A stretch of 64,000 nucleotides of DNA from Candidatus Anstonellales archaeon (GCA_038890745.1 JAWAFD010000001.1:32001-96000); one strand, 5' to 3'. Shown: positions 1 to 64,000, counted from the first letter of the stretch. Notes: generated by a model not told the origin, from the letters alone. Numbers and translations are program-made.

Positions 1-144
1 GTCAGGGCGGATTATGATGGGGGATGGGTGATAGTAAGGGCAAGCGGGACAGAACCAATAATAAGGATATTTTCCGAAAATAGAGAAGAGAAGAAAGCAA
101 AAGAGGTAATGGAGTATTGGATGGAGAGGGTTAGAAAAGTATAA
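1..144 (+). CDS. C-terminal end of a phosphomannomutase/phosphoglucosamine mutase family protein (partial, runs off the window)
   Basis: Frame 1 reads VRADYDGGWVIVRASGTEPIIRIFSE...RKV*. RASGTEP is the domain-4 phosphate-binding motif of alpha-D-phosphohexomutases. Confidence 0.85.
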   Translation, partial: VRADYDGGWVIVRASGTEPIIRIFSENREEKKAKEVMEYWMERVRKV

Positions 145-146
145 GT

Positions 147-644
147 CTATATCTTATGAATAATCGCAACTGCTTCCTTTATCTTATCAGTAATCTTATC
201 TGCAGTATCTCTCAGTAAGAGCCAACTATTCATTATTTCCATGTGTGTTACGCCGGTTAGTCTTTCCACGGTCCCTACTATGTCTGGACCAGGTTCTGAT
301 TTCAATCTTACTGAGCCAAGGAAGAAGGCTGTCAGTTTTTTATTTTTCTTTGTTATATTTGTTTTGATGGAACGAAGCGAATTCAACAATGTTTGTGTAA
401 TATTTTTAAACTCGGTAAGTTTGTTTTCTCCATATTTACTTCGATCCCCGTATGCAAGCTCTTTGAACATAGATGTAAAGGCCTCTAATTGATTCAGAAC
501 ATCGTTTGCCCTTTCTCTTGCCGGGATAGGAACATTGCGCTTTGTCATTTTTTCAATGAGATCTTTCCACCTGGATTGTAAGGTCCGCAGCTGTTTGCTA
601 ATCTCCTCCTTCTTACTACTACCATGCTTAATTCTTCTCATCAT
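147..644 (-). CDS. Hypothetical helical protein, paralog of 3762..4298
   Basis: 165-aa ORF with an upstream AGGTGA SD; shares LAYGDRSKxG and RDTA motifs with 3762..4298. Confidence 0.7.
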   Translation of the reverse strand: MMRRIKHGSSKKEEISKQLRTLQSRWKDLIEKMTKRNVPIPARERANDVLNQLEAFTSMFKELAYGDRSKYGENKLTEFKNITQTLLNSLRSIKTNITKKNKKLTAFFLGSVRLKSEPGPDIVGTVERLTGVTHMEIMNSWLLLRDTADKITDKIKEAVAIIHKI

Positions 645-656
645 GTCACCTAAATC

Positions 657-700
657 TTTTATTTTATGTTTTGTTATTATGTGTGAAAAAGTTTATAAAT
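657..700 (-). promoter_or_regulatory. Duplicated promoter/5' leader, copy 1 (TTTATAAA TATA box)
   Basis: 41/44 identical to 4318..4361; both copies lie upstream of the paralogous genes. Confidence 0.7.
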
Positions 701-1523
701 GTTTTTTATAGTTTTTTATCTTCAAATCTAACTCCTTTGCCTCCTCAAAACTCGCTCTAACGAAATCCTTTGTCTGTTTTTTCTCGTATGCATAAGCAAG
801 AGAGGAAGAAACGTTTATTCGGTGTATGGATGGGTTTGGTTTTATTGCTTTCATAACGGTTTCCAGATCTCCTCCCTGCGCACCTATCCCAGGAATGAGC
901 ATAGGGACTTTGGCTTTTGTTTTTTCGCATACTTTCAGAATGTCTTCGCTTGTTGCACCAACAACTATTCCTGTTTTCCATTCCATAGCTTTCTCAACTA
1001 CCTTCTCATACACCCGACCACCGGTTTTTAACTCAAGCATCTGAAAATCCTCTGCCCCTTTGTTGCTTGTTCTCGCAAGAAGATAAACAAAACCTTTCTG
1101 CAAAAACGGCTGAACAGAATCAAAACCCATGTAAGGGCTTACGGTAACTGCGTGAGCCTGCCAGAATTCAAAAACCTCTTTTGCATACGCCTCGCTTGTC
1201 TTTCCAATATCCCCTCTTTTTGCATCCAAAATTATGAATAACTCATCCCTGTATCTTTCAATAAGGTGCTCAAGGGCAAAAAGCCCTTCAAACCCGTACT
1301 GCGCAAAAAATGCATAGTTTGGCTTTATGGTTCGTATGAGGTTTTCTTCCTTGAGCTTATCTATTATTGGGTAGAAAAAATTTTCTATTCTATCCTCTAT
1401 TGTTCCTTCAATAGGAATCTTTTCTATAACAGGGTCTATGCCAAAACAGAGAAGCGAGGTTTTTCCATCTTCTTCAAGCTTTGATAATGTCTTTTGCAAA
1501 TTTTTCAACCTCCTTTGCTCCAT
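693..1523 (-). CDS. pyrF: Orotidine-5'-phosphate decarboxylase
   Basis: FGIDP, KPNYAFF, LDAKRGDIGKT catalytic motif and LIPGIGAQGG; start moved to the ATG at 1523. Confidence 0.95.
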   Translation of the reverse strand: MEQRRLKNLQKTLSKLEEDGKTSLLCFGIDPVIEKIPIEGTIEDRIENFFYPIIDKLKEENLIRTIKPNYAFFAQYGFEGLFALEHLIERYRDELFIILDAKRGDIGKTSEAYAKEVFEFWQAHAVTVSPYMGFDSVQPFLQKGFVYLLARTSNKGAEDFQMLELKTGGRVYEKVVEKAMEWKTGIVVGATSEDILKVCEKTKAKVPMLIPGIGAQGGDLETVMKAIKPNPSIHRINVSSSLAYAYEKKQTKDFVRASFEEAKELDLKIKNYKKHL

Positions 1524-2499
1524 CAAAATTCTTTGCAAAGGAATAAAAGCGTTTAAGGTTTGGTCTTAAAGAAAGTGCTTTTTCTATTGCAAAATCAAGA
1601 ACGTTCTCATCAAGCCAGCGCGGGTTTACCAAAACCCCCAACCCAAGCCGCTCAACGCCTTGTGCGTTTTCAACCCTTTCGGTATAATTCTCCAAAGGCG
1701 CAACAACCATCGGCTTTTTCATTAAAACGCATTCCATTATGCTCGTATGCCCGCCATGTAGTATGCAAAACTCGCTGTGGAGCATGTAGTCTCGAATATC
1801 TTTCACAAAATTTATATTGCGCATTCTTTCTTTCCTGCTTCCTTTTATAAAATAATTATACTTTGATTTTTTCAGAACATGGAGAATATTTGTAGAGGTA
1901 TCCGAACCACCTGAAACAACCGCCCCAAAACCTTTCTTTGTTTTTTTTGTTTTTTTTGGTTTTACGGTTGGTCCAACAAACCTTATGGGTATGTTTGTGT
2001 CAAGCCTTTTCGCCGGAGAGATGTTAAACGGAGGGGGAAAATCAACTATGGCTATCCCATCAACTGAGGAGAAAATCTGCGTGAATAGTTTTTCTGTTAT
2101 TTTTCTAACAAAAAACCCTGAAAAAAAGGTCGAGGGGTCTATTTGGTTAAGCACGACAAGTGTTTTTATTCCCATCATCTTCCCCATCGCAATTCCAAGA
2201 GGGGTGGAATCCACTATTACAACATCACTATCTTTTAGGGCCGAGATAGAAGTGGCAAGAATTTTTGGGTTTATTGCCTTAGCGCTTTTCACTATTGTCT
2301 TTACCCAATCTACCCCCTCTTCATCTACCTCTAGATTATATGGTTCTGGAATTTTTCTAACCTCCACTCCATAAGAGGAGAGAAACCTAGCCCCTGTTCC
2401 ATAGCTTATTACCTCCCTTTTCTTGAACCTTTGGATTATTGGGAGCATTCTGGATGCATGGCCATACCCAATCCCTTCAACAAAAAAGGTTGCTTTCAT
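1474..2499 (-). CDS. MJ1255/MurG-like GT-B glycosyltransferase
   Basis: N-terminal GIGYGHASR and C-terminal HGGHTSIME...KKPMVV...ERVENA motifs. Confidence 0.8.
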   Translation of the reverse strand: MKATFFVEGIGYGHASRMLPIIQRFKKREVISYGTGARFLSSYGVEVRKIPEPYNLEVDEEGVDWVKTIVKSAKAINPKILATSISALKDSDVVIVDSTPLGIAMGKMMGIKTLVVLNQIDPSTFFSGFFVRKITEKLFTQIFSSVDGIAIVDFPPPFNISPAKRLDTNIPIRFVGPTVKPKKTKKTKKGFGAVVSGGSDTSTNILHVLKKSKYNYFIKGSRKERMRNINFVKDIRDYMLHSEFCILHGGHTSIMECVLMKKPMVVAPLENYTERVENAQGVERLGLGVLVNPRWLDENVLDFAIEKALSLRPNLKRFYSFAKNFDGAKEVEKFAKDIIKA

Positions 2500-3158
2500 G
2501 CCTTACTCCCATATTCTTTAAAGTATTCCAAGAATGCGGAATATATTTTGTCGTCAACGTGTATTTTTCCATCAATCTTTCTGTTGTGGAGATAGTCAAA
2601 AATCTCTGTTATTTTTGCAACAGAATATACCGGCATACCGAATTCCTTTTCAAATTCCTTTATCGCGTTTTCCCTTTCTCCTTTTTCTTCCCTGTCAACT
2701 GCGATCACTATCCCAAGAATGTTAACGCCGGCTGTCCTCTTCAGTTTGTTTATGCTCTCAACCTTCGTGCCACCGGTTGTGAAAACATCATCAACCATTA
2801 CGATCTTCTGGCCATCGCGAGGTCCATCACCTATAAAAACCCCCTTATCCCCGTATTCCTTCTCCTGCTTCCTGTCAAAAAGCCATGTCTTGTTTATTTT
2901 GAAATGCTTTGCAAGCGCAACGGAAACTGAAACAGCAAGGGGAATTCCCTTGTACGCCGGCCCGTATATTGTATCAAATTCAGGAAATTTTTCTTTTATC
3001 ACCCGCGCATACGCCTTCGCCAGTTCGTACGTGCCCTCCCCATCAGCAATCACACCTGTGCTTATGAAATATGGGCTTTTCCTTCCGCTTTTTAAAGTAA
3101 ACTCACCGAATTTAATTGCTCCTCTTCTTACGAGGAGCTCAACAAACCTCTTATCCAT
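2496..3158 (-). CDS. pyrE: Orotate phosphoribosyltransferase
   Basis: FGEFTLKSGRKSPYF, GPAYKGIP, DRKQEKEYG and the VDDVFTTGGT PRPP loop. Confidence 0.96.
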   Translation of the reverse strand: MDKRFVELLVRRGAIKFGEFTLKSGRKSPYFISTGVIADGEGTYELAKAYARVIKEKFPEFDTIYGPAYKGIPLAVSVSVALAKHFKINKTWLFDRKQEKEYGDKGVFIGDGPRDGQKIVMVDDVFTTGGTKVESINKLKRTAGVNILGIVIAVDREEKGERENAIKEFEKEFGMPVYSVAKITEIFDYLHNRKIDGKIHVDDKIYSAFLEYFKEYGSKA

Positions 3159-3162
3159 AAGC

Positions 3163-3711
3163 TCACCTAAAAATTTTTGTGAAAACGAATATTAAAATAC
3201 CTCCTATTAGCGCGGTTGTGAATTGAAGAATACCCATCGCTTCCAAAAACATTTCTGGAAGCTGAATTGTATTATGGAGAATGAATGCTGAGGTGAATAG
3301 GAATGAGGATTTGAGAAGCGCACCTACTAATAATGAGAGGAAGTAGTTTTTGTTTAGTTTTGCGTGCAGATATTTTATTGAGAAAAGAAGGAGCGCGTTT
3401 CCTATCCATATAAAAGGAATTAGATAAGCAAGGAAGATTGTTAAAGGACCAAAAAGCAGACCCCTTGAGAATGCAGCGATGCTTGGGAGAAGAATGACCG
3501 GTAGTATATTTTTTCCTTTGAAACGAAGCGCTGCAAAAATTATGAATGAGTTTACAAGCGCGCCTGTGAGAAGCTGCGGGTGAGGGATGAAAAAAGGGAT
3601 TGCAAAGGAGAGGAGAGACACAACGCAAAGCTCCAGGAATTCGTAATTTTCTTTAAGCACATACTTTCTCTCATAACTTAGATTTGAGAGGAAAGAATAG
3701 ATGTCTTTCAT
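3163..3711 (-). CDS. Polytopic membrane protein, probable ECF transporter S-component-like
   Basis: About 6 hydrophobic helices; QLLTGALVN, PFIWIGN and QFTTALIGG resemble ECF S-component family motifs. Confidence 0.55.
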   Translation of the reverse strand: MKDIYSFLSNLSYERKYVLKENYEFLELCVVSLLSFAIPFFIPHPQLLTGALVNSFIIFAALRFKGKNILPVILLPSIAAFSRGLLFGPLTIFLAYLIPFIWIGNALLLFSIKYLHAKLNKNYFLSLLVGALLKSSFLFTSAFILHNTIQLPEMFLEAMGILQFTTALIGGILIFVFTKIFR

Positions 3712-3750
3712 AAAAAAAATAAAATCAAAAGGGGTTAAAAAGGTTTCTTA

Positions 3751-3766
3751 TGTAACTATAGTTACA
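3751..3766. promoter_or_regulatory. 16-bp perfect palindrome TGTAACTATAGTTACA (copy 1)
   Basis: Identical at 58965..58980 and one mismatch at 54169..54184; all three lie at gene boundaries. Confidence 0.65.
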
Positions 3767-4298
3767 ATTCATACTTCTCTTTTATAATCGTTACTGCCTG
3801 CTCTATTTCTTCAATAGTCCTTCCAGCAGTATCCCTTACAGAATCCCACCAGCCGATTGTTTTCTGTCTAAACATTATTTTTTTCAGAACCCATAATTCA
3901 AACCTACTCCACCAGTTTTTACTATACTCCTCCTCAATTTTATAAACTTGTTTTTCTGCATTCGCTTTAGTTGAGTGCAGTAGTTTCCAAAGCATTTCAG
4001 CAAAACTTATGAACTCATCCAACTTATCTTTTCCGAATTTGCTGCGATCTCCGTATGCTAGTTTTTGGAACATGTATGCAAACGCAGCAACCATGGGCCC
4101 GAGTTCTCCTTCTTTCCCTTCTTTTATCCGCTCTACCCGATAGCCATTCTCCAGTTTTCTCTCCTTTTCTCCCAGAAGCTCCATCCATTTAAATGCCAAT
4201 TTGTTCAACCGTTTGATAGTATACTCTTCAAGACCGCCGTGATTAAAATACCCCTTGGCCGTGGATTTAAGCCTCTCTCCAAATCCAACTTTTCTCAT
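3762..4298 (-). CDS. Hypothetical helical protein, paralog of 147..644
   Basis: AFAYMFQKLAYGDRSKFGKDKLDEF vs AFTSMFKELAYGDRSKYGENKLTEF. Confidence 0.7.
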   Translation of the reverse strand: MRKVGFGERLKSTAKGYFNHGGLEEYTIKRLNKLAFKWMELLGEKERKLENGYRVERIKEGKEGELGPMVAAFAYMFQKLAYGDRSKFGKDKLDEFISFAEMLWKLLHSTKANAEKQVYKIEEEYSKNWWSRFELWVLKKIMFRQKTIGWWDSVRDTAGRTIEEIEQAVTIIKEKYEL

Positions 4299-4317
4299 AT
4301 AAAATCACCTCTATATG

Positions 4318-4361
4318 TTTTATTTTATGTTTTATTGTTATGTGTGAAAAGGTTTATAAAT
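4318..4361 (-). promoter_or_regulatory. Duplicated promoter/5' leader, copy 2
   Basis: 41/44 identical to 657..700. Confidence 0.7.
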
Positions 4362-4405
4362 ATAGATGTTAGCAAACTTTTAAAAAACAGTTGAGAAAAA
4401 AACAC

Positions 4406-5035
4406 ATGGCAAAAATTTACTTTGATATTGACGATACGCTTTTTCCAAGCACCGAATTTGCAGAACTTGCCAGAAAGAACGGGGTTAGGGCAATGGTTGA
4501 AATGGGGCTTGATGAGGATCCGGAGAAACTCTACTCCATGCTCATGGAGATTGTTGAAAGAATGGGTCCAAACTACACAAAGCATTTTGACGAACTTTGC
4601 AGGGAATTGGGGATAAAAAAGCCGGCAAAGTATATTGCCGCGGCTGTTGCTGCCTACCATGACACAAAAACCGCTATCATGCCTTTCCCCGAGGTTCCTT
4701 CTGTTCTTCTAAAATTAAGGGAATCTGGGCATGAGCTTTATGTCGCGAGCGAGGGGGAGGAGAAGAAACAATGGGACAAGCTTATAAGGCTGGGTTTGCA
4801 GTGGTTTTTTCATGGTGTTTTTGTAACAAAAAGGAAGAGCGCCCATTTCTTCAAAACCCTCCAGCGCGGTGTTGTTGTTGGAGACCATCCCATAAGGGAT
4901 ATCGAGTATGCAAAAACAGCTGGCCACATTGCTGTAAGGGTCCTGAGAGGAAAACACGCGAAAGAAGAAAGCAGAGCGGATTATGAAATAAAAAACCTGA
5001 AAGAACTATTAAGCATTAAAAACATTTTGATTTAA
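4406..5035 (+). CDS. HAD-superfamily hydrolase (archaeal subfamily IA type)
   Basis: FDIDDTL motif I, KQWDKLIRLGL and VGDHPIRDI motif IV. Confidence 0.9.
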   Translation: MAKIYFDIDDTLFPSTEFAELARKNGVRAMVEMGLDEDPEKLYSMLMEIVERMGPNYTKHFDELCRELGIKKPAKYIAAAVAAYHDTKTAIMPFPEVPSVLLKLRESGHELYVASEGEEKKQWDKLIRLGLQWFFHGVFVTKRKSAHFFKTLQRGVVVGDHPIRDIEYAKTAGHIAVRVLRGKHAKEESRADYEIKNLKELLSIKNILI

Positions 5036-5059
5036 AGATAAGTCAGGTTTGGTGGTTGA

Positions 5060-5896
5060 ATGAAAAATATTTTAATTGTGTTTGGAATTGTTGGGTTGTT
5101 TTTGATCCTTTCTGGATGTGTTGGTGGATGCGAGAGCGACGCAAACTGTAAATCCTGGCAGAGATGCAATATAGAGAAGAAGATATGCGAACCAAAGGAA
5201 GGGATGTGCGACAGTTCTTCCGATTGTAAAGAGTGGGAAATATGCGACACAAAAACCCACTACTGCGTTGTAAAATCAGGGATGTGCGCGCGCGATGGGG
5301 ATTGCGAAACATGGCAGGTTTGCGACACCTCTTCCCATAAATGCAAGGCAAAGCCTGGCTTTTGTGTAAGTAATGAAGAGTGCGGAGAGATAGAGGTATG
5401 CGATGCTGAGAGTCATAGGTGCAAACCTGCAAAGGGATATTGCTACAACAATTATGATTGTAATTACTGGGAATACTGCAACCTGGCTGAAAAAAGATGC
5501 TATCCTTATGAAGGAAAGTGCAACTCTGGGGCTGATTGTAAGGAATGGCAGTACTGCGATAATAAAACAAAAACATGTTACGCAAAAAAAGGGTATTGTG
5601 ATATAGATACGGATTGCGAAGAATGGCAGAGGTGCAATGAGAATACTCATTTATGCGTTCCGCTGCCGGGATACTGTGATGCCAACGAACAGTGCTCCTC
5701 GTGGGAGTTCTGCGAGCCTGAAGAGCATGTATGCACAGTAAAGAAGGGGTATTGCAACAGCGATAGAGACTGCGAGGAATGGCAGACATGCACGCTATCA
5801 ACGCATACATGCAAAACAAAATTAGGGAGGTGCGGAACAGATAAGGACTGCGGGGTTGGGGAGTACTGTGATGAAAGGACGCATACCTGCCATTAG
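5060..5896 (+). CDS. Lipoprotein made of ten ~26-aa four-cysteine repeats
   Basis: Signal peptide with an LILSGC lipobox; repeat unit GxC-x5-C-x2-W-x2-C-x6-C occurs ten times. Confidence 0.85.
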   Translation: MKNILIVFGIVGLFLILSGCVGGCESDANCKSWQRCNIEKKICEPKEGMCDSSSDCKEWEICDTKTHYCVVKSGMCARDGDCETWQVCDTSSHKCKAKPGFCVSNEECGEIEVCDAESHRCKPAKGYCYNNYDCNYWEYCNLAEKRCYPYEGKCNSGADCKEWQYCDNKTKTCYAKKGYCDIDTDCEEWQRCNENTHLCVPLPGYCDANEQCSSWEFCEPEEHVCTVKKGYCNSDRDCEEWQTCTLSTHTCKTKLGRCGTDKDCGVGEYCDERTHTCH

Positions 5897-5928
5897 TTTT
5901 TTATTCTATTTGTTTCATTTTAAACTTA

Positions 5929-6130
5929 GCCAAGGTAGCTCAGCCTGGTTATGAGCGCCAGACTCATAGGAAATAAACTTATGAGTGATGAGCCTTTTGG
6001 CGATGATATAAAATGGCGTTCTAACTTAGGAACGCTCTTAGAAGAAAATTCTTCTGAGAGATCTGGAGGTCGCGGGTCCAAAGAGCCCTTTTTGCTGGTG
6101 GAAAAGGGTTTGGAAATCCCGCCCTTGGCA
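5929..6130 (+). tRNA. tRNA-Met(CAT), elongator type, with two BHB introns: 37/38 (5969..6060, 92 nt) and 59/60 (6083..6116, 34 nt)
   Basis: Acceptor stem GCCAAGG/CCTTGGC+A, D stem GCTC/GAGC, anticodon stem CCAGA/TCTGG with CTCATA|A loop, T stem GCGGG/CCCGC. BHB helices CTCA/TGAG and TCCA/TGGA with 3-nt bulges. Confidence 0.9.
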
Positions 6131-6144
6131 ATAATGGTGGTCGT

Positions 6145-7032
6145 GTGAACATAGAGGACACTGAAAAACTAGAGATAGAAAAAATGAAAAACATAGGCTT
6201 TCAAGCAACAAACCTAGGAATAGGGATAGAAATAATAAAAAGAATGAAAGAAGAGAAAGCAAAAATCTTCTTTGGCTTCACTGCAAACTTGGTTGCATCT
6301 GGAATCCGAGGGCTTATTGCTGATTGGGTGAGAAAAAAATTTGTTGATGTGATAGTAACCACCGGTGGCTCTCTTGACCATGATCTGATAAAAGCGCACA
6401 AACCTTATTTGCTTGGCTCTTTTTACGAGAATGATGCAGAACTCCATAAAAAAGGGATAAACAGAATTGGGAATATTCTCGTTCCGGGCGATAGATACGA
6501 ATTGCTTGAGAAAAAAATCCAGCCGATTTTTGAAAAATGCTATGAAAAATACGGAAGGATCGCTTCTCCAAGCGAGATTGCGTATGAGATCGGCTTAACA
6601 ATCCAAGACGATAGTTCTTTTCTAAAATGGGCTTCAAAAAATAACATTCCTGTTTTCTGCCCGGGGATTACGGATTCTGCAATAGGCCTGCAGACATACT
6701 TTTTTAAACACAAAAAAAAGGACTTTGGAATAGATGTAACAAAGGATATGAAAAGGCTTGCGGACATTGTTCTTAATGCTGAAAAAACAGGGGCAGTGGT
6801 TTTAGGAGGAGGGATAAGCAAGCATCATATTATAGGAGTAAATTTGCTTAGAGGAGGACTTGACTACGCTGTTTATGTAACTACCGCCCAGCCATGGGAC
6901 GGAAGTTTGAGTGGAGCCAGGACAGACGAGGGGATAAGCTGGGGGAAGATAAAGGAAAAAGCAAGACATGTAACAATAGATGGGGATGCAACTATTGTTT
7001 TTCCTTTGCTGCATTCAGGAGTAAGGATTTAA
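6145..7032 (+). CDS. dys: Deoxyhypusine synthase
   Basis: GFQATNLG, TANLVASG, GINRIGN, LGGGISKHH and DGSLSGARTDEGISWGK. Confidence 0.95.
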   Translation: MNIEDTEKLEIEKMKNIGFQATNLGIGIEIIKRMKEEKAKIFFGFTANLVASGIRGLIADWVRKKFVDVIVTTGGSLDHDLIKAHKPYLLGSFYENDAELHKKGINRIGNILVPGDRYELLEKKIQPIFEKCYEKYGRIASPSEIAYEIGLTIQDDSSFLKWASKNNIPVFCPGITDSAIGLQTYFFKHKKKDFGIDVTKDMKRLADIVLNAEKTGAVVLGGGISKHHIIGVNLLRGGLDYAVYVTTAQPWDGSLSGARTDEGISWGKIKEKARHVTIDGDATIVFPLLHSGVRI

Positions 7033-7065
7033 AAAATGTTTTGAATAAAGCAAATATGTGTAAAA

Positions 7066-7776
7066 ATGAAAACGCGCCTTATGATGCTTTTGATGGGCGG
7101 GCTTTCGGTTTTTTTACCTTTTGAAATAAACAAGCCACCACGCCCCCCTATTGCAAAGGTTTGGGCGTATGATCCGTTAACCGCCAACATACTCTCTTTT
7201 TATGAAGGGAAAAAATTGCTTAAAAAAGCCGGACCGAATCTAGAGTATGATAGTCTCTATGCTCTGCTAAAAAATGAAGGGTATAGTATCCCTTACTCGC
7301 CTCCAAAAGAAAAAATTAAAACCGAGCAAATTGTAGTAAAGATTCCAATAGATAGCTGCGATATAAAAGCAATAGTGCTCGAAAAATCAGAAAGGGCATA
7401 TATTTTATACCAGCTCTTGACAGGAAGGACAAAGGTAGACGTATTAGGAATAGATGAACTAAGACATCCATTTGGAAAAAAAGTTTTATTCACTGGGTAT
7501 TATTCTGATATAGACACAATAGACCTTGATTATGTGCTAACGCAATCAGATATGGCCTGTTTAGAGTTTGCAGTGCTATGTGGAAGTGTTCTACTTTCCT
7601 ATGGATACAGCCCAGAAATTAAAATACTTCTCAGTAAAAATGGGGGACATGCATTTATTCAAATTAACGGAATTATAATTGATGATGAGTACACAAGAAA
7701 AGAGGATATAATGCTAAAATATTATGGAAAAGAATGGGGAAAGGAGTATAGGATTATAAACCTTTTCCCTCAATAG
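7066..7776 (+). CDS. Exported hypothetical protein with a transglutaminase-like Cys-His-Asp arrangement
   Basis: N-terminal hydrophobic segment; MACLEFAVL...GHAFIQINGIIIDD. Confidence 0.55.
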   Translation: MKTRLMMLLMGGLSVFLPFEINKPPRPPIAKVWAYDPLTANILSFYEGKKLLKKAGPNLEYDSLYALLKNEGYSIPYSPPKEKIKTEQIVVKIPIDSCDIKAIVLEKSERAYILYQLLTGRTKVDVLGIDELRHPFGKKVLFTGYYSDIDTIDLDYVLTQSDMACLEFAVLCGSVLLSYGYSPEIKILLSKNGGHAFIQINGIIIDDEYTRKEDIMLKYYGKEWGKEYRIINLFPQ

Positions 7777-7791
7777 AAATATGGTGAAAGT

Positions 7792-8235
7792 ATGAATGGA
7801 TCTAGACTTAAAACGGCGGTTGAAAAATATGTCGTCCTGCCTGCCCGCGAGCTAGACCCCAAGACTGGCCTGTTATGCGATGTGCTTAGGGCTGGAAATC
7901 GTGAATTATGGATTAAAGGTGTTGCAGAGACAGAATTTTTCAAGGAAATGACACCTAAAGGTCTAACAATTGATAAAGAGGGCTACACAAAACTACATGT
8001 AGCTGGAAAGACGGAGTTAGAGGAATTTAGAGTAAACGGTTTTTTTCAAAAAAATAGCTGTATAATCGCAGTACTCACCAACATGAGTAATGAGATCGTA
8101 TTTGGAACCTTAAATGAAGTTACTCGAAGATTTGGAAAAGATACAAAATATACTACATGGGAATTTATTCCCCTCGACAAGACAACAGGACAGATATCAA
8201 TCGGTGGAACGTTGTTTGACTATGAGATAAGATAA
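7792..8235 (+). CDS. Hypothetical protein
   Basis: 147-aa ORF with a GGTGA SD; no recognised motif. Confidence 0.6.
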   Translation: MNGSRLKTAVEKYVVLPARELDPKTGLLCDVLRAGNRELWIKGVAETEFFKEMTPKGLTIDKEGYTKLHVAGKTELEEFRVNGFFQKNSCIIAVLTNMSNEIVFGTLNEVTRRFGKDTKYTTWEFIPLDKTTGQISIGGTLFDYEIR

Positions 8236-8276
8236 CCACAAAATAACTTTAAAAATCCGTAACCTCAAACTTACTT

Positions 8277-8771
8277 ATGAACCTAACATGCGCAATCCTT
8301 CTTTTTCTTGCTGGTTATCTGACTAAACTAAATGATGATGAGATTGATAAGGATAAAAAACATAGGGCAGAGCTTAGGCATGCGGTTATAGCTATAGTCG
8401 CTGCTCTTATGATACTTTATGTTTTTCTTTTTGGGGATGTTGAGGAATTTCTAATGGCTGTTGTTCTTGCATCCGTATTCATGGGAAAGATAGATAACCT
8501 TGCCCATGGAATATTAGCTGCATCGGTTATACTTGGTTTTGTGCTGATTGGAGGATACATAGACATAAATCTTCTTTTATTTTTCTTTATAGCCGCTGCT
8601 GTGGATGAGACAAACATTCCAATAATAAAGGATTATCGGCCAGTTCTAAAAATTGCAACACTCTACCCTGCATTCTTAGGGTACTATTCGCCATTGATCG
8701 CGGTGATAGTTTTTGATGCAGGATATGTTGCAAAATCGGTTTTGGAAAAAATTTTAAAAAATACTCTTTAG
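8277..8771 (+). CDS. Hypothetical polytopic membrane protein
   Basis: 5-6 hydrophobic segments; GKIDNLAH and AAVDE polar motifs. Confidence 0.7.
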   Translation: MNLTCAILLFLAGYLTKLNDDEIDKDKKHRAELRHAVIAIVAALMILYVFLFGDVEEFLMAVVLASVFMGKIDNLAHGILAASVILGFVLIGGYIDINLLLFFFIAAAVDETNIPIIKDYRPVLKIATLYPAFLGYYSPLIAVIVFDAGYVAKSVLEKILKNTL

Positions 8772-8852
8772 CTCTAACTAATCATGTGTAGTTAGTTGAT
8801 TAATAGTTGTAAGCAGTGGTACTTAAAAAACTTATCACACAAAATATATACG

Positions 8853-9797
8853 ATGGGATTTAGAAAACTATTGATTGCAGGATTGCTTGTGGGCGCGGCT
8901 GCTTCCCCTTCAAAAGAGAGAATGGTAAGAGATGCGTTCTCTATCCCAGATAGTTCGGAATATACACAAACATACGAGCAAGCAAGAAGAATGCTCATGA
9001 AGCATGGTGATACTGTTCCCAACCTCTCTGCTTTTCTACCAAAAAGCCGGGAAACAACATATGTTTTTTGGCCTGTTTTTTCTGATTCGCAACCAGGTGT
9101 TTATGTATTTTATAAGGACGTGAGGTTTTTGCCTCTTATTCAACTATGGGGAGGGAACGCAAGTCTAACACCTTATGATATTGTGATCACCACCCCGATC
9201 GACACTTTGGCATGTACAAAGGTTTCTATTGAAGGTAATCCAAATGTTTTTGATTTGTCTTATGTTCTTTCAAAACCTGTTGAGGAGAGAGTTTGCGCAG
9301 ATATGGCATTTCTTGGAAAATTTGTTATAGACCTTTTATCCTTGGGTGTAGAAGTTGAACCGTTGTTCTTTGTTTTTTCAGCATATCGAAATGATACCCT
9401 TGTTGCTGAAAACGCACACGTTGCCCTAATAAATCTTAATAACTGGAAGGTGTATGATTTCAAATTAAGAACAACAAAGAAACTTATTTATGAATACATC
9501 GCTGACCTTGATGTGGTCAGTGTTATGTTAGGAGAAGATGTGTTAAAAAATGCTAACAGGATTAGAGTAAGCGCAAGCTTCGGATGGAGGTTGGAGGATA
9601 TCGATACTACAGTTGCAATGGCTATAATTGAAGGAAGGGCTGGAGAAACCGAAAAAAAATATGTAAGTCAAAAAACAAACCAACGTTTTCAAACTTATAA
9701 TAATAGGATGAAAGGGATGGAAGCCACTCCTCAAAGTATAATTCATGCTCTCGCTGAGTTTGGTTGTTTTATAGTAAATATGGATGTTGTCAACTAA
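8853..9797 (+). CDS. Exported hypothetical protein with a transglutaminase-like Cys-His-Asp arrangement
   Basis: Signal peptide MGFRKLLIAGLLVGAAA; DLSYVL...VCADMAFL...AHVALI...KVYDF parallels 7066..7776. Confidence 0.55.
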   Translation: MGFRKLLIAGLLVGAAASPSKERMVRDAFSIPDSSEYTQTYEQARRMLMKHGDTVPNLSAFLPKSRETTYVFWPVFSDSQPGVYVFYKDVRFLPLIQLWGGNASLTPYDIVITTPIDTLACTKVSIEGNPNVFDLSYVLSKPVEERVCADMAFLGKFVIDLLSLGVEVEPLFFVFSAYRNDTLVAENAHVALINLNNWKVYDFKLRTTKKLIYEYIADLDVVSVMLGEDVLKNANRIRVSASFGWRLEDIDTTVAMAIIEGRAGETEKKYVSQKTNQRFQTYNNRMKGMEATPQSIIHALAEFGCFIVNMDVVN

Positions 9798-9854
9798 CCA
9801 TATGATACATCGTAGCAGTTCTCGATAGGCAGAGGAGATAAAATGGAAAAATAG

Positions 9855-10886
9855 TTAGAGCCAACTCGACATCCTAGATTGCCCTCCCTTCTCCTCCATC
9901 CCCTTTACCATCTTCTCAATAGCATTCCTCACCCTTTCCTCTGAAAAATCATGTTTTTCAACAAGAATTTCAATTATTTTTTCTGCGTTTGGCTTTCCCC
10001 ATCTTAGCTCAGCATCTATGCATGGGGGGTTCAGGAAATACTCAAAAACTTCTTCTATGTATGGTTCAAATTCATGAGCGTATTTATTTTTAACAAACCT
10101 TAAAACATTCTCAAAAGTTTTCTGCTCCTTTACTATTTTAAGGGCTGTTTTCGGCCCAACCCCCTTAACCCCCTCATTAAAATCTGTTCCAACAAGAATG
10201 CCAATTAAAATAAGCTGCTCCTGCGTTATACCATTCGCTGAGAGAAGTTCGGAAAGGGAGATCTGTTCTGGATAGATGAGCGTATACTGGTCTCTTCTTG
10301 GAAGCTTTCTTTTTCCTGTTATTGAAAGATTGCGAATCAAAAGCGGTGATCCAAACAGGAGGGAATCATAATCCTGCGAAGCAGAGGCATAAACAATTCC
10401 TTTTTTTGCCATGCACGCTGCCTGTGCCTCCCCTTCTTCAGGAGCTTGGATGCAGGGAATACCCATGGCTGAGATGAGCTCCATGCTCTCAGCAATCATC
10501 TCATCTGTAAGTTTTGAGGTTGCTTGGGCATATGTTTTCGCTCCTTCTTCTTCAAGCGCAAGCGCTTTCTCCCATTTTTCTTTTGCCTCCTCCTTTGCCT
10601 TTCTCCTTTTTTCTATTGTTTTTTCCTTAAAAGCAGGTGGCTTGCCATCAAAAACATACACTACCTTTATTCCGTTCTCCATAAGCCTTTCTGTTCTGTA
10701 AAGCAAACCGCTAAGATGAGAAGTGATATTTCCTGAAAAATCCATCAAAGGAGTCCCATCCGGCTGCCTTATAGATGCGAGGAATTGATAAAGAACATTA
10801 TGGGCATCTATTGCAATCTTTTTGCCTGCCAAACTCTCCAATGTTATCTCACGCTTTTCAACAATAGGTGAAAGGTCTACACCCAT
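9855..10886 (-). CDS. fen: Flap endonuclease 1
   Basis: MGVDL, YQFLASIRQPDGTPL, VFDGKPP, EGEAQAA, SQDYDSLLFG, GTDFN and a C-terminal PIP box QSRMSSWL. Confidence 0.97.
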   Translation of the reverse strand: MGVDLSPIVEKREITLESLAGKKIAIDAHNVLYQFLASIRQPDGTPLMDFSGNITSHLSGLLYRTERLMENGIKVVYVFDGKPPAFKEKTIEKRRKAKEEAKEKWEKALALEEEGAKTYAQATSKLTDEMIAESMELISAMGIPCIQAPEEGEAQAACMAKKGIVYASASQDYDSLLFGSPLLIRNLSITGKRKLPRRDQYTLIYPEQISLSELLSANGITQEQLILIGILVGTDFNEGVKGVGPKTALKIVKEQKTFENVLRFVKNKYAHEFEPYIEEVFEYFLNPPCIDAELRWGKPNAEKIIEILVEKHDFSEERVRNAIEKMVKGMEEKGGQSRMSSWL

Positions 10887-10890
10887 TCAA

Positions 10891-11352
10891 TCACTTCTTT
10901 TCTTCAACAAAATCCCCAAGCGTCAGCTCTTCTTTTGTTTTTTTCTCAGGTTTTTCTATTATTACTTCTGTTGTTTTTTCTATAAGCTTTATACCGAGGG
11001 CCCTCTCAAGCTTTTTTGCTGTTTTTATGGTGGGCCTCATCCTCTCCTTTTCTATGTGCTCTAAATAGCTTTCGCTCTCACTTATTTTTCTTGCAAGCTC
11101 CTGCCTGCTAAGTCCAAGCCTTTCCCTTGCTTTTCTTACAATTTCACCATACCCTTCTATAATATCCTCCTCAACAACTCCTGTTTCAACAACCCTAACC
11201 CCTTTCTCTATTTCCTCATCCGGCTTTTTATTTAGAATTTTTGCTCCCTTCGCGCATACTGCACATGCATTCATGATCGCGCCTTCTATCGTGATAATAA
11301 ACCTTGCTTCCCTCTCCCCGCAAACCTCGCACATGTCTTTTTTCTTTTGCAT
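10891..11352 (-). CDS. Archaeal multiprotein bridging factor aMBF1 (Zn ribbon + HTH)
   Basis: CEVCG...CAVC zinc ribbon, Xre-type HTH and C-terminal LTLGDF motif. Confidence 0.9.
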   Translation of the reverse strand: MQKKKDMCEVCGEREARFIITIEGAIMNACAVCAKGAKILNKKPDEEIEKGVRVVETGVVEEDIIEGYGEIVRKARERLGLSRQELARKISESESYLEHIEKERMRPTIKTAKKLERALGIKLIEKTTEVIIEKPEKKTKEELTLGDFVEEKK

Positions 11353-11403
11353 AAAATCTAATTGTCTAGAAAAGCATTTATAATGTTTCGCAGAATTCTA
11401 CCC

Positions 11404-12528
11404 ATGCTCAGAAAGGTTGTTATTCTTCTCGCGATAGCGATATTCTACATCATAATTAATCTCAACATCCCGGGAACAGTGAGGTTCTTTGCTGCTGTTC
11501 TTGAATTGGGGGTAGTTGGGGAGTGGCTAAGGAAGGAATATAAGTTGGACGGCGAGTATGGGCTTTTTCTTCTGAAGAGCAGAAAGGGGATAAACAAAAT
11601 AAATGAGGTTGCGTTGAGGTATGAAAGGATACTAAAAATTTTTGCTGATGTTTCTATCGCCGTTGGCTTTGGCCTTGCCTCTTTCTTTGTTATGAAATGG
11701 AGGCCGGTAAAGGAAAGGGTTGGAATCGTTCTTGCGGGTTTGGGTATAATGATTCTTGTTTCCTTGCTCGTTTCCCCATTCGCGCTCGGGGTGATAATCT
11801 CAACAATCGGAATAAAGGGGGTTGGGGAAACCGTTTCCGGTGAGTTTAATATTATATACCCGGCCATGCTTCTCTTTACGGGTTTTTGCGGGTTCATTTC
11901 TTACTCGTTGGTTGCGCATGGAATCGGGGTTGTTTCTGCAGTCTATGAAATAGTGATGTATGGCATCGAGCAAGAGGTACAGGAAGGGGCAACCCTTCTT
12001 CTTCCGGGTATAAACCTCCCATTTTTAGAAGGGGTTTTTGCTCTCGCTTTAATACTGATCGTTCACGAGGGCGCGCACGCTCTCCTCACAAGAATTGCTC
12101 GGGTTAGATTGCTTAGCTCTGGGATTGTTTTCTTTGGGTTTATACCTGTTGGTGCTTTTGTGGAGCCGGATGAAAACCATCTTCTACAGAAAAGTATTAA
12201 GGAGCAGGAGAGGGTTCTTGCTGTCGGAACGGGTGCAAACTTTCTTGCGAGCATAGTTCTTCTTCTTATTTTCTTGGGTTTTTTTTATGCTACGAAAGGG
12301 TTTTACGAAGAAGGGGCTTTTTTCTACGGGATACTCCAGTTTATGTATAAGTTTTTGGGGCTTGCCTTTGCCCTAAACTTTGTTGTCGCTGTTGTAAATC
12401 TTTTACCCGTTCCTTTTTTTGATGGGTACAGGATGGTTGAGCTTGTTGTGGGGAAGAGAATTGCACAACCTCTGTCTATTCTATTGCTCACCGCGCTTGT
12501 AATAAACTTCCTTCCTGCGCTTTTCTAA
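11404..12528 (+). CDS. Site-2 protease (M50) intramembrane metalloprotease
   Basis: HEGAH, GAFVEPD and NLLPVPFFDG motifs; multiple TM segments. Confidence 0.92.
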   Translation: MLRKVVILLAIAIFYIIINLNIPGTVRFFAAVLELGVVGEWLRKEYKLDGEYGLFLLKSRKGINKINEVALRYERILKIFADVSIAVGFGLASFFVMKWRPVKERVGIVLAGLGIMILVSLLVSPFALGVIISTIGIKGVGETVSGEFNIIYPAMLLFTGFCGFISYSLVAHGIGVVSAVYEIVMYGIEQEVQEGATLLLPGINLPFLEGVFALALILIVHEGAHALLTRIARVRLLSSGIVFFGFIPVGAFVEPDENHLLQKSIKEQERVLAVGTGANFLASIVLLLIFLGFFYATKGFYEEGAFFYGILQFMYKFLGLAFALNFVVAVVNLLPVPFFDGYRMVELVVGKRIAQPLSILLLTALVINFLPALF

Positions 12529-12568
12529 ACATAAAGTTTAAAAACATTTTTGAACATATATTAACACT

Positions 12569-13597
12569 ATGATGGAAGCAGAAAGATATGGGGATAATAA
12601 GGTGAAGGAAGCTTTTTTGCTAGTGTATAATGATGTAATAGAGACAGTAAAAAATCCAATAAAAAACCCCATAGCGAAAGCTTTAGAGGCGGTTGTCTCA
12701 ATCGCAACGTTTCCACTAATCCTTGCTGGGTTGTATGCGCCAAAGCAGAATGGCCACGTTGGCAAAGTCGGTGAAAATGAAGAAAGCGAGGAAGAGATCG
12801 ATTTCTATGAATGGAAAAAAAGACAACGAGAAGCAGAAGAAAGAAACGCTAATTTTGAGAGGGCTAGGATAACAGTAAATGGAATAACTTACACAAGAGA
12901 AAAAAGGGAGGGTGAAACACGAGAAGAATGCTACATAAAATTAATAATGGAAATTATGAATTCATGGTGCGATGATCTTGTTGAAAGTGAAAGGATGATA
13001 AATTTTTTCAGTGGAAAAATGCCCATCCCAAGGATTCTTGACCCAAACGGGGAGGGAAACGATTCGTTCATCCTAAAAAACAGTTCTATTATCACAGCCC
13101 TTCTGCTCATGGATAACCATGAGATTGATGAGGAGCTTAAAGAATATATTACTACTTCTGTAGAGAGAATGAGCTCCCGTACTTCTATGTATATACTATT
13201 TCGAGACAAGGAACGAGTGGATAGGGGAATAAAAACAATCCTTGAAATTTTAAAAGAACTTACAGACCGAGGGGATGTGAGAAGAGTATTAGAAACTATA
13301 GAAGGATTCGAAGGATTCATGGGGGATAACATTGAGGGTGGGTTAATAATTCAAATATTTAGTAGGGCCTTCTCAGCAAAAGGAAATGATGTGGAAAAGG
13401 AGATGAAGTATAAAGAATTGCTTGAACGACTTAGCAGAAAAAAGACAACGGCACTAAAGATTTTAGAAAGCGAAGGAGAGGGGATGAGAAAGGATTATAG
13501 AGAAGTGCTCAAGAAACTTGAGTGGACTCTTTTTAGGTTTGGTGGAGTAAACTACGAAAGGAACATTATGGTTCCAACCAAAAAAAGAGCATCATAG
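12569..13597 (+). CDS. Hypothetical protein, one N-terminal hydrophobic segment, otherwise helical
   Basis: 342-aa ORF; no recognised family. Confidence 0.6.
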
Positions 13598-14344
13598 ATG
13601 GCATACCCAGCCGCCATCTATCACAAGAACAGTTCCTGTAACATACGAAGCCTCATCGCTCGCCAGGTAAAGGGCTCCGTACGCAATATCCTCTGGTTTT
13701 CCAACCCTTTTTATTAAAACTGGGGCGAGGTATGCTTCAAGAAGTTCTTTGTTTGCAATAATGTCCTTTGTCATGGCTGTTTCTATCAAACCAGGAGCGA
13801 TCGCATTTACCCTAATGCCAAACGAAGCAAGCTCCTGCGCAGCTGATTTTGTGAAATTCACTATCGCTCCTTTTGAGGCTCCATAATGGGTTGCACCCCC
13901 TATCCCACGAATGCCGGCTACGCTCGCAATGTTTATTATCGCTCCTTTCTTCTGCTTTTTCATCTGGATGGATGCGTACTTTGTTCCGAAGAAAACACCA
14001 TTCAGATTTACTGCCATGAGTCTGTTCCAGTCCTGCTCTGTAATTTCATCAATGTTTTTTGGAAAATAAATCCCTGCATTGTTCACCATAATATCAAGCT
14101 TTCCGAATTTCTTTACTGTTTTCTCAACCAAACTCTTAACCTCATTCTCTTTTGAAACATCGCATGGAAGGGCAAAAGTTTGACCGAATTTTGAGAGCTC
14201 TTCGGCAACGCTCTTTGTATGTTCCTCATTTTCAGAACTTATCACAACCTTCGCACCTGCTTTAAGGAAAACTGTTGCGATCCCTTTTCCAATCCCAGAG
14301 GTTGAGCCGGTAACAATAGCAACCTTATCCTTTAGGGAAAACAT
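13592..14344 (-). CDS. Short-chain dehydrogenase/reductase (FabG-like)
   Basis: [17 protein letters not shown] catalytic motif, IRVNAIAPG and DGG. Confidence 0.93.
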
Positions 14345-14387
14345 AGAACCACAAAAAGGATAGAAAGGAATATTTTATAAAATTAAT

Positions 14388-14568
14388 TGCAGGGGGAGGG
14401 ATTCCCGAGCCTTTTCCGCTGAAGCGCTTTTTGTCAGCAAAAATGGCTGTTCGAACCCACGTAGACCCTAGGTCACCAGGTTTCGCATGCAGGTTTGTTT
14501 GCAACCTTTTTGGACAACCCAAAAGGTTTCCTTGAGCCTGGCGCGTTTGACCGCTCCGCCACCCCTGC
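14388..14568 (-). tRNA. tRNA-Leu(CAA) with two introns: 37/38 (14482..14530, 49 nt) and 59/60 (14402..14449, 48 nt)
   Basis: Reverse complement: GCAGGGG/CCCCTGC+A acceptor stem, CCAGG-CTCAAG|A-CCTGG anticodon arm, long variable arm, GTGGG-TTCGAA|T-CCCTC T arm. BHB helices TTCG/CGGG and relaxed CTCA/TGCG. Confidence 0.88.
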
Positions 14569-14665
14569 TAAACCTATTTTATAGAAATGGATTTAAAAAA
14601 TTTGGGCTTTTTAAAACCCTTCCAAGTGGGGATGGAAGCCTTTAAAAACATCAAAACAAAATTTT

Positions 14666-15691
14666 TTATACATGTTTTGGAATAAAGTTTAAACCTAAGG
14701 CAACTAACTGGTCTTGTTTATAAATGTTTGCTATTCGAAAAACTATTTGTGTTCCTGGTGAAACTGTTGTTTCTGTAATAGTCATGCTTTCTTCTCTAGA
14801 AGGTTTAATAAGAACAAATTCGTCATTAGTTTTATCATAAAGCAAAAACTCTCTTCCTGATTGCGTCTTTCTTCCTCCAATATAAACTATATTATTTGGA
14901 TCGCGACCAATCTGCTTACACATTTGACCAAGCCAATATGCACCATACTGATTAGCTATTCTATCCTCATATTGTTGTTGGGTTTCACCTGGACGCTGCG
15001 CGTAGTCTGTCGAACCAATAAGTCCTACGGGCTTGCCAAAGGCTTCGGATAATGACCTAAGAGTTACATCGTTCCATCCAGAGCCTTTCTGCGCGCATAC
15101 TGACCCTACACCTGGAATTGATTTAAGAGCATATGGCTTCTTCATGCTTTCTTCCGTACCTTTTCTTTTTGAATATGTAGTAATTTCCCGTATAGCCCCT
15201 TCACCAATTTTTTCCCAACCTAGATGCGTACGTGCTCTGTTGATGCAATCCAAAACCTTTTCCCTTGCCGGGTCGCCAGCTGGAAGCATATCAAGTAGTT
15301 GCCCCCAACAGTTAAGTGCTTCTTCATACTTTTCGTTGGCGTAAGCTTGAAGACCTGATGAATAGAGATCTCTGGCCGTCTTAGAATATGGCGGAGAACT
15401 TATAAGACTGAGGGCTAAACCAGAAGCTGAAGCGCCGCCAGCGAATAGCCCGCTTTTTTCTATTTTGTATCCTAATTTTGCTTCGCTTCTTTCCAAACCT
15501 TTTTTTGCTTTTTCATTATTTGGGTCAAGCTTCAATGCTTGCTTAAAATACTCAATAGCTGTTTTGTAATCCCCATTTTTGTAGGCATCAACGCCACGGA
15601 GGTACAGTTCTTGAGACGTGGGCTCCTTCTTTTCTCCTGCTTTATTTTTTGCTCCTTTCGTCGCTTCTACCAACTTATCCCCAATTCCCAT
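14666..15691 (-). CDS. Tetratricopeptide-repeat protein
   Basis: Two TPR blocks (LYLRGVDAYKNGDYKTAIEYFKQALKLDPNN; LYSSGLQAYANEKYEEALNCW). Start moved to MGIGDK because the upstream extension overlaps the PRC-barrel gene. Confidence 0.75.
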   Translation of the reverse strand: MGIGDKLVEATKGAKNKAGEKKEPTSQELYLRGVDAYKNGDYKTAIEYFKQALKLDPNNEKAKKGLERSEAKLGYKIEKSGLFAGGASASGLALSLISSPPYSKTARDLYSSGLQAYANEKYEEALNCWGQLLDMLPAGDPAREKVLDCINRARTHLGWEKIGEGAIREITTYSKRKGTEESMKKPYALKSIPGVGSVCAQKGSGWNDVTLRSLSEAFGKPVGLIGSTDYAQRPGETQQQYEDRIANQYGAYWLGQMCKQIGRDPNNIVYIGGRKTQSGREFLLYDKTNDEFVLIKPSREESMTITETTVSPGTQIVFRIANIYKQDQLVALGLNFIPKHV

Positions 15692-15764
15692 CTTCCCACG
15701 CTTTTTATTTCTGCCAAGAAATACTTTTAAATACATTGCTGTTGATATTGGATGTGGTGGAACC

Positions 15765-16001
15765 ATGACAACGAAGCTGTCCAGGATGTATGGCATGGAC
15801 ATTTTTACAGATGCAGGAAAGTTTTTGGGGAACGCACAGGATTTTATAGTGGATGTTGAGGAAGGCGTAGTGGCAAGAATTCTGCTCGAACCTCTCCCGG
15901 CTAACAAAGAGCAAGCAAAAAATGTTCTGCGGGAAAAAAGCGTCCTATATAAAAACGTAAAATCCGTGGAAGATGTAATAGTTGTGAAAAAGGTTTCATA
16001 G
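15765..16001 (+). CDS. Small archaeal PRC-barrel protein
   Basis: LSRMYGMDIFTDAGKFLGNAQDFIVD...VKSVEDVIVV is a PRC-barrel pattern; GGTGG SD. Confidence 0.85.
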   Translation: MTTKLSRMYGMDIFTDAGKFLGNAQDFIVDVEEGVVARILLEPLPANKEQAKNVLREKSVLYKNVKSVEDVIVVKKVS

Positions 16002-16586
16002 AGAATTAATAAGCGCGTCAATATCCTTTGTTGCTTCCCCCTTTTCTTCTCTTATTTTTTTTGCTTTTTTCAAATATTCCAATGCTTTTTTCTTCAGCGC
16101 TTTGTTCTCACCTTTAAATGTTTTTATTGCATTCATTATTACCTGAGCTTTTTTTACATACTCATGGGCGACATCAACCTCAACATTCAAATCCTCTAAA
16201 ACCCTGGCAATCTCCTCTTTAAATTTCTCTTTTTCCTTTGGAGGGAGAGAAGAAAAAAATGAAATGAAAGAATCAACGATATCATCTACCTGCTTCCCGG
16301 CTTTTTTCCTTTCTTCTATCAAGGCAAGATAGCTTTTAACCCTTACCTCATTTGAGACCCTTGTACTCGGTATAGCCCCAACCTTAACCTGCATTTCAGA
16401 AACTATCCTTTTTAGCTCCTTTATCTTTTTCTCAATTCTCTCATCCCTAATTCCCGACCTCTCATATTCGTTTATTGTTGAACGGATAAAACCCAAAGCA
16501 TCCTGAGTGTATCCTTTTTCAAAATCCATAAGCCGGGCATTTTCATAAGCGATAAGAGCCGCAACAACCTTATCCTCGATCTCCAT
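15996..16586 (-). CDS. Hypothetical alpha-helical protein
   Basis: 196-aa charged helical ORF. Confidence 0.65.
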   Translation of the reverse strand: MEIEDKVVAALIAYENARLMDFEKGYTQDALGFIRSTINEYERSGIRDERIEKKIKELKRIVSEMQVKVGAIPSTRVSNEVRVKSYLALIEERKKAGKQVDDIVDSFISFFSSLPPKEKEKFKEEIARVLEDLNVEVDVAHEYVKKAQVIMNAIKTFKGENKALKKKALEYLKKAKKIREEKGEATKDIDALINSL

Positions 16587-16637
16587 GGATTTGTTCTACC
16601 TGTTAAATTTTTAAACACTTTCTACTAACCTGAGTGC

Positions 16638-16817
16638 ATGGGAGATGAATGGAAGGTTGCGGTAAGGGGAATAATTGCTATCATTTTCGGTGCGCTTTTC
16701 GTATGGTTCTGGCAGAGCATGAGACCGGATGATGACCCATTAACAGTATATGGGGTGGGGGTACTCCTCACGCTTCTGTTCTTTGCTCTTCTACATTTCA
16801 TAGGGAAGGGAGAGTAA
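16638..16817 (+). CDS. Small two-TM membrane protein (59 aa; absent from the ORF track)
   Basis: MGDEWKVAVRGIIAIIFGALFVWFWQ...VYGVGVLLTLLFFALLHFIGKGE*; TTTTTAAA TATA ~25 nt upstream. Confidence 0.65.
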   Translation: MGDEWKVAVRGIIAIIFGALFVWFWQSMRPDDDPLTVYGVGVLLTLLFFALLHFIGKGE

Positions 16818-17295
16818 CCATTCTTTTAATTATTCCCTCAGCCATTTTTTTTGTTTTCTCTCCGCCATCAACAGCAACAACCCCCTTTTCAAAGATCCCA
16901 TATATTAAAATAAAATTTTCTTCAAGAGAGCGGAGGAAAGCAAGTGCGACAAGGTCCTCCTCACCATCAACAAAAAGCGCCCCACCAGTTTTCAGCAATC
17001 CTTCTGCAATTTTAAAAATCTCTTCATTAAGCGTACCCGCAGGGTTGCTTATTTTTATTGCATTCGGAAAATGAGAAATAAGTTTCTGCTTTTCTTCCTC
17101 GCTTATCTCTTTTCTTAAATTCTTAAAATCAAAAACAGCAACAAAAGGCTTCGTTTCTTTTTCTAGCAAAGAAAGAACAACGATATCCCCAACAGCAATA
17201 ATTTTTTTGTTTGTTTTTAAAACCTCTTCTATGGAAGCCATCCTCCCCAAAGGTTTTTTCAATTCCACCCTAAGCTCTTCTGTGATTTTCAGCAT
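16798..17295 (-). CDS. DUF359 family, GTP-dependent dephospho-CoA kinase-like
   Basis: LRVELKKPLG, IAVGD, NPAGTL, VDGEEDL and IYG motifs. Confidence 0.85.
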   Translation of the reverse strand: MLKITEELRVELKKPLGRMASIEEVLKTNKKIIAVGDIVVLSLLEKETKPFVAVFDFKNLRKEISEEEKQKLISHFPNAIKISNPAGTLNEEIFKIAEGLLKTGGALFVDGEEDLVALAFLRSLEENFILIYGIFEKGVVAVDGGEKTKKMAEGIIKRMVTLPSL

Positions 17296-17299
17296 AGGA

Positions 17300-17956
17300 T
17301 CACGGAGAAAGGATCTCCACAGTATTGCCGCGCCCGATCAAAACTTTTGAAAACTTTGTGAATATTCCGTTCTCAAATATCCCTGGTATAGAGTTCAGCC
17401 ATTTTTCCATATCTCTTGCATTCTCTATTTCAATGTTCGCATCAAGCAAAAAATTTCCATTATCCGTAACAACAGGGCCCAGTTTTGTTTTTGACATTCT
17501 TAATGAAGAGGGAATTTTGTTTTTTTCAAGCTCGCGCATAACTGTTGGGTAAGCGAATGGAAGGACTTCTATCGGCACTTTGCTCCTTTTTCTTGTTTTT
17601 GAAGAATCGACGATTATGATAAACTCTTCTGCAGAATACCCAACAACCTTCTCCCGGGCAAGGGCCCCTCCCCCTCCTTTTATCACATACTCTTTACATA
17701 CATAATCAGCCCCATCAACTGCGATATCTATTTTATTCACGCTTGAAAGTGGGACAACATCCAATCCGCACTCACATGTAAACATCTCTGTATCGTATGA
17801 AGTTGGGATACATTTTATACATAATTTTTGCCTCTTTACCTTATTCGCCAAAAGCTCAATAAACAACTTTGCGGTTGAGCCGGACCCAAGACCTACAACC
17901 ATTCCATCTTTTATGTATTTAAGTGCTTCCTTTGCAACAAGGAGTTTTTCTTTCAT
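17300..17956 (-). CDS. rpiA: Ribose-5-phosphate isomerase A
   Basis: GLGSGST, DGAD, IKGGGGALAREK and TDNGN. Confidence 0.96.
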   Translation of the reverse strand: MKEKLLVAKEALKYIKDGMVVGLGSGSTAKLFIELLANKVKRQKLCIKCIPTSYDTEMFTCECGLDVVPLSSVNKIDIAVDGADYVCKEYVIKGGGGALAREKVVGYSAEEFIIIVDSSKTRKRSKVPIEVLPFAYPTVMRELEKNKIPSSLRMSKTKLGPVVTDNGNFLLDANIEIENARDMEKWLNSIPGIFENGIFTKFSKVLIGRGNTVEILSP

Positions 17957-17985
17957 GTGAAAAAAAGAAGCAAAAGAAATTAAAA

Positions 17986-17998
17986 GGTGGTGGGCATC
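17986..17998. repeat. 13-bp direct repeat GGTGGTGGGCATC, a copy of the SRP RNA 3' end
   Basis: Identical to 19017..19029; the two copies flank the MNT-HEPN pair. Confidence 0.75.
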
Positions 17999-18428
17999 AA
18001 ATTTTTTCTTTTATTCTTTCTTTTACGAATTTTAAAAACTCTTCGGCTGAATTTATCGCATACTTTGCTTCGTACTCTGATATAACATCTGGTTTTTCAT
18101 AAGTTGCGAGCGCTCTTTTTGAGCGGATTCTGTTTAAACTCTGAACAAATCCTGAGTATTTTTTGTCAAGAACCACAGAAAGAAAATCAAAGGTTGCTTT
18201 GTGATGAAACTCTGAATCCGGTCTGTAGCCATAAGAATGCATTAAGGCTCTCGCAGCTTGCAGTAGGCTATTGTATGCTAGATTAAGAGCACCATCAAAA
18301 CTCTTTAGAAAAATTTCTTTTGCAAGCCTAAGGTCTCGTTCGCTTATTTTAAGCAAATCACTGATCTGTGTCTTATCAACAGGAATTCTATGTATGAACC
18401 CCTTCTTTTCAAGTTCTGATAAGCTCAT
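17997..18428 (-). CDS. HEPN domain protein (toxin-like partner of MNT)
   Basis: ERDLRLAK...AYNSLLQAARALM...HHKAT...RSKRALATY, a SAV_6107/HEPN-like pattern; overlaps the MNT gene. Confidence 0.85.
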   Translation of the reverse strand: MSLSELEKKGFIHRIPVDKTQISDLLKISERDLRLAKEIFLKSFDGALNLAYNSLLQAARALMHSYGYRPDSEFHHKATFDFLSVVLDKKYSGFVQSLNRIRSKRALATYEKPDVISEYEAKYAINSAEEFLKFVKERIKEKI

Positions 18429-18972
18429 CAAAATCACCGACCAAAGAAATTTTTTTGCTTGACAGAATGTTTTTAATAAATGGTGAGTTTTTTTTGCTTC
18501 TGAATTCTTCTTTGCTGTAAACAAAAAAGGAAATTTTCCGGTTTATTTTTTTCTCCGCTTCAAAAATCAAGCAATTTAGTTTTTTCATATCCGGCTTGCC
18601 AACAATAAAAAGGTCTATATCGCTATGCTCATCCATCCTTCCCGTAGCGTAAGAGCCAAATATAAATGCAGACTCTATTCCAGAAATTTTAGAAAGCTGT
18701 TTTTTTATTAAAATGTGTGCGCCCTTCAATTTAAGCAGTAGGGCCCTTAATTCGTCTATAAAAGTGCACTTCTCATTCACTGAATATACTAATGCATTTG
18801 AAATTCTTTCTTTTTTTAAAATTCCAATTTCTTCAAGGTTTTTTAGCTCTTTTCTTACATGAGAGGGCATTATTTTAACTTTTTTAGCAATCTCGCGTAT
18901 TGAACCCTTAAAGTTTTCCAAAAGCATTAGTATAAGGATGCCTTCCCTAGTCTCAGAACCGAGCAATCCCAT
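18409..18972 (-). CDS. wHTH-fused minimal nucleotidyltransferase (MntA-like antitoxin)
   Basis: N-terminal wHTH (SIREIAKK...ELKNLEEIGIL) and the FGSYATG...SDIDL pol-beta motif. Confidence 0.9.
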   Translation of the reverse strand: MGLLGSETREGILILMLLENFKGSIREIAKKVKIMPSHVRKELKNLEEIGILKKERISNALVYSVNEKCTFIDELRALLLKLKGAHILIKKQLSKISGIESAFIFGSYATGRMDEHSDIDLFIVGKPDMKKLNCLIFEAEKKINRKISFFVYSKEEFRSKKNSPFIKNILSSKKISLVGDFDELIRT

Positions 18973-18973
18973 A

Positions 18974-19013
18974 TGTACACTTTTAGTATACAAATGTATA
19001 TAAATAGTATACA
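18974..19013. promoter_or_regulatory. Tandem imperfect palindromes TGTACAC-N5-GTATACA and TGTATAT-N5-GTATACA over the MNT promoter
   Basis: Two related 19-bp inverted repeats directly upstream of the wHTH-MNT start, overlapping the TATA element. Confidence 0.55.
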
Positions 19014-19019
19014 TAGGGT

Positions 19020-19279
19020 GGTGGGCATCCCGGTTCACCCCTCCACCATGAAGCTAAGTCCAAACCTCTGCTCGCCCCTGCAACCCCCAAAGCATGCCTT
19101 CAGAGGCTTAGGGCTGCTCCTTCCGGCCTGACCCGCTTCGCCAGGGAAGACATCGATGGGGACAGGGGGTCTCAGCTTTGGAATGGGTTCACTCCATAAT
19201 GGATGGGTTATCCGGGCATTCGGCCCGCCATGAAGAGGATTTGCGGAACGGGGACCCCTAACCCCCTACCTAGCCCACC
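19020..19279 (-). ncRNA. ffs: Archaeal signal recognition particle (7S) RNA
   Basis: Reverse complement begins GGTGGGCTAGGTAGGGGGTTAGGGGTCCCC, contains helix 8 TCAGGCCGGAAGGAGCAGC, and its 3' end GCCCACC pairs with the 5' end; GC-rich. Confidence 0.92.
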
Positions 19280-19311
19280 AATATTTTTTAGGAAAAACGA
19301 GTTAATAAATG

Positions 19312-19917
19312 TTATTGCTCAAAAAGTTTTACAATATCCTCTTTTTCTAAATCCTGTATTCTTCTAAGCATTTCTATCTTTCTGTCTATTTTTGATGCAA
19401 GCGCATGGACTGCTTTTCCGAAATAAAAACCACCCAATCCTAACCCCAACGCACCAATCCAGAGAGAGTAGGAATAGAGGTTTTTTATTAGTGGTTCTGC
19501 GTTTGCGAATGATGCGTCAAAACCCAAAAAAGCCGGGATAATTCCTGCAATTCCAACAGGAATGGAAAGCAGGGTCTTTGCTGTTTTGTTCATTTTTGAG
19601 GTTAGGATAGCTGTAAAAATTAACGCGCAACCCCCAAAACCAAACGCGGAGCCAAAACCATAAACATAGGCAAGAGGATTGCCGGTTCTTATTGAGGCTG
19701 CAACCGCATCAAAAGCAATAAACCCTGGAATGAGTGAAGAAGCTCCAAAAATACCTGCAAAAGGATACCCAACTGTGTTTAGTGTAATTTTTGCAAATTT
19801 AAGGGCAGCTATTTTTCTCCTTGCCTCTTCTAAAGCAACATCGGGTAATTGCTCTCTATCTATCTTGTCTTTTGAGTAGAGCTTGTATGTTTTATTTAAT
19901 ATTTTCCTAATGTTCAT
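19312..19917 (-). CDS. Hypothetical membrane protein (about 4 Gly-rich TM segments)
   Basis: Hydrophobic Gly/Ala-rich segments with basic termini. Confidence 0.65.
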   Translation of the reverse strand: MNIRKILNKTYKLYSKDKIDREQLPDVALEEARRKIAALKFAKITLNTVGYPFAGIFGASSLIPGFIAFDAVAASIRTGNPLAYVYGFGSAFGFGGCALIFTAILTSKMNKTAKTLLSIPVGIAGIIPAFLGFDASFANAEPLIKNLYSYSLWIGALGLGLGGFYFGKAVHALASKIDRKIEMLRRIQDLEKEDIVKLFEQ

Positions 19918-19942
19918 AGTTTTAATTTGTGTCTAATAGAGT

Positions 19943-20644
19943 TTAAAAATGTTTTGGTTCGGTGTATGGTAGAAACCTTTCCTTAAACTCCCTGCCCTGG
20001 AGGAGGAAAGTTCCGGGTTGGTCTGCTATGGTGTAGAGCACACTGGCATAGTTATTTATGGTGGAGATAAAATCGTGCATCGTACCTATTGCATAACTTA
20101 GCACATTCGAAAGGAAAATTGTTGTATAATTTCCCGACTTTATTTCAGAAATATCTGAAACTATAAACGTTATCTCTGCTTCTGATGGAAGTTCAAACTC
20201 TCTAAGATAAAAATCCGGTATCCTACCCGGGGGAAAGATTGCATCTCTTATTATAAAATAGGGATGAATACCATATGGGCTTAAAATTTTGAATTGGTCA
20301 GGAAAGTTTTTGTAAAGCTCGCTGAGGATCCTACCATCCTTGCCGCGACTTATAAGGAATTCTGAGAATTCTTTATGTTTTTTTAAGCTGACTGCACATA
20401 GCCGCAAAAAAGCAAGAAAAATCGCATCAAAAGAAATATCCACAACATCTACTCTCCTAGCCCCTTTCTCAAGAAGCATGAGCATCGGAATTCCTCCTCC
20501 ACTTGCAATAGTAAGGACATTTTTTAGGTTTAAGTTGGATGGAAAAATCGGGTTTTCTTCAAACGGAAAGGCATAGGCTGGATGGGAGAACGAATATTTT
20601 TCGTTTTTACATTCCTTTATTGTGCTGAATTTAACAGTTAGCAT
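19943..20644 (-). CDS. DUF3419/BtaA-like SAM-dependent transferase (divergent)
   Basis: VLTIASGG...VDVVDIS...LRL and IFLSNV resemble DUF3419 class I SAM-binding motifs. Confidence 0.55.
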   Translation of the reverse strand: MLTVKFSTIKECKNEKYSFSHPAYAFPFEENPIFPSNLNLKNVLTIASGGGIPMLMLLEKGARRVDVVDISFDAIFLAFLRLCAVSLKKHKEFSEFLISRGKDGRILSELYKNFPDQFKILSPYGIHPYFIIRDAIFPPGRIPDFYLREFELPSEAEITFIVSDISEIKSGNYTTIFLSNVLSYAIGTMHDFISTINNYASVLYTIADQPGTFLLQGREFKERFLPYTEPKHF

Positions 20645-20669
20645 GTTGTATTATATGTTATTAAATGTT

Positions 20670-21017
20670 TTAAATCCTTTCTATCTTCTTCTCTATCCTT
20701 TCAAGCCTTTTTTCCAAGTTTTCAAGCATCCTGAAATTCCTCTGCCATGCAGGGCTCCTGCTTATGGCTGCCCTTTCCTGCGCTTGCGGGAATTTTATGT
20801 ACCTCTCAAGAACCAAACCAGTAAGCCATATGCATGCCAATGCAAGGGGAACGAAAATGAGAAGAAGCTCGGCAGTATATTGAATGCCAAAAAAGCTTTT
20901 CAGCTTATCAGAAGCTGTAATAACAAGAAGGATGAAGTTTACTAAAGTAAGAACCTGAATGCCTATCAGAAACCTCCACCATTGCTCAGCAAAAAAATCC
21001 CTTATTTCCCTTATCAT
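20670..21017 (-). CDS. Small membrane protein with C-terminal coiled coil
   Basis: Two TM helices; LENLEKRLERIEKKIE tail. Confidence 0.7.
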   Translation of the reverse strand: MIREIRDFFAEQWWRFLIGIQVLTLVNFILLVITASDKLKSFFGIQYTAELLLIFVPLALACIWLTGLVLERYIKFPQAQERAAISRSPAWQRNFRMLENLEKRLERIEKKIERI

Positions 21018-21021
21018 TCTC

Positions 21022-21954
21022 TCACCTTCCTTTATACCATTCGACCGTTCTCCTCAAACCTTCCTCTAAACCTGTTTTCGGCTCCCACCCTAAAAGCTGT
21101 TTTGCAAGGGAGATGTCTGCCAAACTGTGTTTTACATCACCCGGCCTCTCCTTCTCAAAAACCGGTGCCAAGTTTTTGCCCAGTATTTTATTCAGAAGAG
21201 CGGCAAGCTCAAGAATGGAAGTTTGTTTCCCTCCAGCAATGTTTAGCGCTTTTCCGAATGCATCATTGTTTTTTGTTTCCATCGCCCTTATGTTTGCATC
21301 CACAACATCATCAACATACGTAAAATCCCGAGTTTGTTTTCCATCCCCATAGATTATCGGGGGTTTGTTTTTAAGCATCCGGGAAATAAACGCTGGAATA
21401 ACGGCAGCATACTCGCTTTTCGGGTCCTGTTTTTTTCCATATACATTGAAATAGCGGAGGGAGATTGTTTCAAGCCCATAGAATTCATAGAATTGTTTTG
21501 CATGCTGTTCATTTATTACTTTCGCGGAAGCGTATGGGCTTTTTGGCTCTGGGCACATGCTCTCAACTTTTGGAAGCGTTGGCTTGTCTCCATAAACTGA
21601 GGAAGAGGAGGCGAGGATTACTCGTTTAACATTGTTTTTTCTTGCGCATTCAAGGACATTCAGGGTTCCGATTATGTTTACTTTGCTTGTTCCTATTGGG
21701 TCCTTTATGCTTTTTGGAACAGAGGGGATGGCTGCTTGGTGAAGAACAAAATCAACATTTTTCATGGCTTTATTAAGAGCATTTTCATTCAGTATGCTCT
21801 CCTTTATGAACTTTATTCGGTTTTTAAATTCTGAAATGTTTTCTATTTTTCCTGTGGATAAATCATCAAAAACAATTACTTCATGTTGTTCGCTTATCTT
21901 CTCTGCGATGTTTGAGCCAATAAACCCGGCACCACCGCTTATAAGAATTCGCAT
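21022..21954 (-). CDS. NAD-dependent nucleotide-sugar epimerase (UDP-GlcNAc 4-epimerase-like)
   Basis: ISGGAGFIGS, HQAAIPSV, SSSSVYG, YASAK, LRYFNVYG and GDGKQTRDF. Confidence 0.92.
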   Translation of the reverse strand: MRILISGGAGFIGSNIAEKISEQHEVIVFDDLSTGKIENISEFKNRIKFIKESILNENALNKAMKNVDFVLHQAAIPSVPKSIKDPIGTSKVNIIGTLNVLECARKNNVKRVILASSSSVYGDKPTLPKVESMCPEPKSPYASAKVINEQHAKQFYEFYGLETISLRYFNVYGKKQDPKSEYAAVIPAFISRMLKNKPPIIYGDGKQTRDFTYVDDVVDANIRAMETKNNDAFGKALNIAGGKQTSILELAALLNKILGKNLAPVFEKERPGDVKHSLADISLAKQLLGWEPKTGLEEGLRRTVEWYKGR

Positions 21955-21982
21955 GTAAAGGTTTGAGATAAAGGATTTAAAA

Positions 21983-23239
21983 CTATTGTGATGGATTGGA
22001 AATTCTAACAAGCCATTTCCATGCAGGAATAACGTGGATTATATTACCTTGGATATTCATTTCCTTCTCCTGGTCGAAAGTTATGATACTCCCTTCCTTC
22101 AGATTGTAGGCATTCATTGCTTCTAACAAGCCTTCAATCTCCCGCCTTTCGTTTTCTTCTGAAAACTCGTATGCTACTTGAACGGCCTGCTTCCCATCCA
22201 CAATAAAATCGCATTCTCTTTTTCCATAGTGGTAACAAACTTTTTTTCCTTTTTTTATCAATTCCATAAAAATGAGGTTTTCAAGCATCAACCCCCTGTC
22301 TTCCTTGATCTCAAAAAGTTTAAGATATCCGTTGTCCACAAAAAATCTTTTTTTTCTTTCCTGCCGCAAAACAGACTTTGAGAATGGGTATGATGGTATG
22401 AGAAGGAATGCTTCTTCAAGGTACTCAAGATATTTTTCCACTGTGTTTGGGCCTACATCTATCCCCGCTTCTTTTGCTCCACGGTATACTGAACGAGGAG
22501 TGAATGTATTGCCAACATTCTCTCGCGCTTTTTTTATTATAAACCTAAGAATGCTTTCATTTTCAAGTTTTCTCCGGCCGATCAAATCTTTAAAAAAAAC
22601 AAGGTCAAAGTATGTTGCAAGCACGCTATATTTTGCTTCAGGTTGGGTTAGTTTAGCCACTTCCGGAAATCCGCCAAACAATAAATATTCTTCGAGAAAT
22701 CTCTTTAATAAAAACCGGTCTTTTGAAAACTCTGTATCCTGCTTTATACTAAACCCCTTAAACCTCAAAAATTCATTAAAGTCTAGGGGGAACACCGGCA
22801 CCTCTATAAATCTCGCTCCAAGCCTCTCTGATATTTCACGGCTCAACAATTTAGAGTTTGACCCGGTTATGATTGTTTTATATCCGGTATCGGCAAGTCT
22901 ACGAGCAAATGATTCCCAACCATTGATTATATGCACCTCATCCAAAAATATGACTGGAGTTTCTTGTTTGAGCTCATAGTAAGCGTCTAGAATAAGGTCA
23001 AAATGCTCTTTCCTAAAACCATCTAGACGGTCATCCTCAAAATTTATATATACGATATTTTTATCAGAAAGCTGCTCTCTTATTTCGTACACCAAAAAGC
23101 TTTTTCCTGCACGCCGTGGACCAGTTAGAACTAGACAGTGGTTTCCGGTTATTAACTCTGATGGAATTTTATGCCTTTGGATAAATGCTGGTTTTGATTC
23201 CCAGAACTCAACAATCAAACGTTTAATTATTTCCTTCAT
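21983..23239 (-). CDS. AAA_14 ATPase with DUF4143 and a C-terminal nuclease-like fold
   Basis: GPRRAGKS, FLDEVH, ITGSNS, FGGFPE, ENLIFMEL and ECDF...QV. Confidence 0.9.
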   Translation of the reverse strand: MKEIIKRLIVEFWESKPAFIQRHKIPSELITGNHCLVLTGPRRAGKSFLVYEIREQLSDKNIVYINFEDDRLDGFRKEHFDLILDAYYELKQETPVIFLDEVHIINGWESFARRLADTGYKTIITGSNSKLLSREISERLGARFIEVPVFPLDFNEFLRFKGFSIKQDTEFSKDRFLLKRFLEEYLLFGGFPEVAKLTQPEAKYSVLATYFDLVFFKDLIGRRKLENESILRFIIKKARENVGNTFTPRSVYRGAKEAGIDVGPNTVEKYLEYLEEAFLLIPSYPFSKSVLRQERKKRFFVDNGYLKLFEIKEDRGLMLENLIFMELIKKGKKVCYHYGKRECDFIVDGKQAVQVAYEFSEENERREIEGLLEAMNAYNLKEGSIITFDQEKEMNIQGNIIHVIPAWKWLVRISNPSQ

Positions 23240-23288
23240 GTATTATTAATAATACAAAAATATTTAAAAATGTATCATTTATAATACA
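23239..23288. promoter_or_regulatory. Pair of 18-bp palindromes flanking the TATA box of the AAA_14 ATPase gene
   Basis: TGTATTATTAATAATACA (23239..23256, perfect) and TGTATCATTTATAATACA (23271..23288, 2 mismatches). Confidence 0.6.
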
Positions 23289-23291
23289 AAA

Positions 23292-24398
23292 TCAAAGATT
23301 AGCCACCTGATGATAAACATTTTCAGTGAGCTTTGCAACATTTTCCCACGAATACTCCTCTTTAATTATGTACTTTGCCTTTTCTATTATTTTTTTGAAT
23401 GTTTTTTGGGATTTTAAAAACCTAAGGAGTTTTACGACAAGATCATCTTCGTTTTTGAAAATAAATCTTTCTTTTTTCTCTCCATAAGCCTGCTCGAATA
23501 AGTACGGGGCCTCGCCTACTGGGGTGGAGAACATCGGCCTACCGGAAGCAATCGCCTCAAGCCAAACCAAACTAAACCCCTCGTATCTGCTCGGAAGAAC
23601 AATCGCTTTGCTCTCGCAGTATACCTGAGGCATTTGCTCATATGGAACTTCCATAAAAGTTGATTTTATGTTCAATGAATTTGCAAGAGCTTCTAATTTG
23701 CTTTTTATCCCCTCATCCTTTCCGACCAGTTCAAGCTCTAATTCTGGAAAGTATTTTTTTATTTTTGCAAAGGCCCTTATCAAAACATCAATTCCCTTAT
23801 CCTCATCTAACCTTCCAACATAAGTTATTTTGTTTTTCTTTTCATAATCAAGCTCGCAATCAAAAATCTCCTCTATCCCATTCGGAACATAAACAATTTT
23901 TTGCGGGTCGCATTCTTTTGCAATCTTCGGTATTGTTGCTTTTGAAACAACAATTACTTTCTTTGCTATTCTAAGAAAAATTGAAGCAATAAAAAATTTG
24001 TAAAAATAATAGAATAATTTTTTTGGTCCTTTCACCTCAGGATACCCATGAAGGGTGAACACAAAGGGTTTTCTGTTTAGGAAGGCGGCGATGGAAGCGA
24101 AAAACGGCATTATGGAACCATACCCATGGCTTGCGTATATGTCTGGGTTTTCTTTTAGCATTCCAAAAAATGCAAATATGGGAAGCCGGGCGGAGGAGAA
24201 TATAGGGAAATCGATGGAGAAGAACCGCTTCACTTTCACTCCATTAAAATCCTCTTCTCCTGAGGTTCCTCTATCTCTTGTAGTTATCACCACTACATCA
24301 TTTCCGAGAGCATGGAGCTCCTTAGAAAGATGGTAGACGTGGTGCTCAATACCCCCTTGGGTTGGGGGGAATGAGTGGACGGCTTGGAGGATCTTCAT
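23292..24398 (-). CDS. Glycosyltransferase family 4
   Basis: [17 protein letters not shown] and [13 protein letters not shown]. Confidence 0.92.
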
Positions 24399-24450
24399 GA
24401 AAAGAGATGGAAGAGGAGGGTTTTTATTTGTTTTTGGAATAACCTATCAC

Positions 24451-25005
24451 ATGGGAGAATTAAAAGTTGGGCAGAACACAAAAATAGCTAATGATGTGGT
24501 GTTTGAAAGGATGGAACTTGGAGATGTGGTGATTGGAAGTGGGTGTACCATACGCTCTAACAACGTAATATATGGAGGTACAAAAATAGGGGATGGCACA
24601 AAAACAGGGCATTTTGTTCTAATAAGGGAAAAAACAGTAATCGGAAAAAACTGCTTAATTGGTTCTGGAACGATACTTGATGGTGATGTAAAAATTGGGG
24701 ACAATGTAAGAATACAAAGCATGGTATACATTCCACCTAAGTGTATAATTGAAGACGACGTATTTATAGGGCCAAGGGCTGTGCTTACAAATGATAAATA
24801 CCCGCCGCAGCCTAATTTGCAGGGGGTTACCATAAAAAAGGGCGCCTCGATTGGTGCAAATTCAACCCTACTCCCGGGTGTTGTTGTCGGTGAAAACGCT
24901 TTGGTAGGAGCTGGAGCTGTCGTGACAAAAAATGTTCCACCAAATAGTGTTGTGGTAGGAAATCCTGCAAGGGTTATAAAAAAACGTTCGGAGCTGAGAA
25001 AATGA
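24451..25005 (+). CDS. Hexapeptide-repeat N-acetyltransferase (WbpD/WlbB-like)
   Basis: Left-handed beta-helix repeats, [14 protein letters not shown] and VVVGNPARV; first gene of the sugar operon. Confidence 0.88.
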
Positions 25006-26105
25006 TTCCGATAGCAAAACCAATAATTGAAAATGATGAGGTAGATGCCGTCGCACGAATTATGAAAAGTGGAATTCTGGCGCAGGGGGAAGAAGTAAAA
25101 AAATTCGAAGAAGAGTTTGCAAGGTATATCGGAGTTAGACACGCAGTTGCAGTTTGCAACGGAACCGCTGCGTTGGATATAATATTAAAATCTATTGGGG
25201 TAAAGGGTGGGCATGAGGTGATTGTACCTGATTTTACGTTCATAGCAAGTGCAAATGCAGTTCTTTACCAGGGCGCGAAGGTTGTTTTTTGTGATGTTAA
25301 GGAGGATACTTTTAACATTGATGTTGATGATGTTAAGAAAAAAATATCCAAAAAAACAAAAGCAATCATGGCTGTGCATCTTTTTGGTCAGCCGGCAGAC
25401 CTGGCTGAACTAAGAGAAATATGCGAACAGCAAGACATTATATTGATTGAGGATGCTTGCCAAGCACATGGAGCTGAGTATGATGGTAAAAAAGTAGGGG
25501 GCTTTGGAATAGGCGCATTTTCTTTTTACCCTACAAAAAACATGACAACTGGGGAGGGGGGGATGATAACAACAAACGATGATGAAATCGCTGAATTTGC
25601 ACGCATGTATAGAGACCAGGGACAGAAAAACAAATATGAACATTCTATACTTGGGCACAATATGAGGATGACGAATATTGCAGCTGCTTTTGGAAGAGTG
25701 CAGTTAAAAAAATTGGATAGGTGGAATGAAAAGAGAATAAAAAATGCTGAAAAATTAACGAGAGGATTGGCAGAGGTCGCAGGAATCACTCCACCATATA
25801 CCAAAAAAAATGTAAAGCATGTTTTTCATCAGTATGTGATAAAAGTTGAGAGAGAATTTCCTAGAGATAGAGATGGTTTAAAGGAGTTTCTCGCAGAAAA
25901 TGGAGTTGGTACGGGGATACACTATCCGAAACCAATTCACATGCAACCACTGTATCAAAAATTAGGGTATAATAAAAATTTGTGTCAGGTTAGCACGCTA
26001 CTGTCAAACAAGGTTCTAAGTCTGCCAGTGCATCCGGAAGTATCAGAAGATGATATAAGTTTTATTATTGAATTAATCCACAAAGCAAGCGAAAGGAGTG
26101 GGTAG
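25002..26105 (+). CDS. DegT/DnrJ/EryC1/StrS aminotransferase (WbpE-like)
   Basis: [15 protein letters not shown] and [15 protein letters not shown]. Confidence 0.93.
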
Positions 26106-26106
26106 T

Positions 26107-27039
26107 ATGGATGTTGGAGTAGTTGGAGTAGGAATGATGGGAAAAAATCATCTTAGAATATATTCAGAGATGAGAGGAATTGATGACATTTATGTATATG
26201 ATACTAATGTAAAAGCTATGAAAGAAAACGCGAAAATCTATTCGGCCGAAGAGTCTAGAAGTCTAGAAGAGTTGCTAAAAGAAGTTGATCTGGTGAGCAT
26301 ATGCGTTCCAACGGGATATCACTTTGAAACCGCAAAAAAAGCTATCGAGCATGGAGTAAATTTTCTTGTTGAAAAACCAATAACCAAAACGATTGAGGAA
26401 GCAAGGAGGATAGTCTCGCTAGCGGAAAAACAAAACCTTATCTCTGGGGTGGGGCATATTGAGAGGTTCAATCCTGTAATTAGCGAGATTAAAAAAATTG
26501 TAGACGCACCACTGTATGTTGAAATCAAAAGGCATAACCCAAGCTCAGCAAGGATAAGGGACAGCGATGTTATAATTGACCTTATGATACATGATATAGA
26601 TATAGTGTGGAATAAATTGTTTGAAAACGCAGATATTTCGGCGGCAGAGGGGATAAAGGATGGGGAGATAGAAATGGCCCAAGTCATTGCAAGAGACAAA
26701 AGAACTCTTATTAACATTTCAGCAAGCAGACTATCCTCTAGTAAGATAAGAACGATTCTGATAGAAGAAAAAGAAAAAACGATTTTTGGGGACCTTGTGC
26801 TTCAGGAAGTTTATGTATACAAAAAACCAAACGTATACAGTGCTATGAATATTCAATACAAACAGGAAAATGTCACTGAAAAACTAGTTATAAATAAAGT
26901 TGAGCCTTTAAGAACCGAACTGAACACTTTTGTTAATTGTGTGAGAAACAACAAAAAATTTGAAGTGCCGCTTGAAGAAGGACTAAATGCCCTCAAAGTT
27001 GCTTACGAAATAAAAGGAATGATTTCAAATGAAAGATAG
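26107..27039 (+). CDS. Gfo/Idh/MocA oxidoreductase (WbpB-like UDP-sugar 3-dehydrogenase)
   Basis: GVGMMGKNH, VEKP, VGHIERFNP and DLMIHDID. Confidence 0.9.
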   Translation: MDVGVVGVGMMGKNHLRIYSEMRGIDDIYVYDTNVKAMKENAKIYSAEESRSLEELLKEVDLVSICVPTGYHFETAKKAIEHGVNFLVEKPITKTIEEARRIVSLAEKQNLISGVGHIERFNPVISEIKKIVDAPLYVEIKRHNPSSARIRDSDVIIDLMIHDIDIVWNKLFENADISAAEGIKDGEIEMAQVIARDKRTLINISASRLSSSKIRTILIEEKEKTIFGDLVLQEVYVYKKPNVYSAMNIQYKQENVTEKLVINKVEPLRTELNTFVNCVRNNKKFEVPLEEGLNALKVAYEIKGMISNER

Positions 27040-28216
27040 TGTCATTTCCGTCATCGGGCTTGGAAAAGCAGGCCTACCTCTTGCTTGTGTGATTGCAGAT
27101 GCCGGACTCGAGGTTATAGGCATAGATGTGGATTCTAAAAAAGTCGATATGATAAATCATGGCATAAATCCATTGAAAGAAGAACCGGATCTTGAGGAGC
27201 TTATAAAAAAGCATGGTGGAAATAAGTTAAAGGCAACTACGAGTTATAAAGAAGGGATAGAAAAGGCAACCTTTCATATTTTGATAGTCCCGTTGTTCCT
27301 AGATGCAAATAAAAAACCGGATTACAGTATTTTAGACTCCGCTACTGAACAGGTTGGGAAATTTTTGAAAAAAGATGATGTTGTAGTGGTTGAAACTACG
27401 CTGCCAGTAGGAACGACTGAAGGTAGGATAAAGAAAATACTGGAATCCAAATCAAAAATGAAAGCAGGGGTCGATTTTCATCTAGGCTACTCACCTGAAA
27501 GGGTAATGACTGGATATGCTGTTTCCAGGTATAAAGAATTCCCAAAAGTCATAAGCGGAATAAATGAGGACTCTGTAAAAAGAATTTTTAACGTATATTC
27601 AAAATTTGTCAGAAAAATAGTAACTGCACCAGATATAAAAACTGCAGAGATGGTGAAAATTGCCGAAGGGGTTTACAGAGACGTTAACATAGCAATAGCT
27701 AACGAACTGTATAAGGTATGTAAAGAATATGGAATAGACTTTTCTATAATGAAAGAACTCGCTAAGCACGAGTACTGCAATATTCTTGAACCGGGTGTTG
27801 GAGTGGGAGGCCACTGCATCCCTGTTTATCCTTGGTTTGTTATAAAAAACTTTGAACAAAAGAAACCTGAGAACGTTAAGCTTATGAAAACTGCAAGAGA
27901 AGTGAACGATGGAATGGTTGATTATTGGAAAGCGGAGATATTAAAAAGAATAAAAAAACATGGGAAAGAAAGCAAGAAAGCGAAGATATGTATATATGGG
28001 CTAACATACCGGCCTGGTGTAAAGGAAACCTACGGTAGCAGATCGCTTGCGCTTTACGCGTCTCTGAAAAAAGAAGGTTACAATGTGTATGGCTGGGACG
28101 ATTTGCTCAATCAAGATGAAATAAAAAAATTAAAAGTTAAAATAAAAAAACCTGAAGAATGCGATGTAGTGTTCGATGTTTTTAGCAGAAAAATAAAGAT
28201 AGGACCACAAAGCTAG
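27029..28216 (+). CDS. Nucleotide-sugar 6-dehydrogenase (WbpA/WecC-like)
   Basis: VIGLGKAGLP, ETTLPVGTT, SPER and GVGVGGHCIP. Confidence 0.92.
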   Translation: MKDSVISVIGLGKAGLPLACVIADAGLEVIGIDVDSKKVDMINHGINPLKEEPDLEELIKKHGGNKLKATTSYKEGIEKATFHILIVPLFLDANKKPDYSILDSATEQVGKFLKKDDVVVVETTLPVGTTEGRIKKILESKSKMKAGVDFHLGYSPERVMTGYAVSRYKEFPKVISGINEDSVKRIFNVYSKFVRKIVTAPDIKTAEMVKIAEGVYRDVNIAIANELYKVCKEYGIDFSIMKELAKHEYCNILEPGVGVGGHCIPVYPWFVIKNFEQKKPENVKLMKTAREVNDGMVDYWKAEILKRIKKHGKESKKAKICIYGLTYRPGVKETYGSRSLALYASLKKEGYNVYGWDDLLNQDEIKKLKVKIKKPEECDVVFDVFSRKIKIGPQS

Positions 28217-29352
28217 GGATTTGTGGTCATTAACTTATAAAGGCCTATTTCTCGCTCTATCCAAGCTCTCTTGCTAAACTCCTGGATGGCAATTTTTCTA
28301 TTTATCTTCCCTATCTTTCTCACCAATTTTTTATTTTTAATTATTCGTTCCATTGCATTTGCAAGAGCAGTTGGATCTTTTGCTGGAACGATAAAACCAT
28401 TTACGTTATTTTTTATTATTTCAGAAGACCATTCAATATCAGCTGCAACTATCGGAAGCCCGCAAGACATTCCCTCAATTATAGTAAACCCTCCAAGGAG
28501 GGGAACAACCAGCGCCAAAGAACGATTAAGATAAATGGGTAATTCACTGTGTTTTACATATCCCTTAAATTTAACCATTTTTTGCAATCTTTCATTTTTA
28601 ACCAAATACTCCAAGCTCCTTCTCTCAGTACCATCCCCACATATCATAATTTTGAATTTATGGCCTTTATTGGCAAGTATTTTCGCGGCTTTGATCAGAT
28701 ACTCCGCGCCTTTTGATTTTTCTAGTCTCCCGACAAAAATAAAAGTATTTTTTTTATTTGTTTTTTTTGGCTTGAATAGTTCCGTATCGACAAAATTTCT
28801 ATGCATAACTATCTTGCTTCCTACGCGCGGAGCAATGGAAAGAACATATTTTTTCACATGGTGGCTGATCACTGGGATTACTACTGAATTCTCATAAACT
28901 TTCCTTTCAAGAAGATCTAACAACCAACCAAGCATGCGATATTTGCTATTTTCTATTTTTTCTACTGTCTTTCTGTCCATATGAGCCGAACAGATGTAAG
29001 GAACACCGGTCAATTTCTTTATAAAATAGGCAATAACCCCACTCGTATGCGGAGCCATTGCCCTAACAACAGATATGTTATATTTTTTAGTTAGCAAATA
29101 AGCATAATACACATCTAAAAGCATGCTTAAGAGGCGAGGAAGATTTTTGTTTTTGCTGGTGTGGACGAAGATATTTTTGCCGAGATAGTATTCTCGGTTA
29201 TCTCTAGGGGAGTAGATATGAACTTCATTAAATATCTGTAATTGGGCCTTAAACATCGTTTCCAGTATATCAAGATGGCCTATGTCTATCTGTTCCTGAA
29301 GAGGATAACCAAGAACCACAAGGATGTTTTTTTTCATTTGAATCTGCTCCAT
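28213..29352 (-). CDS. Glycosyltransferase family 4
   Basis: FVGRLEKSKG and IEGMSCGLPIV. Confidence 0.88.
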   Translation of the reverse strand: MEQIQMKKNILVVLGYPLQEQIDIGHLDILETMFKAQLQIFNEVHIYSPRDNREYYLGKNIFVHTSKNKNLPRLLSMLLDVYYAYLLTKKYNISVVRAMAPHTSGVIAYFIKKLTGVPYICSAHMDRKTVEKIENSKYRMLGWLLDLLERKVYENSVVIPVISHHVKKYVLSIAPRVGSKIVMHRNFVDTELFKPKKTNKKNTFIFVGRLEKSKGAEYLIKAAKILANKGHKFKIMICGDGTERRSLEYLVKNERLQKMVKFKGYVKHSELPIYLNRSLALVVPLLGGFTIIEGMSCGLPIVAADIEWSSEIIKNNVNGFIVPAKDPTALANAMERIIKNKKLVRKIGKINRKIAIQEFSKRAWIEREIGLYKLMTTNP

Positions 29353-29439
29353 GCAACTATGGAGAAAGTAGATTTAAAAGTATTATTGAGCTAATGTATT
29401 AAAGTTTTGCTACTATAATACAAAAAAAGTGATTGCAGT

Positions 29440-29610
29440 ATGGAATTAAAGATATCAAAATCACCTTTGCTAGATGCCTCAAAAAGCGATGAGCTATTGC
29501 GGACGCTGCCGGGCGCAACAATTTATCAAACGGTTTCATTTGCTGAATCATTAAAAAGAAACAATTTTTTTGATACCAGGTATATCTATGTTTTAGAGCT
29601 AGATTTATGA
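29440..29610 (+). pseudogene. Truncated remnant of a FemAB-like GNAT gene (N-terminus only)
   Basis: MELKISKSPLLDASKSDELLRTLPGATIYQTVSFA...* parallels WDGFLLNNPYATFYQSYNFA of 32018..33031 and stops after 56 aa. Confidence 0.45.
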
Positions 29611-29711
29611 GTGCTTTCGCCCATCAGTTTTCTCTAGTGGGAAAATAATGAAAGCGGACATATGTTCGGTATACAGAAACTGGCATAAGTTGGGCTACGG
29701 TACATTTAAAT

Positions 29712-30245
29712 TTATGAATCTAGAAGTTTGCTCTTGCTAAGAATAAAAATCGGGCCACCAAAAACTACAGAACATGCATCTTTATTTAGTCTGTATAGTA
29801 TTTTGAACATCCAAGAATGTAGTTCTCCAAGAAACGTGTTTGTTTGGATTATTTCCGTATAGTCCGGATAATATATTTTAAGTGGTTCGAAAAACCTCCC
29901 TACGAGGCTTATGGCTTCACTTTGCGTATAATCCCTAACATGCCCTGATGGATGTGCACGCCCGGGTGCGGCACGTCTTCCCAGTAAAATCTGCAACTTC
30001 ACATAGTACGCATTTTCTATGGGGATCTTGAAAACCCCATACCGACAATTCGTGGCGCATTTTTCCATGAACTTTTCATCATCCTCAATATGCTCCAGAA
30101 CGTCGGAGAATATCAATAAATCATGCGGTTTAACTGGCAGGGATGTAAAGTCCCCGTGGACAAAAGTTATGTTGGGGTAGATTTTCTTGCCTACATCAAC
30201 ATATGGTTTGGCCAACTCATAATTAGTTGCCTTCCTTATTCCTAG
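29712..30245 (-). pseudogene. C-terminal part of a class I SAM methyltransferase, separated from its N-terminus by a frameshift
   Basis: FVHGDF and DLLIFSDVLEHIEDD; motif I (IAEVGGADG) lies in the upstream ORF in another frame. Confidence 0.75.
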
Positions 30246-30907
30246 TTTTTGGTCATAATCGAAAGACCATAACCATCCGCCCCGCCGACTTCAGCTATGC
30301 TTTCTATCTTTTCTTTATTTAGTTTTTCCTTAATCATATCAACAAAAGTTAGATAATTCCACTCTTGTATTTTTCTATCCTGGCTAGAAATATTTTTCGC
30401 AGCATAGGAATCATAATCGAATCTTACCTTTTTTTCAACCGTAGACATTCGGATGTTATTTCTTACTTTTTTGAATTTTGCTGGTACCCCAACCCACAAC
30501 TCGTTGCGGCCTATTTTTGTATTTTCGGTTACAACTGCACCTGCGCCGATGACTGAATCATCACCAATTGTTACACCTTGTAATATTACTGACTTCGCGC
30601 CAATCACGCATCTTTCACCTATAATAACATCTTTGCTTTGTTTACCTACAGAAAACGCATAGATTATTGAATCTGTTCCAATTGCGCTTTCCCTTCCTAT
30701 TATTATTTTTGAATCTGGTGTAGCATATAGTCGTACACCTTCACCTATTTTAGCGTCCTCACCCAGTATTATATTTTCCGGACATTCTACTTTGACACTA
30801 GGTTGAACTTGGCCTAGGTACTTATAGATAAACAACCATTTGCCTATCTGTTGTTTCAAACGGTCCAAAATAAATAATGATCTTTTTGTTTTAATCATCC
30901 TCACCAC
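30242..30907 (-). CDS. Hexapeptide acyltransferase fused to the N-terminus of a methyltransferase
   Basis: Beta-helix repeats and WVGVPAKF, then ...IAEVGGADGYG, with a stop right after an A5 tract. Confidence 0.8.
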   Translation of the reverse strand: MVRMIKTKRSLFILDRLKQQIGKWLFIYKYLGQVQPSVKVECPENIILGEDAKIGEGVRLYATPDSKIIIGRESAIGTDSIIYAFSVGKQSKDVIIGERCVIGAKSVILQGVTIGDDSVIGAGAVVTENTKIGRNELWVGVPAKFKKVRNNIRMSTVEKKVRFDYDSYAAKNISSQDRKIQEWNYLTFVDMIKEKLNKEKIESIAEVGGADGYGLSIMTKN

Positions 30908-30913
30908 CCTAGT

Positions 30914-31954
30914 TTAAAGCCATCCTAGCTGTTTGTATACGGTTATTATTTTTTTTACTATGTTCCTTTTATTATGGTACTTATTCAACCATTTCTGACT
31001 TTTCTCACCAATCTCAAGTATGTCTATCTCACAAAGTTTTATCAATATATTATAAATCTCATCTTCATTTTTTGCATCCAAGACTGGCGGTACGGATCTG
31101 TATAATTTTTGATGTAATTTCTCATTAATGTAAGCTATTACGGGTTTTCCGAGAGCCATCGCCTCCAGCGATGTTAAACCCATAGCGCCAAGCACAAATT
31201 GATCTGCGATTATATCAGCAGATAAATACGCATTTAGTAATTCTTCACGTTCCATGACTCCTACAAAAACTACATCTTTAATCTTTTTGCAAATTTCCTT
31301 GGCCTTGTCTTTGTCAACACCCCAATCTACAAAAATGAGTGTTCCTTTCCCACCCCTGCTCTTATAAAGCATAAACGCTCTGATAAGGCGATCCTGGCCT
31401 TTTATCTCAAAATCCAGTCTGGATGGGCAAAAAATTATCGGTTTTTCATATTCTTCGAAAAAATTCTTAGGATTTTTTTGTTTGTGAAAATCCACGCTAA
31501 TTATCTGTGGAATGAACACAGCCTTGTCAACGAGTGAAAAATTTTCTATGTCATGATATAGGTGTACATTGGAAAAAAATATTTTTTCGCACTTTTCTAG
31601 ACTTTTTCGCATTAAAAATCCATCCACGCTATTTCTATATGCTAATTCATGCAGGTCACTTCCAGTTGCATAAACGATAAATGGTTTGAATAAAAATTGA
31701 AGAAACACCGAGGACCCCGCATACGTTTGAAAACAGTCATACTGCGTTGCCAGTCTGGTTAAATCTAAAAGTTTATCTTTGATTGTATATTTTTCGTAGG
31801 CGTATACCCACTCTTCGTTATTATATGGTTTTTCTGCTTGATCCGATATACCGCCAATATAAAGATCTATATTGAGACCTGCAGCTCTTAGTTCTTTAAC
31901 ATATGTATACGGCACATTAGCCAAATTTTTCCCAACATGCGCAATTTTCTTCAT
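30914..31954 (-). CDS. Glycosyltransferase (GT4-like)
   Basis: SRLDFEIKG and DQFVLGAMGLTSLEAMALGKPV. Confidence 0.88.
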   Translation of the reverse strand: MKKIAHVGKNLANVPYTYVKELRAAGLNIDLYIGGISDQAEKPYNNEEWVYAYEKYTIKDKLLDLTRLATQYDCFQTYAGSSVFLQFLFKPFIVYATGSDLHELAYRNSVDGFLMRKSLEKCEKIFFSNVHLYHDIENFSLVDKAVFIPQIISVDFHKQKNPKNFFEEYEKPIIFCPSRLDFEIKGQDRLIRAFMLYKSRGGKGTLIFVDWGVDKDKAKEICKKIKDVVFVGVMEREELLNAYLSADIIADQFVLGAMGLTSLEAMALGKPVIAYINEKLHQKLYRSVPPVLDAKNEDEIYNILIKLCEIDILEIGEKSQKWLNKYHNKRNIVKKIITVYKQLGWL

Positions 31955-32017
31955 TGTAACCAGATATATTTGTTACTTACTAAACTTTTTAAAAATGATA
32001 CTAGCTAAAATCTTTTT

Positions 32018-33031
32018 ATGAAGATTCTAAATATTAATAACGTTAATAAAAAAGAGTGGGATGGTTTTTTATTGAACAATCCTTATGCTACTTTCTATCA
32101 GTCCTATAATTTTGCTATTTTAAATAAAAAATTACTTAATTTAGAACCGTCATTTATTAAATTTGAAGATGAGTCTGGTACCACCATTGGACAACTCTTG
32201 CTGCTACTTGGCAAGAATTTCACTCTTACTCGCCATAGCATCTTGGAAGGCTTCTCTCTTTTCCTAACCAAAAGAGTAGTTCCATTTGTCTACTGGCTTG
32301 ACGGTCCCATCTGCAGTGAAGGAAAGATGGGGCCAATAATAGATCAACTTGACCTCTACTGCAAAAAACGAGGTTTTGTAGTCAAGAATGCTGTATTACC
32401 AACTATTGCTGCTTCTTTGGAAGAAAAATTAAGAGAGATGCATTTTCAAATCAGAAAAAATAGCACCTTTATTGTGGATCTAAATAAAACCGAAGATGAA
32501 GCATTCTCTTCACTTACGAAAAAAGCTCGATGGGCCGTAAGGAAAGCTCAAGAAAAAGGCGTGGTCGTTCGATTAGCAGAAGACGATGACTTGGAAGATT
32601 ACTACGAATTACTCATCTCCTGGAAAAAAAGTATCGGTCTTAGTACCTATATTAGCTACCAACAACTCAAGAAGCAATGGCAGCTTCTTCATCCTGAAAA
32701 CATGCAGGTCTTTCTAGCGTATTGGAATAGAAAACTCGTGGCCGCTATGGGTCTTCTATACTTCAATGGCAATATGATTGAAGTAATGTCCGCCCAATCC
32801 GATGTCAATAAGCAAAACAAACTTTTTGCAGGTTATATTCTAAAATGGAGTATCATCCGATGGGGAATAAAAAATTCAATGAAAACCTATGACCTTGCAG
32901 GAGTGAATCCAAGGCCAGATGCCACCGAAAAAGAAAAAGCAATTTATCAATTCAAGTCTAAGTGGGGTGGGCTGCTAACTGAAAAATTAGTGCTAACAAA
33001 AAATTATTCTCATCTTCCGTTCATAAAGTAG
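32018..33031 (+). CDS. FemAB-like GNAT-fold aminoacyl/acyl transferase
   Basis: WDGFL...FYQS, TFIVDL, KARWAVRKA, YDLAG and IYQFKSKWGG. Confidence 0.85.
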   Translation: MKILNINNVNKKEWDGFLLNNPYATFYQSYNFAILNKKLLNLEPSFIKFEDESGTTIGQLLLLLGKNFTLTRHSILEGFSLFLTKRVVPFVYWLDGPICSEGKMGPIIDQLDLYCKKRGFVVKNAVLPTIAASLEEKLREMHFQIRKNSTFIVDLNKTEDEAFSSLTKKARWAVRKAQEKGVVVRLAEDDDLEDYYELLISWKKSIGLSTYISYQQLKKQWQLLHPENMQVFLAYWNRKLVAAMGLLYFNGNMIEVMSAQSDVNKQNKLFAGYILKWSIIRWGIKNSMKTYDLAGVNPRPDATEKEKAIYQFKSKWGGLLTEKLVLTKNYSHLPFIK

Positions 33032-33033
33032 TT

Positions 33034-33693
33034 TTATAGTTTTTTCATTTTGACATAAATGCCTCTACCAAACATATTTGTAAATGGGATATTTGTTAGG
33101 AGATCTAGTATCTGATTAATGTATGGAATCCAAGCGACCCATGCACTTGGTAATATCAATGGATTGTATGTAATAAATTCCTCAACTTCTAATCCGTGCT
33201 TCAAAATTAAGGCGCGCAATTCCCAGGGGAAAAAAGTGTTATTAAAGAAGTAATAAATGTGCAGTCTATTTGGGGTTGTTAAATAGAGTGTTCCGCCTTT
33301 TTTTAATACGCGAACAGCCTCGGCTATTCTTGCATTGCACTCATTTATTGGTATTCCTTCTATCATATTAACCAATAAAACTACGTCAAATGAATTTGTT
33401 TTGTAAGGCAATTTTTTCGCATCGGCCACTCTGAAAACGCCACCAGGTATCTCTTTTTTTGCCATTGTGATTAATTCCGGAGAGATATCTATTCCGTACT
33501 TTTTATTGCTGTTATCTATGAATCTGAGTATCACGCCGATATTACAACCAATATCCAGTACTCGTTTATTCCTTAGGTTGCTCAATTTTTTTATGAGTAA
33601 GAATCTAACATCTAGATCGTCGCCCCAGTAATTCTTTGGGTTTTTGTTCATCCAATAATCTTTTATTTTTTGGCAATACCTATCCATCTCCAT
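33034..33693 (-). CDS. Class I SAM-dependent methyltransferase
   Basis: VLDIGCNIG, GIDIS, LPYKTNSFDVV and RVLKKGG...TTPN. Confidence 0.92.
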   Translation of the reverse strand: MEMDRYCQKIKDYWMNKNPKNYWGDDLDVRFLLIKKLSNLRNKRVLDIGCNIGVILRFIDNSNKKYGIDISPELITMAKKEIPGGVFRVADAKKLPYKTNSFDVVLLVNMIEGIPINECNARIAEAVRVLKKGGTLYLTTPNRLHIYYFFNNTFFPWELRALILKHGLEVEEFITYNPLILPSAWVAWIPYINQILDLLTNIPFTNMFGRGIYVKMKKL

Positions 33694-33703
33694 CCACTCA
33701 AAT

Positions 33704-34516
33704 CTATTTTGAATAATTTGATCGTTTTAGCAACTGCTCAAGTTTTTTCGTGTTTTCTATTTTTAAATTAATAAGGTTTCTTTCTTTAATATCGCAGGGA
33801 TCAAAATAGAGGTTAAGATGGAGATCCTCTTTCTTGAAAAGGTCAGTTAAGTGATTAAACAAATTATCGAACTCATTTTCGCTATGACCACCTCTGCGAA
33901 ATGAATGATATGTGTCAAACGCTGTGAACGGGTGTTTTGGGCAGATTGCTATTGGAAATTCGATTATTCCCTCTTTTGTCTTGTATGGATATGGTTTTTC
34001 TGCATCTACCGCCAAACAAGAAGAAGAAAAAGAATAACCAGCTTCAATAAGTAATGGGTAGAGGCTAACATCAAACTGAGAACCAAAATGTGGCAACCTA
34101 AATCCCTTCATTTTAAAACCAGTAATCTTCTTAACAACCTCATGGCATTTTGTTATCTCATACAGTTGTTCTTTCCGGTTTAATTGTTTCCAGTACCTTG
34201 GATTAAGCTCTTCATGGTTTGGATGGCTGTAGGTATGATTTAGTAGGCCATGGCCTTCATCAACAATCCGCTTGTATATTTTTGGGTACTGCTCTACCCA
34301 CTTTCCTACAACTGCAAAATCAAACTTTATTTTATCATAGGATGATGCAAAATCCAAAATTTCTGGTATTTTTTTATGATCCTCTCTTGAATCAACATCG
34401 AAAGAAATTGAAACAGCAAATTTCTTCCATCTGGCATATTTGTAAACCTGCTCGAAGATAAATTCGCCGAAGCATCTGTTGAAAAATGCTCTGAGGAATC
34501 TATTTTTTATCTTCAT
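33704..34516 (-). CDS. Polysaccharide deacetylase (CE4/NodB)
   Basis: ISFDVD, NHTYSHP and GFRLPH. Confidence 0.85.
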   Translation of the reverse strand: MKIKNRFLRAFFNRCFGEFIFEQVYKYARWKKFAVSISFDVDSREDHKKIPEILDFASSYDKIKFDFAVVGKWVEQYPKIYKRIVDEGHGLLNHTYSHPNHEELNPRYWKQLNRKEQLYEITKCHEVVKKITGFKMKGFRLPHFGSQFDVSLYPLLIEAGYSFSSSCLAVDAEKPYPYKTKEGIIEFPIAICPKHPFTAFDTYHSFRRGGHSENEFDNLFNHLTDLFKKEDLHLNLYFDPCDIKERNLINLKIENTKKLEQLLKRSNYSK

Positions 34517-35639
34517 AAAAATTCACCAAAGAGTTTTCAAGCTTCTTGGCTAGGATCTTCCAATCATATCTTTTTACATACTCCTTCGCATTTTTTTCTA
34601 TTCTCATCTTATCTCTTCTTTTCATTTTATAAATTTGATATATTTTTTCTGAAATGTCTCTTGGGTTCATAGGTTCTGCAACAATGCAGGCTCTGCTTTC
34701 TTTAGCTATTCTTTTTAAAACTGGTATTTTGGTGACAACGCAAGGTTTCCCAATTGCAAGGTATTCTATTATTTTTAATGGTAGGTTTGTTCTAAACTCC
34801 CTCCCAGAAGGGAATGGAGCAACTAAAACATCACAACAGGAAAGTTTTTTGTATAGTTTTCTCTGCAGTATAAATCCAGTAAAGATAATCTTATCCTGGA
34901 TCCCAAGTTTACGGGAAAGAATTTCTAGTTTCTTTCTTTCTCTCCCATCACCAAAAATTAATAACTGTGAATTTTTCATTTTTTTAAGGAAATAATAGAA
35001 AGCTTCTATCAGATAGGAAACGCCATGCTGGGGAGTAAGAGAACCCGAAAAACCAATCAAAAACAGGTGTTTTGTTTTTTTATGACATCTGAATTTTGAT
35101 AAATATCTTATATCTGCACCATTCTCAACCACAACAACATTTTTGTTGTATTTCTTTATATATGACTTCATCTCTGGGCTTGTAGCGATTACAAAATCAG
35201 CAATTAGGTACATGCATTTTTCATACGCGCCATAGATAGGGTTTGATGCTATATCGTGCACATCCAGTATCAATGGTTTGTTTAAAATCTTAGACAAAAA
35301 GAATGCTTCTATACCCACGCAATGGAATGGATGGAATTCTGCGATTATTATATCTGAATTTTTAGATTCCTGTAAAGCTGTAAAAAAACGAAATGGCAGA
35401 AAAAATCTTGTAAAAAAATGGAACGGAGCTATGCAAGGGGAGTAAATTATTTGAAGGTTTCCAAGTCTACGTTTTATGGTTTTTAAAGATAGGGTTTTTT
35501 GTGTAATTATTTTAATTTTATGTTTATTCGACAATCTTTTGTAGAGTTGGTATATTCTCCATTCAGCGCCGTAGCCTTTTTGTATAATTTTCCCTCTTTC
35601 GTAGGGAAAAAAATATCTGGTGAGAACTGCGATCTTCAT
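34500..35639 (-). CDS. Glycosyltransferase family 4
   Basis: FSGSLTPQHG and PLKIIEYLAIGKP. Confidence 0.9.
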   Translation of the reverse strand: MKIAVLTRYFFPYERGKIIQKGYGAEWRIYQLYKRLSNKHKIKIITQKTLSLKTIKRRLGNLQIIYSPCIAPFHFFTRFFLPFRFFTALQESKNSDIIIAEFHPFHCVGIEAFFLSKILNKPLILDVHDIASNPIYGAYEKCMYLIADFVIATSPEMKSYIKKYNKNVVVVENGADIRYLSKFRCHKKTKHLFLIGFSGSLTPQHGVSYLIEAFYYFLKKMKNSQLLIFGDGRERKKLEILSRKLGIQDKIIFTGFILQRKLYKKLSCCDVLVAPFPSGREFRTNLPLKIIEYLAIGKPCVVTKIPVLKRIAKESRACIVAEPMNPRDISEKIYQIYKMKRRDKMRIEKNAKEYVKRYDWKILAKKLENSLVNFYEDKK

Positions 35640-35643
35640 TTTC

Positions 35644-36678
35644 TCACTCTATCTTTGATTTAAGGATTTTAATTATTCTTTTAGCAGTTTTTCCATCTCC
35701 ATATGGATTCTTAGCTCTTCTCATGCGCGCCCCAAGGTCGCCTTCGATTATCTGTTTTGCGTAAAAATTAATGAGTAGGGGGTCTAGGCCAACAACAAAA
35801 TTTCCCCCATTAATTACAGTTTCCCATCTTTCTGTACTCTCCCTTAGAGTGAGACATGGGATGTGCAGGGTAATTGCTTCTTCTTGTACGCCACCAGAAT
35901 CTGTAAGTACAAGCTGAGCCCCTTTTAGCAAGGATAAAAATTCTAGATAACCAACGGGTTTTATGAGCTTTACATTTTTTGGTATTTTAAACTGGAATTT
36001 TTTTATATTTTTCATTGTGCGTGGATGAATTGGGTAGATAACTTTTGGAAATTGAGACAATGCATCTAGTATTTTCATAAGCCTTCTTGGATAATCAACA
36101 TTTTCTTGCCTATGTGCTGTAACTAAAATATATTTTCCTTTGTGTGGTTTAACCCTTTTGGAATATTTTAGACAGGCATCGACAACGAGATTGCCAACTA
36201 CAAAAACATTTTTTCTTATTCCTTCTTTTGCCAATTGTTTTCTGCATAATTCAGTTGGAGCAAAAAGGATATCAGAGCGATGGTCCGTTTCAACACGGTT
36301 TCTTTCTTCAGGCATTCTTTCATCATAACTTCTCAATCCTGCTTCGAAATGGATCAGTTTTTTCCCTAATCTTTTTGCAGCTCTGGCACTCGCAAGGGTT
36401 GAATTCGTATCGCCGTAAACTGCGATATACTGTGAGGTGTCTTTTCTAAGAGTCTGGTAGGTGCTCAACTCGAGTTTTCTTATGTTGGATGTCTTTAGTT
36501 TAAGAAAAGTATCCGGTCGTCTGATTCTAAGTTCATCAAAAAACACATCCACCATATCCTTGGAATAATGCTGAGAGGTAAAAATCAATGTGTGGTTAAA
36601 ATACTTATCGAGAAGTGGGATAAGTGGCGCCATTTTTACTATCTCTGGCCTTGTACCAATAATCGTGGTTATTTGCAT
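35644..36678 (-). CDS. wecB: Non-hydrolysing UDP-GlcNAc 2-epimerase family (WecB/WbpI-like)
   Basis: GTRPEIVK, GDTNS, HFEAGLRS, PEERNR, HRQEN and TDSGGVQEEA. Confidence 0.9.
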   Translation of the reverse strand: MQITTIIGTRPEIVKMAPLIPLLDKYFNHTLIFTSQHYSKDMVDVFFDELRIRRPDTFLKLKTSNIRKLELSTYQTLRKDTSQYIAVYGDTNSTLASARAAKRLGKKLIHFEAGLRSYDERMPEERNRVETDHRSDILFAPTELCRKQLAKEGIRKNVFVVGNLVVDACLKYSKRVKPHKGKYILVTAHRQENVDYPRRLMKILDALSQFPKVIYPIHPRTMKNIKKFQFKIPKNVKLIKPVGYLEFLSLLKGAQLVLTDSGGVQEEAITLHIPCLTLRESTERWETVINGGNFVVGLDPLLINFYAKQIIEGDLGARMRRAKNPYGDGKTAKRIIKILKSKIE

Positions 36679-36737
36679 ACGATATTGATGGGAAGAGAAT
36701 ATTTTAAAACTATCCTTGTTTAGTTAGATAGAGAATT

Positions 36738-38210
36738 ATGAGTTTTGTGAAAGATACGATGTGGGGCAGCATGACTGCTTTTGCTTCAAGGGCGCTTAAT
36801 TTTTTGTTCCAAATAATCATACTCTGGCTGCTCATACCTGAAGATGCGGCCGCGTACTTTATTGCATTGTCTGTTTCCTATCTTTTGCTTTTACCCACTA
36901 CATATTTGCTATCTCCAATAGTTGCAAGGTACATACCGTATTACGAAGGAAAAGGAGAAAGAAAAAAATCAAAGACAATATTTATAACAAGCATAGTTTT
37001 CTCGGTGTTTTTTGGTCTGCTGGCTTTGGTTTTGCTTTTTGGTATGGAGGATGTTGTCGGAAGCATCTACACGGTGTTAAGCGGGAAAATACTTTTTGTA
37101 GGGCTTATAACATTTGCGATGAGTATATGGACGGAGATATATGATAATTTATTTGCACATTTTCTTTTCAAAGAAAATTTTTATGCAAACATGATTCAAT
37201 CGCTGGTAAAATTAGGAGGCGTTGCTTTAATCTTTTTAATTGGAATGGATATGAATTTTGAATGGGTCGCTATTGTTACTATTTTGTCCCTTCTGATATC
37301 ATCATTCTACGGTTTTATCAAACTGCACAGATTAAACACGCCGTATGAACTGGAGTTTTTCAATATGAAGGAGATACTCAGCAAATTAAAATTCTCACTC
37401 TCAGGTTCAATCATGTATGCAAAAAGCCTTTCTTTGACTTGGTTGGACACGAATATATTGGGATACTACAATCCGGCAAGGGATGTAAGTGGGTACAACG
37501 CAACCGCAGGAATCGCAAGAAATTTCATTAACATAATCACCTCTTCTTTGAGTTCTGCTGTTCTTCCGCATGTTTCTAAAAAAATAGGCAAGGGAGAGAA
37601 TGGAGAATTTATTTTTAGGGAAATAACCCGCGCAGGGATATACGTAGCCATTTTCGCTACTATTCTGCTTGCCCTGCTTTCGAACGAGATAACTGCTCTT
37701 TTTTTCCCAAAATACACGGACTACTCTTCACTCATAACACTTAATGCGATAGGTTTCGTGGCTTTTTCTCTTTCGTCCATATTCCGATCGTTTATAATGG
37801 CACTAAGATGGGCTAAACCGCTTTTCTATATCGCTGTTTTTTCAATCGTAGCAAGTGTAGTATTATATTTCACTCTTATTCCCATTTACGGTGTGGTGGG
37901 CGCGGTTGCTGCTACCATAACGGTATATATAATCGAGTTGGCTATAAGCGCATATTACGTTTCAAAAGAGTATAGGTTAGTGTACCGAGATATAATTAAA
38001 CCCATAGCGAGTGGTATTGCTGTTCTCCTATCCGCATTTTTGGTGTATCAAATATTTTACCCGTGGAATTTCATAATAAGATTGGTTTTAGTATCTTTTA
38101 CCGCAACAATCATGTTCGTAGCATGCATAGTTTTATTTGAAAATGACTGGGTAAGAATGATCTGGAAAAAAGTCAAATCAATTAAAACCTTTCCCCTCAA
38201 ACCAAACTGA
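36738..38210 (+). CDS. Oligosaccharide flippase (Wzx/AglR-like)
   Basis: About 13 TM segments, VARYIP, LDTNILG and LIPIYGVVGAVAAT; located in the glycan cluster. Confidence 0.88.
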   Translation: MSFVKDTMWGSMTAFASRALNFLFQIIILWLLIPEDAAAYFIALSVSYLLLLPTTYLLSPIVARYIPYYEGKGERKKSKTIFITSIVFSVFFGLLALVLLFGMEDVVGSIYTVLSGKILFVGLITFAMSIWTEIYDNLFAHFLFKENFYANMIQSLVKLGGVALIFLIGMDMNFEWVAIVTILSLLISSFYGFIKLHRLNTPYELEFFNMKEILSKLKFSLSGSIMYAKSLSLTWLDTNILGYYNPARDVSGYNATAGIARNFINIITSSLSSAVLPHVSKKIGKGENGEFIFREITRAGIYVAIFATILLALLSNEITALFFPKYTDYSSLITLNAIGFVAFSLSSIFRSFIMALRWAKPLFYIAVFSIVASVVLYFTLIPIYGVVGAVAATITVYIIELAISAYYVSKEYRLVYRDIIKPIASGIAVLLSAFLVYQIFYPWNFIIRLVLVSFTATIMFVACIVLFENDWVRMIWKKVKSIKTFPLKPN

Positions 38211-40018
38211 TGAAAATTACGCTTGAAAAAATAATTTTGGTGGGGCTGGTAGCTATCTATCTAATTATACTTCTTCCACACCTGGGCCAGCTTAAAACCC
38301 TTCCTTCCCCTCTCTACGGTGGGGATTACTACCATCAGATGGGACAAATCTATCACATGTATGAAACCTCTCCATTTGAATGGTTTGGAAGCAGTAATGG
38401 GCTTGGGGAAAGGCCGGGCTATTTTCCGATTTATGGAATTCTGGTGACTATTTTTGGGAAAATTTTTGGGTTGGAGCCGTTCTATGCTATGATCTATTTT
38501 AACATAATCGCACTGCCGGTTTCTGCGGTGGCGATTTTTCTACTGATAAACAAAATTTTCAAAAACGAAAGCATTTGTTTAACTGGTGTTCTGCTCTACC
38601 TCACCACTTACTCATTTCCGATATTTAAATATACTGAGTTCACAAAATGGGTTGTTGTTCCTGTGTTTTTTTATTTTTTGTATAAATTTTATGAAAAGAC
38701 AGAAATGAAAAACGCTATTTTTCTTGGATTGGCTTATGGAGTGATGGGGCTGAGCCACAGCACCGCTTTTATTTTTGCAACCCTCGCAATAGTTGGAATA
38801 GGAGCATACATATTATGGAAGAATAAAGAAATAAATGCAGCAATTACAGAAAATAAAAAAAATATTTTTGCAGCTTTGGTCTTGGGGTTTGTTATTTCGC
38901 AAATTTATTGGTTTGAACCTATATTTATTTATCATGGAAACAATGAATTGAAAAGCAATATATGGAGCCTTCCGGATTATGGAAACCTGGATTATATGGT
39001 AAGGACTGCGGTTGAGATGTTTGTTGATGTGTTTTTGAATTTTAACACTCTGATAGATGGAATTAGGTCGCTTGCGATAATATTCGGCTTTTATGTAATA
39101 CTCTCAAAAAAAGCATGGATTGAGAACGAGTTTATAATTATTGTCCTGGTTGTTTCGCTTGCACTTACCTATTCTTATTTTCTAACAATGCCTCTGATGG
39201 ATATTCACCTAGTTCCAGGATATTGCGCGGACCTCTACCTTAAATTTTCCGCGCTGCTTATAGGAATGGTTGGAGTAAAAGAAGTTTTTGAAAAATATGG
39301 GCAGAACAAAATAATTACTTATTCTGCGATTGCTATTCTTATGCTTCTTTCAATAATCCAAATGGCTGAGATTGTAAAAAATAAGGAAAATGAGCAATGG
39401 TTTTCGGTTGGAAAAGACGAGTTGCCAGTGTATGTGGAGGAAATGCAAAAATGGGTTTTGAAAAATACAAATATAAACGATGTAATTTTAACAAGTAATG
39501 AAATTGGTTTTGAGGTGAATGCGCTTACTGGAAGAAAATTGGTTGTTTCAAGAAGGGCGCAGAACGATGCGTTTATGCAGGATTTTGATAGAAGGCAGAT
39601 GGATGCGGCAATAATTCTTTATGGAAACAATGATGAAAAACGAAAAGAACTGCTGAGAAAATATAACGTCAAATATGTATACTATGAAGCGACCTGGCCT
39701 GGAAGCGAGTTTTATTTTGATGAAACCGGAAAATTGACTGGATATTTTGACCCCTTGATGGTTGTTTACTCTGAAGAAAAGGAAAACGAGCTAAAAAGGT
39801 ATGGTGTAAAATATTTTAGGATTAGGGGATGGCTGGATCCCGCGGTGCGTGGGATTGATGTGAGGATGTATGATTTGCTTATTGTTTCCCCGGAAAATTA
39901 TGATGATGGTGGGTATGGAATTTGGAGCGATGAATTGGACAAATATTTGGAAAAGGTTTGGAGCTACGAGCAAAATGGAATTTTGTATGGAGCAATGTAT
40001 AGGGTAAATATGGGTTAG
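38210..40018 (+). CDS. Polytopic membrane protein, probable GT-C fold glycosyltransferase
   Basis: GGDYYH loop after TM1, ~11 TM segments, and a soluble C-terminal domain (MQKWVLKNT...LLRKYNVKYVY). Confidence 0.6.
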   Translation: MKITLEKIILVGLVAIYLIILLPHLGQLKTLPSPLYGGDYYHQMGQIYHMYETSPFEWFGSSNGLGERPGYFPIYGILVTIFGKIFGLEPFYAMIYFNIIALPVSAVAIFLLINKIFKNESICLTGVLLYLTTYSFPIFKYTEFTKWVVVPVFFYFLYKFYEKTEMKNAIFLGLAYGVMGLSHSTAFIFATLAIVGIGAYILWKNKEINAAITENKKNIFAALVLGFVISQIYWFEPIFIYHGNNELKSNIWSLPDYGNLDYMVRTAVEMFVDVFLNFNTLIDGIRSLAIIFGFYVILSKKAWIENEFIIIVLVVSLALTYSYFLTMPLMDIHLVPGYCADLYLKFSALLIGMVGVKEVFEKYGQNKIITYSAIAILMLLSIIQMAEIVKNKENEQWFSVGKDELPVYVEEMQKWVLKNTNINDVILTSNEIGFEVNALTGRKLVVSRRAQNDAFMQDFDRRQMDAAIILYGNNDEKRKELLRKYNVKYVYYEATWPGSEFYFDETGKLTGYFDPLMVVYSEEKENELKRYGVKYFRIRGWLDPAVRGIDVRMYDLLIVSPENYDDGGYGIWSDELDKYLEKVWSYEQNGILYGAMYRVNMG

Positions 40019-40067
40019 GCTTAAGATTACTTTTAAATAACTTTGCGAAGTTATGTGATTTGGTAAG

Positions 40068-40712
40068 GTGAGCAGATTGCGTATTGAAATTGTTCCCGCC
40101 ATACTTGTAAAAAGCAGAGAAGAGCTTCTCAAAAAAATAGAAATTGTAAAACCATACGTAAAGAAAGTGCAGATAGATGTGATGGATGGGGTTTTTGTTC
40201 CAAACAAAACGATAGGGATAGAGGAGTTGAGGGAGCTGCCGAAGGGGATAGGGTATGAGTTTCATTGGATGGTAAACGAACCTGAGAAATGGATGGAAAA
40301 AATAAAAGGAAATTTTTTGCATTCTGTTCATATTGAGGCAAAAATGAACTTTGAAAGGGTGAAAGAGGTTGCAAAAAGGAATGGCGGGAGGGTTGGGATA
40401 GCAATAAACCCGCCAACAGCGGCGGGAAAGATTTTTGAGTATGAGGGGTTTGAGGAGATAATGGTGATGGCGGTTAATCCTGGTTTTTCAAATCAAAAGT
40501 ATATCGAAAGCGTGGAGGAAAAGATAAGGATTTTAAGGAGTAGGTATCCAAAACTCAATATTTCTGTTGATGGGGGGATAAATGTTGAAACTATTGGAAG
40601 GGCAGCGAGGGCCGGTGCGAATAAATTTTATGCAGCAAGCGCAATATTTTCAGCAGACAACCCTAGGGAAGCAATAGAAAAACTAAGGAAAGAGGCGGAA
40701 AAACATGCCTAG
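40068..40712 (+). CDS. rpe: Ribulose-phosphate 3-epimerase
   Basis: IDVMDGVFVPN, HWMV, MAVNPGFSNQ and VDGGIN. Confidence 0.93.
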   Translation: MSRLRIEIVPAILVKSREELLKKIEIVKPYVKKVQIDVMDGVFVPNKTIGIEELRELPKGIGYEFHWMVNEPEKWMEKIKGNFLHSVHIEAKMNFERVKEVAKRNGGRVGIAINPPTAAGKIFEYEGFEEIMVMAVNPGFSNQKYIESVEEKIRILRSRYPKLNISVDGGINVETIGRAARAGANKFYAASAIFSADNPREAIEKLRKEAEKHA

Positions 40713-41559
40713 AATGAGAATGAGTGTTAAGGAGATAAAACTGATGGCGAATACAATAAGGCAGGATGTGATAAGGATGCTTCTGGAGGCGAAATCAGGC
40801 CACAGCGCGGGGAGCATAGGGCTTGCGGATATTTTTGCTGCGCTTTATTTTAATGTAATGTACCATGACCCGAAAAATCCTGAATGGGAGGGAAGGGATA
40901 GGCTTGTTTTGAGCAATGGGCATGTCTGCCCTGTTCTTTATGCCACGCTTGCGAACGCAGGGTATTTTCCAAAAGAGGAGCTGCTTACTTTGAGAAAATT
41001 AGGGTCAAGGTTGCAGGGGCATCCGCATAGAGGGAGTTTGCCTGGAATAGAAAACACGAGCGGTTCTCTCGGGCAGGGGTTGAGCATAGCTGTTGGAATG
41101 GCATTGGTTGCGAAGAGGGAGAATAAGAGATGGAGGGTGTATTGCATTGCGAGCGATGGGGAGCACAATGAAGGGCAAATTTGGGAAGCGGTCTTGTTAG
41201 GCGCAAAATACAACCTCGGAAATCTTACCGTTATAATAGATAGGAACAATATCCAGATAGATGGGTTTACTGAGGATGTTCTACCTTTGGAGCCGTTTGC
41301 AGAAAAATACAGGAGTTTTGGATGGAATGTTGTTGAGATAGATGGGCACAATATACGGGAGATAATAGATGCATGCGAAAGGAGCAGGGCTATGTTCAAC
41401 AAGCCAACAGCAATAATTGCGCACACCATACCCGGAAAGGGGATTCCTTACATGGAGTTTTTGAGCGAATGGCACGGAAAATCACCAACAAAGGAGCAGG
41501 CTGAGGAAGCGATAAAACTGCTTGAGGAAGAAAGGAAAGAGATTGAGGAGGAGAAGTAG
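40705..41559 (+). CDS. Transketolase, N-terminal subunit
   Basis: SGHSAGS, DRLVLSNGH, LQGHP, GSLGQG and the SDGEHNEG...N TPP motif. Confidence 0.94.
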   Translation: MPRMRMSVKEIKLMANTIRQDVIRMLLEAKSGHSAGSIGLADIFAALYFNVMYHDPKNPEWEGRDRLVLSNGHVCPVLYATLANAGYFPKEELLTLRKLGSRLQGHPHRGSLPGIENTSGSLGQGLSIAVGMALVAKRENKRWRVYCIASDGEHNEGQIWEAVLLGAKYNLGNLTVIIDRNNIQIDGFTEDVLPLEPFAEKYRSFGWNVVEIDGHNIREIIDACERSRAMFNKPTAIIAHTIPGKGIPYMEFLSEWHGKSPTKEQAEEAIKLLEEERKEIEEEK

Positions 41560-42546
41560 ATGGGAATCGTTAAGGAGATGAAACTAATTGAGGATGTGCT
41601 AAACCCAAAGGAATCTTTACCAAGCAGGGATGGGTTTGGGAAGGCGCTTGTAGAATTGGGAGAGAAAAACCCTAATGTTTGGGTTCTAACTGCTGATGTT
41701 AATGAATCTGCAAGAACGCATTGGTTTTCTGAAAAATTCCCAAAAAGGTTTGTGCAGGTTGGAATATCTGAGCAGAATATGGCTGGTGTTGCTGCCGGGA
41801 TTGCATCCTGCGGAAAAACTGTTTTTATCTCGAGCTATGGTGTGTTTAACCCCGGGAGGAATTTTGACCAGGTAAGGGTAAGCATATGCTACAACAATAC
41901 GAATGTAATCTTGCATGGCTCCCATACTGGTTTGACTGTTGGGCCGGATGGAGCAACGCACCAAGCATTAGAGGACATCGCGATGGTAAGGGTTCTTCCG
42001 AATATGACTGTTGTTGCACCGGCAGATTATGAAGAGGCCAGGAAGGCAACGCTTGCTTTGGGGGAGAAGGGAGGGCCAGCATACATAAGAACAGCAAGGG
42101 AAAAGCTTCCTGTATTCACAACCCCTGAAACCCCTTTTGAGATTGGAAAAGCAAATGTTTATAGGGAAGGAAAGGACATTGCAATCTTTGCAATAGGACC
42201 AATGGTGTATGAAAGTTTGGTCGCTGCTGAGAAGCTGGGTAGAGAAGGGGTGGATTGCGCGGTTATTGATTGCCATACTATAAAACCGATAGATAAAAAA
42301 ACAATTGTGGAATGGGCGAAAAAAACAGGTTTGATTCTGACTGTTGAGGAGCATCAGATAAACGGGGGGATGGGAAGCGCTATCTGCGAGGTTATTTCTG
42401 AGGAATACCCCTGCAAGGTTATAAGGCATGGGGTATATAATAAATTCTGCGAGAGCGGAAGTGCAAAGGAGCTTTTAAGAAAGTATGAGTTGGATGCTGA
42501 TGGGATTGCGAAAAAAATAAAGGAAGCAATAAAAATGAAAAAATGA
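41560..42546 (+). CDS. Transketolase, C-terminal subunit
   Basis: GISEQNM, GPDGATHQ, TIKPID and VEEH...GGMGS. Confidence 0.94.
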   Translation: MGIVKEMKLIEDVLNPKESLPSRDGFGKALVELGEKNPNVWVLTADVNESARTHWFSEKFPKRFVQVGISEQNMAGVAAGIASCGKTVFISSYGVFNPGRNFDQVRVSICYNNTNVILHGSHTGLTVGPDGATHQALEDIAMVRVLPNMTVVAPADYEEARKATLALGEKGGPAYIRTAREKLPVFTTPETPFEIGKANVYREGKDIAIFAIGPMVYESLVAAEKLGREGVDCAVIDCHTIKPIDKKTIVEWAKKTGLILTVEEHQINGGMGSAICEVISEEYPCKVIRHGVYNKFCESGSAKELLRKYELDADGIAKKIKEAIKMKK

Positions 42547-42555
42547 GGGGAGAGG

Positions 42556-43215
42556 ATGAAAATATTTTTGGATAGTGCAAATGTGGAGGAGATAAGGAAG
42601 GCAGCTGAGCTTGGGCTGTGCGATGGGGTGACTACGAACCCTACGATAATTTTGAGGGATGCGCCTGGAAGGGAGCATAAAGAGGTTGTGCAGGAGATCG
42701 CAAGGATAGTGAAGGGACCTGTTTCTGTAGAGGGGATAGGGCAGAAAAAAGAGGAGATAGTAAAGGAAGGATTGGAGTTTTCAAAATGGGCGAAGAATGT
42801 TGTTGTGAAGGTTCCCATCACCCAGGAGGGGCTTGATGCTGTTAGGGTGCTGGAGAAAAAAGGAATAAGAACGAATGTTACGCTTGTTTTTTCACTCTCC
42901 CAGGCATTGCTGGCTGCAAAAGCAGGTGCAAGCTATGTCTCACCGTTTGTTGGGAGATTGGATGATGCCGGGCAGAATGGGATGGAGGTTGTAAGAGGGA
43001 TAATGGAGGCATTCAACAACTATAGATTTAAAACAAAGGTGATTGTTGCATCTGTGAGAAGCGTAAGGCATGTTGAGGAGGCGGCGAGAATTGGAGCGCA
43101 CATTGCAACGATACCCCCAAAAGTGTATAATGAAATGTGGAGGCATGCGCTTACGGAAAAGGGAATACAGATGTTTTTGGAGGATTTTGAAAAGGCGAAG
43201 GGGATGAGGAAGTAG
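42556..43215 (+). CDS. tal: Transaldolase / fructose-6-phosphate aldolase family
   Basis: FLDSAN, GVTTNP, VVKVP, NVTLVFS, SPFVGRLDD and ASVR. Confidence 0.9.
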   Translation: MKIFLDSANVEEIRKAAELGLCDGVTTNPTIILRDAPGREHKEVVQEIARIVKGPVSVEGIGQKKEEIVKEGLEFSKWAKNVVVKVPITQEGLDAVRVLEKKGIRTNVTLVFSLSQALLAAKAGASYVSPFVGRLDDAGQNGMEVVRGIMEAFNNYRFKTKVIVASVRSVRHVEEAARIGAHIATIPPKVYNEMWRHALTEKGIQMFLEDFEKAKGMRK

Positions 43216-43227
43216 AGTTTCTTTTAG

Positions 43228-43255
43228 GGGGAAATATTTAAAAAATTATTTCCCC
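43228..43255. promoter_or_regulatory. Inverted repeat GGGGAAATA-N10-TATTTCCCC enclosing the TATA box of the second AAA_14 ATPase
   Basis: Perfect 9-bp arms around TTTAAAAAAT, 12 nt before the ATG; could instead be the tal terminator. Confidence 0.45.
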
Positions 43256-43267
43256 ATTAACAATACC

Positions 43268-44581
43268 ATGGAGAAAAGGGTGTTGGAAAGGTATCTTGTT
43301 GACAAAAAAGAGCAGATAAAAGAGTTGGAGGTATTCCCCAGAATGATAGATGGTATGCTTACGAAGAATTTTGTGGTGAGTATATTAGGCCCAAGGAGAG
43401 CAGGAAAAAGCTATTTTATGTATGATTTGATAAAAAACAAGTTAAAACTAACAGATGAGGAGTTTGTTTTTGTGAACTTTGAAGATGTTGAGTTATTCCA
43501 TGCTGGGTTCACTGATATTATAGAGTGTGTTAACATGCATGAGGAGATGTACGGAAAGAAACCAACATACATATTCTTGGATGAGATACAGAACATAGCC
43601 AATTGGGAAAGAGCGGTCAGAAGCCTTTTTGAAAGAAAAAAGTATTTTATTTTTCTTTCTGGCTCGTCCTCAAAACTACTCTCGAAGGAAATAGCAACAT
43701 CCCTCAGGGGTAGGGCAACAAACCTATTTCTGTTTCCGCTTTCCTTTAAAGAGTTTATATCTTTAAAGATGGGTGGCATAGTGGATAAAAGAACGATATC
43801 TACATCGGATGAGAACGTAGTTAAAAACAATCTAAGAACATACTTGCAGTTTGGCGGATTTCCAGATGTGGCAACTGGAGCAATAAGCAGAGAGAGATTT
43901 TTTAAAGAATATGTTGATCTGGTAATTTTTAGGGATGTTGTTGAGAGACACAAAATCAAGAATCCATTTGTGATAAAATTTCTAATAAACCGGATAATAA
44001 CCTCATTTTCGAAAGAATTCTCGATTCATAAGGTATACTTAGAGCTAAAATCGCAAGGGGTAAAGGTAAGTAAAAAAACACTTTATAATTACTGTATATA
44101 TCTTGAGGATGCGTTCTTTTCATTTTTTGTTAGAAAATTTTCTTACTCAAAAAATGAGCACATGCTATCCATTCCAAAAGTATTTTTAAATGACAGCGGT
44201 ATGGCAAGTTTGTACGGGAGCTCATCAGAAAACTTTGGAAGGCTTATGGAGAACGTTGTTTTCATAGAATTGCAAAGAAGGAGAAATGAGAATCCATTAA
44301 TGGAAGTCTACTATTACAAATCTCCTGATGGAAAGGAGGTTGATTTCGTAGTGAGTGAAAATGGTGTAAAGGAACTGATAGAAGTAACATATGTTAGTGA
44401 GAGTAAGGAAATAGATAAGAAACAGATCTCAGCAATTCTTTCAGCATCAGAAAAACTAAAATGCAAAAAAATTATTGTTCTAACATGGGAGTATGAAGAC
44501 AAAAAAAGGCTTGATAGTGTGGCGATAGAGTTCATTCCATTGTGGAAATGGCTAATGGGTATACAGATTAGAAGGGGATAA
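43268..44581 (+). CDS. AAA_14 ATPase with DUF4143
   Basis: GPRRAGKS, FLDEIQ, SGSSSKLL, FGGFPD, MENVVFIEL and EVDF...IEV. Confidence 0.9.
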   Translation: MEKRVLERYLVDKKEQIKELEVFPRMIDGMLTKNFVVSILGPRRAGKSYFMYDLIKNKLKLTDEEFVFVNFEDVELFHAGFTDIIECVNMHEEMYGKKPTYIFLDEIQNIANWERAVRSLFERKKYFIFLSGSSSKLLSKEIATSLRGRATNLFLFPLSFKEFISLKMGGIVDKRTISTSDENVVKNNLRTYLQFGGFPDVATGAISRERFFKEYVDLVIFRDVVERHKIKNPFVIKFLINRIITSFSKEFSIHKVYLELKSQGVKVSKKTLYNYCIYLEDAFFSFFVRKFSYSKNEHMLSIPKVFLNDSGMASLYGSSSENFGRLMENVVFIELQRRRNENPLMEVYYYKSPDGKEVDFVVSENGVKELIEVTYVSESKEIDKKQISAILSASEKLKCKKIIVLTWEYEDKKRLDSVAIEFIPLWKWLMGIQIRRG

Positions 44582-44582
44582 T

Positions 44583-45242
44583 ATGAAGATTGCTATTCTT
44601 TTACCAACCTATAATGAAGAGGAAAACATAGAAGAAATGATAAAGAAAATAAGGGGAGTAAGCAAAAAATATGAAATTTTTGTTGTTGACAGCGAGAGCA
44701 AGGATAGGACTGTTGAAATAGCAAGAAAAATGGGTGCGAGAGTGATTGTTGTAAAGGGAAGGGGGAAAGGAAGGGCTGTCGGGGTTGCGTTCAAGAAAAT
44801 AAATGCTGATTTCTTAGTAATGATGGATGCGGATGGAACCTACCCGGCTGATAGAATCCCGGAATTCTTGGAAAAATTAAAAGAATGCGATGTTGTTATT
44901 GGTTCAAGGTTTGCTGGGAGAATTGAGGAAGGGGCAATGAAAATAGTGAATAAAATCGGGAATATTCTTCTGACAGTTTTAGCAAGGGCGCTGTATGGAA
45001 GAAAAATAACAGATGTGTGCTCAGGGATGTGGGGGTTTAGAAGAGAAGCATATAGGGGGATGAACATAACTGCGCCGCATTTTGAGCTTGAGGCGGATTT
45101 GTTTTCTGAGGCTGCGAACAAAAAAATGAAAATATGCGAAATTCCGATAGTTTATAGAAGAAGGGGTGGAAGTACGAAATTGAGGGTTAGGGATGGGTTA
45201 AGAATTGCGTGGTGGTTGGTGAAAAAAGGGCTCATTAGATAG
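44583..45242 (+). CDS. Glycosyltransferase family 2 (dolichol-phosphate sugar synthase-like)
   Basis: LPTYNEE, VVDSES, MDADGTY, IGSRF and TDVCSG. Confidence 0.92.
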   Translation: MKIAILLPTYNEEENIEEMIKKIRGVSKKYEIFVVDSESKDRTVEIARKMGARVIVVKGRGKGRAVGVAFKKINADFLVMMDADGTYPADRIPEFLEKLKECDVVIGSRFAGRIEEGAMKIVNKIGNILLTVLARALYGRKITDVCSGMWGFRREAYRGMNITAPHFELEADLFSEAANKKMKICEIPIVYRRRGGSTKLRVRDGLRIAWWLVKKGLIR

Positions 45243-45273
45243 TTATTTAAAATAGATTGATTATTTCTAAAGT

Positions 45274-47442
45274 ATGAAAGCCAAAATATTTTTTTTAGTA
45301 GGACTTATTCTTTTTTCACTATTTTTTGCATCAACTCCGGAAGAAGATTTTAATGACTGTCTTTGCCAGTGTCGCTGCATAAACGCGATGGGCTTCAGTT
45401 GCGGTAGCGGAGGGGATGTGTGCGAGTATGACCCTGGAGCTACGCTCTGTGGTTTTGACAGGGCCGCTGAGGACAACGCTGTTTGTTCATGCTATTCTCC
45501 GGGGCTTTGCTATCGCGTGGCACTTGAACCAAGCGGAAGCGATTGTTATAATGATTGTGTAAAATGGTATAACCAAGCCAAAACTCAACCGAAACCAAAA
45601 TCAGTATGCGGGGACAGCATTTGTAGCGAAGATGAGAGCGCGTATTCATGTCCTGAGGACTGCGCACCAAAAGAAGAAGAAAAAAAAGAAAAGTGCGAGA
45701 ATGATAAAGATGATGATGGAGACCATTTGATAGACTGCTTTGATACGGCAGACTGTAGATGTTCAGAGACAATAACAATAACTGTAGTATATGAAGGTGA
45801 GGATGGAAAGCTAAAACCCTTGGTTGGCGCAACATTAAATTTCACATGGAAAGATAAGAATGGCAAAGAAAAACACGCGACAGCGATGACTAATGAGGAA
45901 GGTGCGGCATCCGCAAAGATCGAAGGCGTATGGGGCGGTGATGGTATAATTCAGTACAGTATATATCTCGTAGATCAAAAATTCAAATTTATGGAGAATA
46001 AAGAGCAACTCTATTCTGTAAGCGATGAAATCACGCTTAAAAGCGTGCTTAATCTCCACAAAAAGTATAAGATGACTGGAAATGACCGTATAGTTGCGCG
46101 TATATGGGACAGACTCCATGAAGTTTACGACTTTTATACCAAATCATTGCATGCTAACGTTGATTACCAGATGCCTGAAGAGATTTACGTAAAACCCGAC
46201 GCAAATGGCGGTGCATTTCACGCATATGATTCGGCTACATATAAACAAGATAATGGGATTACATTCCAAAATAAAATATTTAACAGAGGGTTTATGGAAA
46301 GCTCCTCACCGCAGAACTGTGAATGGCATGAGTTCAATCATCATGCAATGATGGCTATCTATGGAGGCATGTGGGATCAAAAAAGAATAAGAAATCATTT
46401 GGGGTGGGACAATCCACAGTCAGATGATTCGTATGTTGAAGGTTTTGCAGAATTCATGTCTTTGCTTGAAACAGTTTATTATGCTGACAGATACCCGCGC
46501 CTTGCAGAACACCCAAGCATATATTACTGGGACGGCACGGCGAGCAATCTTGAGAAAAATTTTAAGATACAGGATGATGAAGAGTTAGCTATAGCGAGCA
46601 TACTTTGGGATCTGTATGACCCACACCGCATGTCTCAAATTGATAAGGATCATATAGAAATAGATAAAACAACACTATGGCAGGTGCTGAGCACCCAGCA
46701 CAAATTCAGCGACGGCCAAACGCGCTATATCCACAACACCAGAGATTTATATGAAGCGGTTAAAGCGATTAACGACCCGCAGTTCAGCAAAAAATATAAA
46801 GATGCTTACGAACCGAACGATGATGGTTGGATGGATGAAGCGCCAGCTCTTGAAAAAATATTCATAACGCATGGCGCATTCTTTGATAAAAATAATAATA
46901 GCAGATGGGATGTGGGCGAAGAAGTTGGGTACACAAGTAAAAAAGGTGAGCCTAGCACAAGGCGCACTGATAAGGAGCTACCGCCCGGCTCATTCATTCG
47001 CGCAAATATAAACAATGGAGAAATTAAAGAAGGTATTGTAAAAGTAAAGGTTACGCACCCGGATCCGTACAGTTATCTCAATTATGAATACGAAAGCAAC
47101 TTTATGGATGGGTTGATAGGCATCGCCCCTCCATATGATACACCTACTATTTGGGAAATAACCGTTACACGCGATGGTTATACGGAAAGCCAACCGATAA
47201 CTTTAACTTCAGAAGAGTATAATGCTAAGTATGACCCCAATAAGGAATACTTCGATTCCAAAGAATTTGTGATAACTAGTATCACCACGCCCGGTTATGA
47301 AGAGGAAGATATTTTTGATGGTCTAGAAGAAAATCCGCCACCGGAGGAGGAAGTGTGCTGCTTACCGGCATTATTGTGTGTTGGTATTTTAACTGTAGCT
47401 TCGCTCTCTAGCATAGGAACATGTAAAAAAGGTCTTCAGTAA
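45274..47442 (+). CDS. Exported Cys-rich zinc metallopeptidase-like surface protein
   Basis: Signal peptide, Cys-rich N-terminus, DxDxD Ca-like motif, HEFNH...EGFAEF gluzincin signature, and a C-terminal CCLPA plus hydrophobic anchor. Confidence 0.75.
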   Translation: MKAKIFFLVGLILFSLFFASTPEEDFNDCLCQCRCINAMGFSCGSGGDVCEYDPGATLCGFDRAAEDNAVCSCYSPGLCYRVALEPSGSDCYNDCVKWYNQAKTQPKPKSVCGDSICSEDESAYSCPEDCAPKEEEKKEKCENDKDDDGDHLIDCFDTADCRCSETITITVVYEGEDGKLKPLVGATLNFTWKDKNGKEKHATAMTNEEGAASAKIEGVWGGDGIIQYSIYLVDQKFKFMENKEQLYSVSDEITLKSVLNLHKKYKMTGNDRIVARIWDRLHEVYDFYTKSLHANVDYQMPEEIYVKPDANGGAFHAYDSATYKQDNGITFQNKIFNRGFMESSSPQNCEWHEFNHHAMMAIYGGMWDQKRIRNHLGWDNPQSDDSYVEGFAEFMSLLETVYYADRYPRLAEHPSIYYWDGTASNLEKNFKIQDDEELAIASILWDLYDPHRMSQIDKDHIEIDKTTLWQVLSTQHKFSDGQTRYIHNTRDLYEAVKAINDPQFSKKYKDAYEPNDDGWMDEAPALEKIFITHGAFFDKNNNSRWDVGEEVGYTSKKGEPSTRRTDKELPPGSFIRANINNGEIKEGIVKVKVTHPDPYSYLNYEYESNFMDGLIGIAPPYDTPTIWEITVTRDGYTESQPITLTSEEYNAKYDPNKEYFDSKEFVITSITTPGYEEEDIFDGLEENPPPEEEVCCLPALLCVGILTVASLSSIGTCKKGLQ

Positions 47443-47513
47443 AGAAAATGTTTTTACAGCTCCGATTATCGCTGGGGCACTGGTTATATTTTTAAAATCT
47501 TAATGTGGAATAA

Positions 47514-48374
47514 GTGTGGGTGGTAGGATTGTACGAAAAGCTTTTTTTAAGCGGTATGGTCCTTCTTGTTCTTCTCAGCTGCCCTATTACTGAGAAGCTA
47601 GGAGGAAATGGAGGGGGAAAAGGCACGGATTTTTTTGGTACTGGTGGTTTGGAGAATGGTCTGGATGAGGAATTAGGAAGCGGCGGTGGGTCTCTTGTTA
47701 ATCCGGCAGCCTACATGCTCTCACTATGCCCTGAGATAAAAACAACCAGATGGAGGCAGATGTGCGAGGCTGTTTTTAGCATGGATGCAAGAAAGTGCGA
47801 GACTCAGCGCCAGTACGCTATGAAAGAAGGATGCGAAAGCGCGATTGCAGCAGTCAAGAAAGACCCTTCTCTTTGTGAATCAATCAACCCCTACATTACT
47901 GGAATCGACCATAATGGTAATATTGTCGATACTACATTCAAAACAGATTGCTATGGGCAGTATGCGGTAGCAACTTTGGATGAAAGCTACTGCGGCAAGG
48001 CCGTAAGCAAAACTGATTGTGAATACCTCATAAAATTTGAGAAAAAAGAAATTAGTTTAGAACAGTGCAAAGGCGATTCTGTCTGCTTATGGAGGTATGC
48101 AAAATACACAAAAGATAAGAGAGCATGCGAACAGTTAAAACCGGGCTTTGCTGGTGCAGACCCAAAAGCAGAATGTATGGCCATGATTACCGGTGATGAA
48201 AGGTATTGCGATAACATAGAAAGCATAGATTCAAAGTATCATTGCATAGGAATGGCCAGAGCCACCAAAGCGCTGGAATCAGAAGGAGTTTTTCTTATAA
48301 AAGAGTGCAAGGGAAACTCTGATTGCGAGATGGAAGTATTCGATCAAATGGTAAAGTGGGCTGCAAGGAATTAG
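47514..48374 (+). CDS. Exported or lipid-anchored Cys-rich repeat protein
   Basis: LLVLLSC possible lipobox, Gly-rich linker, repeated C-x(5-7)-D-x3-C units; start uncertain. Confidence 0.7.
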   Translation: MWVVGLYEKLFLSGMVLLVLLSCPITEKLGGNGGGKGTDFFGTGGLENGLDEELGSGGGSLVNPAAYMLSLCPEIKTTRWRQMCEAVFSMDARKCETQRQYAMKEGCESAIAAVKKDPSLCESINPYITGIDHNGNIVDTTFKTDCYGQYAVATLDESYCGKAVSKTDCEYLIKFEKKEISLEQCKGDSVCLWRYAKYTKDKRACEQLKPGFAGADPKAECMAMITGDERYCDNIESIDSKYHCIGMARATKALESEGVFLIKECKGNSDCEMEVFDQMVKWAARN

Positions 48375-48667
48375 CGGATTTTAGCAAAAAATAATAGGAA
48401 AGCAAGGAGGAGTATGAACGCCCCAATTTTGCATTCAATAGGCTCTTTTATATCGCTCTTATCTATATGAGAAGAGTAGTAATGGATTGTCTGTGCGGTG
48501 CAGTTTGAAACGCATTCTTTATACCCGGGCTGGGGTCTCCAGCACCTATCCCATTCAGTATCCCATTTTCCTTTGTAATCCCTGCAACACGCAACCTCGC
48601 AATTCGTACCTGCAAACAGGAGCGGCATTACAAGAATAGCCGCTAGAATGAAAAATATCGCGCGCAT
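48371..48667 (-). CDS. Small exported Cys-rich protein with a C-terminal anchor
   Basis: Signal peptide, CEVACC...C...CVSNC, and C-terminal CKIGAFILLLAFLLFFAKIR. Confidence 0.75.
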   Translation of the reverse strand: MRAIFFILAAILVMPLLFAGTNCEVACCRDYKGKWDTEWDRCWRPQPGYKECVSNCTAQTIHYYSSHIDKSDIKEPIECKIGAFILLLAFLLFFAKIR

Positions 48668-48813
48668 GTAGTATAATCAAACAAAAAATAAATAAGGCTT
48701 ATGGACCGGTGCGGTGAAACAGAATAAGAACATTTAAATATAAGAATGGTGCATAATACATCACTCTTAATTGCTACGGCTTTTGATAGAAAAATAAAAA
48801 AGAGGTAAAGAAA

Positions 48814-48975
48814 ATGGATAGAGAAGGTAGAGGAAGAGGAGGATTTGGTGGAGAAAGGAAGATGTACCATGCAGTATGCTCTGATTGTGGAGCAGAATGC
48901 GAGGTTCCTTTCGAACCAAAGGAAGGCAGGCCGGTTTACTGCCGGGACTGCTACAGAAACCATAGGAGATTCTAA
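48814..48975 (+). CDS. CxxC-x17-CxxC zinc-finger small protein (53 aa; absent from the ORF track)
   Basis: MDREGRGRGGFGGERKMYHAVCSDCGAECEVPFEPKEGRPVYCRDCYRNHRRF*; GAGGT SD. Confidence 0.88.
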   Translation: MDREGRGRGGFGGERKMYHAVCSDCGAECEVPFEPKEGRPVYCRDCYRNHRRF

Positions 48976-49086
48976 TCTTAGTTTAGTATAAGATGGAATT
49001 TCTTAATTTCTTGTTTTTCTTTTTGTTTTTTGCTTTGTAAGATGGAATGGAAATATATTTAAACACTTATTATCACATATATTACT

Positions 49087-49851
49087 ATGCCTGGATGGAA
49101 AGGAATAAGTAAAAAAATGAGAAATATAGTGTATGAGGGCTTGGTTTTTGCAGGAATTGGTGCCAGTATATTTTTTGGTAAAGCTGGCTGTGAGTATATA
49201 TCTGAAAAAGCAACATGGAAGTATGTTGTTTTGAAAAAAGGGGATGATTTTGTTGTAAAAGAGCCGGTGTATGAAGGGCCTTTTGGGAAGTTGCTTAGAT
49301 TCACTGGAAAACCCGGGAAAGAGAGTATAGACAGCTTGTTGAGAAATAATCCGGATTCGGTTATTTTCAAGATGAAAGATTTTGATTCATTGGTTATTTT
49401 CTACCATCCAATAGAATATCCGTGGGGGAAATGGTGCGGGTATTATAGTACAGATGGGAGCATACACCTCTTGGGTGAGGAAATGGGGGCTACTTTAAGG
49501 CATGAACTATACCATAAGTGGCAGTCGCATGGTCAAACACCGGAGGAATTTTCAAAACGAGTGGACATAGGGGTGGAGATGTTAAAAAAATATTTAGAAG
49601 GGAGAATGGAGCCAATGGAAAGAGAGGTTTTTGAGAGTTTTTGGGGATGTTATTTTGATGAATTGCCTGATGGAAACTTCTATACGCGCGAACGCTTAGA
49701 TTCTATCTCAGCTGAACTAAAAGAAATGCGCGGGAAAATGAGTTTGGATGATGCGCTCAGAGAATTAAGCGGATGGGAGTACAATTTTGCTTTGTACATA
49801 ATTGAGCTTGAAGCAAATTCCCGCGTGGGGGATTTTGAGTTATCGGAATAG
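49087..49851 (+). CDS. Membrane-anchored hypothetical protein with an HExxH zincin-like motif
   Basis: N-terminal TM segment, GYY...IHL...TLRHELYHKWQ, and a late ELEAN. Confidence 0.6.
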   Translation: MPGWKGISKKMRNIVYEGLVFAGIGASIFFGKAGCEYISEKATWKYVVLKKGDDFVVKEPVYEGPFGKLLRFTGKPGKESIDSLLRNNPDSVIFKMKDFDSLVIFYHPIEYPWGKWCGYYSTDGSIHLLGEEMGATLRHELYHKWQSHGQTPEEFSKRVDIGVEMLKKYLEGRMEPMEREVFESFWGCYFDELPDGNFYTRERLDSISAELKEMRGKMSLDDALRELSGWEYNFALYIIELEANSRVGDFELSE

Positions 49852-49887
49852 GCAAGATTTAAAAATAATCCTCTCTATAAAAGATAC

Positions 49888-50133
49888 ATGGCATACGTAG
49901 AAACGCTTGTGGCTGGATGGTTAGAAGTCCTAAAAAACATCGGGCCCATGATTTCTGTAATATTAATAATTCTGGGTGGAATTGTGTATGGAATATCAAA
50001 CATGCAACCATCAGAAGTAAGGGGGAAATGGCAGGCTGCTGCAATCGGGATGATTGTTGGTGGGATAATAATAGGCGCGATAGTAGGCGCGGCAGATATA
50101 ATACAGGATGTTTCTTCAAAACTCTTGCAATAA
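49888..50133 (+). CDS. Two-helix pilin-like protein (TrbC/VirB2-, CedA1/TedC-like)
   Basis: 81 aa with two Gly-rich hydrophobic helices joined by the short charged loop PSEVRGKW; first gene of an operon containing a VirB4-like ATPase. Confidence 0.6.
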   Translation: MAYVETLVAGWLEVLKNIGPMISVILIILGGIVYGISNMQPSEVRGKWQAAAIGMIVGGIIIGAIVGAADIIQDVSSKLLQ

Positions 50134-50156
50134 TTTATTGAGGTTGGGGGAGTGTT

Positions 50157-51080
50157 GTGGAACTCGGAATCGCATCCAGCATAGTAGCAATAATGATTAT
50201 CCTATCCGGTATAGCGATAGGGGTAGGAAAGGCAATAGGGAGTAAGCGACTGGAGCTTTTTGGTGTTGAGGAGTTTGCTCAGGCAGTTCTCAATGCAGCG
50301 ATAATTGGTGTTTTTGCAGCTATTGTCACAACAATAACCCAGGTATCCTCAGATATTGATTTTTTAACATGCGGGGCGGGGCTGCCGGAAGAGTTGCAGT
50401 GTCAAATGGCAAATGTTGAAAACACGAGCTTTTCCCTTATGACCGAGACAACAAAAACAAGTTTAACTTTAGGGTATTATGAGTCACTTTTGCTTTATTT
50501 CGGCGCTTTTGACATACAAATTCTAAAAGGGCTGGGGCCGATAAGGGAAACGCTTGGGGATGGAATAAAATTTCTGAATCTAAACAGCACTTTTGCGGCG
50601 ATGAACTCACAGCTTGCAAATTTTATCGCACAAACAATGTTAGAGGTTTTTCTTCCGCTGGGGATAATCTTTAGGTCTTTTTTTGCAACAAGGAAAATTG
50701 GTGGGTTTTTGATAGGTGCTGCGATAGGCTTTTATCTTCTATTTCCGTATTTTATTCTAATTGTGCCATCGCCATTACCCATACTTGATAGTACGGTTGC
50801 CTCATTCAAAGCAATAAATGAAAACGCAAACTACGCAACCATGCCAATAGTCGACCTCAATAACAACTATGCTGTTGCTGAGAAGCTTTATGGGTTAAGC
50901 ACAGGAGATTTTGTGGGGGCATTGATAATGGCGATAAAGGGGCTTGCGGATGCAAATGGAGCATTGCTCCTGTATGTAATAATCGGGCCGGTGATCGCTC
51001 TTGCAGCGAACATTGTTTTTATGCTTGCGATAACGGAAATGCTTGGTTCGCATTTCGTACTTAATGTAGGGGTGATATGA
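50157..51080 (+). CDS. Polytopic membrane protein (VirB6/CedA-like candidate)
   Basis: About 5 TM segments; LPLGIIFRSFFATRKIGGFLIGAAIGFYLLFP motif; overlaps the next gene. Confidence 0.55.
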   Translation: MELGIASSIVAIMIILSGIAIGVGKAIGSKRLELFGVEEFAQAVLNAAIIGVFAAIVTTITQVSSDIDFLTCGAGLPEELQCQMANVENTSFSLMTETTKTSLTLGYYESLLLYFGAFDIQILKGLGPIRETLGDGIKFLNLNSTFAAMNSQLANFIAQTMLEVFLPLGIIFRSFFATRKIGGFLIGAAIGFYLLFPYFILIVPSPLPILDSTVASFKAINENANYATMPIVDLNNNYAVAEKLYGLSTGDFVGALIMAIKGLADANGALLLYVIIGPVIALAANIVFMLAITEMLGSHFVLNVGVI

Positions 51081-51862
51081 TGATAGAGAATAGGTTTGTA
51101 ACGATAGCGTGCTTGATAGTAGCTGTTGCTTCTCTTTTGTACACAATAGCCAGCGGGAATATTTTTGCAGCGCTCATTGCGGTTGTGTTCGCATTTTTAA
51201 CCCTTCTTATGTGGAAATACGGATATCTGGTAATGCCATATTTTTTCGAGAAAACAAAAATAGTTGAGATAAGGTATGGGTATGAGATTCCACCTTCAAG
51301 GGACTACCTGATAAGGAAAACCCCTTCCGGGTATCTTGCAACTAAATTTCTTGGAATAAAACTTCATGAGAGTACATTGGATAAAGGAGAGAAGGAAAGG
51401 GCTTCCCTGCTCGCAAGTTTTGAGAGGGCGATATCAAGTCTAAACAATGTGGTGAAAATTTCTTACCTTCTCGCTCCCCTTGACATCACAAAGCATGTTG
51501 AGGAGATAAAGACACAGAGGAGCATGGCTGAGGTTAAAAGGGCAAAGCTGGGCGCGAAAGAGAAAGAGGAAGCAGTGATCTTGGACAGGCAGATTGCAAT
51601 GTGGAACAGGCTTTTAGAAAGAATAAGTGGTGGGGAGAAGCCGCTGGAGACAATAATCTTTGCATCCACAACCGCAAGCGGGGCGACAAGGGAGGAAGCT
51701 GTTGCAAAGGTGAAAAGACAGGCAAAGGAGATAAGAACTATACTGAGTTCTACTTTAGGGGCTGATGTTGTGGAACTCATGGATAGCGATATGCTGAGAT
51801 GCTTTGAGTGGGAGTTTTTCGCGCCTCCGACGCCAGAAGCTCTAAAAGATGAGGTGTTTTAG
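51077..51862 (+). CDS. Two-TM membrane protein with a cytoplasmic alpha/beta and coiled-coil domain
   Basis: Two N-terminal TM segments; translationally coupled to the ATPase. Confidence 0.6.
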   Translation: MMIENRFVTIACLIVAVASLLYTIASGNIFAALIAVVFAFLTLLMWKYGYLVMPYFFEKTKIVEIRYGYEIPPSRDYLIRKTPSGYLATKFLGIKLHESTLDKGEKERASLLASFERAISSLNNVVKISYLLAPLDITKHVEEIKTQRSMAEVKRAKLGAKEKEEAVILDRQIAMWNRLLERISGGEKPLETIIFASTTASGATREEAVAKVKRQAKEIRTILSSTLGADVVELMDSDMLRCFEWEFFAPPTPEALKDEVF

Positions 51863-53295
51863 TGCTCGAGACAACGCTTGTTTATACGAAAGACCTGGCG
51901 CCGAGAATGCCGCTCGTGCACCCACCAGAGCCAGAGCCATCCCTGCTTGTTTCTGACCCGGATAAGGGGATTTATATTGGAAAAACAAGGTTCCTTAAGG
52001 TTCCTGTATTCTGGGATTTTAGAAAACTCATAAACCCGCATATAGCAATATGCGGAATTACCGGAAGCGGAAAAAGTTATTTGGTTAAGACATTTCTAAC
52101 GAGAGCTGCGCTCATATGGAACAGCAATGCTATAATTCTGGATTGGGTTGGGGAGTATGATAGGTGGGTAAGGCAGGCTGGCGGGAAGGTAATACGGTTG
52201 GGCGAGGAGCATTTGAACCTCCTGGACCTGGGCGGGATGAGCCCATCTGAAAGAATACAGCAGATTCTATCATCGCTTGAAATTCTTGCGGATTTGAAAA
52301 GCTTCCCTGATGAGAGGAACGATATTGAAGAGGCACTGGAGTATGTTTATGAAAAAAAGAAGGAGCCGACGCTTATGGATGTTGTGAGATATTTAGAGAA
52401 CAAAAACAAAAGGGCAATGAGACTGCTGAAAAGGTATACCGTTGAAGGGTCGGATTTTTTTGCGAAGAAATCAACCCTAAAGCTTGAAAAATTACTCACC
52501 TCTGGTTTGGTTTGCATAGACCTTCACTCTCTCCCAACAGAGGAGATGAGAAGTTTGGCCGGCCTAACTATACTGCAGTTCATAAAGGAAAAAATGAGAA
52601 GGAAGGAGATGAAGGAGGAGAAGGGGATAGATTTGTTTGTTGTGCTGGATGAGGCATGGAAGATAGCGCAGGATGAGAGGAGCGATGTTATCACGATAGT
52701 GAGGGAGGGGAGGAAGTATAATTTTGCGCTCATTGTAGCGAGCCAAAACCCAAATGATGTGCATAAAACCATTTTCAGCAATGTAGGGACTATGGTTATC
52801 CTTAGGCTGGTTTTGAAGGAGTTTAGGGAGTATGTGCAGCATTCTCTTGGATATTCGGATTTTATAGATAGTGAGATTGCTAGGTTTGGGGTTGGGGATG
52901 CTGCACTTCATATGATATTTTCTGAAAGAAGGGCGGGTGCCTCAACTTTTCTTTTGAAAAAAATAGATGGGGAGGACCCGCTTTTTGTTTATGCAATAGA
53001 GGGTGGTGGAATGGCGATTGAAATGGAAAGAGAGCAGTTCATAAAACTGCTTCATGGAATGGGGCTAAGCGATGAGCAGATAACTATGGTGAGGCAGGAG
53101 TTTGAGAAAAACGATGGGAAGATGGATGGGGTTAGGCTTGTTGGGATGCTTGAAAAATTTGGGTATGCCAGAAGCGCCATTATTGCGTTCATGAGACAGT
53201 TGGGGGCTGATGAAAGAAGCATAACCCAGCTTTTCGCATTGCTGAAAAGAAGGACTGCTGAAAAAGGGGTTGTTGACCTTTACTTAGAAGAGTGA
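51862..53295 (+). CDS. VirB4/HerA/FtsK-superfamily ATPase (DUF87) with a C-terminal helical extension
   Basis: NPHIAICGITGSGKS Walker A, ILDWVGEY, VVLDEAW Walker B and REGRKY...ASQ arginine finger. Confidence 0.9.
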   Translation: MLETTLVYTKDLAPRMPLVHPPEPEPSLLVSDPDKGIYIGKTRFLKVPVFWDFRKLINPHIAICGITGSGKSYLVKTFLTRAALIWNSNAIILDWVGEYDRWVRQAGGKVIRLGEEHLNLLDLGGMSPSERIQQILSSLEILADLKSFPDERNDIEEALEYVYEKKKEPTLMDVVRYLENKNKRAMRLLKRYTVEGSDFFAKKSTLKLEKLLTSGLVCIDLHSLPTEEMRSLAGLTILQFIKEKMRRKEMKEEKGIDLFVVLDEAWKIAQDERSDVITIVREGRKYNFALIVASQNPNDVHKTIFSNVGTMVILRLVLKEFREYVQHSLGYSDFIDSEIARFGVGDAALHMIFSERRAGASTFLLKKIDGEDPLFVYAIEGGGMAIEMEREQFIKLLHGMGLSDEQITMVRQEFEKNDGKMDGVRLVGMLEKFGYARSAIIAFMRQLGADERSITQLFALLKRRTAEKGVVDLYLEE

Positions 53296-53299
53296 GAAA

Positions 53300-53998
53300 A
53301 TGGAAACGGAAAAAATAGTGATAAAGGCAAAAAGAAAGGGTGAGGAGCAGATCCTCTCCCTTCTTGGGGATTTGGGGTTCAGCAGAATTGAATATGAAGG
53401 TAAGGATATTGTTGTTGAAAAAATAGAAGCAGAGGATATGAAAGGAAAGCCGTTTCTTTTCTATAGAATAGTTTTTGCACCTGATGAGATCGTGCTAGAA
53501 TATGCCGTGCCGCCTAAATTTAACAAAAAGCAAAGGTTTTTGCAGGTATTCCCTGTTTTTTTAACTTCATTGAAGCTTGTGGAGAGGTATTATGAAATAA
53601 ATGCGATTCCGGTTTATAACAATGTAGTAGAGTTTTTGGAGGACATGCAAAAGATGATTGGAGCGGATATGATAGAGGTGCATTCAAAACTCACAGAGCT
53701 TCAGCAGAGGTATGATGAACTGAAGCATAAGTATGAGGAGCTTGTGAGGAGCAGTGAAGAAAATGCAAGGCTTCTTCTGGAATGTGAAAAGAAAAGGGTT
53801 AGCTTGGGAAAGAGGATAGAGGCGCTAGAAGGCATGAGCGAGGAGCTGTTGAAAGAAAGGATATACAAATGGCTGAAGGCACATGATGGCGAGATAGATG
53901 TGGAAGAGTTTGCAAAAATAAATGGAGTCGCACCGCAAAGGGTGGAGGAAGGGCTTGAAATGCTATTAAAAGATGAGTACATAAAGAGGAAAACATGA
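53300..53998 (+). CDS. Coiled-coil protein with a C-terminal winged-helix domain
   Basis: Heptad coiled coil at roughly aa 125-180, then IYKWLKAHDGEIDVEEFAKINGV...EGLEMLLKDEYI. Confidence 0.75.
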   Translation: METEKIVIKAKRKGEEQILSLLGDLGFSRIEYEGKDIVVEKIEAEDMKGKPFLFYRIVFAPDEIVLEYAVPPKFNKKQRFLQVFPVFLTSLKLVERYYEINAIPVYNNVVEFLEDMQKMIGADMIEVHSKLTELQQRYDELKHKYEELVRSSEENARLLLECEKKRVSLGKRIEALEGMSEELLKERIYKWLKAHDGEIDVEEFAKINGVAPQRVEEGLEMLLKDEYIKRKT

Positions 53999-54168
53999 GA
54001 TATAAATTTGAGATCATAGGGGCTTACCCAAAAAGAAGGTTTGCTGTTTACGAAAAGAAGGAGAGCTTTTTTGATAAAGTGAAAAGAATCTTAGGATGGA
54101 AAAAGAAGGAGAAGGAGAAAAAGAAGTCGGAAATAAAAAAAACGGAAGGTGAAGGGGAGAGGAAGTAG
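53995..54168 (+). CDS. Small basic protein (57 aa; absent from the ORF track)
   Basis: ATGA overlap with the upstream stop; MRYKFEIIGAYPKRRFAVYEKKESFFDKVKRILGWKKK... Confidence 0.5.
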   Translation: MRYKFEIIGAYPKRRFAVYEKKESFFDKVKRILGWKKKEKEKKKSEIKKTEGEGERK

Positions 54169-54184
54169 TGTAACTATGGTTACA
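54169..54184. promoter_or_regulatory. Palindrome TGTAACTATGGTTACA (copy 2, one mismatch)
   Basis: Matches 3751..3766 and 58965..58980; upstream of the TATA box of the ComF-like gene. Confidence 0.6.
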
Positions 54185-54235
54185 ATGGAGGCGAAGCTTG
54201 CTTACATTTAAAAATAAATAACGAGTAAGAATGGC

Positions 54236-54915
54236 ATGGCTGTTGATGCCATTGATGGATGGTATAGGGGGCAAAAAGGAAAAATTTCTAATGAAATAAT
54301 TCCTATTTTTTCGTTAGGCCATTATAAACGTAAAGATGAGGGTGAAGACGAACATTCAAAAGATATCAACCTTTTTTACAAATATGGGTATAAAGACCTT
54401 ATGGATAGGTTTAATAGTAGGTTCAAACAATTGTATGAGAGGCGTTTTAAATCCGATATTGACTTTGATTATGTTTGTGTTTGCCCAACAAGTAAGAAGG
54501 ATCAGTTAATAAATATATGGAAAATATGGTAAAAGAATTTGGAAAGGATACCGGAATTCCATACAAGAGAATATTGAGGAGAAAAAGGGATACAAAACAG
54601 CAGCATACTATGGAAAAGTCTGAAGATAGATATGAAAATGTCAAAGATTCGATATCAGTCGATTTTGATGTCTCTGGCAAAAATATTTTAGTTTTTGATA
54701 ATGTCTGCATTAGCGGAGCAACTTTTGATGAGGTTTTGTCAAAATTAAAAAAGGCGGGAGCTAATAAAGTAATTTTCTTTTGTCTGGGGTTGGGTTCAAA
54801 AGCAAAGGAGAGTGATTTTGATATCAACAAAAATTTTAAGCATAAAGCATCCCATATCATAGAAAACTGGCATTGGCCAAAGGTACCCAAAGCTAAAAGG
54901 ATTTCTCGCAAATAA
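54236..54915 (+). pseudogene. ComF-like phosphoribosyltransferase split by a 1-nt frameshift near 54505..54515
   Basis: ORF1 ends ...DYVCVCPTSKKDQL; ORF2 has LRRKRDTKQQH...RYENVKD and GKNILVFDNVCISGAT. Adding one A gives the continuous reading QLNKYMENM. Confidence 0.75.
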
Positions 54916-55594
54916 AACTACTAAGCTTAATTTTATTAACTCGTTTCAGCAAAGCTAGGATATCATCAACATCTTCAACAAACTCCGCACCGTACCTTTC
55001 TCTTGCTAACATCAAACCTTCATTCGGGTAGATGCCTTCTTTTTTAGCACATAGCAACATTTTACCTTGCTTATACGCAACTGAAATCTGATTCATAGAA
55101 CCGCCTTTTATTTTACTAGCAACTAACAAAACAGCATCGGCTAAACCGGAAGTAATCCTATTTCTAGAAGTATAAGAAAACTTTGTTCCAAAAAATTCTG
55201 GATGATGTTCGCTTAGGATCAGTCCTTGGCTTGCAATTTTTTTGAACAGCTCTGCGTTTTCTTCAGGATAGAGATGATTAAACCCAGAACCAAGAACGGC
55301 AATCGTTTTTCCTTCGGCAGAGAGACATCCCTCATGTGCTGCGGTATCTACCCCTCTTGCACCACCGCTAACTATAATATATTTCCTCTTAGCTAACTCG
55401 TATGCAATATTATAAGCGAATTCGATCGCTATTTTATTAGGATTTCTTGTCCCCACGATCGCAATCATTCTCCCTCTGTTAGCAAGAGAGATATCTCCTG
55501 AATAATACAGAACCTTAGGAGGATTCTCTATTTTCCTTAGATTATTTGGATAATTTGGGTCATTGATAGTTATAGTTTTTATTTCGAGCGTCAT
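54893..55594 (-). CDS. dprA: DNA-processing protein DprA/Smf (Rossmann domain)
   Basis: YPNNLRKIENPP, IAIVGTR, IVSGGARGVDTAAH, TIAVLGSG and RNRITSGL. Confidence 0.92.
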   Translation of the reverse strand: MTLEIKTITINDPNYPNNLRKIENPPKVLYYSGDISLANRGRMIAIVGTRNPNKIAIEFAYNIAYELAKRKYIIVSGGARGVDTAAHEGCLSAEGKTIAVLGSGFNHLYPEENAELFKKIASQGLILSEHHPEFFGTKFSYTSRNRITSGLADAVLLVASKIKGGSMNQISVAYKQGKMLLCAKKEGIYPNEGLMLARERYGAEFVEDVDDILALLKRVNKIKLSSFICEKSF

Positions 55595-55682
55595 ATTAAT
55601 AAGTCGCATTACTGATTTATAAATTTTTGTAAGCTTTAGTTCCGAAGCCAAAACTTTTTAATATTATTCGAGAAATAGGTTT

Positions 55683-56978
55683 ATGAAAGTCCTTCTTATA
55701 GGCCATGGGGCTAGGGAGCATGCGATCGCTGAGCAGATTGCAAAGAGCTCTGTTCTTTATGCATACATGGGCCACAAAAATCCTGGAATAGCAAGGCTCG
55801 CGGCGAAGTATTTTATTGGGGATATTACAAATCCTGAGATGATAGGTTTTTGGGCAACAACAGAGGGAATAGATATTGCGATAGTTGGGTCAGACCCTTC
55901 TCTGGCTGCTGGCGTAACGGATGCGCTTTTGCGGGCAGGGGTTGCTGTTGCATCACCAACAAAAGAAGCGGCGAGGATAGAGTGGAACAAAGCCTATGCG
56001 AGAGAACTCCTAAACAGGCATAAAATACCTGGCTCACCAGAACATTTTGTTGTGAGAAGCGAAGAAGAACTGAAAAAAGCGTTCAAGGAGTTTGAGGAAG
56101 TTGCTGTAAAGCCAACCGGGCTGACCGGTGGAAAGGGAGTAAAGGTGATGGGAGACCATTTTAAAAACAAAAACGAAGCGAAAAAATATGCAGAGGAGAT
56201 TTTGAAAAAAGAAAAGGAGGTTGTGATTGAGGAAAGGCTTGTTGGAGAGGAGTTTAGCTTGCAGGCTTTTGTTGATGGCTCGCGGATAAGCGCCATGCCT
56301 CCGGTTCAAGATTTTAAAAGGGCATTTGAAAACGATGAGGGACCAAATACGGGAGGCATGGGGAGCTACAGCACAGGCCAGCTCCTTCCATTTATGGAAA
56401 GAAGGGATCTGGAGGAAGCAAAGGAGATAATGGAAAAAACAGTCAAGGCAATGGCAAAAGAAGGGGTTCCGTTCAAAGGGGTTCTTTATGGAGGGTTTAT
56501 GATTACTTCGGATGGAGTAAAATTAATAGAATACAACGCAAGGTTTGGGGACCCGGAAGCGATGAATGTCCTTCCTTTGCTCAGAACAGAGTTTGTTGAA
56601 ATACTTTGGAGCATTGTTGATGGCCGGCTTAAACCTGCTGTGTTTGCTGAGAAAAACACGGTTGTGAAATACCTTGTACCAAACGGATATCCTGATAAAC
56701 CAAAAAAAGACGCTGAAATAAAAATAGATGAAAAGTGCGTGTGGGATAAAGGGGCGAAGCTTTACTTCGGTTCTGTTTATGAAAAGGATGGGAAGGTTTA
56801 CACAACAGGGTCAAGGGCGGTTGCGCTATTCAGTAAGGGAGAGAGTTTGGAGGAGGCTAGGTTTACAGCTGAGGGTGCAATCATGTGCGTAAAGGGGCCG
56901 CTTTTCTATAGAAAGGACATAGGAACAAATGAGAACATAGAAAAGAAAATAAGGAGGATGAAGGAAATAAGGGGATAG
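55683..56978 (+). CDS. purD: Phosphoribosylamine--glycine ligase
   Basis: GHGAREHA, GGKGV, QDFKRAFENDEGPNTGGMG, EYNARFGDPE and YRKDIG. Confidence 0.96.
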   Translation: MKVLLIGHGAREHAIAEQIAKSSVLYAYMGHKNPGIARLAAKYFIGDITNPEMIGFWATTEGIDIAIVGSDPSLAAGVTDALLRAGVAVASPTKEAARIEWNKAYARELLNRHKIPGSPEHFVVRSEEELKKAFKEFEEVAVKPTGLTGGKGVKVMGDHFKNKNEAKKYAEEILKKEKEVVIEERLVGEEFSLQAFVDGSRISAMPPVQDFKRAFENDEGPNTGGMGSYSTGQLLPFMERRDLEEAKEIMEKTVKAMAKEGVPFKGVLYGGFMITSDGVKLIEYNARFGDPEAMNVLPLLRTEFVEILWSIVDGRLKPAVFAEKNTVVKYLVPNGYPDKPKKDAEIKIDEKCVWDKGAKLYFGSVYEKDGKVYTTGSRAVALFSKGESLEEARFTAEGAIMCVKGPLFYRKDIGTNENIEKKIRRMKEIRG

Positions 56979-56984
56979 AAGAAA

Positions 56985-58190
56985 ATGATGAAAAAAATAT
57001 GCGCGGTTGTTTTATTTTTTATTTGCGTTTTCTCAGTTGGGGTTTGGGAGGGAACCTTTGAAAAAAGATGGGTTGTGAACACGACCCCTAACTCAGAGAA
57101 ACTGATCCTGAAAGGTGTTTTTATTGCAGACTCTCCATATCAGAATATAACGATTGTTGAAACAAGCATCGCAACGGACACGAAAAAAGAAAATGAGAAT
57201 TATTACGTAGTTTATGAAAGAGACTACCCGGAAAGAGAAAATCTTGTGTACGCAAAAGCAAGGGTTTTCTCCTGCTACGCGCCGAAGATTAAAGAGGACC
57301 CGTTGCTCACCGGCCAGCCGATTTTTTCTGAGAATGAAAAAACAATGTACAATGAATTCATAAAGGCAAAGGCGGATGGACTAAAAAAAGAAACCGTTCT
57401 CGAAACAATGGTCGCGCTGAATGATTTCGTGCACGAGTATGTAAATTACAATGAATCCGCTGCAGAAGAGAACAGCGCGATAGAGGTGTACGCAAATCCA
57501 CAGGGTGTATGTGTGGAGTACGCGCACCTTCTCATGGCCATGCTTAATGCTGTTGGGATAGAAAATAGAATGGTATATGGATATGCATACTCAAAAAAAT
57601 GGGAGCCGCATGTTTGGGTTGAGGCGTACATACCTGGGTATGGTTGGATGGATGTTGACCCAACATATGGGCAGGTTGGTTTTCTAGATGGAAGAAGGAT
57701 TGCAATGAACATAAACACAAAAAAGGAACGAATATATGATTATGTTCAGCTGAAGAATGGGGAGGTTGATTTTGAATACTCCCTTTACACAAACCCAGAA
57801 CATGAAGGGGATTTTGACCTTGTTACTATCAACATCTCGTACAACTGGCCGTACTTTATAGTTAGTGTGGAAAACAAAAACGATTTTTATGTATTTGGGG
57901 CTTACGAAATAAACTTCCCGGCAAACATAAGCGATTCTGAGAGAAAGACTATTATTTTAAGGCCGCGCGAGGCCGCTGTTTTTAAATATAGAATAAATGA
58001 GGGGGAGCTAAGCGATGGGTATGTGTATTTTGTGGATATAAAGGCAAGGTTTGTGGATGATGTAGAAGAGAAAAGGTTTGAGATAAGAAAGCCGGCTGTT
58101 GTTGTTGAAAAACACAACAAAGAAAAGGAGTGGTGGGAAATAATAATAGAGGAGATAATGAAACTATTCGGTCTCTATTCTGGGAGCTAA
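56985..58190 (+). CDS. Exported transglutaminase-like protein
   Basis: Signal peptide; GVCVEYA...HVWVEAY...GWMDVDPT catalytic triad. Confidence 0.9.
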   Translation: MMKKICAVVLFFICVFSVGVWEGTFEKRWVVNTTPNSEKLILKGVFIADSPYQNITIVETSIATDTKKENENYYVVYERDYPERENLVYAKARVFSCYAPKIKEDPLLTGQPIFSENEKTMYNEFIKAKADGLKKETVLETMVALNDFVHEYVNYNESAAEENSAIEVYANPQGVCVEYAHLLMAMLNAVGIENRMVYGYAYSKKWEPHVWVEAYIPGYGWMDVDPTYGQVGFLDGRRIAMNINTKKERIYDYVQLKNGEVDFEYSLYTNPEHEGDFDLVTINISYNWPYFIVSVENKNDFYVFGAYEINFPANISDSERKTIILRPREAAVFKYRINEGELSDGYVYFVDIKARFVDDVEEKRFEIRKPAVVVEKHNKEKEWWEIIIEEIMKLFGLYSGS

Positions 58191-58904
58191 ATAGTATTTT
58201 GCTAGCGCGCCCTCTACATTGTATTCTAATCTTAGAGGTCTGTCTGTTTCTAAATAAAGCGTAACAATGTCTGAGCCTTTCGCAGCTTTTAGTATATCCT
58301 CCAAATACTGAAGCGGAAAGGATGCTTTTGCCCCATTCTCAACATCCATTCCAGCAACTCCTTCATCATCCTTTTCTATATGCGATTTAAGCTCGCCGTT
58401 CTCGCTTTTTACCTCAGCATCCAATCCATCAGGGGTAAGAATAAACCTGATGTGGCTGGAAATGAGCTTTGCATCGTTTATTATCTCATTCAATGCTTCT
58501 GCTGTAAGTTTAATGCTGTTGTTGTATTCTATGGATGGTTCTTTTGAAACCCCTTCGCTCAAGTCAAGGAGAGGAATCTTGAATGTTTTTTTTCTTTTCC
58601 CATCCTCAAACGTAACAACAAGCCTATTCTCTTCTGTTTCGAGGGTAAGTTTTTCCTCTGCCTTTCCTCGCTTCAGGATTTTCTTGAAGTAGTCTATATC
58701 CAGTCCAAGCACCTCATTTTCGCTCTCGTATTCTAAAAAGATGTTTTTCGGCATGTTGAATATAACCATCGAAATCTGGCTTGGGTCCATTGCAATTAAG
58801 GAAAGCCCATCTTTCTTTGCCTTAAACTGGCCTTCGTCAACAAGGTTTCCGACCGCATCCACCGCTCTTGCAAAACCAGCCGCGCTAGAATAGCATAATC
58901 TCAT
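58164..58904 (-). CDS. pcn: DNA polymerase sliding clamp PCNA
   Basis: AMDPSQISMV, FKIPLLD, PLRLEY and YYLAPRIE. Confidence 0.95.
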   Translation of the reverse strand: MRLCYSSAAGFARAVDAVGNLVDEGQFKAKKDGLSLIAMDPSQISMVIFNMPKNIFLEYESENEVLGLDIDYFKKILKRGKAEEKLTLETEENRLVVTFEDGKRKKTFKIPLLDLSEGVSKEPSIEYNNSIKLTAEALNEIINDAKLISSHIRFILTPDGLDAEVKSENGELKSHIEKDDEGVAGMDVENGAKASFPLQYLEDILKAAKGSDIVTLYLETDRPLRLEYNVEGALAKYYLAPRIETE

Positions 58905-58964
58905 TTTCTCACCCTTTTTTGGAAATTGATTGAATGTTTTTAAAAAGGTTTGGATGATGGCCAA

Positions 58965-58980
58965 TGTAACTATAGTTACA
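58965..58980. promoter_or_regulatory. Palindrome TGTAACTATAGTTACA (copy 3) between divergent promoters
   Basis: Lies between TATA-like TTTTTAAAAA (58937) and TTTTAAAAA (58990). Confidence 0.65.
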
Positions 58981-59018
58981 ATGAATACATTTTAAAAATT
59001 CTTCTACGAATAAAATAC

Positions 59019-62000
59019 ATGAAAAAATTTCTTTTGTTTTTGCTCGTTTTGGGGTTGGCGTTTTCTTTGGAAGTTGAGTGGGAAGTTGAAAAGATACCTG
59101 ATTATGTAAGCAAACCTTGGAATGGATATTGGAGTAATGCATACTACAAAAATGGTATGTTGAGTACAGAGATGCATCCCTCTCTTGTTTCTCTAAACCT
59201 TGACACGATATCTGCATCCGACACCGACGTATTACAAAAAATAAGCTATGCAAAACAGCAGTACGCAATCGCAAACACAAAAAAACAACAATGCGAGTAT
59301 TATTTTGTTTTTAAAAACGGCGGGATAGAATTCGGCAAGGATATTTTGGCTAGAGTTTATAATACTGCAAGCAATGCGTATTACGATGCAATGAAGGAGA
59401 ATAAAAGTGACCTCACTGCATTCTCTTGCATGGTATGCATAAACCTCGGGTTGTGCAATACGCCGCAAACATTAATATTATACTCTGCTTGCGGGGTGTA
59501 TGTTGCTTTTGATATCCTGAGTTCTTATCACGCATGCGAAGAGTACGGTACTTATTGGAAGGGAACCATGACCTCTTCTGCCGAAGCATTAGAATTGAGC
59601 GCAAAAAAGGCAAACGAAAAATATGCTATTCTTAAGGAAGCGTATGAAAATCTAACATGGGCTGGGATGTGCAACGCAAACTACACATGGAGCGGGAATC
59701 AGGAATGTAATAAAGTTGCGCAGGCCTTACAGGAGGTTGAGGCTGGAAGCCTATCCTCATTGGGGGAGCATGAAGGGATTAGGAGAATGATTATTGGGTA
59801 TGATAAAGCTATGCGTAGCACAGGGCTGATAGACACCTCAAACTACTCAATAATTATGAATAAGATATGGAATGTTGCGATCCCATACGCTAAAAGTGAA
59901 ACAGAGGAATGCGCTAAGAGTATGAAAAACGCGATGGGTGAATACGAAGGAGCGAAAGCAGAAACAGAGAGCAAAAAGGCTGCCGCAAAGGAAGCGGTTG
60001 AGAAGTGTGAGGATGAAAAGCTGAAGGAGATGGAAATAACCATCCGTGGTGGGGAGATGGGAATAGGCTCAACAGAAGGAATAGCAAGGGATTGCGAATC
60101 TGCTGAGAAATACTATGCGACTGCTGAAACCCAGTGCAAACTTTCAGCAACAGCGTACGACAGTAAAGGAGAGGACTGGCTTCTCCTCGCTTTTCAGTAT
60201 GAAAAAGGATGTTATGAAAATTTTGAAAGAGCAGAAGAAATGGCAACAAATGCGCACAACACTGCAAAGGCAACCGTTATTCATCTTAGGGAAACCGCAT
60301 CTAAGGCGATTGCATCTGCGGAGGGAAAAGCAGACCCAGCCATACTCCAACAGGCAAAGAAAGAGTTTGATGCTGGTGATGCTGCATCGACATTAGGGGA
60401 GAAAGCATACCATTACAACAAGGCATGGCAACTTGCGAACGCTGCCATTGCTGTATTCGCCCCTCAAAATGTAACAAACCCACAGATGGAAGAGCAGTTC
60501 AACATTCTTAAAGCAGAGGTTGAGGGGATGCTTTCAAGGGCAGAGGCTGATGGGATAGATGTAACAACTGAAAGAAGCCTTTACGAATATTATGTTTCCC
60601 TTGGGCCAACAGAACAGGCGATGAGCGGGTTGAGAAGGATAATGGATATGATAGTGAACAAAGCAATGATTGCGTATGGGGATTTAGACTATCTCCGTAA
60701 GGAGATATACGAGCGCATAAAAGAAGCAAACGGGGCTTTTGATTATCTTCTTCCAGAACTAAACGCAATAGAGGCAGGATACATCAAGGATGGGAAGATT
60801 GATTTTGTAGCAGCTCTTGGCCATCTTGCTGTAATGAAAGAGGGCTACCTAAGTATTTTGGAGGAGATGGAGAACCAGAAGGAAGAGGCATACTCTGGAA
60901 GCATAATATGGACGTACTCAAAGGATTTTGAACCGGCACGTTTGGATGAAGAAAGCCATATCATAATGTATATATACGCTACAAACCCAAACGCATTCAA
61001 AGTTGCCGGTGGGGAGAAAGTATTCGATTTCCCATTTGAGGTAATGCAAAGCGAAGTAAGCGGCGAGCTTGTTGGGATTATCTCTGATGGCCAAACCCTT
61101 ACCCTCTACCCAAAAGACTTCGAACCATTCGAATCAAGAACATACACTGTAAGCACTTCACAGATAATTGCATCAACAACAAACCAAGAGGTTTACGCTG
61201 TTGGGTATGATGGAAAGGCGGATGTAACCGATAGCCGGCTTGTGGAGTTCTTAGGGCCAAGCCAGGGGCTTTACCTTCCAGATGAATGGGAAGGTGTAAG
61301 CATTGCCGGGCAAACCTATGACGCAAAATCAGGATTCATAAACAAAAAATTCAATGCTGATTTCTATGAAATAGAAGGAAAGTACACTATTCTGGACGCA
61401 TACGATTGGGAGGAGAAAAACCACAACAGCATTACAATAGGAACGACAACTACGCTTAGTTATGATATAGAGATAGACTCAAATATACATATGGATGAAA
61501 TGAAGTTTGCGGTTGATGGAGAGAAGGTAAGCGCATACGCAGATGGAGGCGCGTCCGTTAAAGTTGTTGGGAAGGAAATTTTTGTATACGATGTTCCTAA
61601 AGGGAGCGTAACAGTCCATGTAAAATATGAGATCAGCAATGCTAACGAGTATATAAATCAGAAGATAAAACAACTTAACAACGAAATTGATGGTGGGAAA
61701 TGCCCGGATGCATGGCAGGCTCTGAATGACGCAACCCTCGCCTTCCAGAGGGGGGATATAAACACAGCAATGGAGAAACTGAAGGAGGCTGAAGCGCTTT
61801 GGGAGAAATATTTAAGAGAAGCATCCAAGGCAGAAGGAGAGTATGAAAAGTATCTTGCTTATGTAAATGAGCAGCTTGAGCAGATAAAGAAGGCACTTGC
61901 AAGAGCAGATGAGCTTGGATTGGAAGGGGGTTTTGTGGATAGCCTTAGAGAGAGGAAAAATAGTATAGAAAATTTCTTGGCCGGGCTTGAAAATTTGGGT

Positions 62001-62918
62001 TTGGAAGAAAAAGTTGCTCGGTTAAAAGAATTTGATAGGAATTGGTTGGAAAAAGAAGCCGGTAAGTTCCTGAAAGATGCATTCAATGAAGTTGGGAAAA
62101 CTAAAAAGGAGTACTACGCGCTTGGTGTTGTTGACTCTTTGCTTGAGGGGTATTTCAATGAATTTGAAGCAAATTACAAGAAAGCAAGGGCAAGTGAAGG
62201 GGATTACACACCACATGTTAATACCTATGCGAGCTTGCTTAAAATACAAAATGCTTTTGCTCAGACAACGGCGAGTAAGGATGGGAAATTAAAAGAAGCG
62301 CTCTCTCAATTTGAGGGACTAAAGGAAGAAGTCAACGCACTTATAGCGAAATATACAAACGAGTATAATGATGGTAAAAAAACACCATACGAAACACTGT
62401 TCCAGTTCTTACCAAACTACTACTCTGAGAAGCTTTCAGGATTAGAAAAGGAGGTTAAAAAGACGAATAAGCCAGAGGAGATACTAAAAAGAGTTGAAAA
62501 ATTAAAAGGATTAAAGGAGGAGCTTGAGAAAAAGATGGATGTTTTAAGAAAAAGTGCTGAAGAGATGCTTCAAACTGTAGAAATAGAATACGCAAAAGCA
62601 AAACCAAATTTAGATGAAAAAACAAAGCAAAGCATAGAGGGCGCGATAGAAACAATAAAACAAAACATCGCAAACGGAAGGTATGTAAGCGCGATGAACA
62701 CTGCAAATAATGTTTTGATTACTTTAGGAAAAGTAAAGGGTGGTGGGATTAATTTTGTTCTTTGGTTTGGTGTTCTGCTTCTCATTCTCGCTGGTATTTT
62801 CTACTACCTCCGCTCTGGTGGAAAGATCAAGCTCGGTGGTTTTGGTGGGGTTGGTGGATTGTTTAAGGAGGAGAAAAAGGAGGCGAAACCGCTCAAAAAA
62901 CTAGAGAGGGTTAAATGA
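59019..62918 (+). CDS. Very large (~1300 aa) exported, C-terminally anchored coiled-coil surface protein
   Basis: Signal peptide MKKFLLFLLVLGLAFS, Cys-rich N-terminus, long helical regions, beta-rich middle, C-terminal TM segment and basic tail. Confidence 0.8.
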   Translation: MKKFLLFLLVLGLAFSLEVEWEVEKIPDYVSKPWNGYWSNAYYKNGMLSTEMHPSLVSLNLDTISASDTDVLQKISYAKQQYAIANTKKQQCEYYFVFKNGGIEFGKDILARVYNTASNAYYDAMKENKSDLTAFSCMVCINLGLCNTPQTLILYSACGVYVAFDILSSYHACEEYGTYWKGTMTSSAEALELSAKKANEKYAILKEAYENLTWAGMCNANYTWSGNQECNKVAQALQEVEAGSLSSLGEHEGIRRMIIGYDKAMRSTGLIDTSNYSIIMNKIWNVAIPYAKSETEECAKSMKNAMGEYEGAKAETESKKAAAKEAVEKCEDEKLKEMEITIRGGEMGIGSTEGIARDCESAEKYYATAETQCKLSATAYDSKGEDWLLLAFQYEKGCYENFERAEEMATNAHNTAKATVIHLRETASKAIASAEGKADPAILQQAKKEFDAGDAASTLGEKAYHYNKAWQLANAAIAVFAPQNVTNPQMEEQFNILKAEVEGMLSRAEADGIDVTTERSLYEYYVSLGPTEQAMSGLRRIMDMIVNKAMIAYGDLDYLRKEIYERIKEANGAFDYLLPELNAIEAGYIKDGKIDFVAALGHLAVMKEGYLSILEEMENQKEEAYSGSIIWTYSKDFEPARLDEESHIIMYIYATNPNAFKVAGGEKVFDFPFEVMQSEVSGELVGIISDGQTLTLYPKDFEPFESRTYTVSTSQIIASTTNQEVYAVGYDGKADVTDSRLVEFLGPSQGLYLPDEWEGVSIAGQTYDAKSGFINKKFNADFYEIEGKYTILDAYDWEEKNHNSITIGTTTTLSYDIEIDSNIHMDEMKFAVDGEKVSAYADGGASVKVVGKEIFVYDVPKGSVTVHVKYEISNANEYINQKIKQLNNEIDGGKCPDAWQALNDATLAFQRGDINTAMEKLKEAEALWEKYLREASKAEGEYEKYLAYVNEQLEQIKKALARADELGLEGGFVDSLRERKNSIENFLAGLENLGLEEKVARLKEFDRNWLEKEAGKFLKDAFNEVGKTKKEYYALGVVDSLLEGYFNEFEANYKKARASEGDYTPHVNTYASLLKIQNAFAQTTASKDGKLKEALSQFEGLKEEVNALIAKYTNEYNDGKKTPYETLFQFLPNYYSEKLSGLEKEVKKTNKPEEILKRVEKLKGLKEELEKKMDVLRKSAEEMLQTVEIEYAKAKPNLDEKTKQSIEGAIETIKQNIANGRYVSAMNTANNVLITLGKVKGGGINFVLWFGVLLLILAGIFYYLRSGGKIKLGGFGGVGGLFKEEKKEAKPLKKLERVK

Positions 62919-64000
62919 GAAAATCAGAAATGGAGGTTTGCCCCTTCTTTTCTACTTTTTTCTCCATTTTTGGTTTTTTTAGATTAAAGTTTTTTAACAA
63001 AGAGAGCATTTTTTTCTCTTTCCGTACAGCTGACCAGTAGAATGCTTCATCCCTAGTTTTTTTGGTCAAAAGGATGTAGATCTGTCCTTCCTTAATCCTC
63101 CCTACCCTACCCCTACGCTGGATAGCCCTTATCTCGCTTGGGATGGGCTCGTAAAAAATAACAACATCCGCTGAAGGAATGTCAATCCCCTCTTCACCTA
63201 TACTTGAGCACACCAAAATATTGAATTTGTCATTCCTAAAATCCTCAATTATCTGCTCTTGTTGTTTTTTTGTAAACCCTTCCCTCTTCCCAACAAATTT
63301 CTCAGCAGCATAGCCCTTACTCTTCAAAATTGAAAGAAGATAGTTTATCTGGTCTCTGTACTGGACGAATAAAAGTATTTTTTTGTTTTTTAGTTTTTCA
63401 AGAAGTTCTAAAAGAAGGGTTGTTTTTGGATGGTCTTCCTTAGCTATGGAGGCCTCTTGTATGATTTTTGCTGTTTCAGGTCTGCGGAGCAAGATTCTCG
63501 CGGATTTTGATTTTTCGGCCTTTTCCTTCAATTTAGAGATGTAATTCAAGAGCGCAGTAATTCCTTGTGTTTCAAGAAGCTCTGCCATATGGTTTAGATG
63601 GATGATGCAAGTATAATTTAGTAAGAGTTGGAATTTAATTGGGTGGTTTATTTTTATAAGCTCATGCCTTAACAAAAGCAGCTCGCCCTTCTTTTTTAAT
63701 GGAACTGGGATATTGTGTTTTTTAAAAAGAGCAAGGTAATCATCCATCATTTTTTCAATTAGTTTTTTTATTTTCATCTGTGTTTGCGAAAGCTCTGTTT
63801 GAAGCCAGATTATTTTTTTATCCATTACGTACTCCTTAACATCCGCATCTCTTTCTTCCCTTATTTCAACATTTTTTATACCTAAATTCATTACCACTTC
63901 GTTTATACGCTCCTTCTCCCCACCAGGGGAAGCTGTAAGCCCGATGAGAAGGGCGTTTTTGCATTTTTTTGCTATCTTTGTGTATGCGTACTCCCCAACG
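62911..64000 (-). CDS. Hef/FANCM-like SF2 helicase (3' part; runs off the window)
   Basis: GLTASP motif III just upstream of the listed ORF, FVQYRD, SIGEEGIDIP, YEPIPSEIRAIQRRGRVGR and a C-terminal PIP-like QTSISDF. Confidence 0.9.
   Translation of the reverse strand, partial: VGEYAYTKIAKKCKNALLIGLTASPGGEKERINEVVMNLGIKNVEIREERDADVKEYVMDKKIIWLQTELSQTQMKIKKLIEKMMDDYLALFKKHNIPVPLKKKGELLLLRHELIKINHPIKFQLLLNYTCIIHLNHMAELLETQGITALLNYISKLKEKAEKSKSARILLRRPETAKIIQEASIAKEDHPKTTLLLELLEKLKNKKILLFVQYRDQINYLLSILKSKGYAAEKFVGKREGFTKKQQEQIIEDFRNDKFNILVCSSIGEEGIDIPSADVVIFYEPIPSEIRAIQRRGRVGRIKEGQIYILLTKKTRDEAFYWSAVRKEKKMLSLLKNFNLKKPKMEKKVEKKGQTSISDFLI

Follow-up and report, generated by a model that had tools for sequence, protein, structure and literature searches.

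A putative single-K-turn box C/D guide for wobble C34 in the tRNA-Met intron of a Candidatus Anstonellales archaeon

We found that the first intron of an elongator tRNA-Met gene of a Candidatus Anstonellales archaeon contains a segment complementary to its own anticodon loop region, followed at a fixed distance by a predicted K-turn. We read this intron, inserted at the canonical 37/38 position, as a stripped-down, single-K-turn, self-targeting box C/D guide for C34 of pre-tRNA-Met, and we put the probability of this reading at about 0.65. The gene lies in a window of 64,000 nucleotides, which is the whole stretch of DNA that was analysed, and all features described below are on its + strand. 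Six DNA sequencing runs contain the stretch or part of it.

According to this reading, the segment 5978-5986 of the unspliced precursor would pair with A31-A37 and with the two bases that open the intron. The D'-like NUGA box one nucleotide downstream, together with a short hairpin and the NNU-GA bulge, would form a K-turn; L7Ae would bind this K-turn and recruit Nop5-fibrillarin, and fibrillarin would 2'-O-methylate the nucleotide paired with the fifth guide base upstream of the box, namely the wobble C34. The precursor would then refold to the cloverleaf and the bulge-helix-bulge (BHB), and the intron would be excised. In the order to which the window's genome belongs, a second antisense arm would pair with exon positions 22-28 and probably help to open the anticodon and D stems. 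We infer L7Ae binding, methyl transfer and the order of events at intron 1 from the sequence.

If correct, the reading offers a function for a widespread and conserved tRNA intron of genome-reduced archaea, and it names the missing target of an abundant RNA of N. equitans that has been without one since 2012. It would also provide a clear example from nature in which refolding of the RNA forces modification to come before splicing. If one substrate-attached K-turn suffices for site-specific methylation, the element bears on the debate over the number and architecture of K-turns in C/D RNPs.

The tRNA-Met gene and its two introns

The gene occupies positions 5929..6130 and contains two introns, as shown by direct reading and by ARAGORN, which called tRNA-Met(cat) once both introns (92 nt and about 34 nt) were removed in silico. 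Exon 1 (5929..5968, by direct reading) comprises positions 1-37, with C34 at 5965 and A37 at 5968. Exon 2 (6061..6079) runs from A38 to about position 56, and exon 3 (6114..6130) contains the remaining T-arm, the 3' strand of the acceptor stem and A73, both exons being assigned by direct reading and ARAGORN. The acceptor stem reads GCCAAGG/CCTTGGC, with A as the discriminator.

Intron 1 (5969..6060, 92 nt) had been recognised as a tRNA-Met intron in the initial annotation of the window, and the borders given there fit the BHB geometry. The helix is formed by CTCA (5963-5966) and TGAG (6055-6058), and the 3-nt bulges are located at 5967-5969 and 6059-6061, so the intron has the 4-bp helix and two 3-nt bulges of the archaeal bulge-helix-bulge; this arrangement was kept in the constrained fold. 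Intron 2 (6080..6113, about 34 nt) is inserted in the T-loop, as seen by direct reading and with ARAGORN. Its borders are ambiguous by a few bases, and several neighbouring border choices were accepted by the program. The initial annotation had overlooked this T-loop intron and also a second antisense segment at 6014-6021 facing exon positions 22-29. T-loop inserts related to intron 2 are present in other tRNA genes of the genome.

Neither ARAGORN in default mode nor Rfam found the gene 5929-6130. Since tRNA finders miss it, annotation of DPANN genomes therefore under-counts tRNA-Met.

A second CAT tRNA located elsewhere in the genome has A1 and a G29-G31 anticodon stem and is of the initiator type; with this type sitting at another locus, initiator identity was excluded for the gene 5929-6130. 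The tRNA-Ile2 identity was excluded as well. TiaS, which makes agmatidine on tRNA-Ile2, was not found in the genome by a search that was positive in four archaeal control genomes, and both tRNA-Ile(GAU) and tRNA-Ile(UAU) exist, with GGGCC acceptors versus GCCAAGG here. Being neither an initiator nor a tRNA-Ile2 gene, the CAU tRNA gene is, on these sequence features, that of the elongator tRNA-Met. A crude scan of the genome recognised no tRNA-Trp gene.

The guide, the K-turn and the second antisense arm

The target strand (5962..5970) consists of A31-A37 and the first two intron bases, and both folding and comparison pair it with the antisense guide CTTATGAGT (5978..5986). The two strands pair antiparallel as AU, CG, UA, CG, AU, UA, AU, GU and GC, giving a 9-bp duplex from N+2 to N+10 with eight Watson-Crick pairs and one G-U. 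This complementarity to the anticodon loop region, already noticed in the first inspection of the sequence, was confirmed with pair probabilities of 0.93-1.0 in the fold. G5983, the fifth nucleotide upstream of ATGA, lies opposite C34 (5965), as had been stated under the N+5 rule. An antisense segment upstream of D or D' that obeys the N+5 rule is the arrangement of sRNA guides, for which about 10-12 nt is the norm and 9 bp are found here.

The guide is followed in order by G5987, ATGA (5988-5991), GCC-TTTT-GGC (5992-6001) and GATGATAT (6002-6009). The N+1 nucleotide G5987 and the D'-like box AUGA (together 5987..5991) would make up the non-bulged strand of the K-turn, and the hairpin GCC-UUUU-GGC (5992..6001) is identified by comparison as its canonical stem. 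The C'-like side (6002..6008) includes the bulge GAU (6002-6004), the GA of the sheared pairs (6005-6006) and then UA. Intron 1 contains in this way a predicted internal K-turn of the C'/D' kind, with the canonical stem, the 3-nt bulge and the tandem sheared G-A / A-G pairs expected from K-turn sequences. A canonical terminal C/D K-turn, in which RUGAUGA lies close to the 5' end and CUGA close to the 3' end, is not formed by intron 1.

Conservation was examined in 85 loci, of which 84 were parsed (L065 dropped out); two mis-parsed loci (L006 and L076) were filtered and five duplicates collapsed, leaving 77 unique sequences. The core TGAGT was included in the search pattern that selected loci L035-L089. 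The spacing of a single nucleotide between guide and box was identical in 77/77 sequences, among which the pattern-selected L035-L089 share the preset TGAGT core; the same spacing was found in all 30 loci selected by BLAST. The whole signature proposed at the start, consisting of G, a D'-like ATGA, the GCC-TTTT-GGC hairpin and a C'-like box in kink-turn geometry, has its counterpart in 77/77 sequences. The D'-like box was ATGA in 62 of the 77 unique sequences, CTGA in 7, TTGA in 6, GTGA in 1 and CAGA in 1, and the N+1 nucleotide was G in 48, T in 21 and A in 8 of them. In every one of the 77, no nucleotide separates the hairpin from the GA of the D' box. The bulge was GAT in 46 sequences, AAT in 17, TAT in 9 and TGT in 4, with one mis-parse. 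L3 was always U and the GA after the bulge was invariant, followed by U in 56/77, and U faced U at 3b/3n in most of the 77 sequences. Stem pair 2 was C-G (47), G-C (20) or U-A (1), and stem pair 3 was C-G (32), A-U (10), G-C (8) or U-A (7); the fourth position of the NC stem was rarely paired. A register with a continuous helix or a K-loop was excluded, as the sequences do not preserve the first GA of 'GATGA'.

Through RNAalifold on 69 sequences, both helices were predicted independently. In our structure 93.1% of the cells were paired, compared with 83.2% in shuffles (0/500 as high), and the covariation score was 0.271, compared with 0.102 in shuffles (0/500 as high) and 0.025-0.096 in slid registers. 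Compensatory changes among related tRNA-Met introns, which the initial annotation had suggested looking for, were revealed in the K-turn stem and also at the exon-intron junction. Covariation at the two intron positions of the junction was counted on 68 distinct sequences: the first intron base and its guide partner were A-U in 28, G-C in 14, G-U in 6 and U-A in 6, and the second intron base and its partner were G-C in 27, G-U in 13 and A-U in 9. The first two intron bases covary with the guide, so that the sequence read by the guide is that of the unspliced precursor, spanning the exon-intron junction. Of the earlier proposal that the guide matches the spliced ACTCATAA, the complementarity stands, but the spliced sequence as target does not. 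The Haloferax tRNA-Met guide is likewise said, by the title of a 2011 study of Joardar, to act on the precursor.

The pairing itself is not uniform. A37 was unpaired in 25/77 sequences in the ungapped register and in 22/65 alignment cells with letters, and U36 was opposite U in 7 sequences. In introns of the Woesearchaeota and Nanoarchaeota types the cis duplex has only about 5-8 bp, and in Micrarchaeota forms target and guide are separated by 3-30 nt. The 3' splice site lay 4 to 68 nt beyond the C' side.

In other orders there are minimal introns of about 43 nt, such as those of L085-L089 and of the A_DKE gene (L136); these end a few bases past the K-turn, and contain no 3' D box, no second guide and no second antisense segment. 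Box C upstream of the guide was found nowhere in the comparison set, and neither a second K-turn nor a conserved terminal box D was found there. A terminal C box and a second guide had not been evident in the window either, and this agrees with the lack of an upstream box C and with the minimal introns that do without a second guide. The conserved unit, as far as alignment defines it, is a single K-turn with one guide, i.e. the D' half of a C/D RNA. The fixed spacing, the NNU-GA and the covarying hairpin support the idea of a self-guiding tRNA-Met intron with which the analysis began.

The second antisense segment TGGCGTTC (6014..6021) was found by fold and comparison to pair with exon positions 22-29 (5953-5960), and in the MFE structure the pairing runs on to 6035 and involves the D-loop and D-stem. 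Across most of the window's order, this segment begins 7-8 nt past the GA of C' and pairs exon positions about 22-28. It covaries with the exon (GAGCGCC/GGCGYTC, GAGTGCC/GGCAYTC and GAGTGCA/TGTACTC), and it lies 3 to 39 nt from the 3' splice site among the clear cases. A role as D guide was excluded, because there is no box at fixed distance and the implied N+5 is position 26 in some sequences and 27 in others. A second guide of the tRNA-Trp type would be in the register of box D and address U39 of the 3' exon; the second antisense targets exon 1. Its pairing probably has an accessory role in opening the D and anticodon stems.

A local 10-bp hairpin (6036..6059) was predicted further downstream in the MFE structure. 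It sequesters TGAG (6055-6058, the 3' BHB strand) and the D-like CTGA (6054-6057) in the guide-bound conformer, and it is specific to the window's genome and not conserved.

The unconstrained precursor folded to an MFE of -86.4 kcal/mol, compared with -67.7 +/- 3.3 kcal/mol for shuffled versions, and both the guide duplex, whose pair probabilities are 0.93-1.0, and the small hairpin are part of this structure. It contains 25 base pairs between exon 1 and the intron, against a mean of 7.7 for shuffled introns (3/200 shuffles reached 25). When constrained to the cloverleaf and BHB, the precursor reached -72.2 kcal/mol, i.e. 14 kcal/mol less stable in silico than the guide-bound fold. The two folds are mutually exclusive, as the guide competes for A31-A37 with the BHB strand and U39. 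Both splice sites are hidden in the guide-bound MFE structure, the 5' site within the guide helix and TGAG in the local hairpin. The modelled energetics of the two conformers could fit methylation preceding splicing and could equally fit a folding or regulatory role.

Protein machinery and distribution among archaea

The initial annotation had tied its proposal to the conservation of guide and boxes in relatives and to the presence of the protein machinery. Guide and boxes are conserved as described above, and the genome contains genes for fibrillarin (PF01269, 1.5e-85), Nop5 (PF01798, 4.7e-55) and two members of the L7Ae family (PF01248, 1.9e-29 and 7.6e-15). Fibrillarin was found in 392/401 genomes of the class, motif-free lineages included; being near-universal, its distribution is therefore uninformative about the motif.

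Four canonical C/D sRNAs were detected in the genome with a pattern of C, 11-12 nt, CTGA, 3 nt, C', 12 nt and CTGA, which gave 0 matches in 5 shuffles. These four have perfect boxes, unlike the degenerate boxes of the intron, and none of them carries a guide against tRNA-Met. A regex scan of this genome for K-turn modules returned 36 hairpin matches, and the tRNA-Met one alone lies within a tRNA intron.

BLAST of the gene against 60 relatives gave matches spanning exon 1 and the first ~53 intron bases. The antisense, one nucleotide and NNGA were present in 30/30 returned loci, the window's own included, belonging to 12 families of the order. At the level of the order, the pattern ACTCATA-N(1-31)-GAGT-NN-TGA was found in 123/176 genomes and in 48/63 of the high-quality ones, with about 30 genomes matching the reversed-pattern control. 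The tighter form with TGAGT was found in 215/401 genomes, a phylum sample all reported as 'same class', with about 14 for the reversed-pattern control. Some families of the class were free of the motif (0/21, 0/8 and 0/7 genomes for f17, f20 and f21).

We also scanned named genomes with the pattern. Among the matches listed, most were from Ca. Micrarchaeota, one of them the complete Ca. Micrarchaeum sp. A_DKE genome; other labels were Woesearchaeota (at least 6), Nanoarchaeota (at least 3) and Aenigmatarchaeota (at least 1). At least 12 matching records were labelled 'uncultured Methanosarcinales', a label which is doubtful because one such genome has only 1.4 Mb. The full layout was seen by eye in 32/32 non-bacterial named records among the matches listed. 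Two bacterial matches, also among those listed, were rejected as chance since they had no tRNA context. For the phylum to which a Nanoarchaeota-labelled genome belongs, the loose pattern was found in 36/121 genomes versus about 26 for the reversed control, which is barely above background, and 22/121 carry the tighter TGAGT form, counted as pattern matches alone. Judged by pattern and layout, the module is widespread in DPANN archaea and its layout is shared across several phylum labels.

In the motif-negative lineages, of which three genomes were read, the 37/38 intron of tRNA-Met is retained but has no guide and no K-turn. The canonical trans guide TGATGA-N(4-8)-TGAGT-N-CTGA was found in 0/5 motif-negative genomes, using a pattern that would miss degenerate boxes. 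The proposed route to Cm34 through an intron guide is not universal in the class, because the motif-free lineages have fibrillarin, a guide-less intron and no canonical trans guide found by this pattern.

Competing readings and comparison with known systems

Several features count against the guide reading, among them the presence of one K-turn only, the degenerate boxes (AUGA in 62/77), the unpaired A37 and the short cis duplexes. Some archaeal sRNPs need both motifs, C/D and C'/D', for efficient activity. The intron might instead be a folding or timing device, in which L7Ae binding keeps the precursor in a non-cloverleaf fold or stabilises the excised intron; the device would govern whether and at what point splicing takes place, with no methyl transfer. 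Such a device would suit the guide-bound conformer, which is the MFE structure and hides both splice sites, as well as the single K-turn with its degenerate boxes, the element-free lineages that retain fibrillarin and the intron, and the N. equitans intron that accumulates as a stable RNA. Yet it needs no exact spacing of one nucleotide between antisense and NUGA, and 77/77 sequences keep this spacing with C34 at N+5; C34 is moreover the nucleotide that C/D RNPs ribose-methylate in archaeal tRNA-Met, and the layout mirrors the D' half of the guide in the tRNA-Trp intron. We regard such a device as distinctly unlikely. Far less credible is a conventional two-motif C/D sRNA in which GTGATGA (5985-5991) serves as C, CTGA (6054-6057) serves as D and the upstream antisense is incidental. 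Both consensus boxes are present in the window, and GTGATGA had been offered as a possible C box at the outset, but this suggestion fails on comparison: RTGATGA occurs in only 37/77 sequences, and the C-box positions vary freely (GTTATGA, GTGCTGA, GTAATGA). The variable 4-68 nt between the C' side and the 3' splice site, and the minimal introns that end just past the K-turn with no D box, speak against it as well; so does the conserved part itself, which lies upstream of the supposed C box and would be superfluous for a canonical sRNA.

The intron may also be a real C34 guide that acts in trans, pairing, either after excision or from within a precursor, with the junction of a second pre-tRNA-Met, where two half-guides might share a Nop5 dimer. 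A review passage states that the Haloferax pre-tRNA-Trp mechanism has since been found to act in trans (PMC7994747), the excised N. equitans intron is stable and abundant, and Nop5 dimers are described as bridging two K-turns. The short introns of the Woesearchaeota and Nanoarchaeota types would give a cis hairpin of just 5-8 bp with a tight loop, which also suits action in trans. Cis and trans are inseparable by sequence analysis; the 3-30 nt between target and guide in Micrarchaeota, and the hairpin that dominates the predicted ensemble (P 0.93-1.0), favour cis, and we consider the trans version unlikely.

Taking the intron as a self-targeting guide for C34, we might speculate further that a natural half-mer guide RNP, with a substrate that carries its own guide, is common to DPANN archaea under at least three phylum labels. 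One K-turn would suffice for L7Ae, Nop5 and fibrillarin at C34, perhaps with two precursors per Nop5 dimer; the stable fold would be a checkpoint forcing methylation before splicing, and the second arm (22-28) would open the stems in the window's order. We offer this wider picture tentatively, as a possibility that we would not yet favour. If it is true, archaea would have in the second arm an equivalent of the accessory pairing reported for eukaryotic snoRNAs.

The closest described RNA comes from N. equitans, where the elongator tRNA-Met's 66-nt intron gives rise to a stable C/D-like RNA (Randau 2012, Genome Biol 13:R63, PMC3491384). Its row in the supplement of that paper gives a coverage of 31,500 and, for the target, 'no prediction'; the paper treats it as a possible ordinary C/D sRNA having a 'box C with a T to G mutation' (PMC3491384). 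The host tRNA and the intron position are the same as here. By eye, the published sequence has, in the same order as in the window, the stretch against the anticodon loop, then a single nucleotide, the CUGA box, a hairpin of 3 bp and GAU-GA; N+5 falls on C34 too, and the mutated 'box C' of the paper corresponds to the C'-like side here. The N. equitans RNA has a GC-rich second hairpin, and the window intron has the second antisense segment instead. The window element is homologous in layout to this intron RNA, as compared by eye with the published sequence. Our literature search returned no paper naming C34 as the target of a tRNA-Met intron and no description of the element in DPANN beyond N. 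equitans; the text of Fujishima 2011 (PMC3239211) contains none of the terms 'tRNAMet', 'box C' and 'methylation'.

The proposed target is a known one. Cm34 of archaeal elongator tRNA-Met is listed as made by box C/D RNPs (table in PMC4033218; PMC6601510), and sR-tMet of Haloferax volcanii and an sRNA of Pyrococcus, which are separate sRNAs, target C34 of tRNA-Met (PMC4033218). As described there, these RNAs address the same nucleotide but are separate, trans-acting genes, whereas the guide in the window lies within the intron of its target. A further parallel is found in crystal structures cited in two articles, in which half-mer C/D RNAs are seen in complex with L7Ae, Nop5, fibrillarin and the target (Xue 2010, via PMC6239191 and PMC3608112). 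Those half-mers have one K-turn and one guide and, as cited, are laboratory constructs; the window element would be a natural half-mer with the target covalently attached.

The nearest system of known function is the intron of euryarchaeal pre-tRNA-Trp, which is described as guiding Cm34 and Um39 with two motifs (PMC7994747) and is represented in Haloferax volcanii and by Pyrococcus sR50 (Clouet d'Orval 2001, via PMC7994747 and PMC4033218). As far as these sources describe it, the tRNA-Trp intron shares with the window a 37/38 position in its own target, a D'-type guide to position 34, a duplex across the exon-intron junction, and guide and splicing folds that are mutually exclusive. The tRNA-Trp intron has C/D and C'/D' with two guides, and the tRNA-Met intron of the window has one K-turn with one guide in register. 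Its second antisense addresses positions 22-28 and lacks a box at constant distance, in contrast to the second guide of tRNA-Trp, given in those sources as acting on Um39. From its sequence and layout, the window element is best filed as a putative one-K-turn variant of the known intron-borne C/D guides of the tRNA-Trp type.

Similar introns in the T-loop and 37/38 positions

The T-loop insert of the elongator tRNA-Met(CAU) in the window (6080-6113) is of the AGAGCCC-TTTTT-GC...AAAAGGG type. Within the genome from which the window comes (G000; contigs C1, C2 and C4), inserts of this type occupy the corresponding T-loop site of several further tRNA genes, including tRNA Lys-CTT (C4 +92379), Ile-TAT (C1 +103895) and Arg-TCG (C1 c21178-21398), and T-loop-insert matches were also located at C1:154406-154470, C1:11352-11396 and C4:116726-116768. 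These T-loop introns look like a single family of kindred introns, which is possibly mobile.

The 37/38 introns of the initiator-like tRNA-Met (C1 c28883-29071) and tRNA-Arg CCT (C2 c281-427) are alike over tens of bases and have the core CTAAGAGTAGTARG in common. These two tRNAs are unrelated, and the likeness suggests that an intron moved from one tRNA gene to another.

Several long tRNA introns in the genome contain palindromes that are rich in GC and follow the pattern CCAGGGGGA...TCCCCCTAGG, among them those of tRNA Cys (C1:9270-9475), tRNA Arg (C1 c21178-21398) and the initiator tRNA (C1 c28883-29071); palindromes of this type also adjoin the tRNA-Met genes of relatives (loci L008 and L009).

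tRNA-Met introns in lineages without the K-turn module

The lineages of the class without the K-turn module (the C34 antisense guide with its D'-like box, hairpin and NNU-GA) retained a 37/38 intron in tRNA-Met (loci L209-L211; genomes G211, G187 and G213). These introns differ widely in kind: one is a 17-nt hairpin, another a GC hairpin of ~45 nt, and a further one a low-complexity A-rich insert of ~150 nt.

Decoding of AUA and noncoding RNA genes

TiaS was not found in the whole genome, and a tRNA-Ile(UAU) gene is located at C1 +103895; AUA is probably decoded through the UAU anticodon, not agmatidine.

The archaeal SRP RNA gene is at 19019-19280 of the window on the minus strand (Rfam RF01857, 103.5 bits).

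The Nop5 and fibrillarin genes (C1:218878-219537 and C1:221888-222529) are not adjacent, being separated by ~2.3 kb, and a tRNA-like match lies between them at C1:220641-220689. Four box C/D sRNA genes were revealed in the genome (C1 -212433, C1 -128518, C4 -96767 and C4 -31014), and all are of the textbook form: their C, D', C' and D boxes are perfect, the spacers are 11-12 nt long and the K-loop linker is 3 nt.

Follow-up and report, generated by a model that had tools for sequence, protein, structure and literature searches.

Genes of the locus

The window analysed here, a whole stretch of 64,000 nucleotides, harbors a compact cluster of open reading frames (ORFs), designated g1 to g6, of which five (g1-g5) are conserved. 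A first-pass annotation had placed six co-oriented ORFs at 49888..54168, and all of them are found on the plus strand at exactly these places. The cluster, its upstream region and the genes that follow it comprise the features listed below.

49858..49885, plus strand: promoter candidate, consisting of the A/T-rich TATA-box-like elements TTTAAAAATA and CTATAAAAGA, 3-30 nt before the g1 start codon (read from the sequence)
49888..50133, plus strand: g1, an 81-aa predicted pilin of the VirB2/TrbC/T4SS_pilin superfamily (family-profile search, Pfam)
50157..51080, plus strand: g2, a 307-aa polytopic membrane protein (Kyte-Doolittle scan, AF2 model, structure comparison)
51077..51862, plus strand: g3, a 261-aa protein with a membrane hairpin and a predicted VirB4 N-terminal-domain fold (AF2 model, Foldseek, VIA-align)
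51862..53295, plus strand: g4, a 477-aa ATPase of the HerA/VirB4 clade (Pfam, NCBIfam, alignment of relatives)
53300..53998, plus strand: g5, a cytoplasmic protein of 232 aa that starts with an alpha/beta part, continues as a coiled coil and ends in a winged helix (profile)
53995..54168, plus strand: g6, a lysine-rich ORF of 57 aa with a 4-nt overlap at the g5 stop, a doubtful gene
54186..55644, no strand: insertion that varies between strains and separates the operon from purD (contig join, comparison with relatives)
54236-54532 and 54517-54915, plus strand: frameshift-split gene for a ComF-like phosphoribosyltransferase (TIGR00201, 1.6e-9)
54893-55651, minus strand: dprA (TIGR00732, 187.7 bits)

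The ORFs from g1 to g6 are tightly packed, with spacings of +23, -4, -1, +4 and -4 nt. The elements at 49858..49885 are likely to represent the archaeal promoter of the operon, which would then give rise to a leaderless or short-leader mRNA. No RNA sequencing run containing the stretch was found. Housekeeping genes surround the operon. The source organism is a member of the Micrarchaeota (DPANN) with a genome of 0.99 Mb that is 93.8% complete, and its relatives are labelled Candidatus Micrarchaeota, Micrarchaeales or Anstonellales, in keeping with the DPANN-like archaeon proposed at the outset. The window had also been said to lack any relaxase, integrase or replicon gene, and a Pfam scan of 66 window ORFs (12 + 54), in which none of these families appeared, agrees. 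Relaxase (PF03432) and VirD4 (PF02534), the two families searched for genome-wide, gave no match in the 93.8%-complete genome.

The predicted pilin and the polytopic membrane protein

The g1 protein is made up of two hydrophobic helices (approximately residues 11-40 and 48-75 in a Kyte-Doolittle scan), as the first-pass annotation had described, which are linked by a conserved loop, QPxExRGKWQ. It contains neither a cleavable signal peptide nor a cysteine. This architecture is that of the VirB2/TrbC proteins, which are small, with two hydrophobic helices and a short polar/basic loop, and which assemble as helical pili containing lipid. On its own, g1 scores below threshold against both PF18895 (E 0.014, 15.9 bits, cut-off 26.6) and PF04956 (E 0.097, 13.3 bits, cut-off 27.9). 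Within its family, 15 of 22 members match PF18895 (best 7.3e-6) and eight match PF04956 at E<=0.1. The family profile recovers 107 representatives from 1.84 billion proteins; among the 105 scanned against the two families, 20 match at E<=1e-4, eight lie above the curated cut-off, and no competing family was encountered. The protein P0222, for instance, matches the g1 profile at E 2.5e-15 and TrbC at 30.7 bits (cut-off 27.9). Homology to the VirB2/TrbC pilins is supported by transitivity, since the g1 profile reaches proteins above the curated cut-offs though g1 itself remains below them. The question of whether the small protein is VirB2-like can be answered at the sequence level, where g1 is assigned to the VirB2/TrbC superfamily as a pilin. 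The family is found in 167 of 201 sampled Micrarchaeota genomes, and another pilin-like gene, whose product has a signal peptide, is located elsewhere in the same genome.

About five hydrophobic segments are seen in g2 by the Kyte-Doolittle scan, matching the protein of around five transmembrane (TM) segments that had been claimed. Its AF2 model (pLDDT 83) superimposes on TrwI/VirB6 of R388 (7o3v_F) with a Z of 9.3 and 233/261 residues aligned (model 1-288), a Z that unrelated helical proteins also reach. TrwI/VirB6 ranks second of 48,161 chains, only three of which attain Z>=8, and the Foldseek match of the model is not significant (E 0.15-0.24). Ced_CedA (NF041796) is the sole NCBIfam model matched by several members of the g2 family (6/51, best E 0.0036), with g2 itself at E 0.48, and a cluster named after the CedA1 domain appears at rank 11 in the ESM Atlas (score 0.91). 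The position of g2 ahead of VirB3/VirB4-like genes is that of VirB6 in Firmicutes operons. Taken as suggestive, the sequence and model matches indicate that g2 is probably a VirB6/CedA-like membrane platform. Two tandem arrays of g2-like proteins are found elsewhere in the genome, beside secreted proteins of 772-1555 aa.

A predicted split motor

The g4 protein harbors a P-loop ATPase domain of the FtsK-HerA superfamily. As claimed, Walker A, Walker B and the arginine finger are intact: the residues of Walker A (G65..G68.G70-K71-S72) and Walker B (D263-E264), together with R281/R284, are invariant across 37 aligned relatives. The domain starts at around residue 35, without an N-terminal domain of its own, and is followed by a C-terminal helical extension (approximately 390-477); the Kyte-Doolittle scan detects no hydrophobic membrane segment. 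In Pfam, g4 matches AAA_10 (9.7e-18), the DUF87/HerA central domain (6.1e-17) and TrwB_AAD_bind (1.2e-7). Its best NCBIfam model is CedB (NF041017; 97.8 bits, 6.2e-28, model positions 251-549 of 590), followed by VirB4-like CD1110 (88.2 bits, 4.1e-25), CedD (6.6e-19) and the repair HerA models (49-53 bits, <=3e-14). These values fall far short of the curated equivalog cut-offs (CedB, 97.8 versus 700 bits; VirB4 TIGR00929, 56.3 versus 643 bits), and on such scores g4 appears as a distant, split relative outside the CedB and VirB4 equivalog families. Defence-type HerA models, at 91.4 bits, come close to CedB at 97.8, and the best PDB profile matches are of HerA type (8wiv, 2.8e-19, versus VirB4 4ag5, 6.9e-14). 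From the sequence of the ATPase domain by itself, CedB/VirB4 and HerA are not told apart.

The gene in front of g4 points to VirB4. Its product, g3, has a single N-terminal hydrophobic hairpin (approximately residues 5-53, Kyte-Doolittle scan) followed by a cytoplasmic domain, modelled by AF2 with a pLDDT of 80.9. The top eight Foldseek rows for the model are all R388 TrwK/VirB4 (probability 0.99-1.00, E 7e-3 to 4e-2), as are the top five VIA-align entries; the best of these, 8rtd_g, aligns 148 residues with a Z of 12.2 and an rmsd of 3.7, pairing model residues 67-261 with TrwK 221-381. The aligned TrwK segment stops where the ATPase domain of TrwK starts. Within the g3 family (n=29), seven members match the CedB model (best 9.5e-5) and five match VirB4_plasma. 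The CedB model span in g4, 251-549, leaves around 250 N-terminal positions, which is the size of g3. The arrangement typical of a VirB4 motor, in which the N-terminal-domain fold directly precedes the ATPase domain, is therefore present with g3 as a separate gene. As g3 combines this predicted fold with a membrane hairpin, g3 and g4 together are assigned, from sequence and models, as a split VirB4/CedB-type motor. The 2-TM protein of the first-pass annotation is real as far as its N-terminal hairpin is concerned, but it is the N-terminal part of the motor and not an additional subunit.

Grouping of the ATPase with repair-type HerA had been named as a point to check, and g4 is judged not to be the repair HerA. 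In addition to the CedB model being the best and g3 having the VirB4 fold, a separate true HerA is encoded on contig 3, which aligns from residue 1 to NF040819 with 189 bits and shares 27% identity with g4. When plasmids were searched by tblastn with g4, five of the 11 matches were annotated as the VirB4-like CD1110 family and none as HerA. The plasmid operons of the nearest g4 relatives encode a VirB6-like protein, PrgI and VirB4, the same order as g2-g3-g4; we take PrgI to be VirB3-like and the CD1110 family to belong to the MPF-FATA class. In a tree with three CD1110 VirB4 sequences and one HerA as outgroups, all on very long branches and with CedB, CedD and TedB not included, the micrarchaeal ATPases form a group of their own, and the branch to the three CD1110 sequences amounts to 5.9 changes per site. 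Its branching agrees with taxonomy and separates an A clade (SH-aLRT 96) from a B clade (SH-aLRT 100).

The motor partner and the downstream genes

The g5 family profile matches the winged helix of CdvB (ESCRT-III; 2xvc) at E 1.2e-4 and otherwise matches coiled coils, as expected for the coiled-coil/wHTH protein originally proposed. No hydrophobic membrane segment is detected in the Kyte-Doolittle scan, and searches of Pfam, NCBIfam and the ESM Atlas yield no named family. Since the best match is to the protein-binding winged helix of CdvB, this domain does not argue for DNA. The gene lies directly after g4 in 23 of 24 A-type loci and has a homologue in all 21 B-type loci. It is a conserved motor partner in both paralogous modules, without a counterpart described in Ced/Ted. 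Of the subunits put forward as additional to Ced/Ted, g5 is thus a genuine one and g3, as half of the motor, is not.

The small basic ORF, g6, exists but is probably not a gene. It has no homologue among ORFs of at least 45 aa in any locus compared, including the same-genus loci L036 and L002, in which the ATPase is 93-94% identical, and this renders it doubtful; matches in Pfam, NCBIfam and PADLOC are also absent. Beyond it, a contig in run X4 connects 54185 to 55645, omitting 1459 nt, and in relatives purD comes directly after g5. DprA is found in seven of 201 Micrarchaeota genomes and was not found in a same-genus genome. Intact ComF-like ORFs (224-247 aa) lie beside dprA in four of six other loci. 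The ComF-like/DprA pair is outside the conserved machine and, being a strain-variable insertion, provides no support for DNA uptake as a conserved function.

Distribution and a second module

The g4-type ATPase is present in 182 of the 201 sampled Micrarchaeota genomes, and families without the pilin are largely without the ATPase too. Across the families of the order the ATPase is 61-71% identical. Conservation of gene order in relatives had been set as a further check, and g3-g4-g5 is indeed conserved (in 23 of 24 and 17 of 24 loci), with g5 directly after g4 in 23 of the 24 A-type loci. The genes g1 and g2 are found beside the motor less often (8/24 and 13/24, respectively, which are lower bounds as some contigs end early). 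A purD gene lies within 3 kb of the motor in 14 of 24 loci; g3-g4-g5 is located next to purD across the order, and a transglutaminase-like gene is a further recurring neighbour. The operon is chromosomal and vertically inherited at a fixed place. It shares with Ced/Ted a chromosomal, vertical mode of existence without relaxase or coupling protein, as judged by PF03432 and PF02534. The proposal of a domesticated, chromosomal T4SS-related system is upheld by this distribution, by the fixed locus and the taxonomy-following tree, and by the lack of a relaxase match; each of the three refuting checks set at the outset also falls on its side, subject to the caveats given with them.

A second paralogous module, on contig 2, is composed of g3', g4', a Zn-ribbon protein, g5' and an 800-aa surface protein, and by analogy it recalls the CedB/CedD pair. 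The operon does occupy 49888..54168, but the system extends further, to this module, the g2-like arrays and the second pilin-like gene.

Proposed function of the machine

The g1-g5 machine is very probably T4SS-derived and Ced-like. Its genes would make up one module, with a paralogous second one, of an envelope machine that derives from conjugation and is fixed in the chromosome in most Micrarchaeota. No published description of this micrarchaeal machine was found in the literature. Hexamers of g4 would dock at the membrane via g3 and, once docked, would power the extraction of g1 and its polymerisation, on the g2 platform, into a pilus of the conjugative type. The analogy with Ced/Ted suggests that the motor may also move nucleic acid, most likely DNA, through the single membrane at cell-cell contacts; import is proposed as the direction because no DNA processing or export functions are encoded. 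The contig 2 module would cooperate with the g1-g5 module, as CedB does with CedD in Sulfolobales. That nucleic-acid import is the job of the machine is, on this analogy, an evenly balanced proposition, and the balance is the same for the Ced-like identity and import taken together. The taking of DNA or nucleotides from a host, put forward at the outset, is a hypothetical use. In a tiny host-dependent archaeon, a stripped-down relative of the bacterial conjugation machine, with pilin, membrane channel and two-piece motor, would represent a likely route by which DNA or other macromolecules pass from cell to cell.

Two alternatives concern the identity of the machine. It is highly improbable that the operon serves repair or anti-phage defence, with a HerA-like ATPase and accessory proteins working on DNA inside the cell and the membrane genes as unrelated neighbours, even with g4 matching PADLOC HerA (best 1.2e-26, 91.4 bits) and mad8 (5.2e-25) and having defence or repair HerA as its best PDB sequence matches. 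The N-terminal domain of HerA, a barrel, is missing from g4, which is preceded instead by g3 with its VirB4 N-terminal fold and membrane hairpin; no nuclease or effector partner such as NurA or Sir2 was found by PADLOC, in which g1, g2 and g3 match no family and g5 gives only a weak coiled-coil match. The genome encodes its own repair HerA elsewhere, and pilin presence across families largely tracks the ATPase. Defence islands are usually patchy in distribution, and the near-universal, fixed-locus, taxonomy-following pattern seen here argues against one. A relic of a conjugative plasmid or element that had integrated, as opposed to a cellular system, would account for the homology of the parts to conjugation genes and for the nearest plasmid-borne proteins being VirB4-like ATPases of Firmicutes elements. 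It is scarcely credible given that integrase, relaxase, coupling protein and replication genes were not found (Pfam in the window; PF03432 and PF02534 genome-wide), that the GC content is unremarkable, that the purD and transglutaminase-like neighbours recur across an order, and that an ATPase with 61-71% identity between the order's families yields a tree following taxonomy.

The same T4SS-derived machine could alternatively serve in host interaction or feeding, that is, in attachment or the transfer of protein, RNA, nucleotides or other material rather than in DNA import, a tentative reading that falls short of an even chance. Most of a host-dependent, genome-reduced phylum (182/201 genomes) has retained the system, DprA is rare within it (7/201), and the g2-like arrays, the secreted proteins of 772-1555 aa and the second pilin-like gene look like a surface-interaction apparatus. 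As a proposed parallel, the mostly relaxase-less T4SS of the ultra-small Patescibacteria is reported to be essential for epibiotic growth (PMC12102498), and a 2026 preprint links possible T4SS pili of such a bacterium to feeding on host RNA (10.64898/2026.06.21.733656). For the cultivated micrarchaeon ARM-1, the published account assigns no genes to the conduit that joins it to its host, but the nanotubes are judged there to be host-derived and not symbiont-derived (PMC11329633). Against host interaction, the only archaeal relatives presented as functionally tested, Ced and Ted, move DNA (PMC9905601, PMC11868833), and in none of the loci examined does the operon have a linked gene for an effector, a nuclease or a transporter.

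A broader and rather doubtful extension is that the machine constitutes a symbiont-side apparatus of Micrarchaeota, and perhaps of other DPANN, in the form of a conjugative-type pilus and channel that takes up host nucleic acids or other macromolecules. The two motors of such an apparatus would share out pilus building and cargo import between them, along the lines proposed for CedB/CedD. Module A would contribute the pilin and one VirB6-like protein, and module B the Zn-ribbon membrane protein and the 800-aa surface protein. The VirB6-like arrays beside giant surface proteins might adapt the machine to different hosts. If true, this would provide a molecular basis for DPANN host dependence and for host-to-symbiont gene flow.

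Comparison with known systems

The Ced and Ted systems are chromosomal and are described as built from a pilin, a channel and an ATPase that resemble VirB2, VirB6 and VirB4, respectively (PMC9905601). The same composition had been claimed for the micrarchaeal operon, and it is recovered in the pilin g1 and the VirB4/CedB-type motor g3+g4, with g2 as a probable VirB6/CedA-like component. In the published account of Ced, the paralogues CedB and CedD each combine a TM segment with a VirB4-like N-terminal domain and a HerA-like ATPase, and DNA import depends on the two of them (PMC11868833). The Ced machinery found in Sulfolobales and Desulfurococcales (CedA, CedA1, CedA2, CedB, CedD, CedE) resembles the micrarchaeal one in being chromosomal and, as described, without a relaxase (PMC11868833, PMC9905601). 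According to the same sources, it also shares the VirB2-like pilin, the VirB6-like polytopic protein, the three-part motor architecture and the presence of two paralogous motors, CedB/CedD corresponding to modules A and B. Both g4 and the g3 relatives have CedB as their best NCBIfam model. However, the micrarchaeal motor is split over two genes, g3 and g4, and its scores are far under the equivalog cut-offs (CedB, 97.8 versus 700 bits; CedA, best E 0.0036). The conserved coiled-coil/winged-helix subunit g5 sets the Micrarchaeota apart, as do the Zn-ribbon membrane protein and the surface protein of around 800 aa in module B, which have no described Ced counterpart; conversely, no counterpart of CedA2 was recognised in the micrarchaeal system. 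The organism carrying it is a DPANN symbiont, in the range from mesophile to thermophile, as opposed to a crenarchaeon. Ced imports DNA between cells and is induced by DNA damage, including UV.

The Ted system of Thermoproteales (TedA, TedB, TedC), compared here by its description, likewise has a chromosomal three-part core, whose components are in some cases encoded apart from one another (PMC9905601). The split micrarchaeal motor contrasts with TedB, by its description a one-piece VirB4 homologue, and Ted loci often contain HerA, Rad50 and ParA-like genes, which are unlinked in Micrarchaeota. Among DPANN, the giant SPEARE-type proteins of nanohaloarchaea also contain a VirB4/TraG-like ATPase domain proposed for host interaction (PMC10266531), but in those proteins the ATPase forms part of a giant Ig-repeat surface protein by fusion, and the account describes no operon with a pilin, a VirB6-like protein and a split motor.

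In Patescibacteria (CPR), the chromosomal T4SS is reported as near-universal, mostly relaxase-less and VirB4-based, with VirB2-like pilins (PMC12102498). The cells that carry it, like Micrarchaeota, are described as ultra-small, host-dependent and bounded by one membrane (PMC12102498). The system derives from the monoderm MPF-FATA conjugation class. Most members of the g1 family (15/22) match the Pfam family PF18895 (T4SS_pilin), a further likeness, and the nearest plasmid relatives of g4 belong to the CD1110 family. The bacterial system has a full-length VirB4, whereas the micrarchaeal ATPases form their own distant group. Conjugative T4SSs of the MPF-FATA type differ in having a relaxase and a VirD4-type coupling protein, neither of which is found here (PF03432, PF02534). 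Finally, the rvh T4SS of Rickettsiales belongs to obligate symbionts, and in it VirB4 is duplicated and VirB6 paralogues form tandem arrays, but it operates in diderm bacteria, has an outer-membrane core and secretes effectors. The likeness is one of pattern only, with two motor modules and two g2-like arrays encoded in the micrarchaeal genome.

Layout and setting of the operon

The candidate Ced/Ted-like operon encompasses six reading frames, g1 to g6, which lie exactly where the first-pass annotation had placed six co-oriented and tightly spaced genes, with gaps of +23, -4, -1, +4, and -4 nt in order.

Genes of the operon, from the ORF listing
49888-50133, plus strand: g1, 81 aa, candidate pilin
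50157-51080, plus strand: g2, 307 aa, GTG start, probable VirB6/CedA-like protein
51077-51862, plus strand: g3, 261 aa, predicted first part of the motor
51862-53295, plus strand: g4, 477 aa, ATPase
53300-53998, plus strand: g5, 232 aa, unnamed family
53995-54168, plus strand: g6, 57 aa

Sequence inspection reveals A/T-rich, TATA-like elements 3-30 nt upstream of where g1 starts, and the GTG start of g2 is preceded by a GGAG-type motif; both would fit a single transcript from g1 onward. The remaining genes of the window are housekeeping genes (pentose-phosphate enzymes, glycosyltransferases, FEN1, PCNA, deoxyhypusine synthase, and purD), and the GC content of the region is unremarkable. The claim that the window holds no relaxase, integrase, or replicon family agrees with a scan of 66 of its ORFs. 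Across the whole genome (989,524 bp in five contigs, C1 to C5, rated 93.8% complete, the window being C1:32001-96000), no match was found to a relaxase (PF03432) or a VirD4-type coupling protein (PF02534). Close relatives carry the names Candidatus Micrarchaeota, Micrarchaeales, or Anstonellales, and the stretch is present in five public DNA runs, all hot-spring metagenomes from two studies, with no RNA run among the holders listed; two of the five may be the source.

Several other genes of the neighborhood deserve mention. A 254-aa ORF without family match, in which an HExxH motif (HELYH) occurs, lies right before g1 (49087-49851). It is found only in a same-genus locus (57% identity) and is missing from the same-genus locus L002, where g1 comes after the small zinc-ribbon gene. 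This gene, at 48814-48975 in the window, encodes a 53-aa CxxC-x17-CxxC zinc-ribbon protein (TIGR04272, 3.8e-21). The two closest relatives have it at 91-93% identity, each time just upstream of the operon. Further upstream are two cysteine-rich secreted or membrane proteins without family match (45274-47442, 722 aa; 47514-48374, 286 aa), and a 1322-aa ORF at 58950-62918 has no Pfam match at E<=1e-5.

A motor split between two genes

The g4 protein matches the Pfam families AAA_10, DUF87/HerA-central, and TrwB_AAD_bind, and its Walker A, Walker B, and two arginines prove invariant in 37 relatives, in keeping with the intact Walker A/B and arginine finger ascribed to it earlier. Its best NCBIfam model is CedB (E 6.2e-28, 97.8 bits), followed by VirB4-like CD1110 (E 4.1e-25, 88.2 bits), CedD (E 6.6e-19, 67.9 bits), other VirB4/TraC models (E 1e-15 to 1e-18), and HerA models (E 3e-14 or weaker), with all of these scores far under the curated cut-offs and the CedB alignment limited to model positions 251-549 of 590. 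There is no N-terminal domain on g4; this is supplied by the preceding gene, g3. The AlphaFold2 model of g3 (alignment of 29 sequences, pLDDT 80.9) combines a membrane hairpin at the N-terminus with an alpha/beta domain, and its eight best Foldseek rows (probability 0.99-1.00, E 7e-3 to 4e-2) and five best VIA-align entries are all TrwK, the VirB4 of plasmid R388. The top VIA-align match (Z 12.2, rmsd 3.7 Å, 148 residues aligned) places g3 67-261 on TrwK 221-381, a portion of VirB4's N-terminal domain reaching up to the start of the ATPase domain, and in the rows below TrwK only a 50-60-residue helical hairpin is aligned. Of 29 g3 relatives, 7 match the CedB model by sequence, at best with 9.5e-5, and 5 match a VirB4 model. 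Since g3 has the VirB4 N-terminal fold and its relatives match CedB and VirB4 models, it is ruled out as an extra subunit; on the model and the profile matches, g3 and g4 together are the predicted counterpart of one CedB/VirB4 protein, split in two genes.

A similar arrangement is seen on plasmids. Five of the 11 plasmid matches of g4 are annotated as VirB4-like, and of the three Firmicutes plasmid operons compared, two have a PrgI gene directly before VirB4. One of these two also has a VirB6-like (CD1112) gene, placed two genes upstream of PrgI, so that the order VirB6-like, PrgI, VirB4 matches that of g2, g3, and g4.

The likeness of g4 to HerA has to be weighed against this assignment. In PADLOC, g4 scores up to 91.4 bits with defence-type HerA models and 86.6 bits with mad8, and no PADLOC family is matched by g1, g2, or g3. 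The best PDB matches of the g4 family profile are of HerA type (8wiv, 2.8e-19; 8xau, 3.3e-18; Sulfolobus HerA 4d2i, 1.1e-15), and the VirB4 domain 4ag5 ranks behind them (6.9e-14) but with the longest aligned stretch. As far as sequence comparison goes, the ATPase domain alone is not diagnostic for CedB/VirB4 versus HerA. This agrees with the history of CedB and CedD, which, according to PMC11868833, were once classed in the HerA clade by their ATPase domains, yet have VirB4-like N-terminal domains. The genome's repair HerA is encoded at C3:6405-7925, matches the HerA model with 189 bits in an alignment that begins at residue 1, and shares 27% identity with g4. The distinction of g4 from repair HerA, on which the first-pass annotation depends, is thus supported by this separate, true HerA and by CedB as the best NCBIfam model, but not by the ATPase domain on its own.

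Pilin and membrane protein

By itself, g1 stays below threshold with both PF18895 T4SS_pilin (E 0.014) and PF04956 TrbC/VirB2 (E 0.097). In an alignment of g1 with the 21 homologues found (A1), two hydrophobic helices are accompanied by the invariant loop residues Q40 P41, R45 G46, and W48 Q49, and the two families most commonly matched by the 22 members are PF18895 (15/22, best 7.3e-6) and PF04956 (8/22). The A1 profile retrieved 107 proteins at E<=1e-3 from 1.84 billion representatives. Apart from P0128, already in A1, and P0291, of 4611 aa, these were scanned against Pfam at E<=1e-4; 20 of the 105 match a pilin family, and eight (P0222, P0243, P0260, P0265, P0270, P0276, P0282, and P0300) do so past the curated cut-off. 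Other families account for just two secondary matches, both on one protein. Because the A1 profile reaches pilins past the curated cut-off, a homology of g1 to conjugative pilins is supported by transitivity. The VirB2-like pilin proposed earlier is accordingly retained at the level of the family, with PF18895 and PF04956, but not for g1 alone, which is under the Pfam thresholds. Searches of PDB sequences with g1, as a single sequence and as a profile, gave only chance-level matches. A second pilin-like gene, of 109 aa (A1 profile E 4.4e-6), is found at C4:74501-74830 on the minus strand; its product has a signal-peptide-like N-terminus, and it stands solitary between unrelated genes.

The g2 profile likewise gave only chance-level matches in the PDB. 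Its AlphaFold2 model (51 sequences, pLDDT 83) is all-helical and has no significant Foldseek match, with TrwI, the VirB6 of R388, at ranks 8, 22, and 25 (E 0.15-0.24). When the model was compared by VIA-align with 48,161 chain representatives, three chains reached Z>=8. TrwI/VirB6 (7o3v_F) is at rank 2, and its alignment covers 233 residues over model positions 1-288 with a Z of 9.3, a value that helical models also reach without kinship; the other two chains cover 104 and 159 residues. CedA is the sole NCBIfam model matched by more than one member of the g2 family (6/51, best E 0.0036), and the ESM Atlas cluster at rank 11 is named 'CedA1 domain-containing' (score 0.91, family on 23% of members). 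On its fold and profile matches and the gene order, g2 is rated as probably VirB6/CedA-like.

The accessory genes g5 and g6

No named family in Pfam or NCBIfam matches g5, for which ESM Atlas gives only unnamed archaeal clusters. Its family profile (40 sequences) matches coiled coils and, at the C-terminus, a winged helix, namely that of Sulfolobus CdvB (2xvc, E 1.2e-4), a protein-binding domain; the g5 winged helix, being nearest to this one, offers no argument for DNA binding. The g6 frame is rejected as a subunit, as it is without a homologue in any locus compared, including two same-genus loci. Of the extra subunits beyond Ced/Ted suggested in the first-pass annotation, g3 turns out to be half of the motor and g6 falls away, leaving g5, which is kept at 23 of 24 loci.

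At the close relative's locus L002 (6918-11552), the gene after g5 encodes a 752-aa protein with an N-terminus that resembles the P-loop head of SMC/Rad50, and next comes a 789-aa ORF on the opposite strand. The Ted loci of Thermoproteales are accompanied by Rad50 and HerA genes.

Conservation across Micrarchaeota and the second module

Of 8000 candidates scored against g4, 1242 proteins reach E<=1e-3. Identity is 61-94% over the best 120, and one relative is named by its source 'DNA import protein CedB [uncultured archaeon]'. In tallies that take in two unpublished genomes (G029 and G197), 182 of the 201 genomes sampled from the phylum have the ATPase at E<=1e-10, as do 138 of the 152 that are of high quality, and the g1 profile is matched in 167 of 201. 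The pilin is missing in families f13, f14, f17, f19, f20, f21, f22, and f25, in which the ATPase is absent or has few or weak matches (f13 3/6, f14 2/10, f20 1/1).

Synteny was assessed in 24 A-type loci (L002-L005 and L036-L055) whose ATPase is full-length, leaving aside a duplicate of L036 (L001) and the short-flank loci L006-L031; the counts are lower bounds, as several contigs end within the locus. The g5 gene is directly downstream of the ATPase in 23/24 and g3 directly upstream in 17/24, so the gene order postulated earlier is conserved for g3-g4-g5. It is kept less often for g2, within 2.2 kb of the ATPase in 13/24 and anywhere in the locus in 16/24, and for g1, present in 8/24. Where g2 is detached, the intervening genes are unrelated housekeeping genes. 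The purD gene lies within 3 kb downstream in 14/24.

A paralogous locus, module B, is found on the second contig:

C2:64097-70064 (L032 7098-13064): g3', g4', Zn-ribbon protein, g5', 804-aa protein

Here, g3' (271 aa) is 39% identical to g3, g4' (522 aa) 51% to g4, and g5' (248 aa) 32% to g5. The Zn-ribbon membrane protein (133 aa) weakly matches the CD3337/EF1877 mobilome membrane family (E 9.6e-5), and the 804-aa protein has two hydrophobic segments. This locus contains neither pilin nor g2. Over 21 B-type loci (L032 and L056-L075) from 11 families, the module B genes are kept in 20-21: g3' is directly upstream in 20/21, the Zn-ribbon gene comes next in 21/21, the large protein follows in 20/21, and g5' is present in 21/21. 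Two tandem g3-like genes occur in 9/21. In five B-type loci of families f10-f12 (L065, L066, L070, L071, and L072), an ORF of its own, ~100 aa long, encodes the ATPase's C-terminal helical extension, so that the motor would be in three pieces in those lineages. Genes like g2, up to four in tandem, lie just upstream in 6/21 loci, so that in other families of the class the whole machine forms one long operon.

With alignment HMMs, two g2-like arrays were located elsewhere in the genome. One has six genes (C1:232511-239086), with a secreted protein of 1555 aa encoded after them, and the other at least four (C5:27277-34338), beside proteins of 1230 and 772 aa; with these large secreted proteins the regions span C1:232511-243778 and C5:21221-34338. 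Comparable arrays lie directly upstream of the split motor in other families.

The presence of two motor modules, A (the g1-g5 locus) and B, is reminiscent of Ced, with its two paralogous motors, CedB and CedD, both of which are described as needed for DNA import in Saccharolobus (PMC11868833). A quick IQ-TREE tree of 50 rows, comprising 46 micrarchaeal ATPases (>=440 aa, duplicates removed), three CD1110 VirB4 proteins, and the genome's HerA, groups the micrarchaeal ATPases together (SH-aLRT 89). Within them are an A clade of 20 rows from families f1 and f6 (SH-aLRT 96) and a B clade of 21 rows from 11 families (SH-aLRT 100), with the A-like ATPases of f4, f8, and f9 as sister to the B clade (SH-aLRT 98). 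Because the branches leading to the VirB4 and HerA outgroups are very long, nothing firm on VirB4 versus HerA follows from the tree.

A transformation-gene cassette beside the operon

Two genes with a possible link to DNA uptake are found downstream of g6:

54236-54532 and 54517-54915, overlapping frames: ComF-family phosphoribosyltransferase gene (TIGR00201, 1.6e-9)
54893-55651, minus strand: dprA (TIGR00732, 187.7 bits)

As evidence for DNA uptake, this link was rejected. In the public sequencing run X4, a contig of depth 12.6 has position 54185 joined to 55645 and skips the 1459 nt between them (54186-55644 of the window), which implies a co-occurring strain without the pair. Across the phylum, 7 of 201 genomes have DprA, which was not found in the same-genus genome (88% complete) and is encoded in 0/24 A-type loci. 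An intact ComF-like gene of 224-247 aa adjoins dprA in four of six other loci, each in another Micrarchaeota genome and in unrelated contexts. The two genes form a small mobile cassette of archaeal transformation genes that stands outside the conserved machine, and the ComF gene of the copy in the window is frameshifted.

Proposed working, cargo, and relation to known systems

What the analysis shows is the parts list and its conservation. By analogy with the solved R388 system and with work on Ced and Ted, g3 would anchor hexamers of g4 at the membrane beside g2, where ATP hydrolysis would drive pilin extraction and pilus growth and would also thread a polymer through the channel. Import appears more plausible than export because no gene for DNA nicking or coupling was found in the genome. 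Homology with Ced and Ted favors DNA as the cargo; lifestyle, surface-protein arrays, and the parallel with Patescibacteria, as drawn from PMC12102498 and a preprint (10.64898/2026.06.21.733656), favor host-derived material in general. Full-text searches of the literature, supplements aside, found no description of the system in Micrarchaeota or DPANN, nor did term searches find a relevant mention in PMC9905601, PMC12892359, and PMC8784108. Automatic annotation already touches the system, with one 'CedB' name and one 'CedA1 domain' cluster name.

The DPANN archaea, which live at the expense of other cells, account for much of the diversity among archaea, and we know of no genes for their physical connection to, and exchange of material with, the host. 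Cryo-tomography of the one cultivated micrarchaeon has revealed tubes and a docking structure, to which no genes were assignable (PMC11329633). A near-universal pilus and translocation machine derived from conjugation provides concrete and testable candidate genes for this connection. It would extend the domesticated archaeal conjugation machines, Ced and Ted, the chromosomal and relaxase-less DNA-import systems of Crenarchaeota, to DPANN, with an architecture that is new in its split motor and additional subunits. The ultra-small Patescibacteria possess a relaxase-less T4SS that parallels the micrarchaeal machine, which suggests that both of these radiations of tiny symbionts use the same machine convergently.
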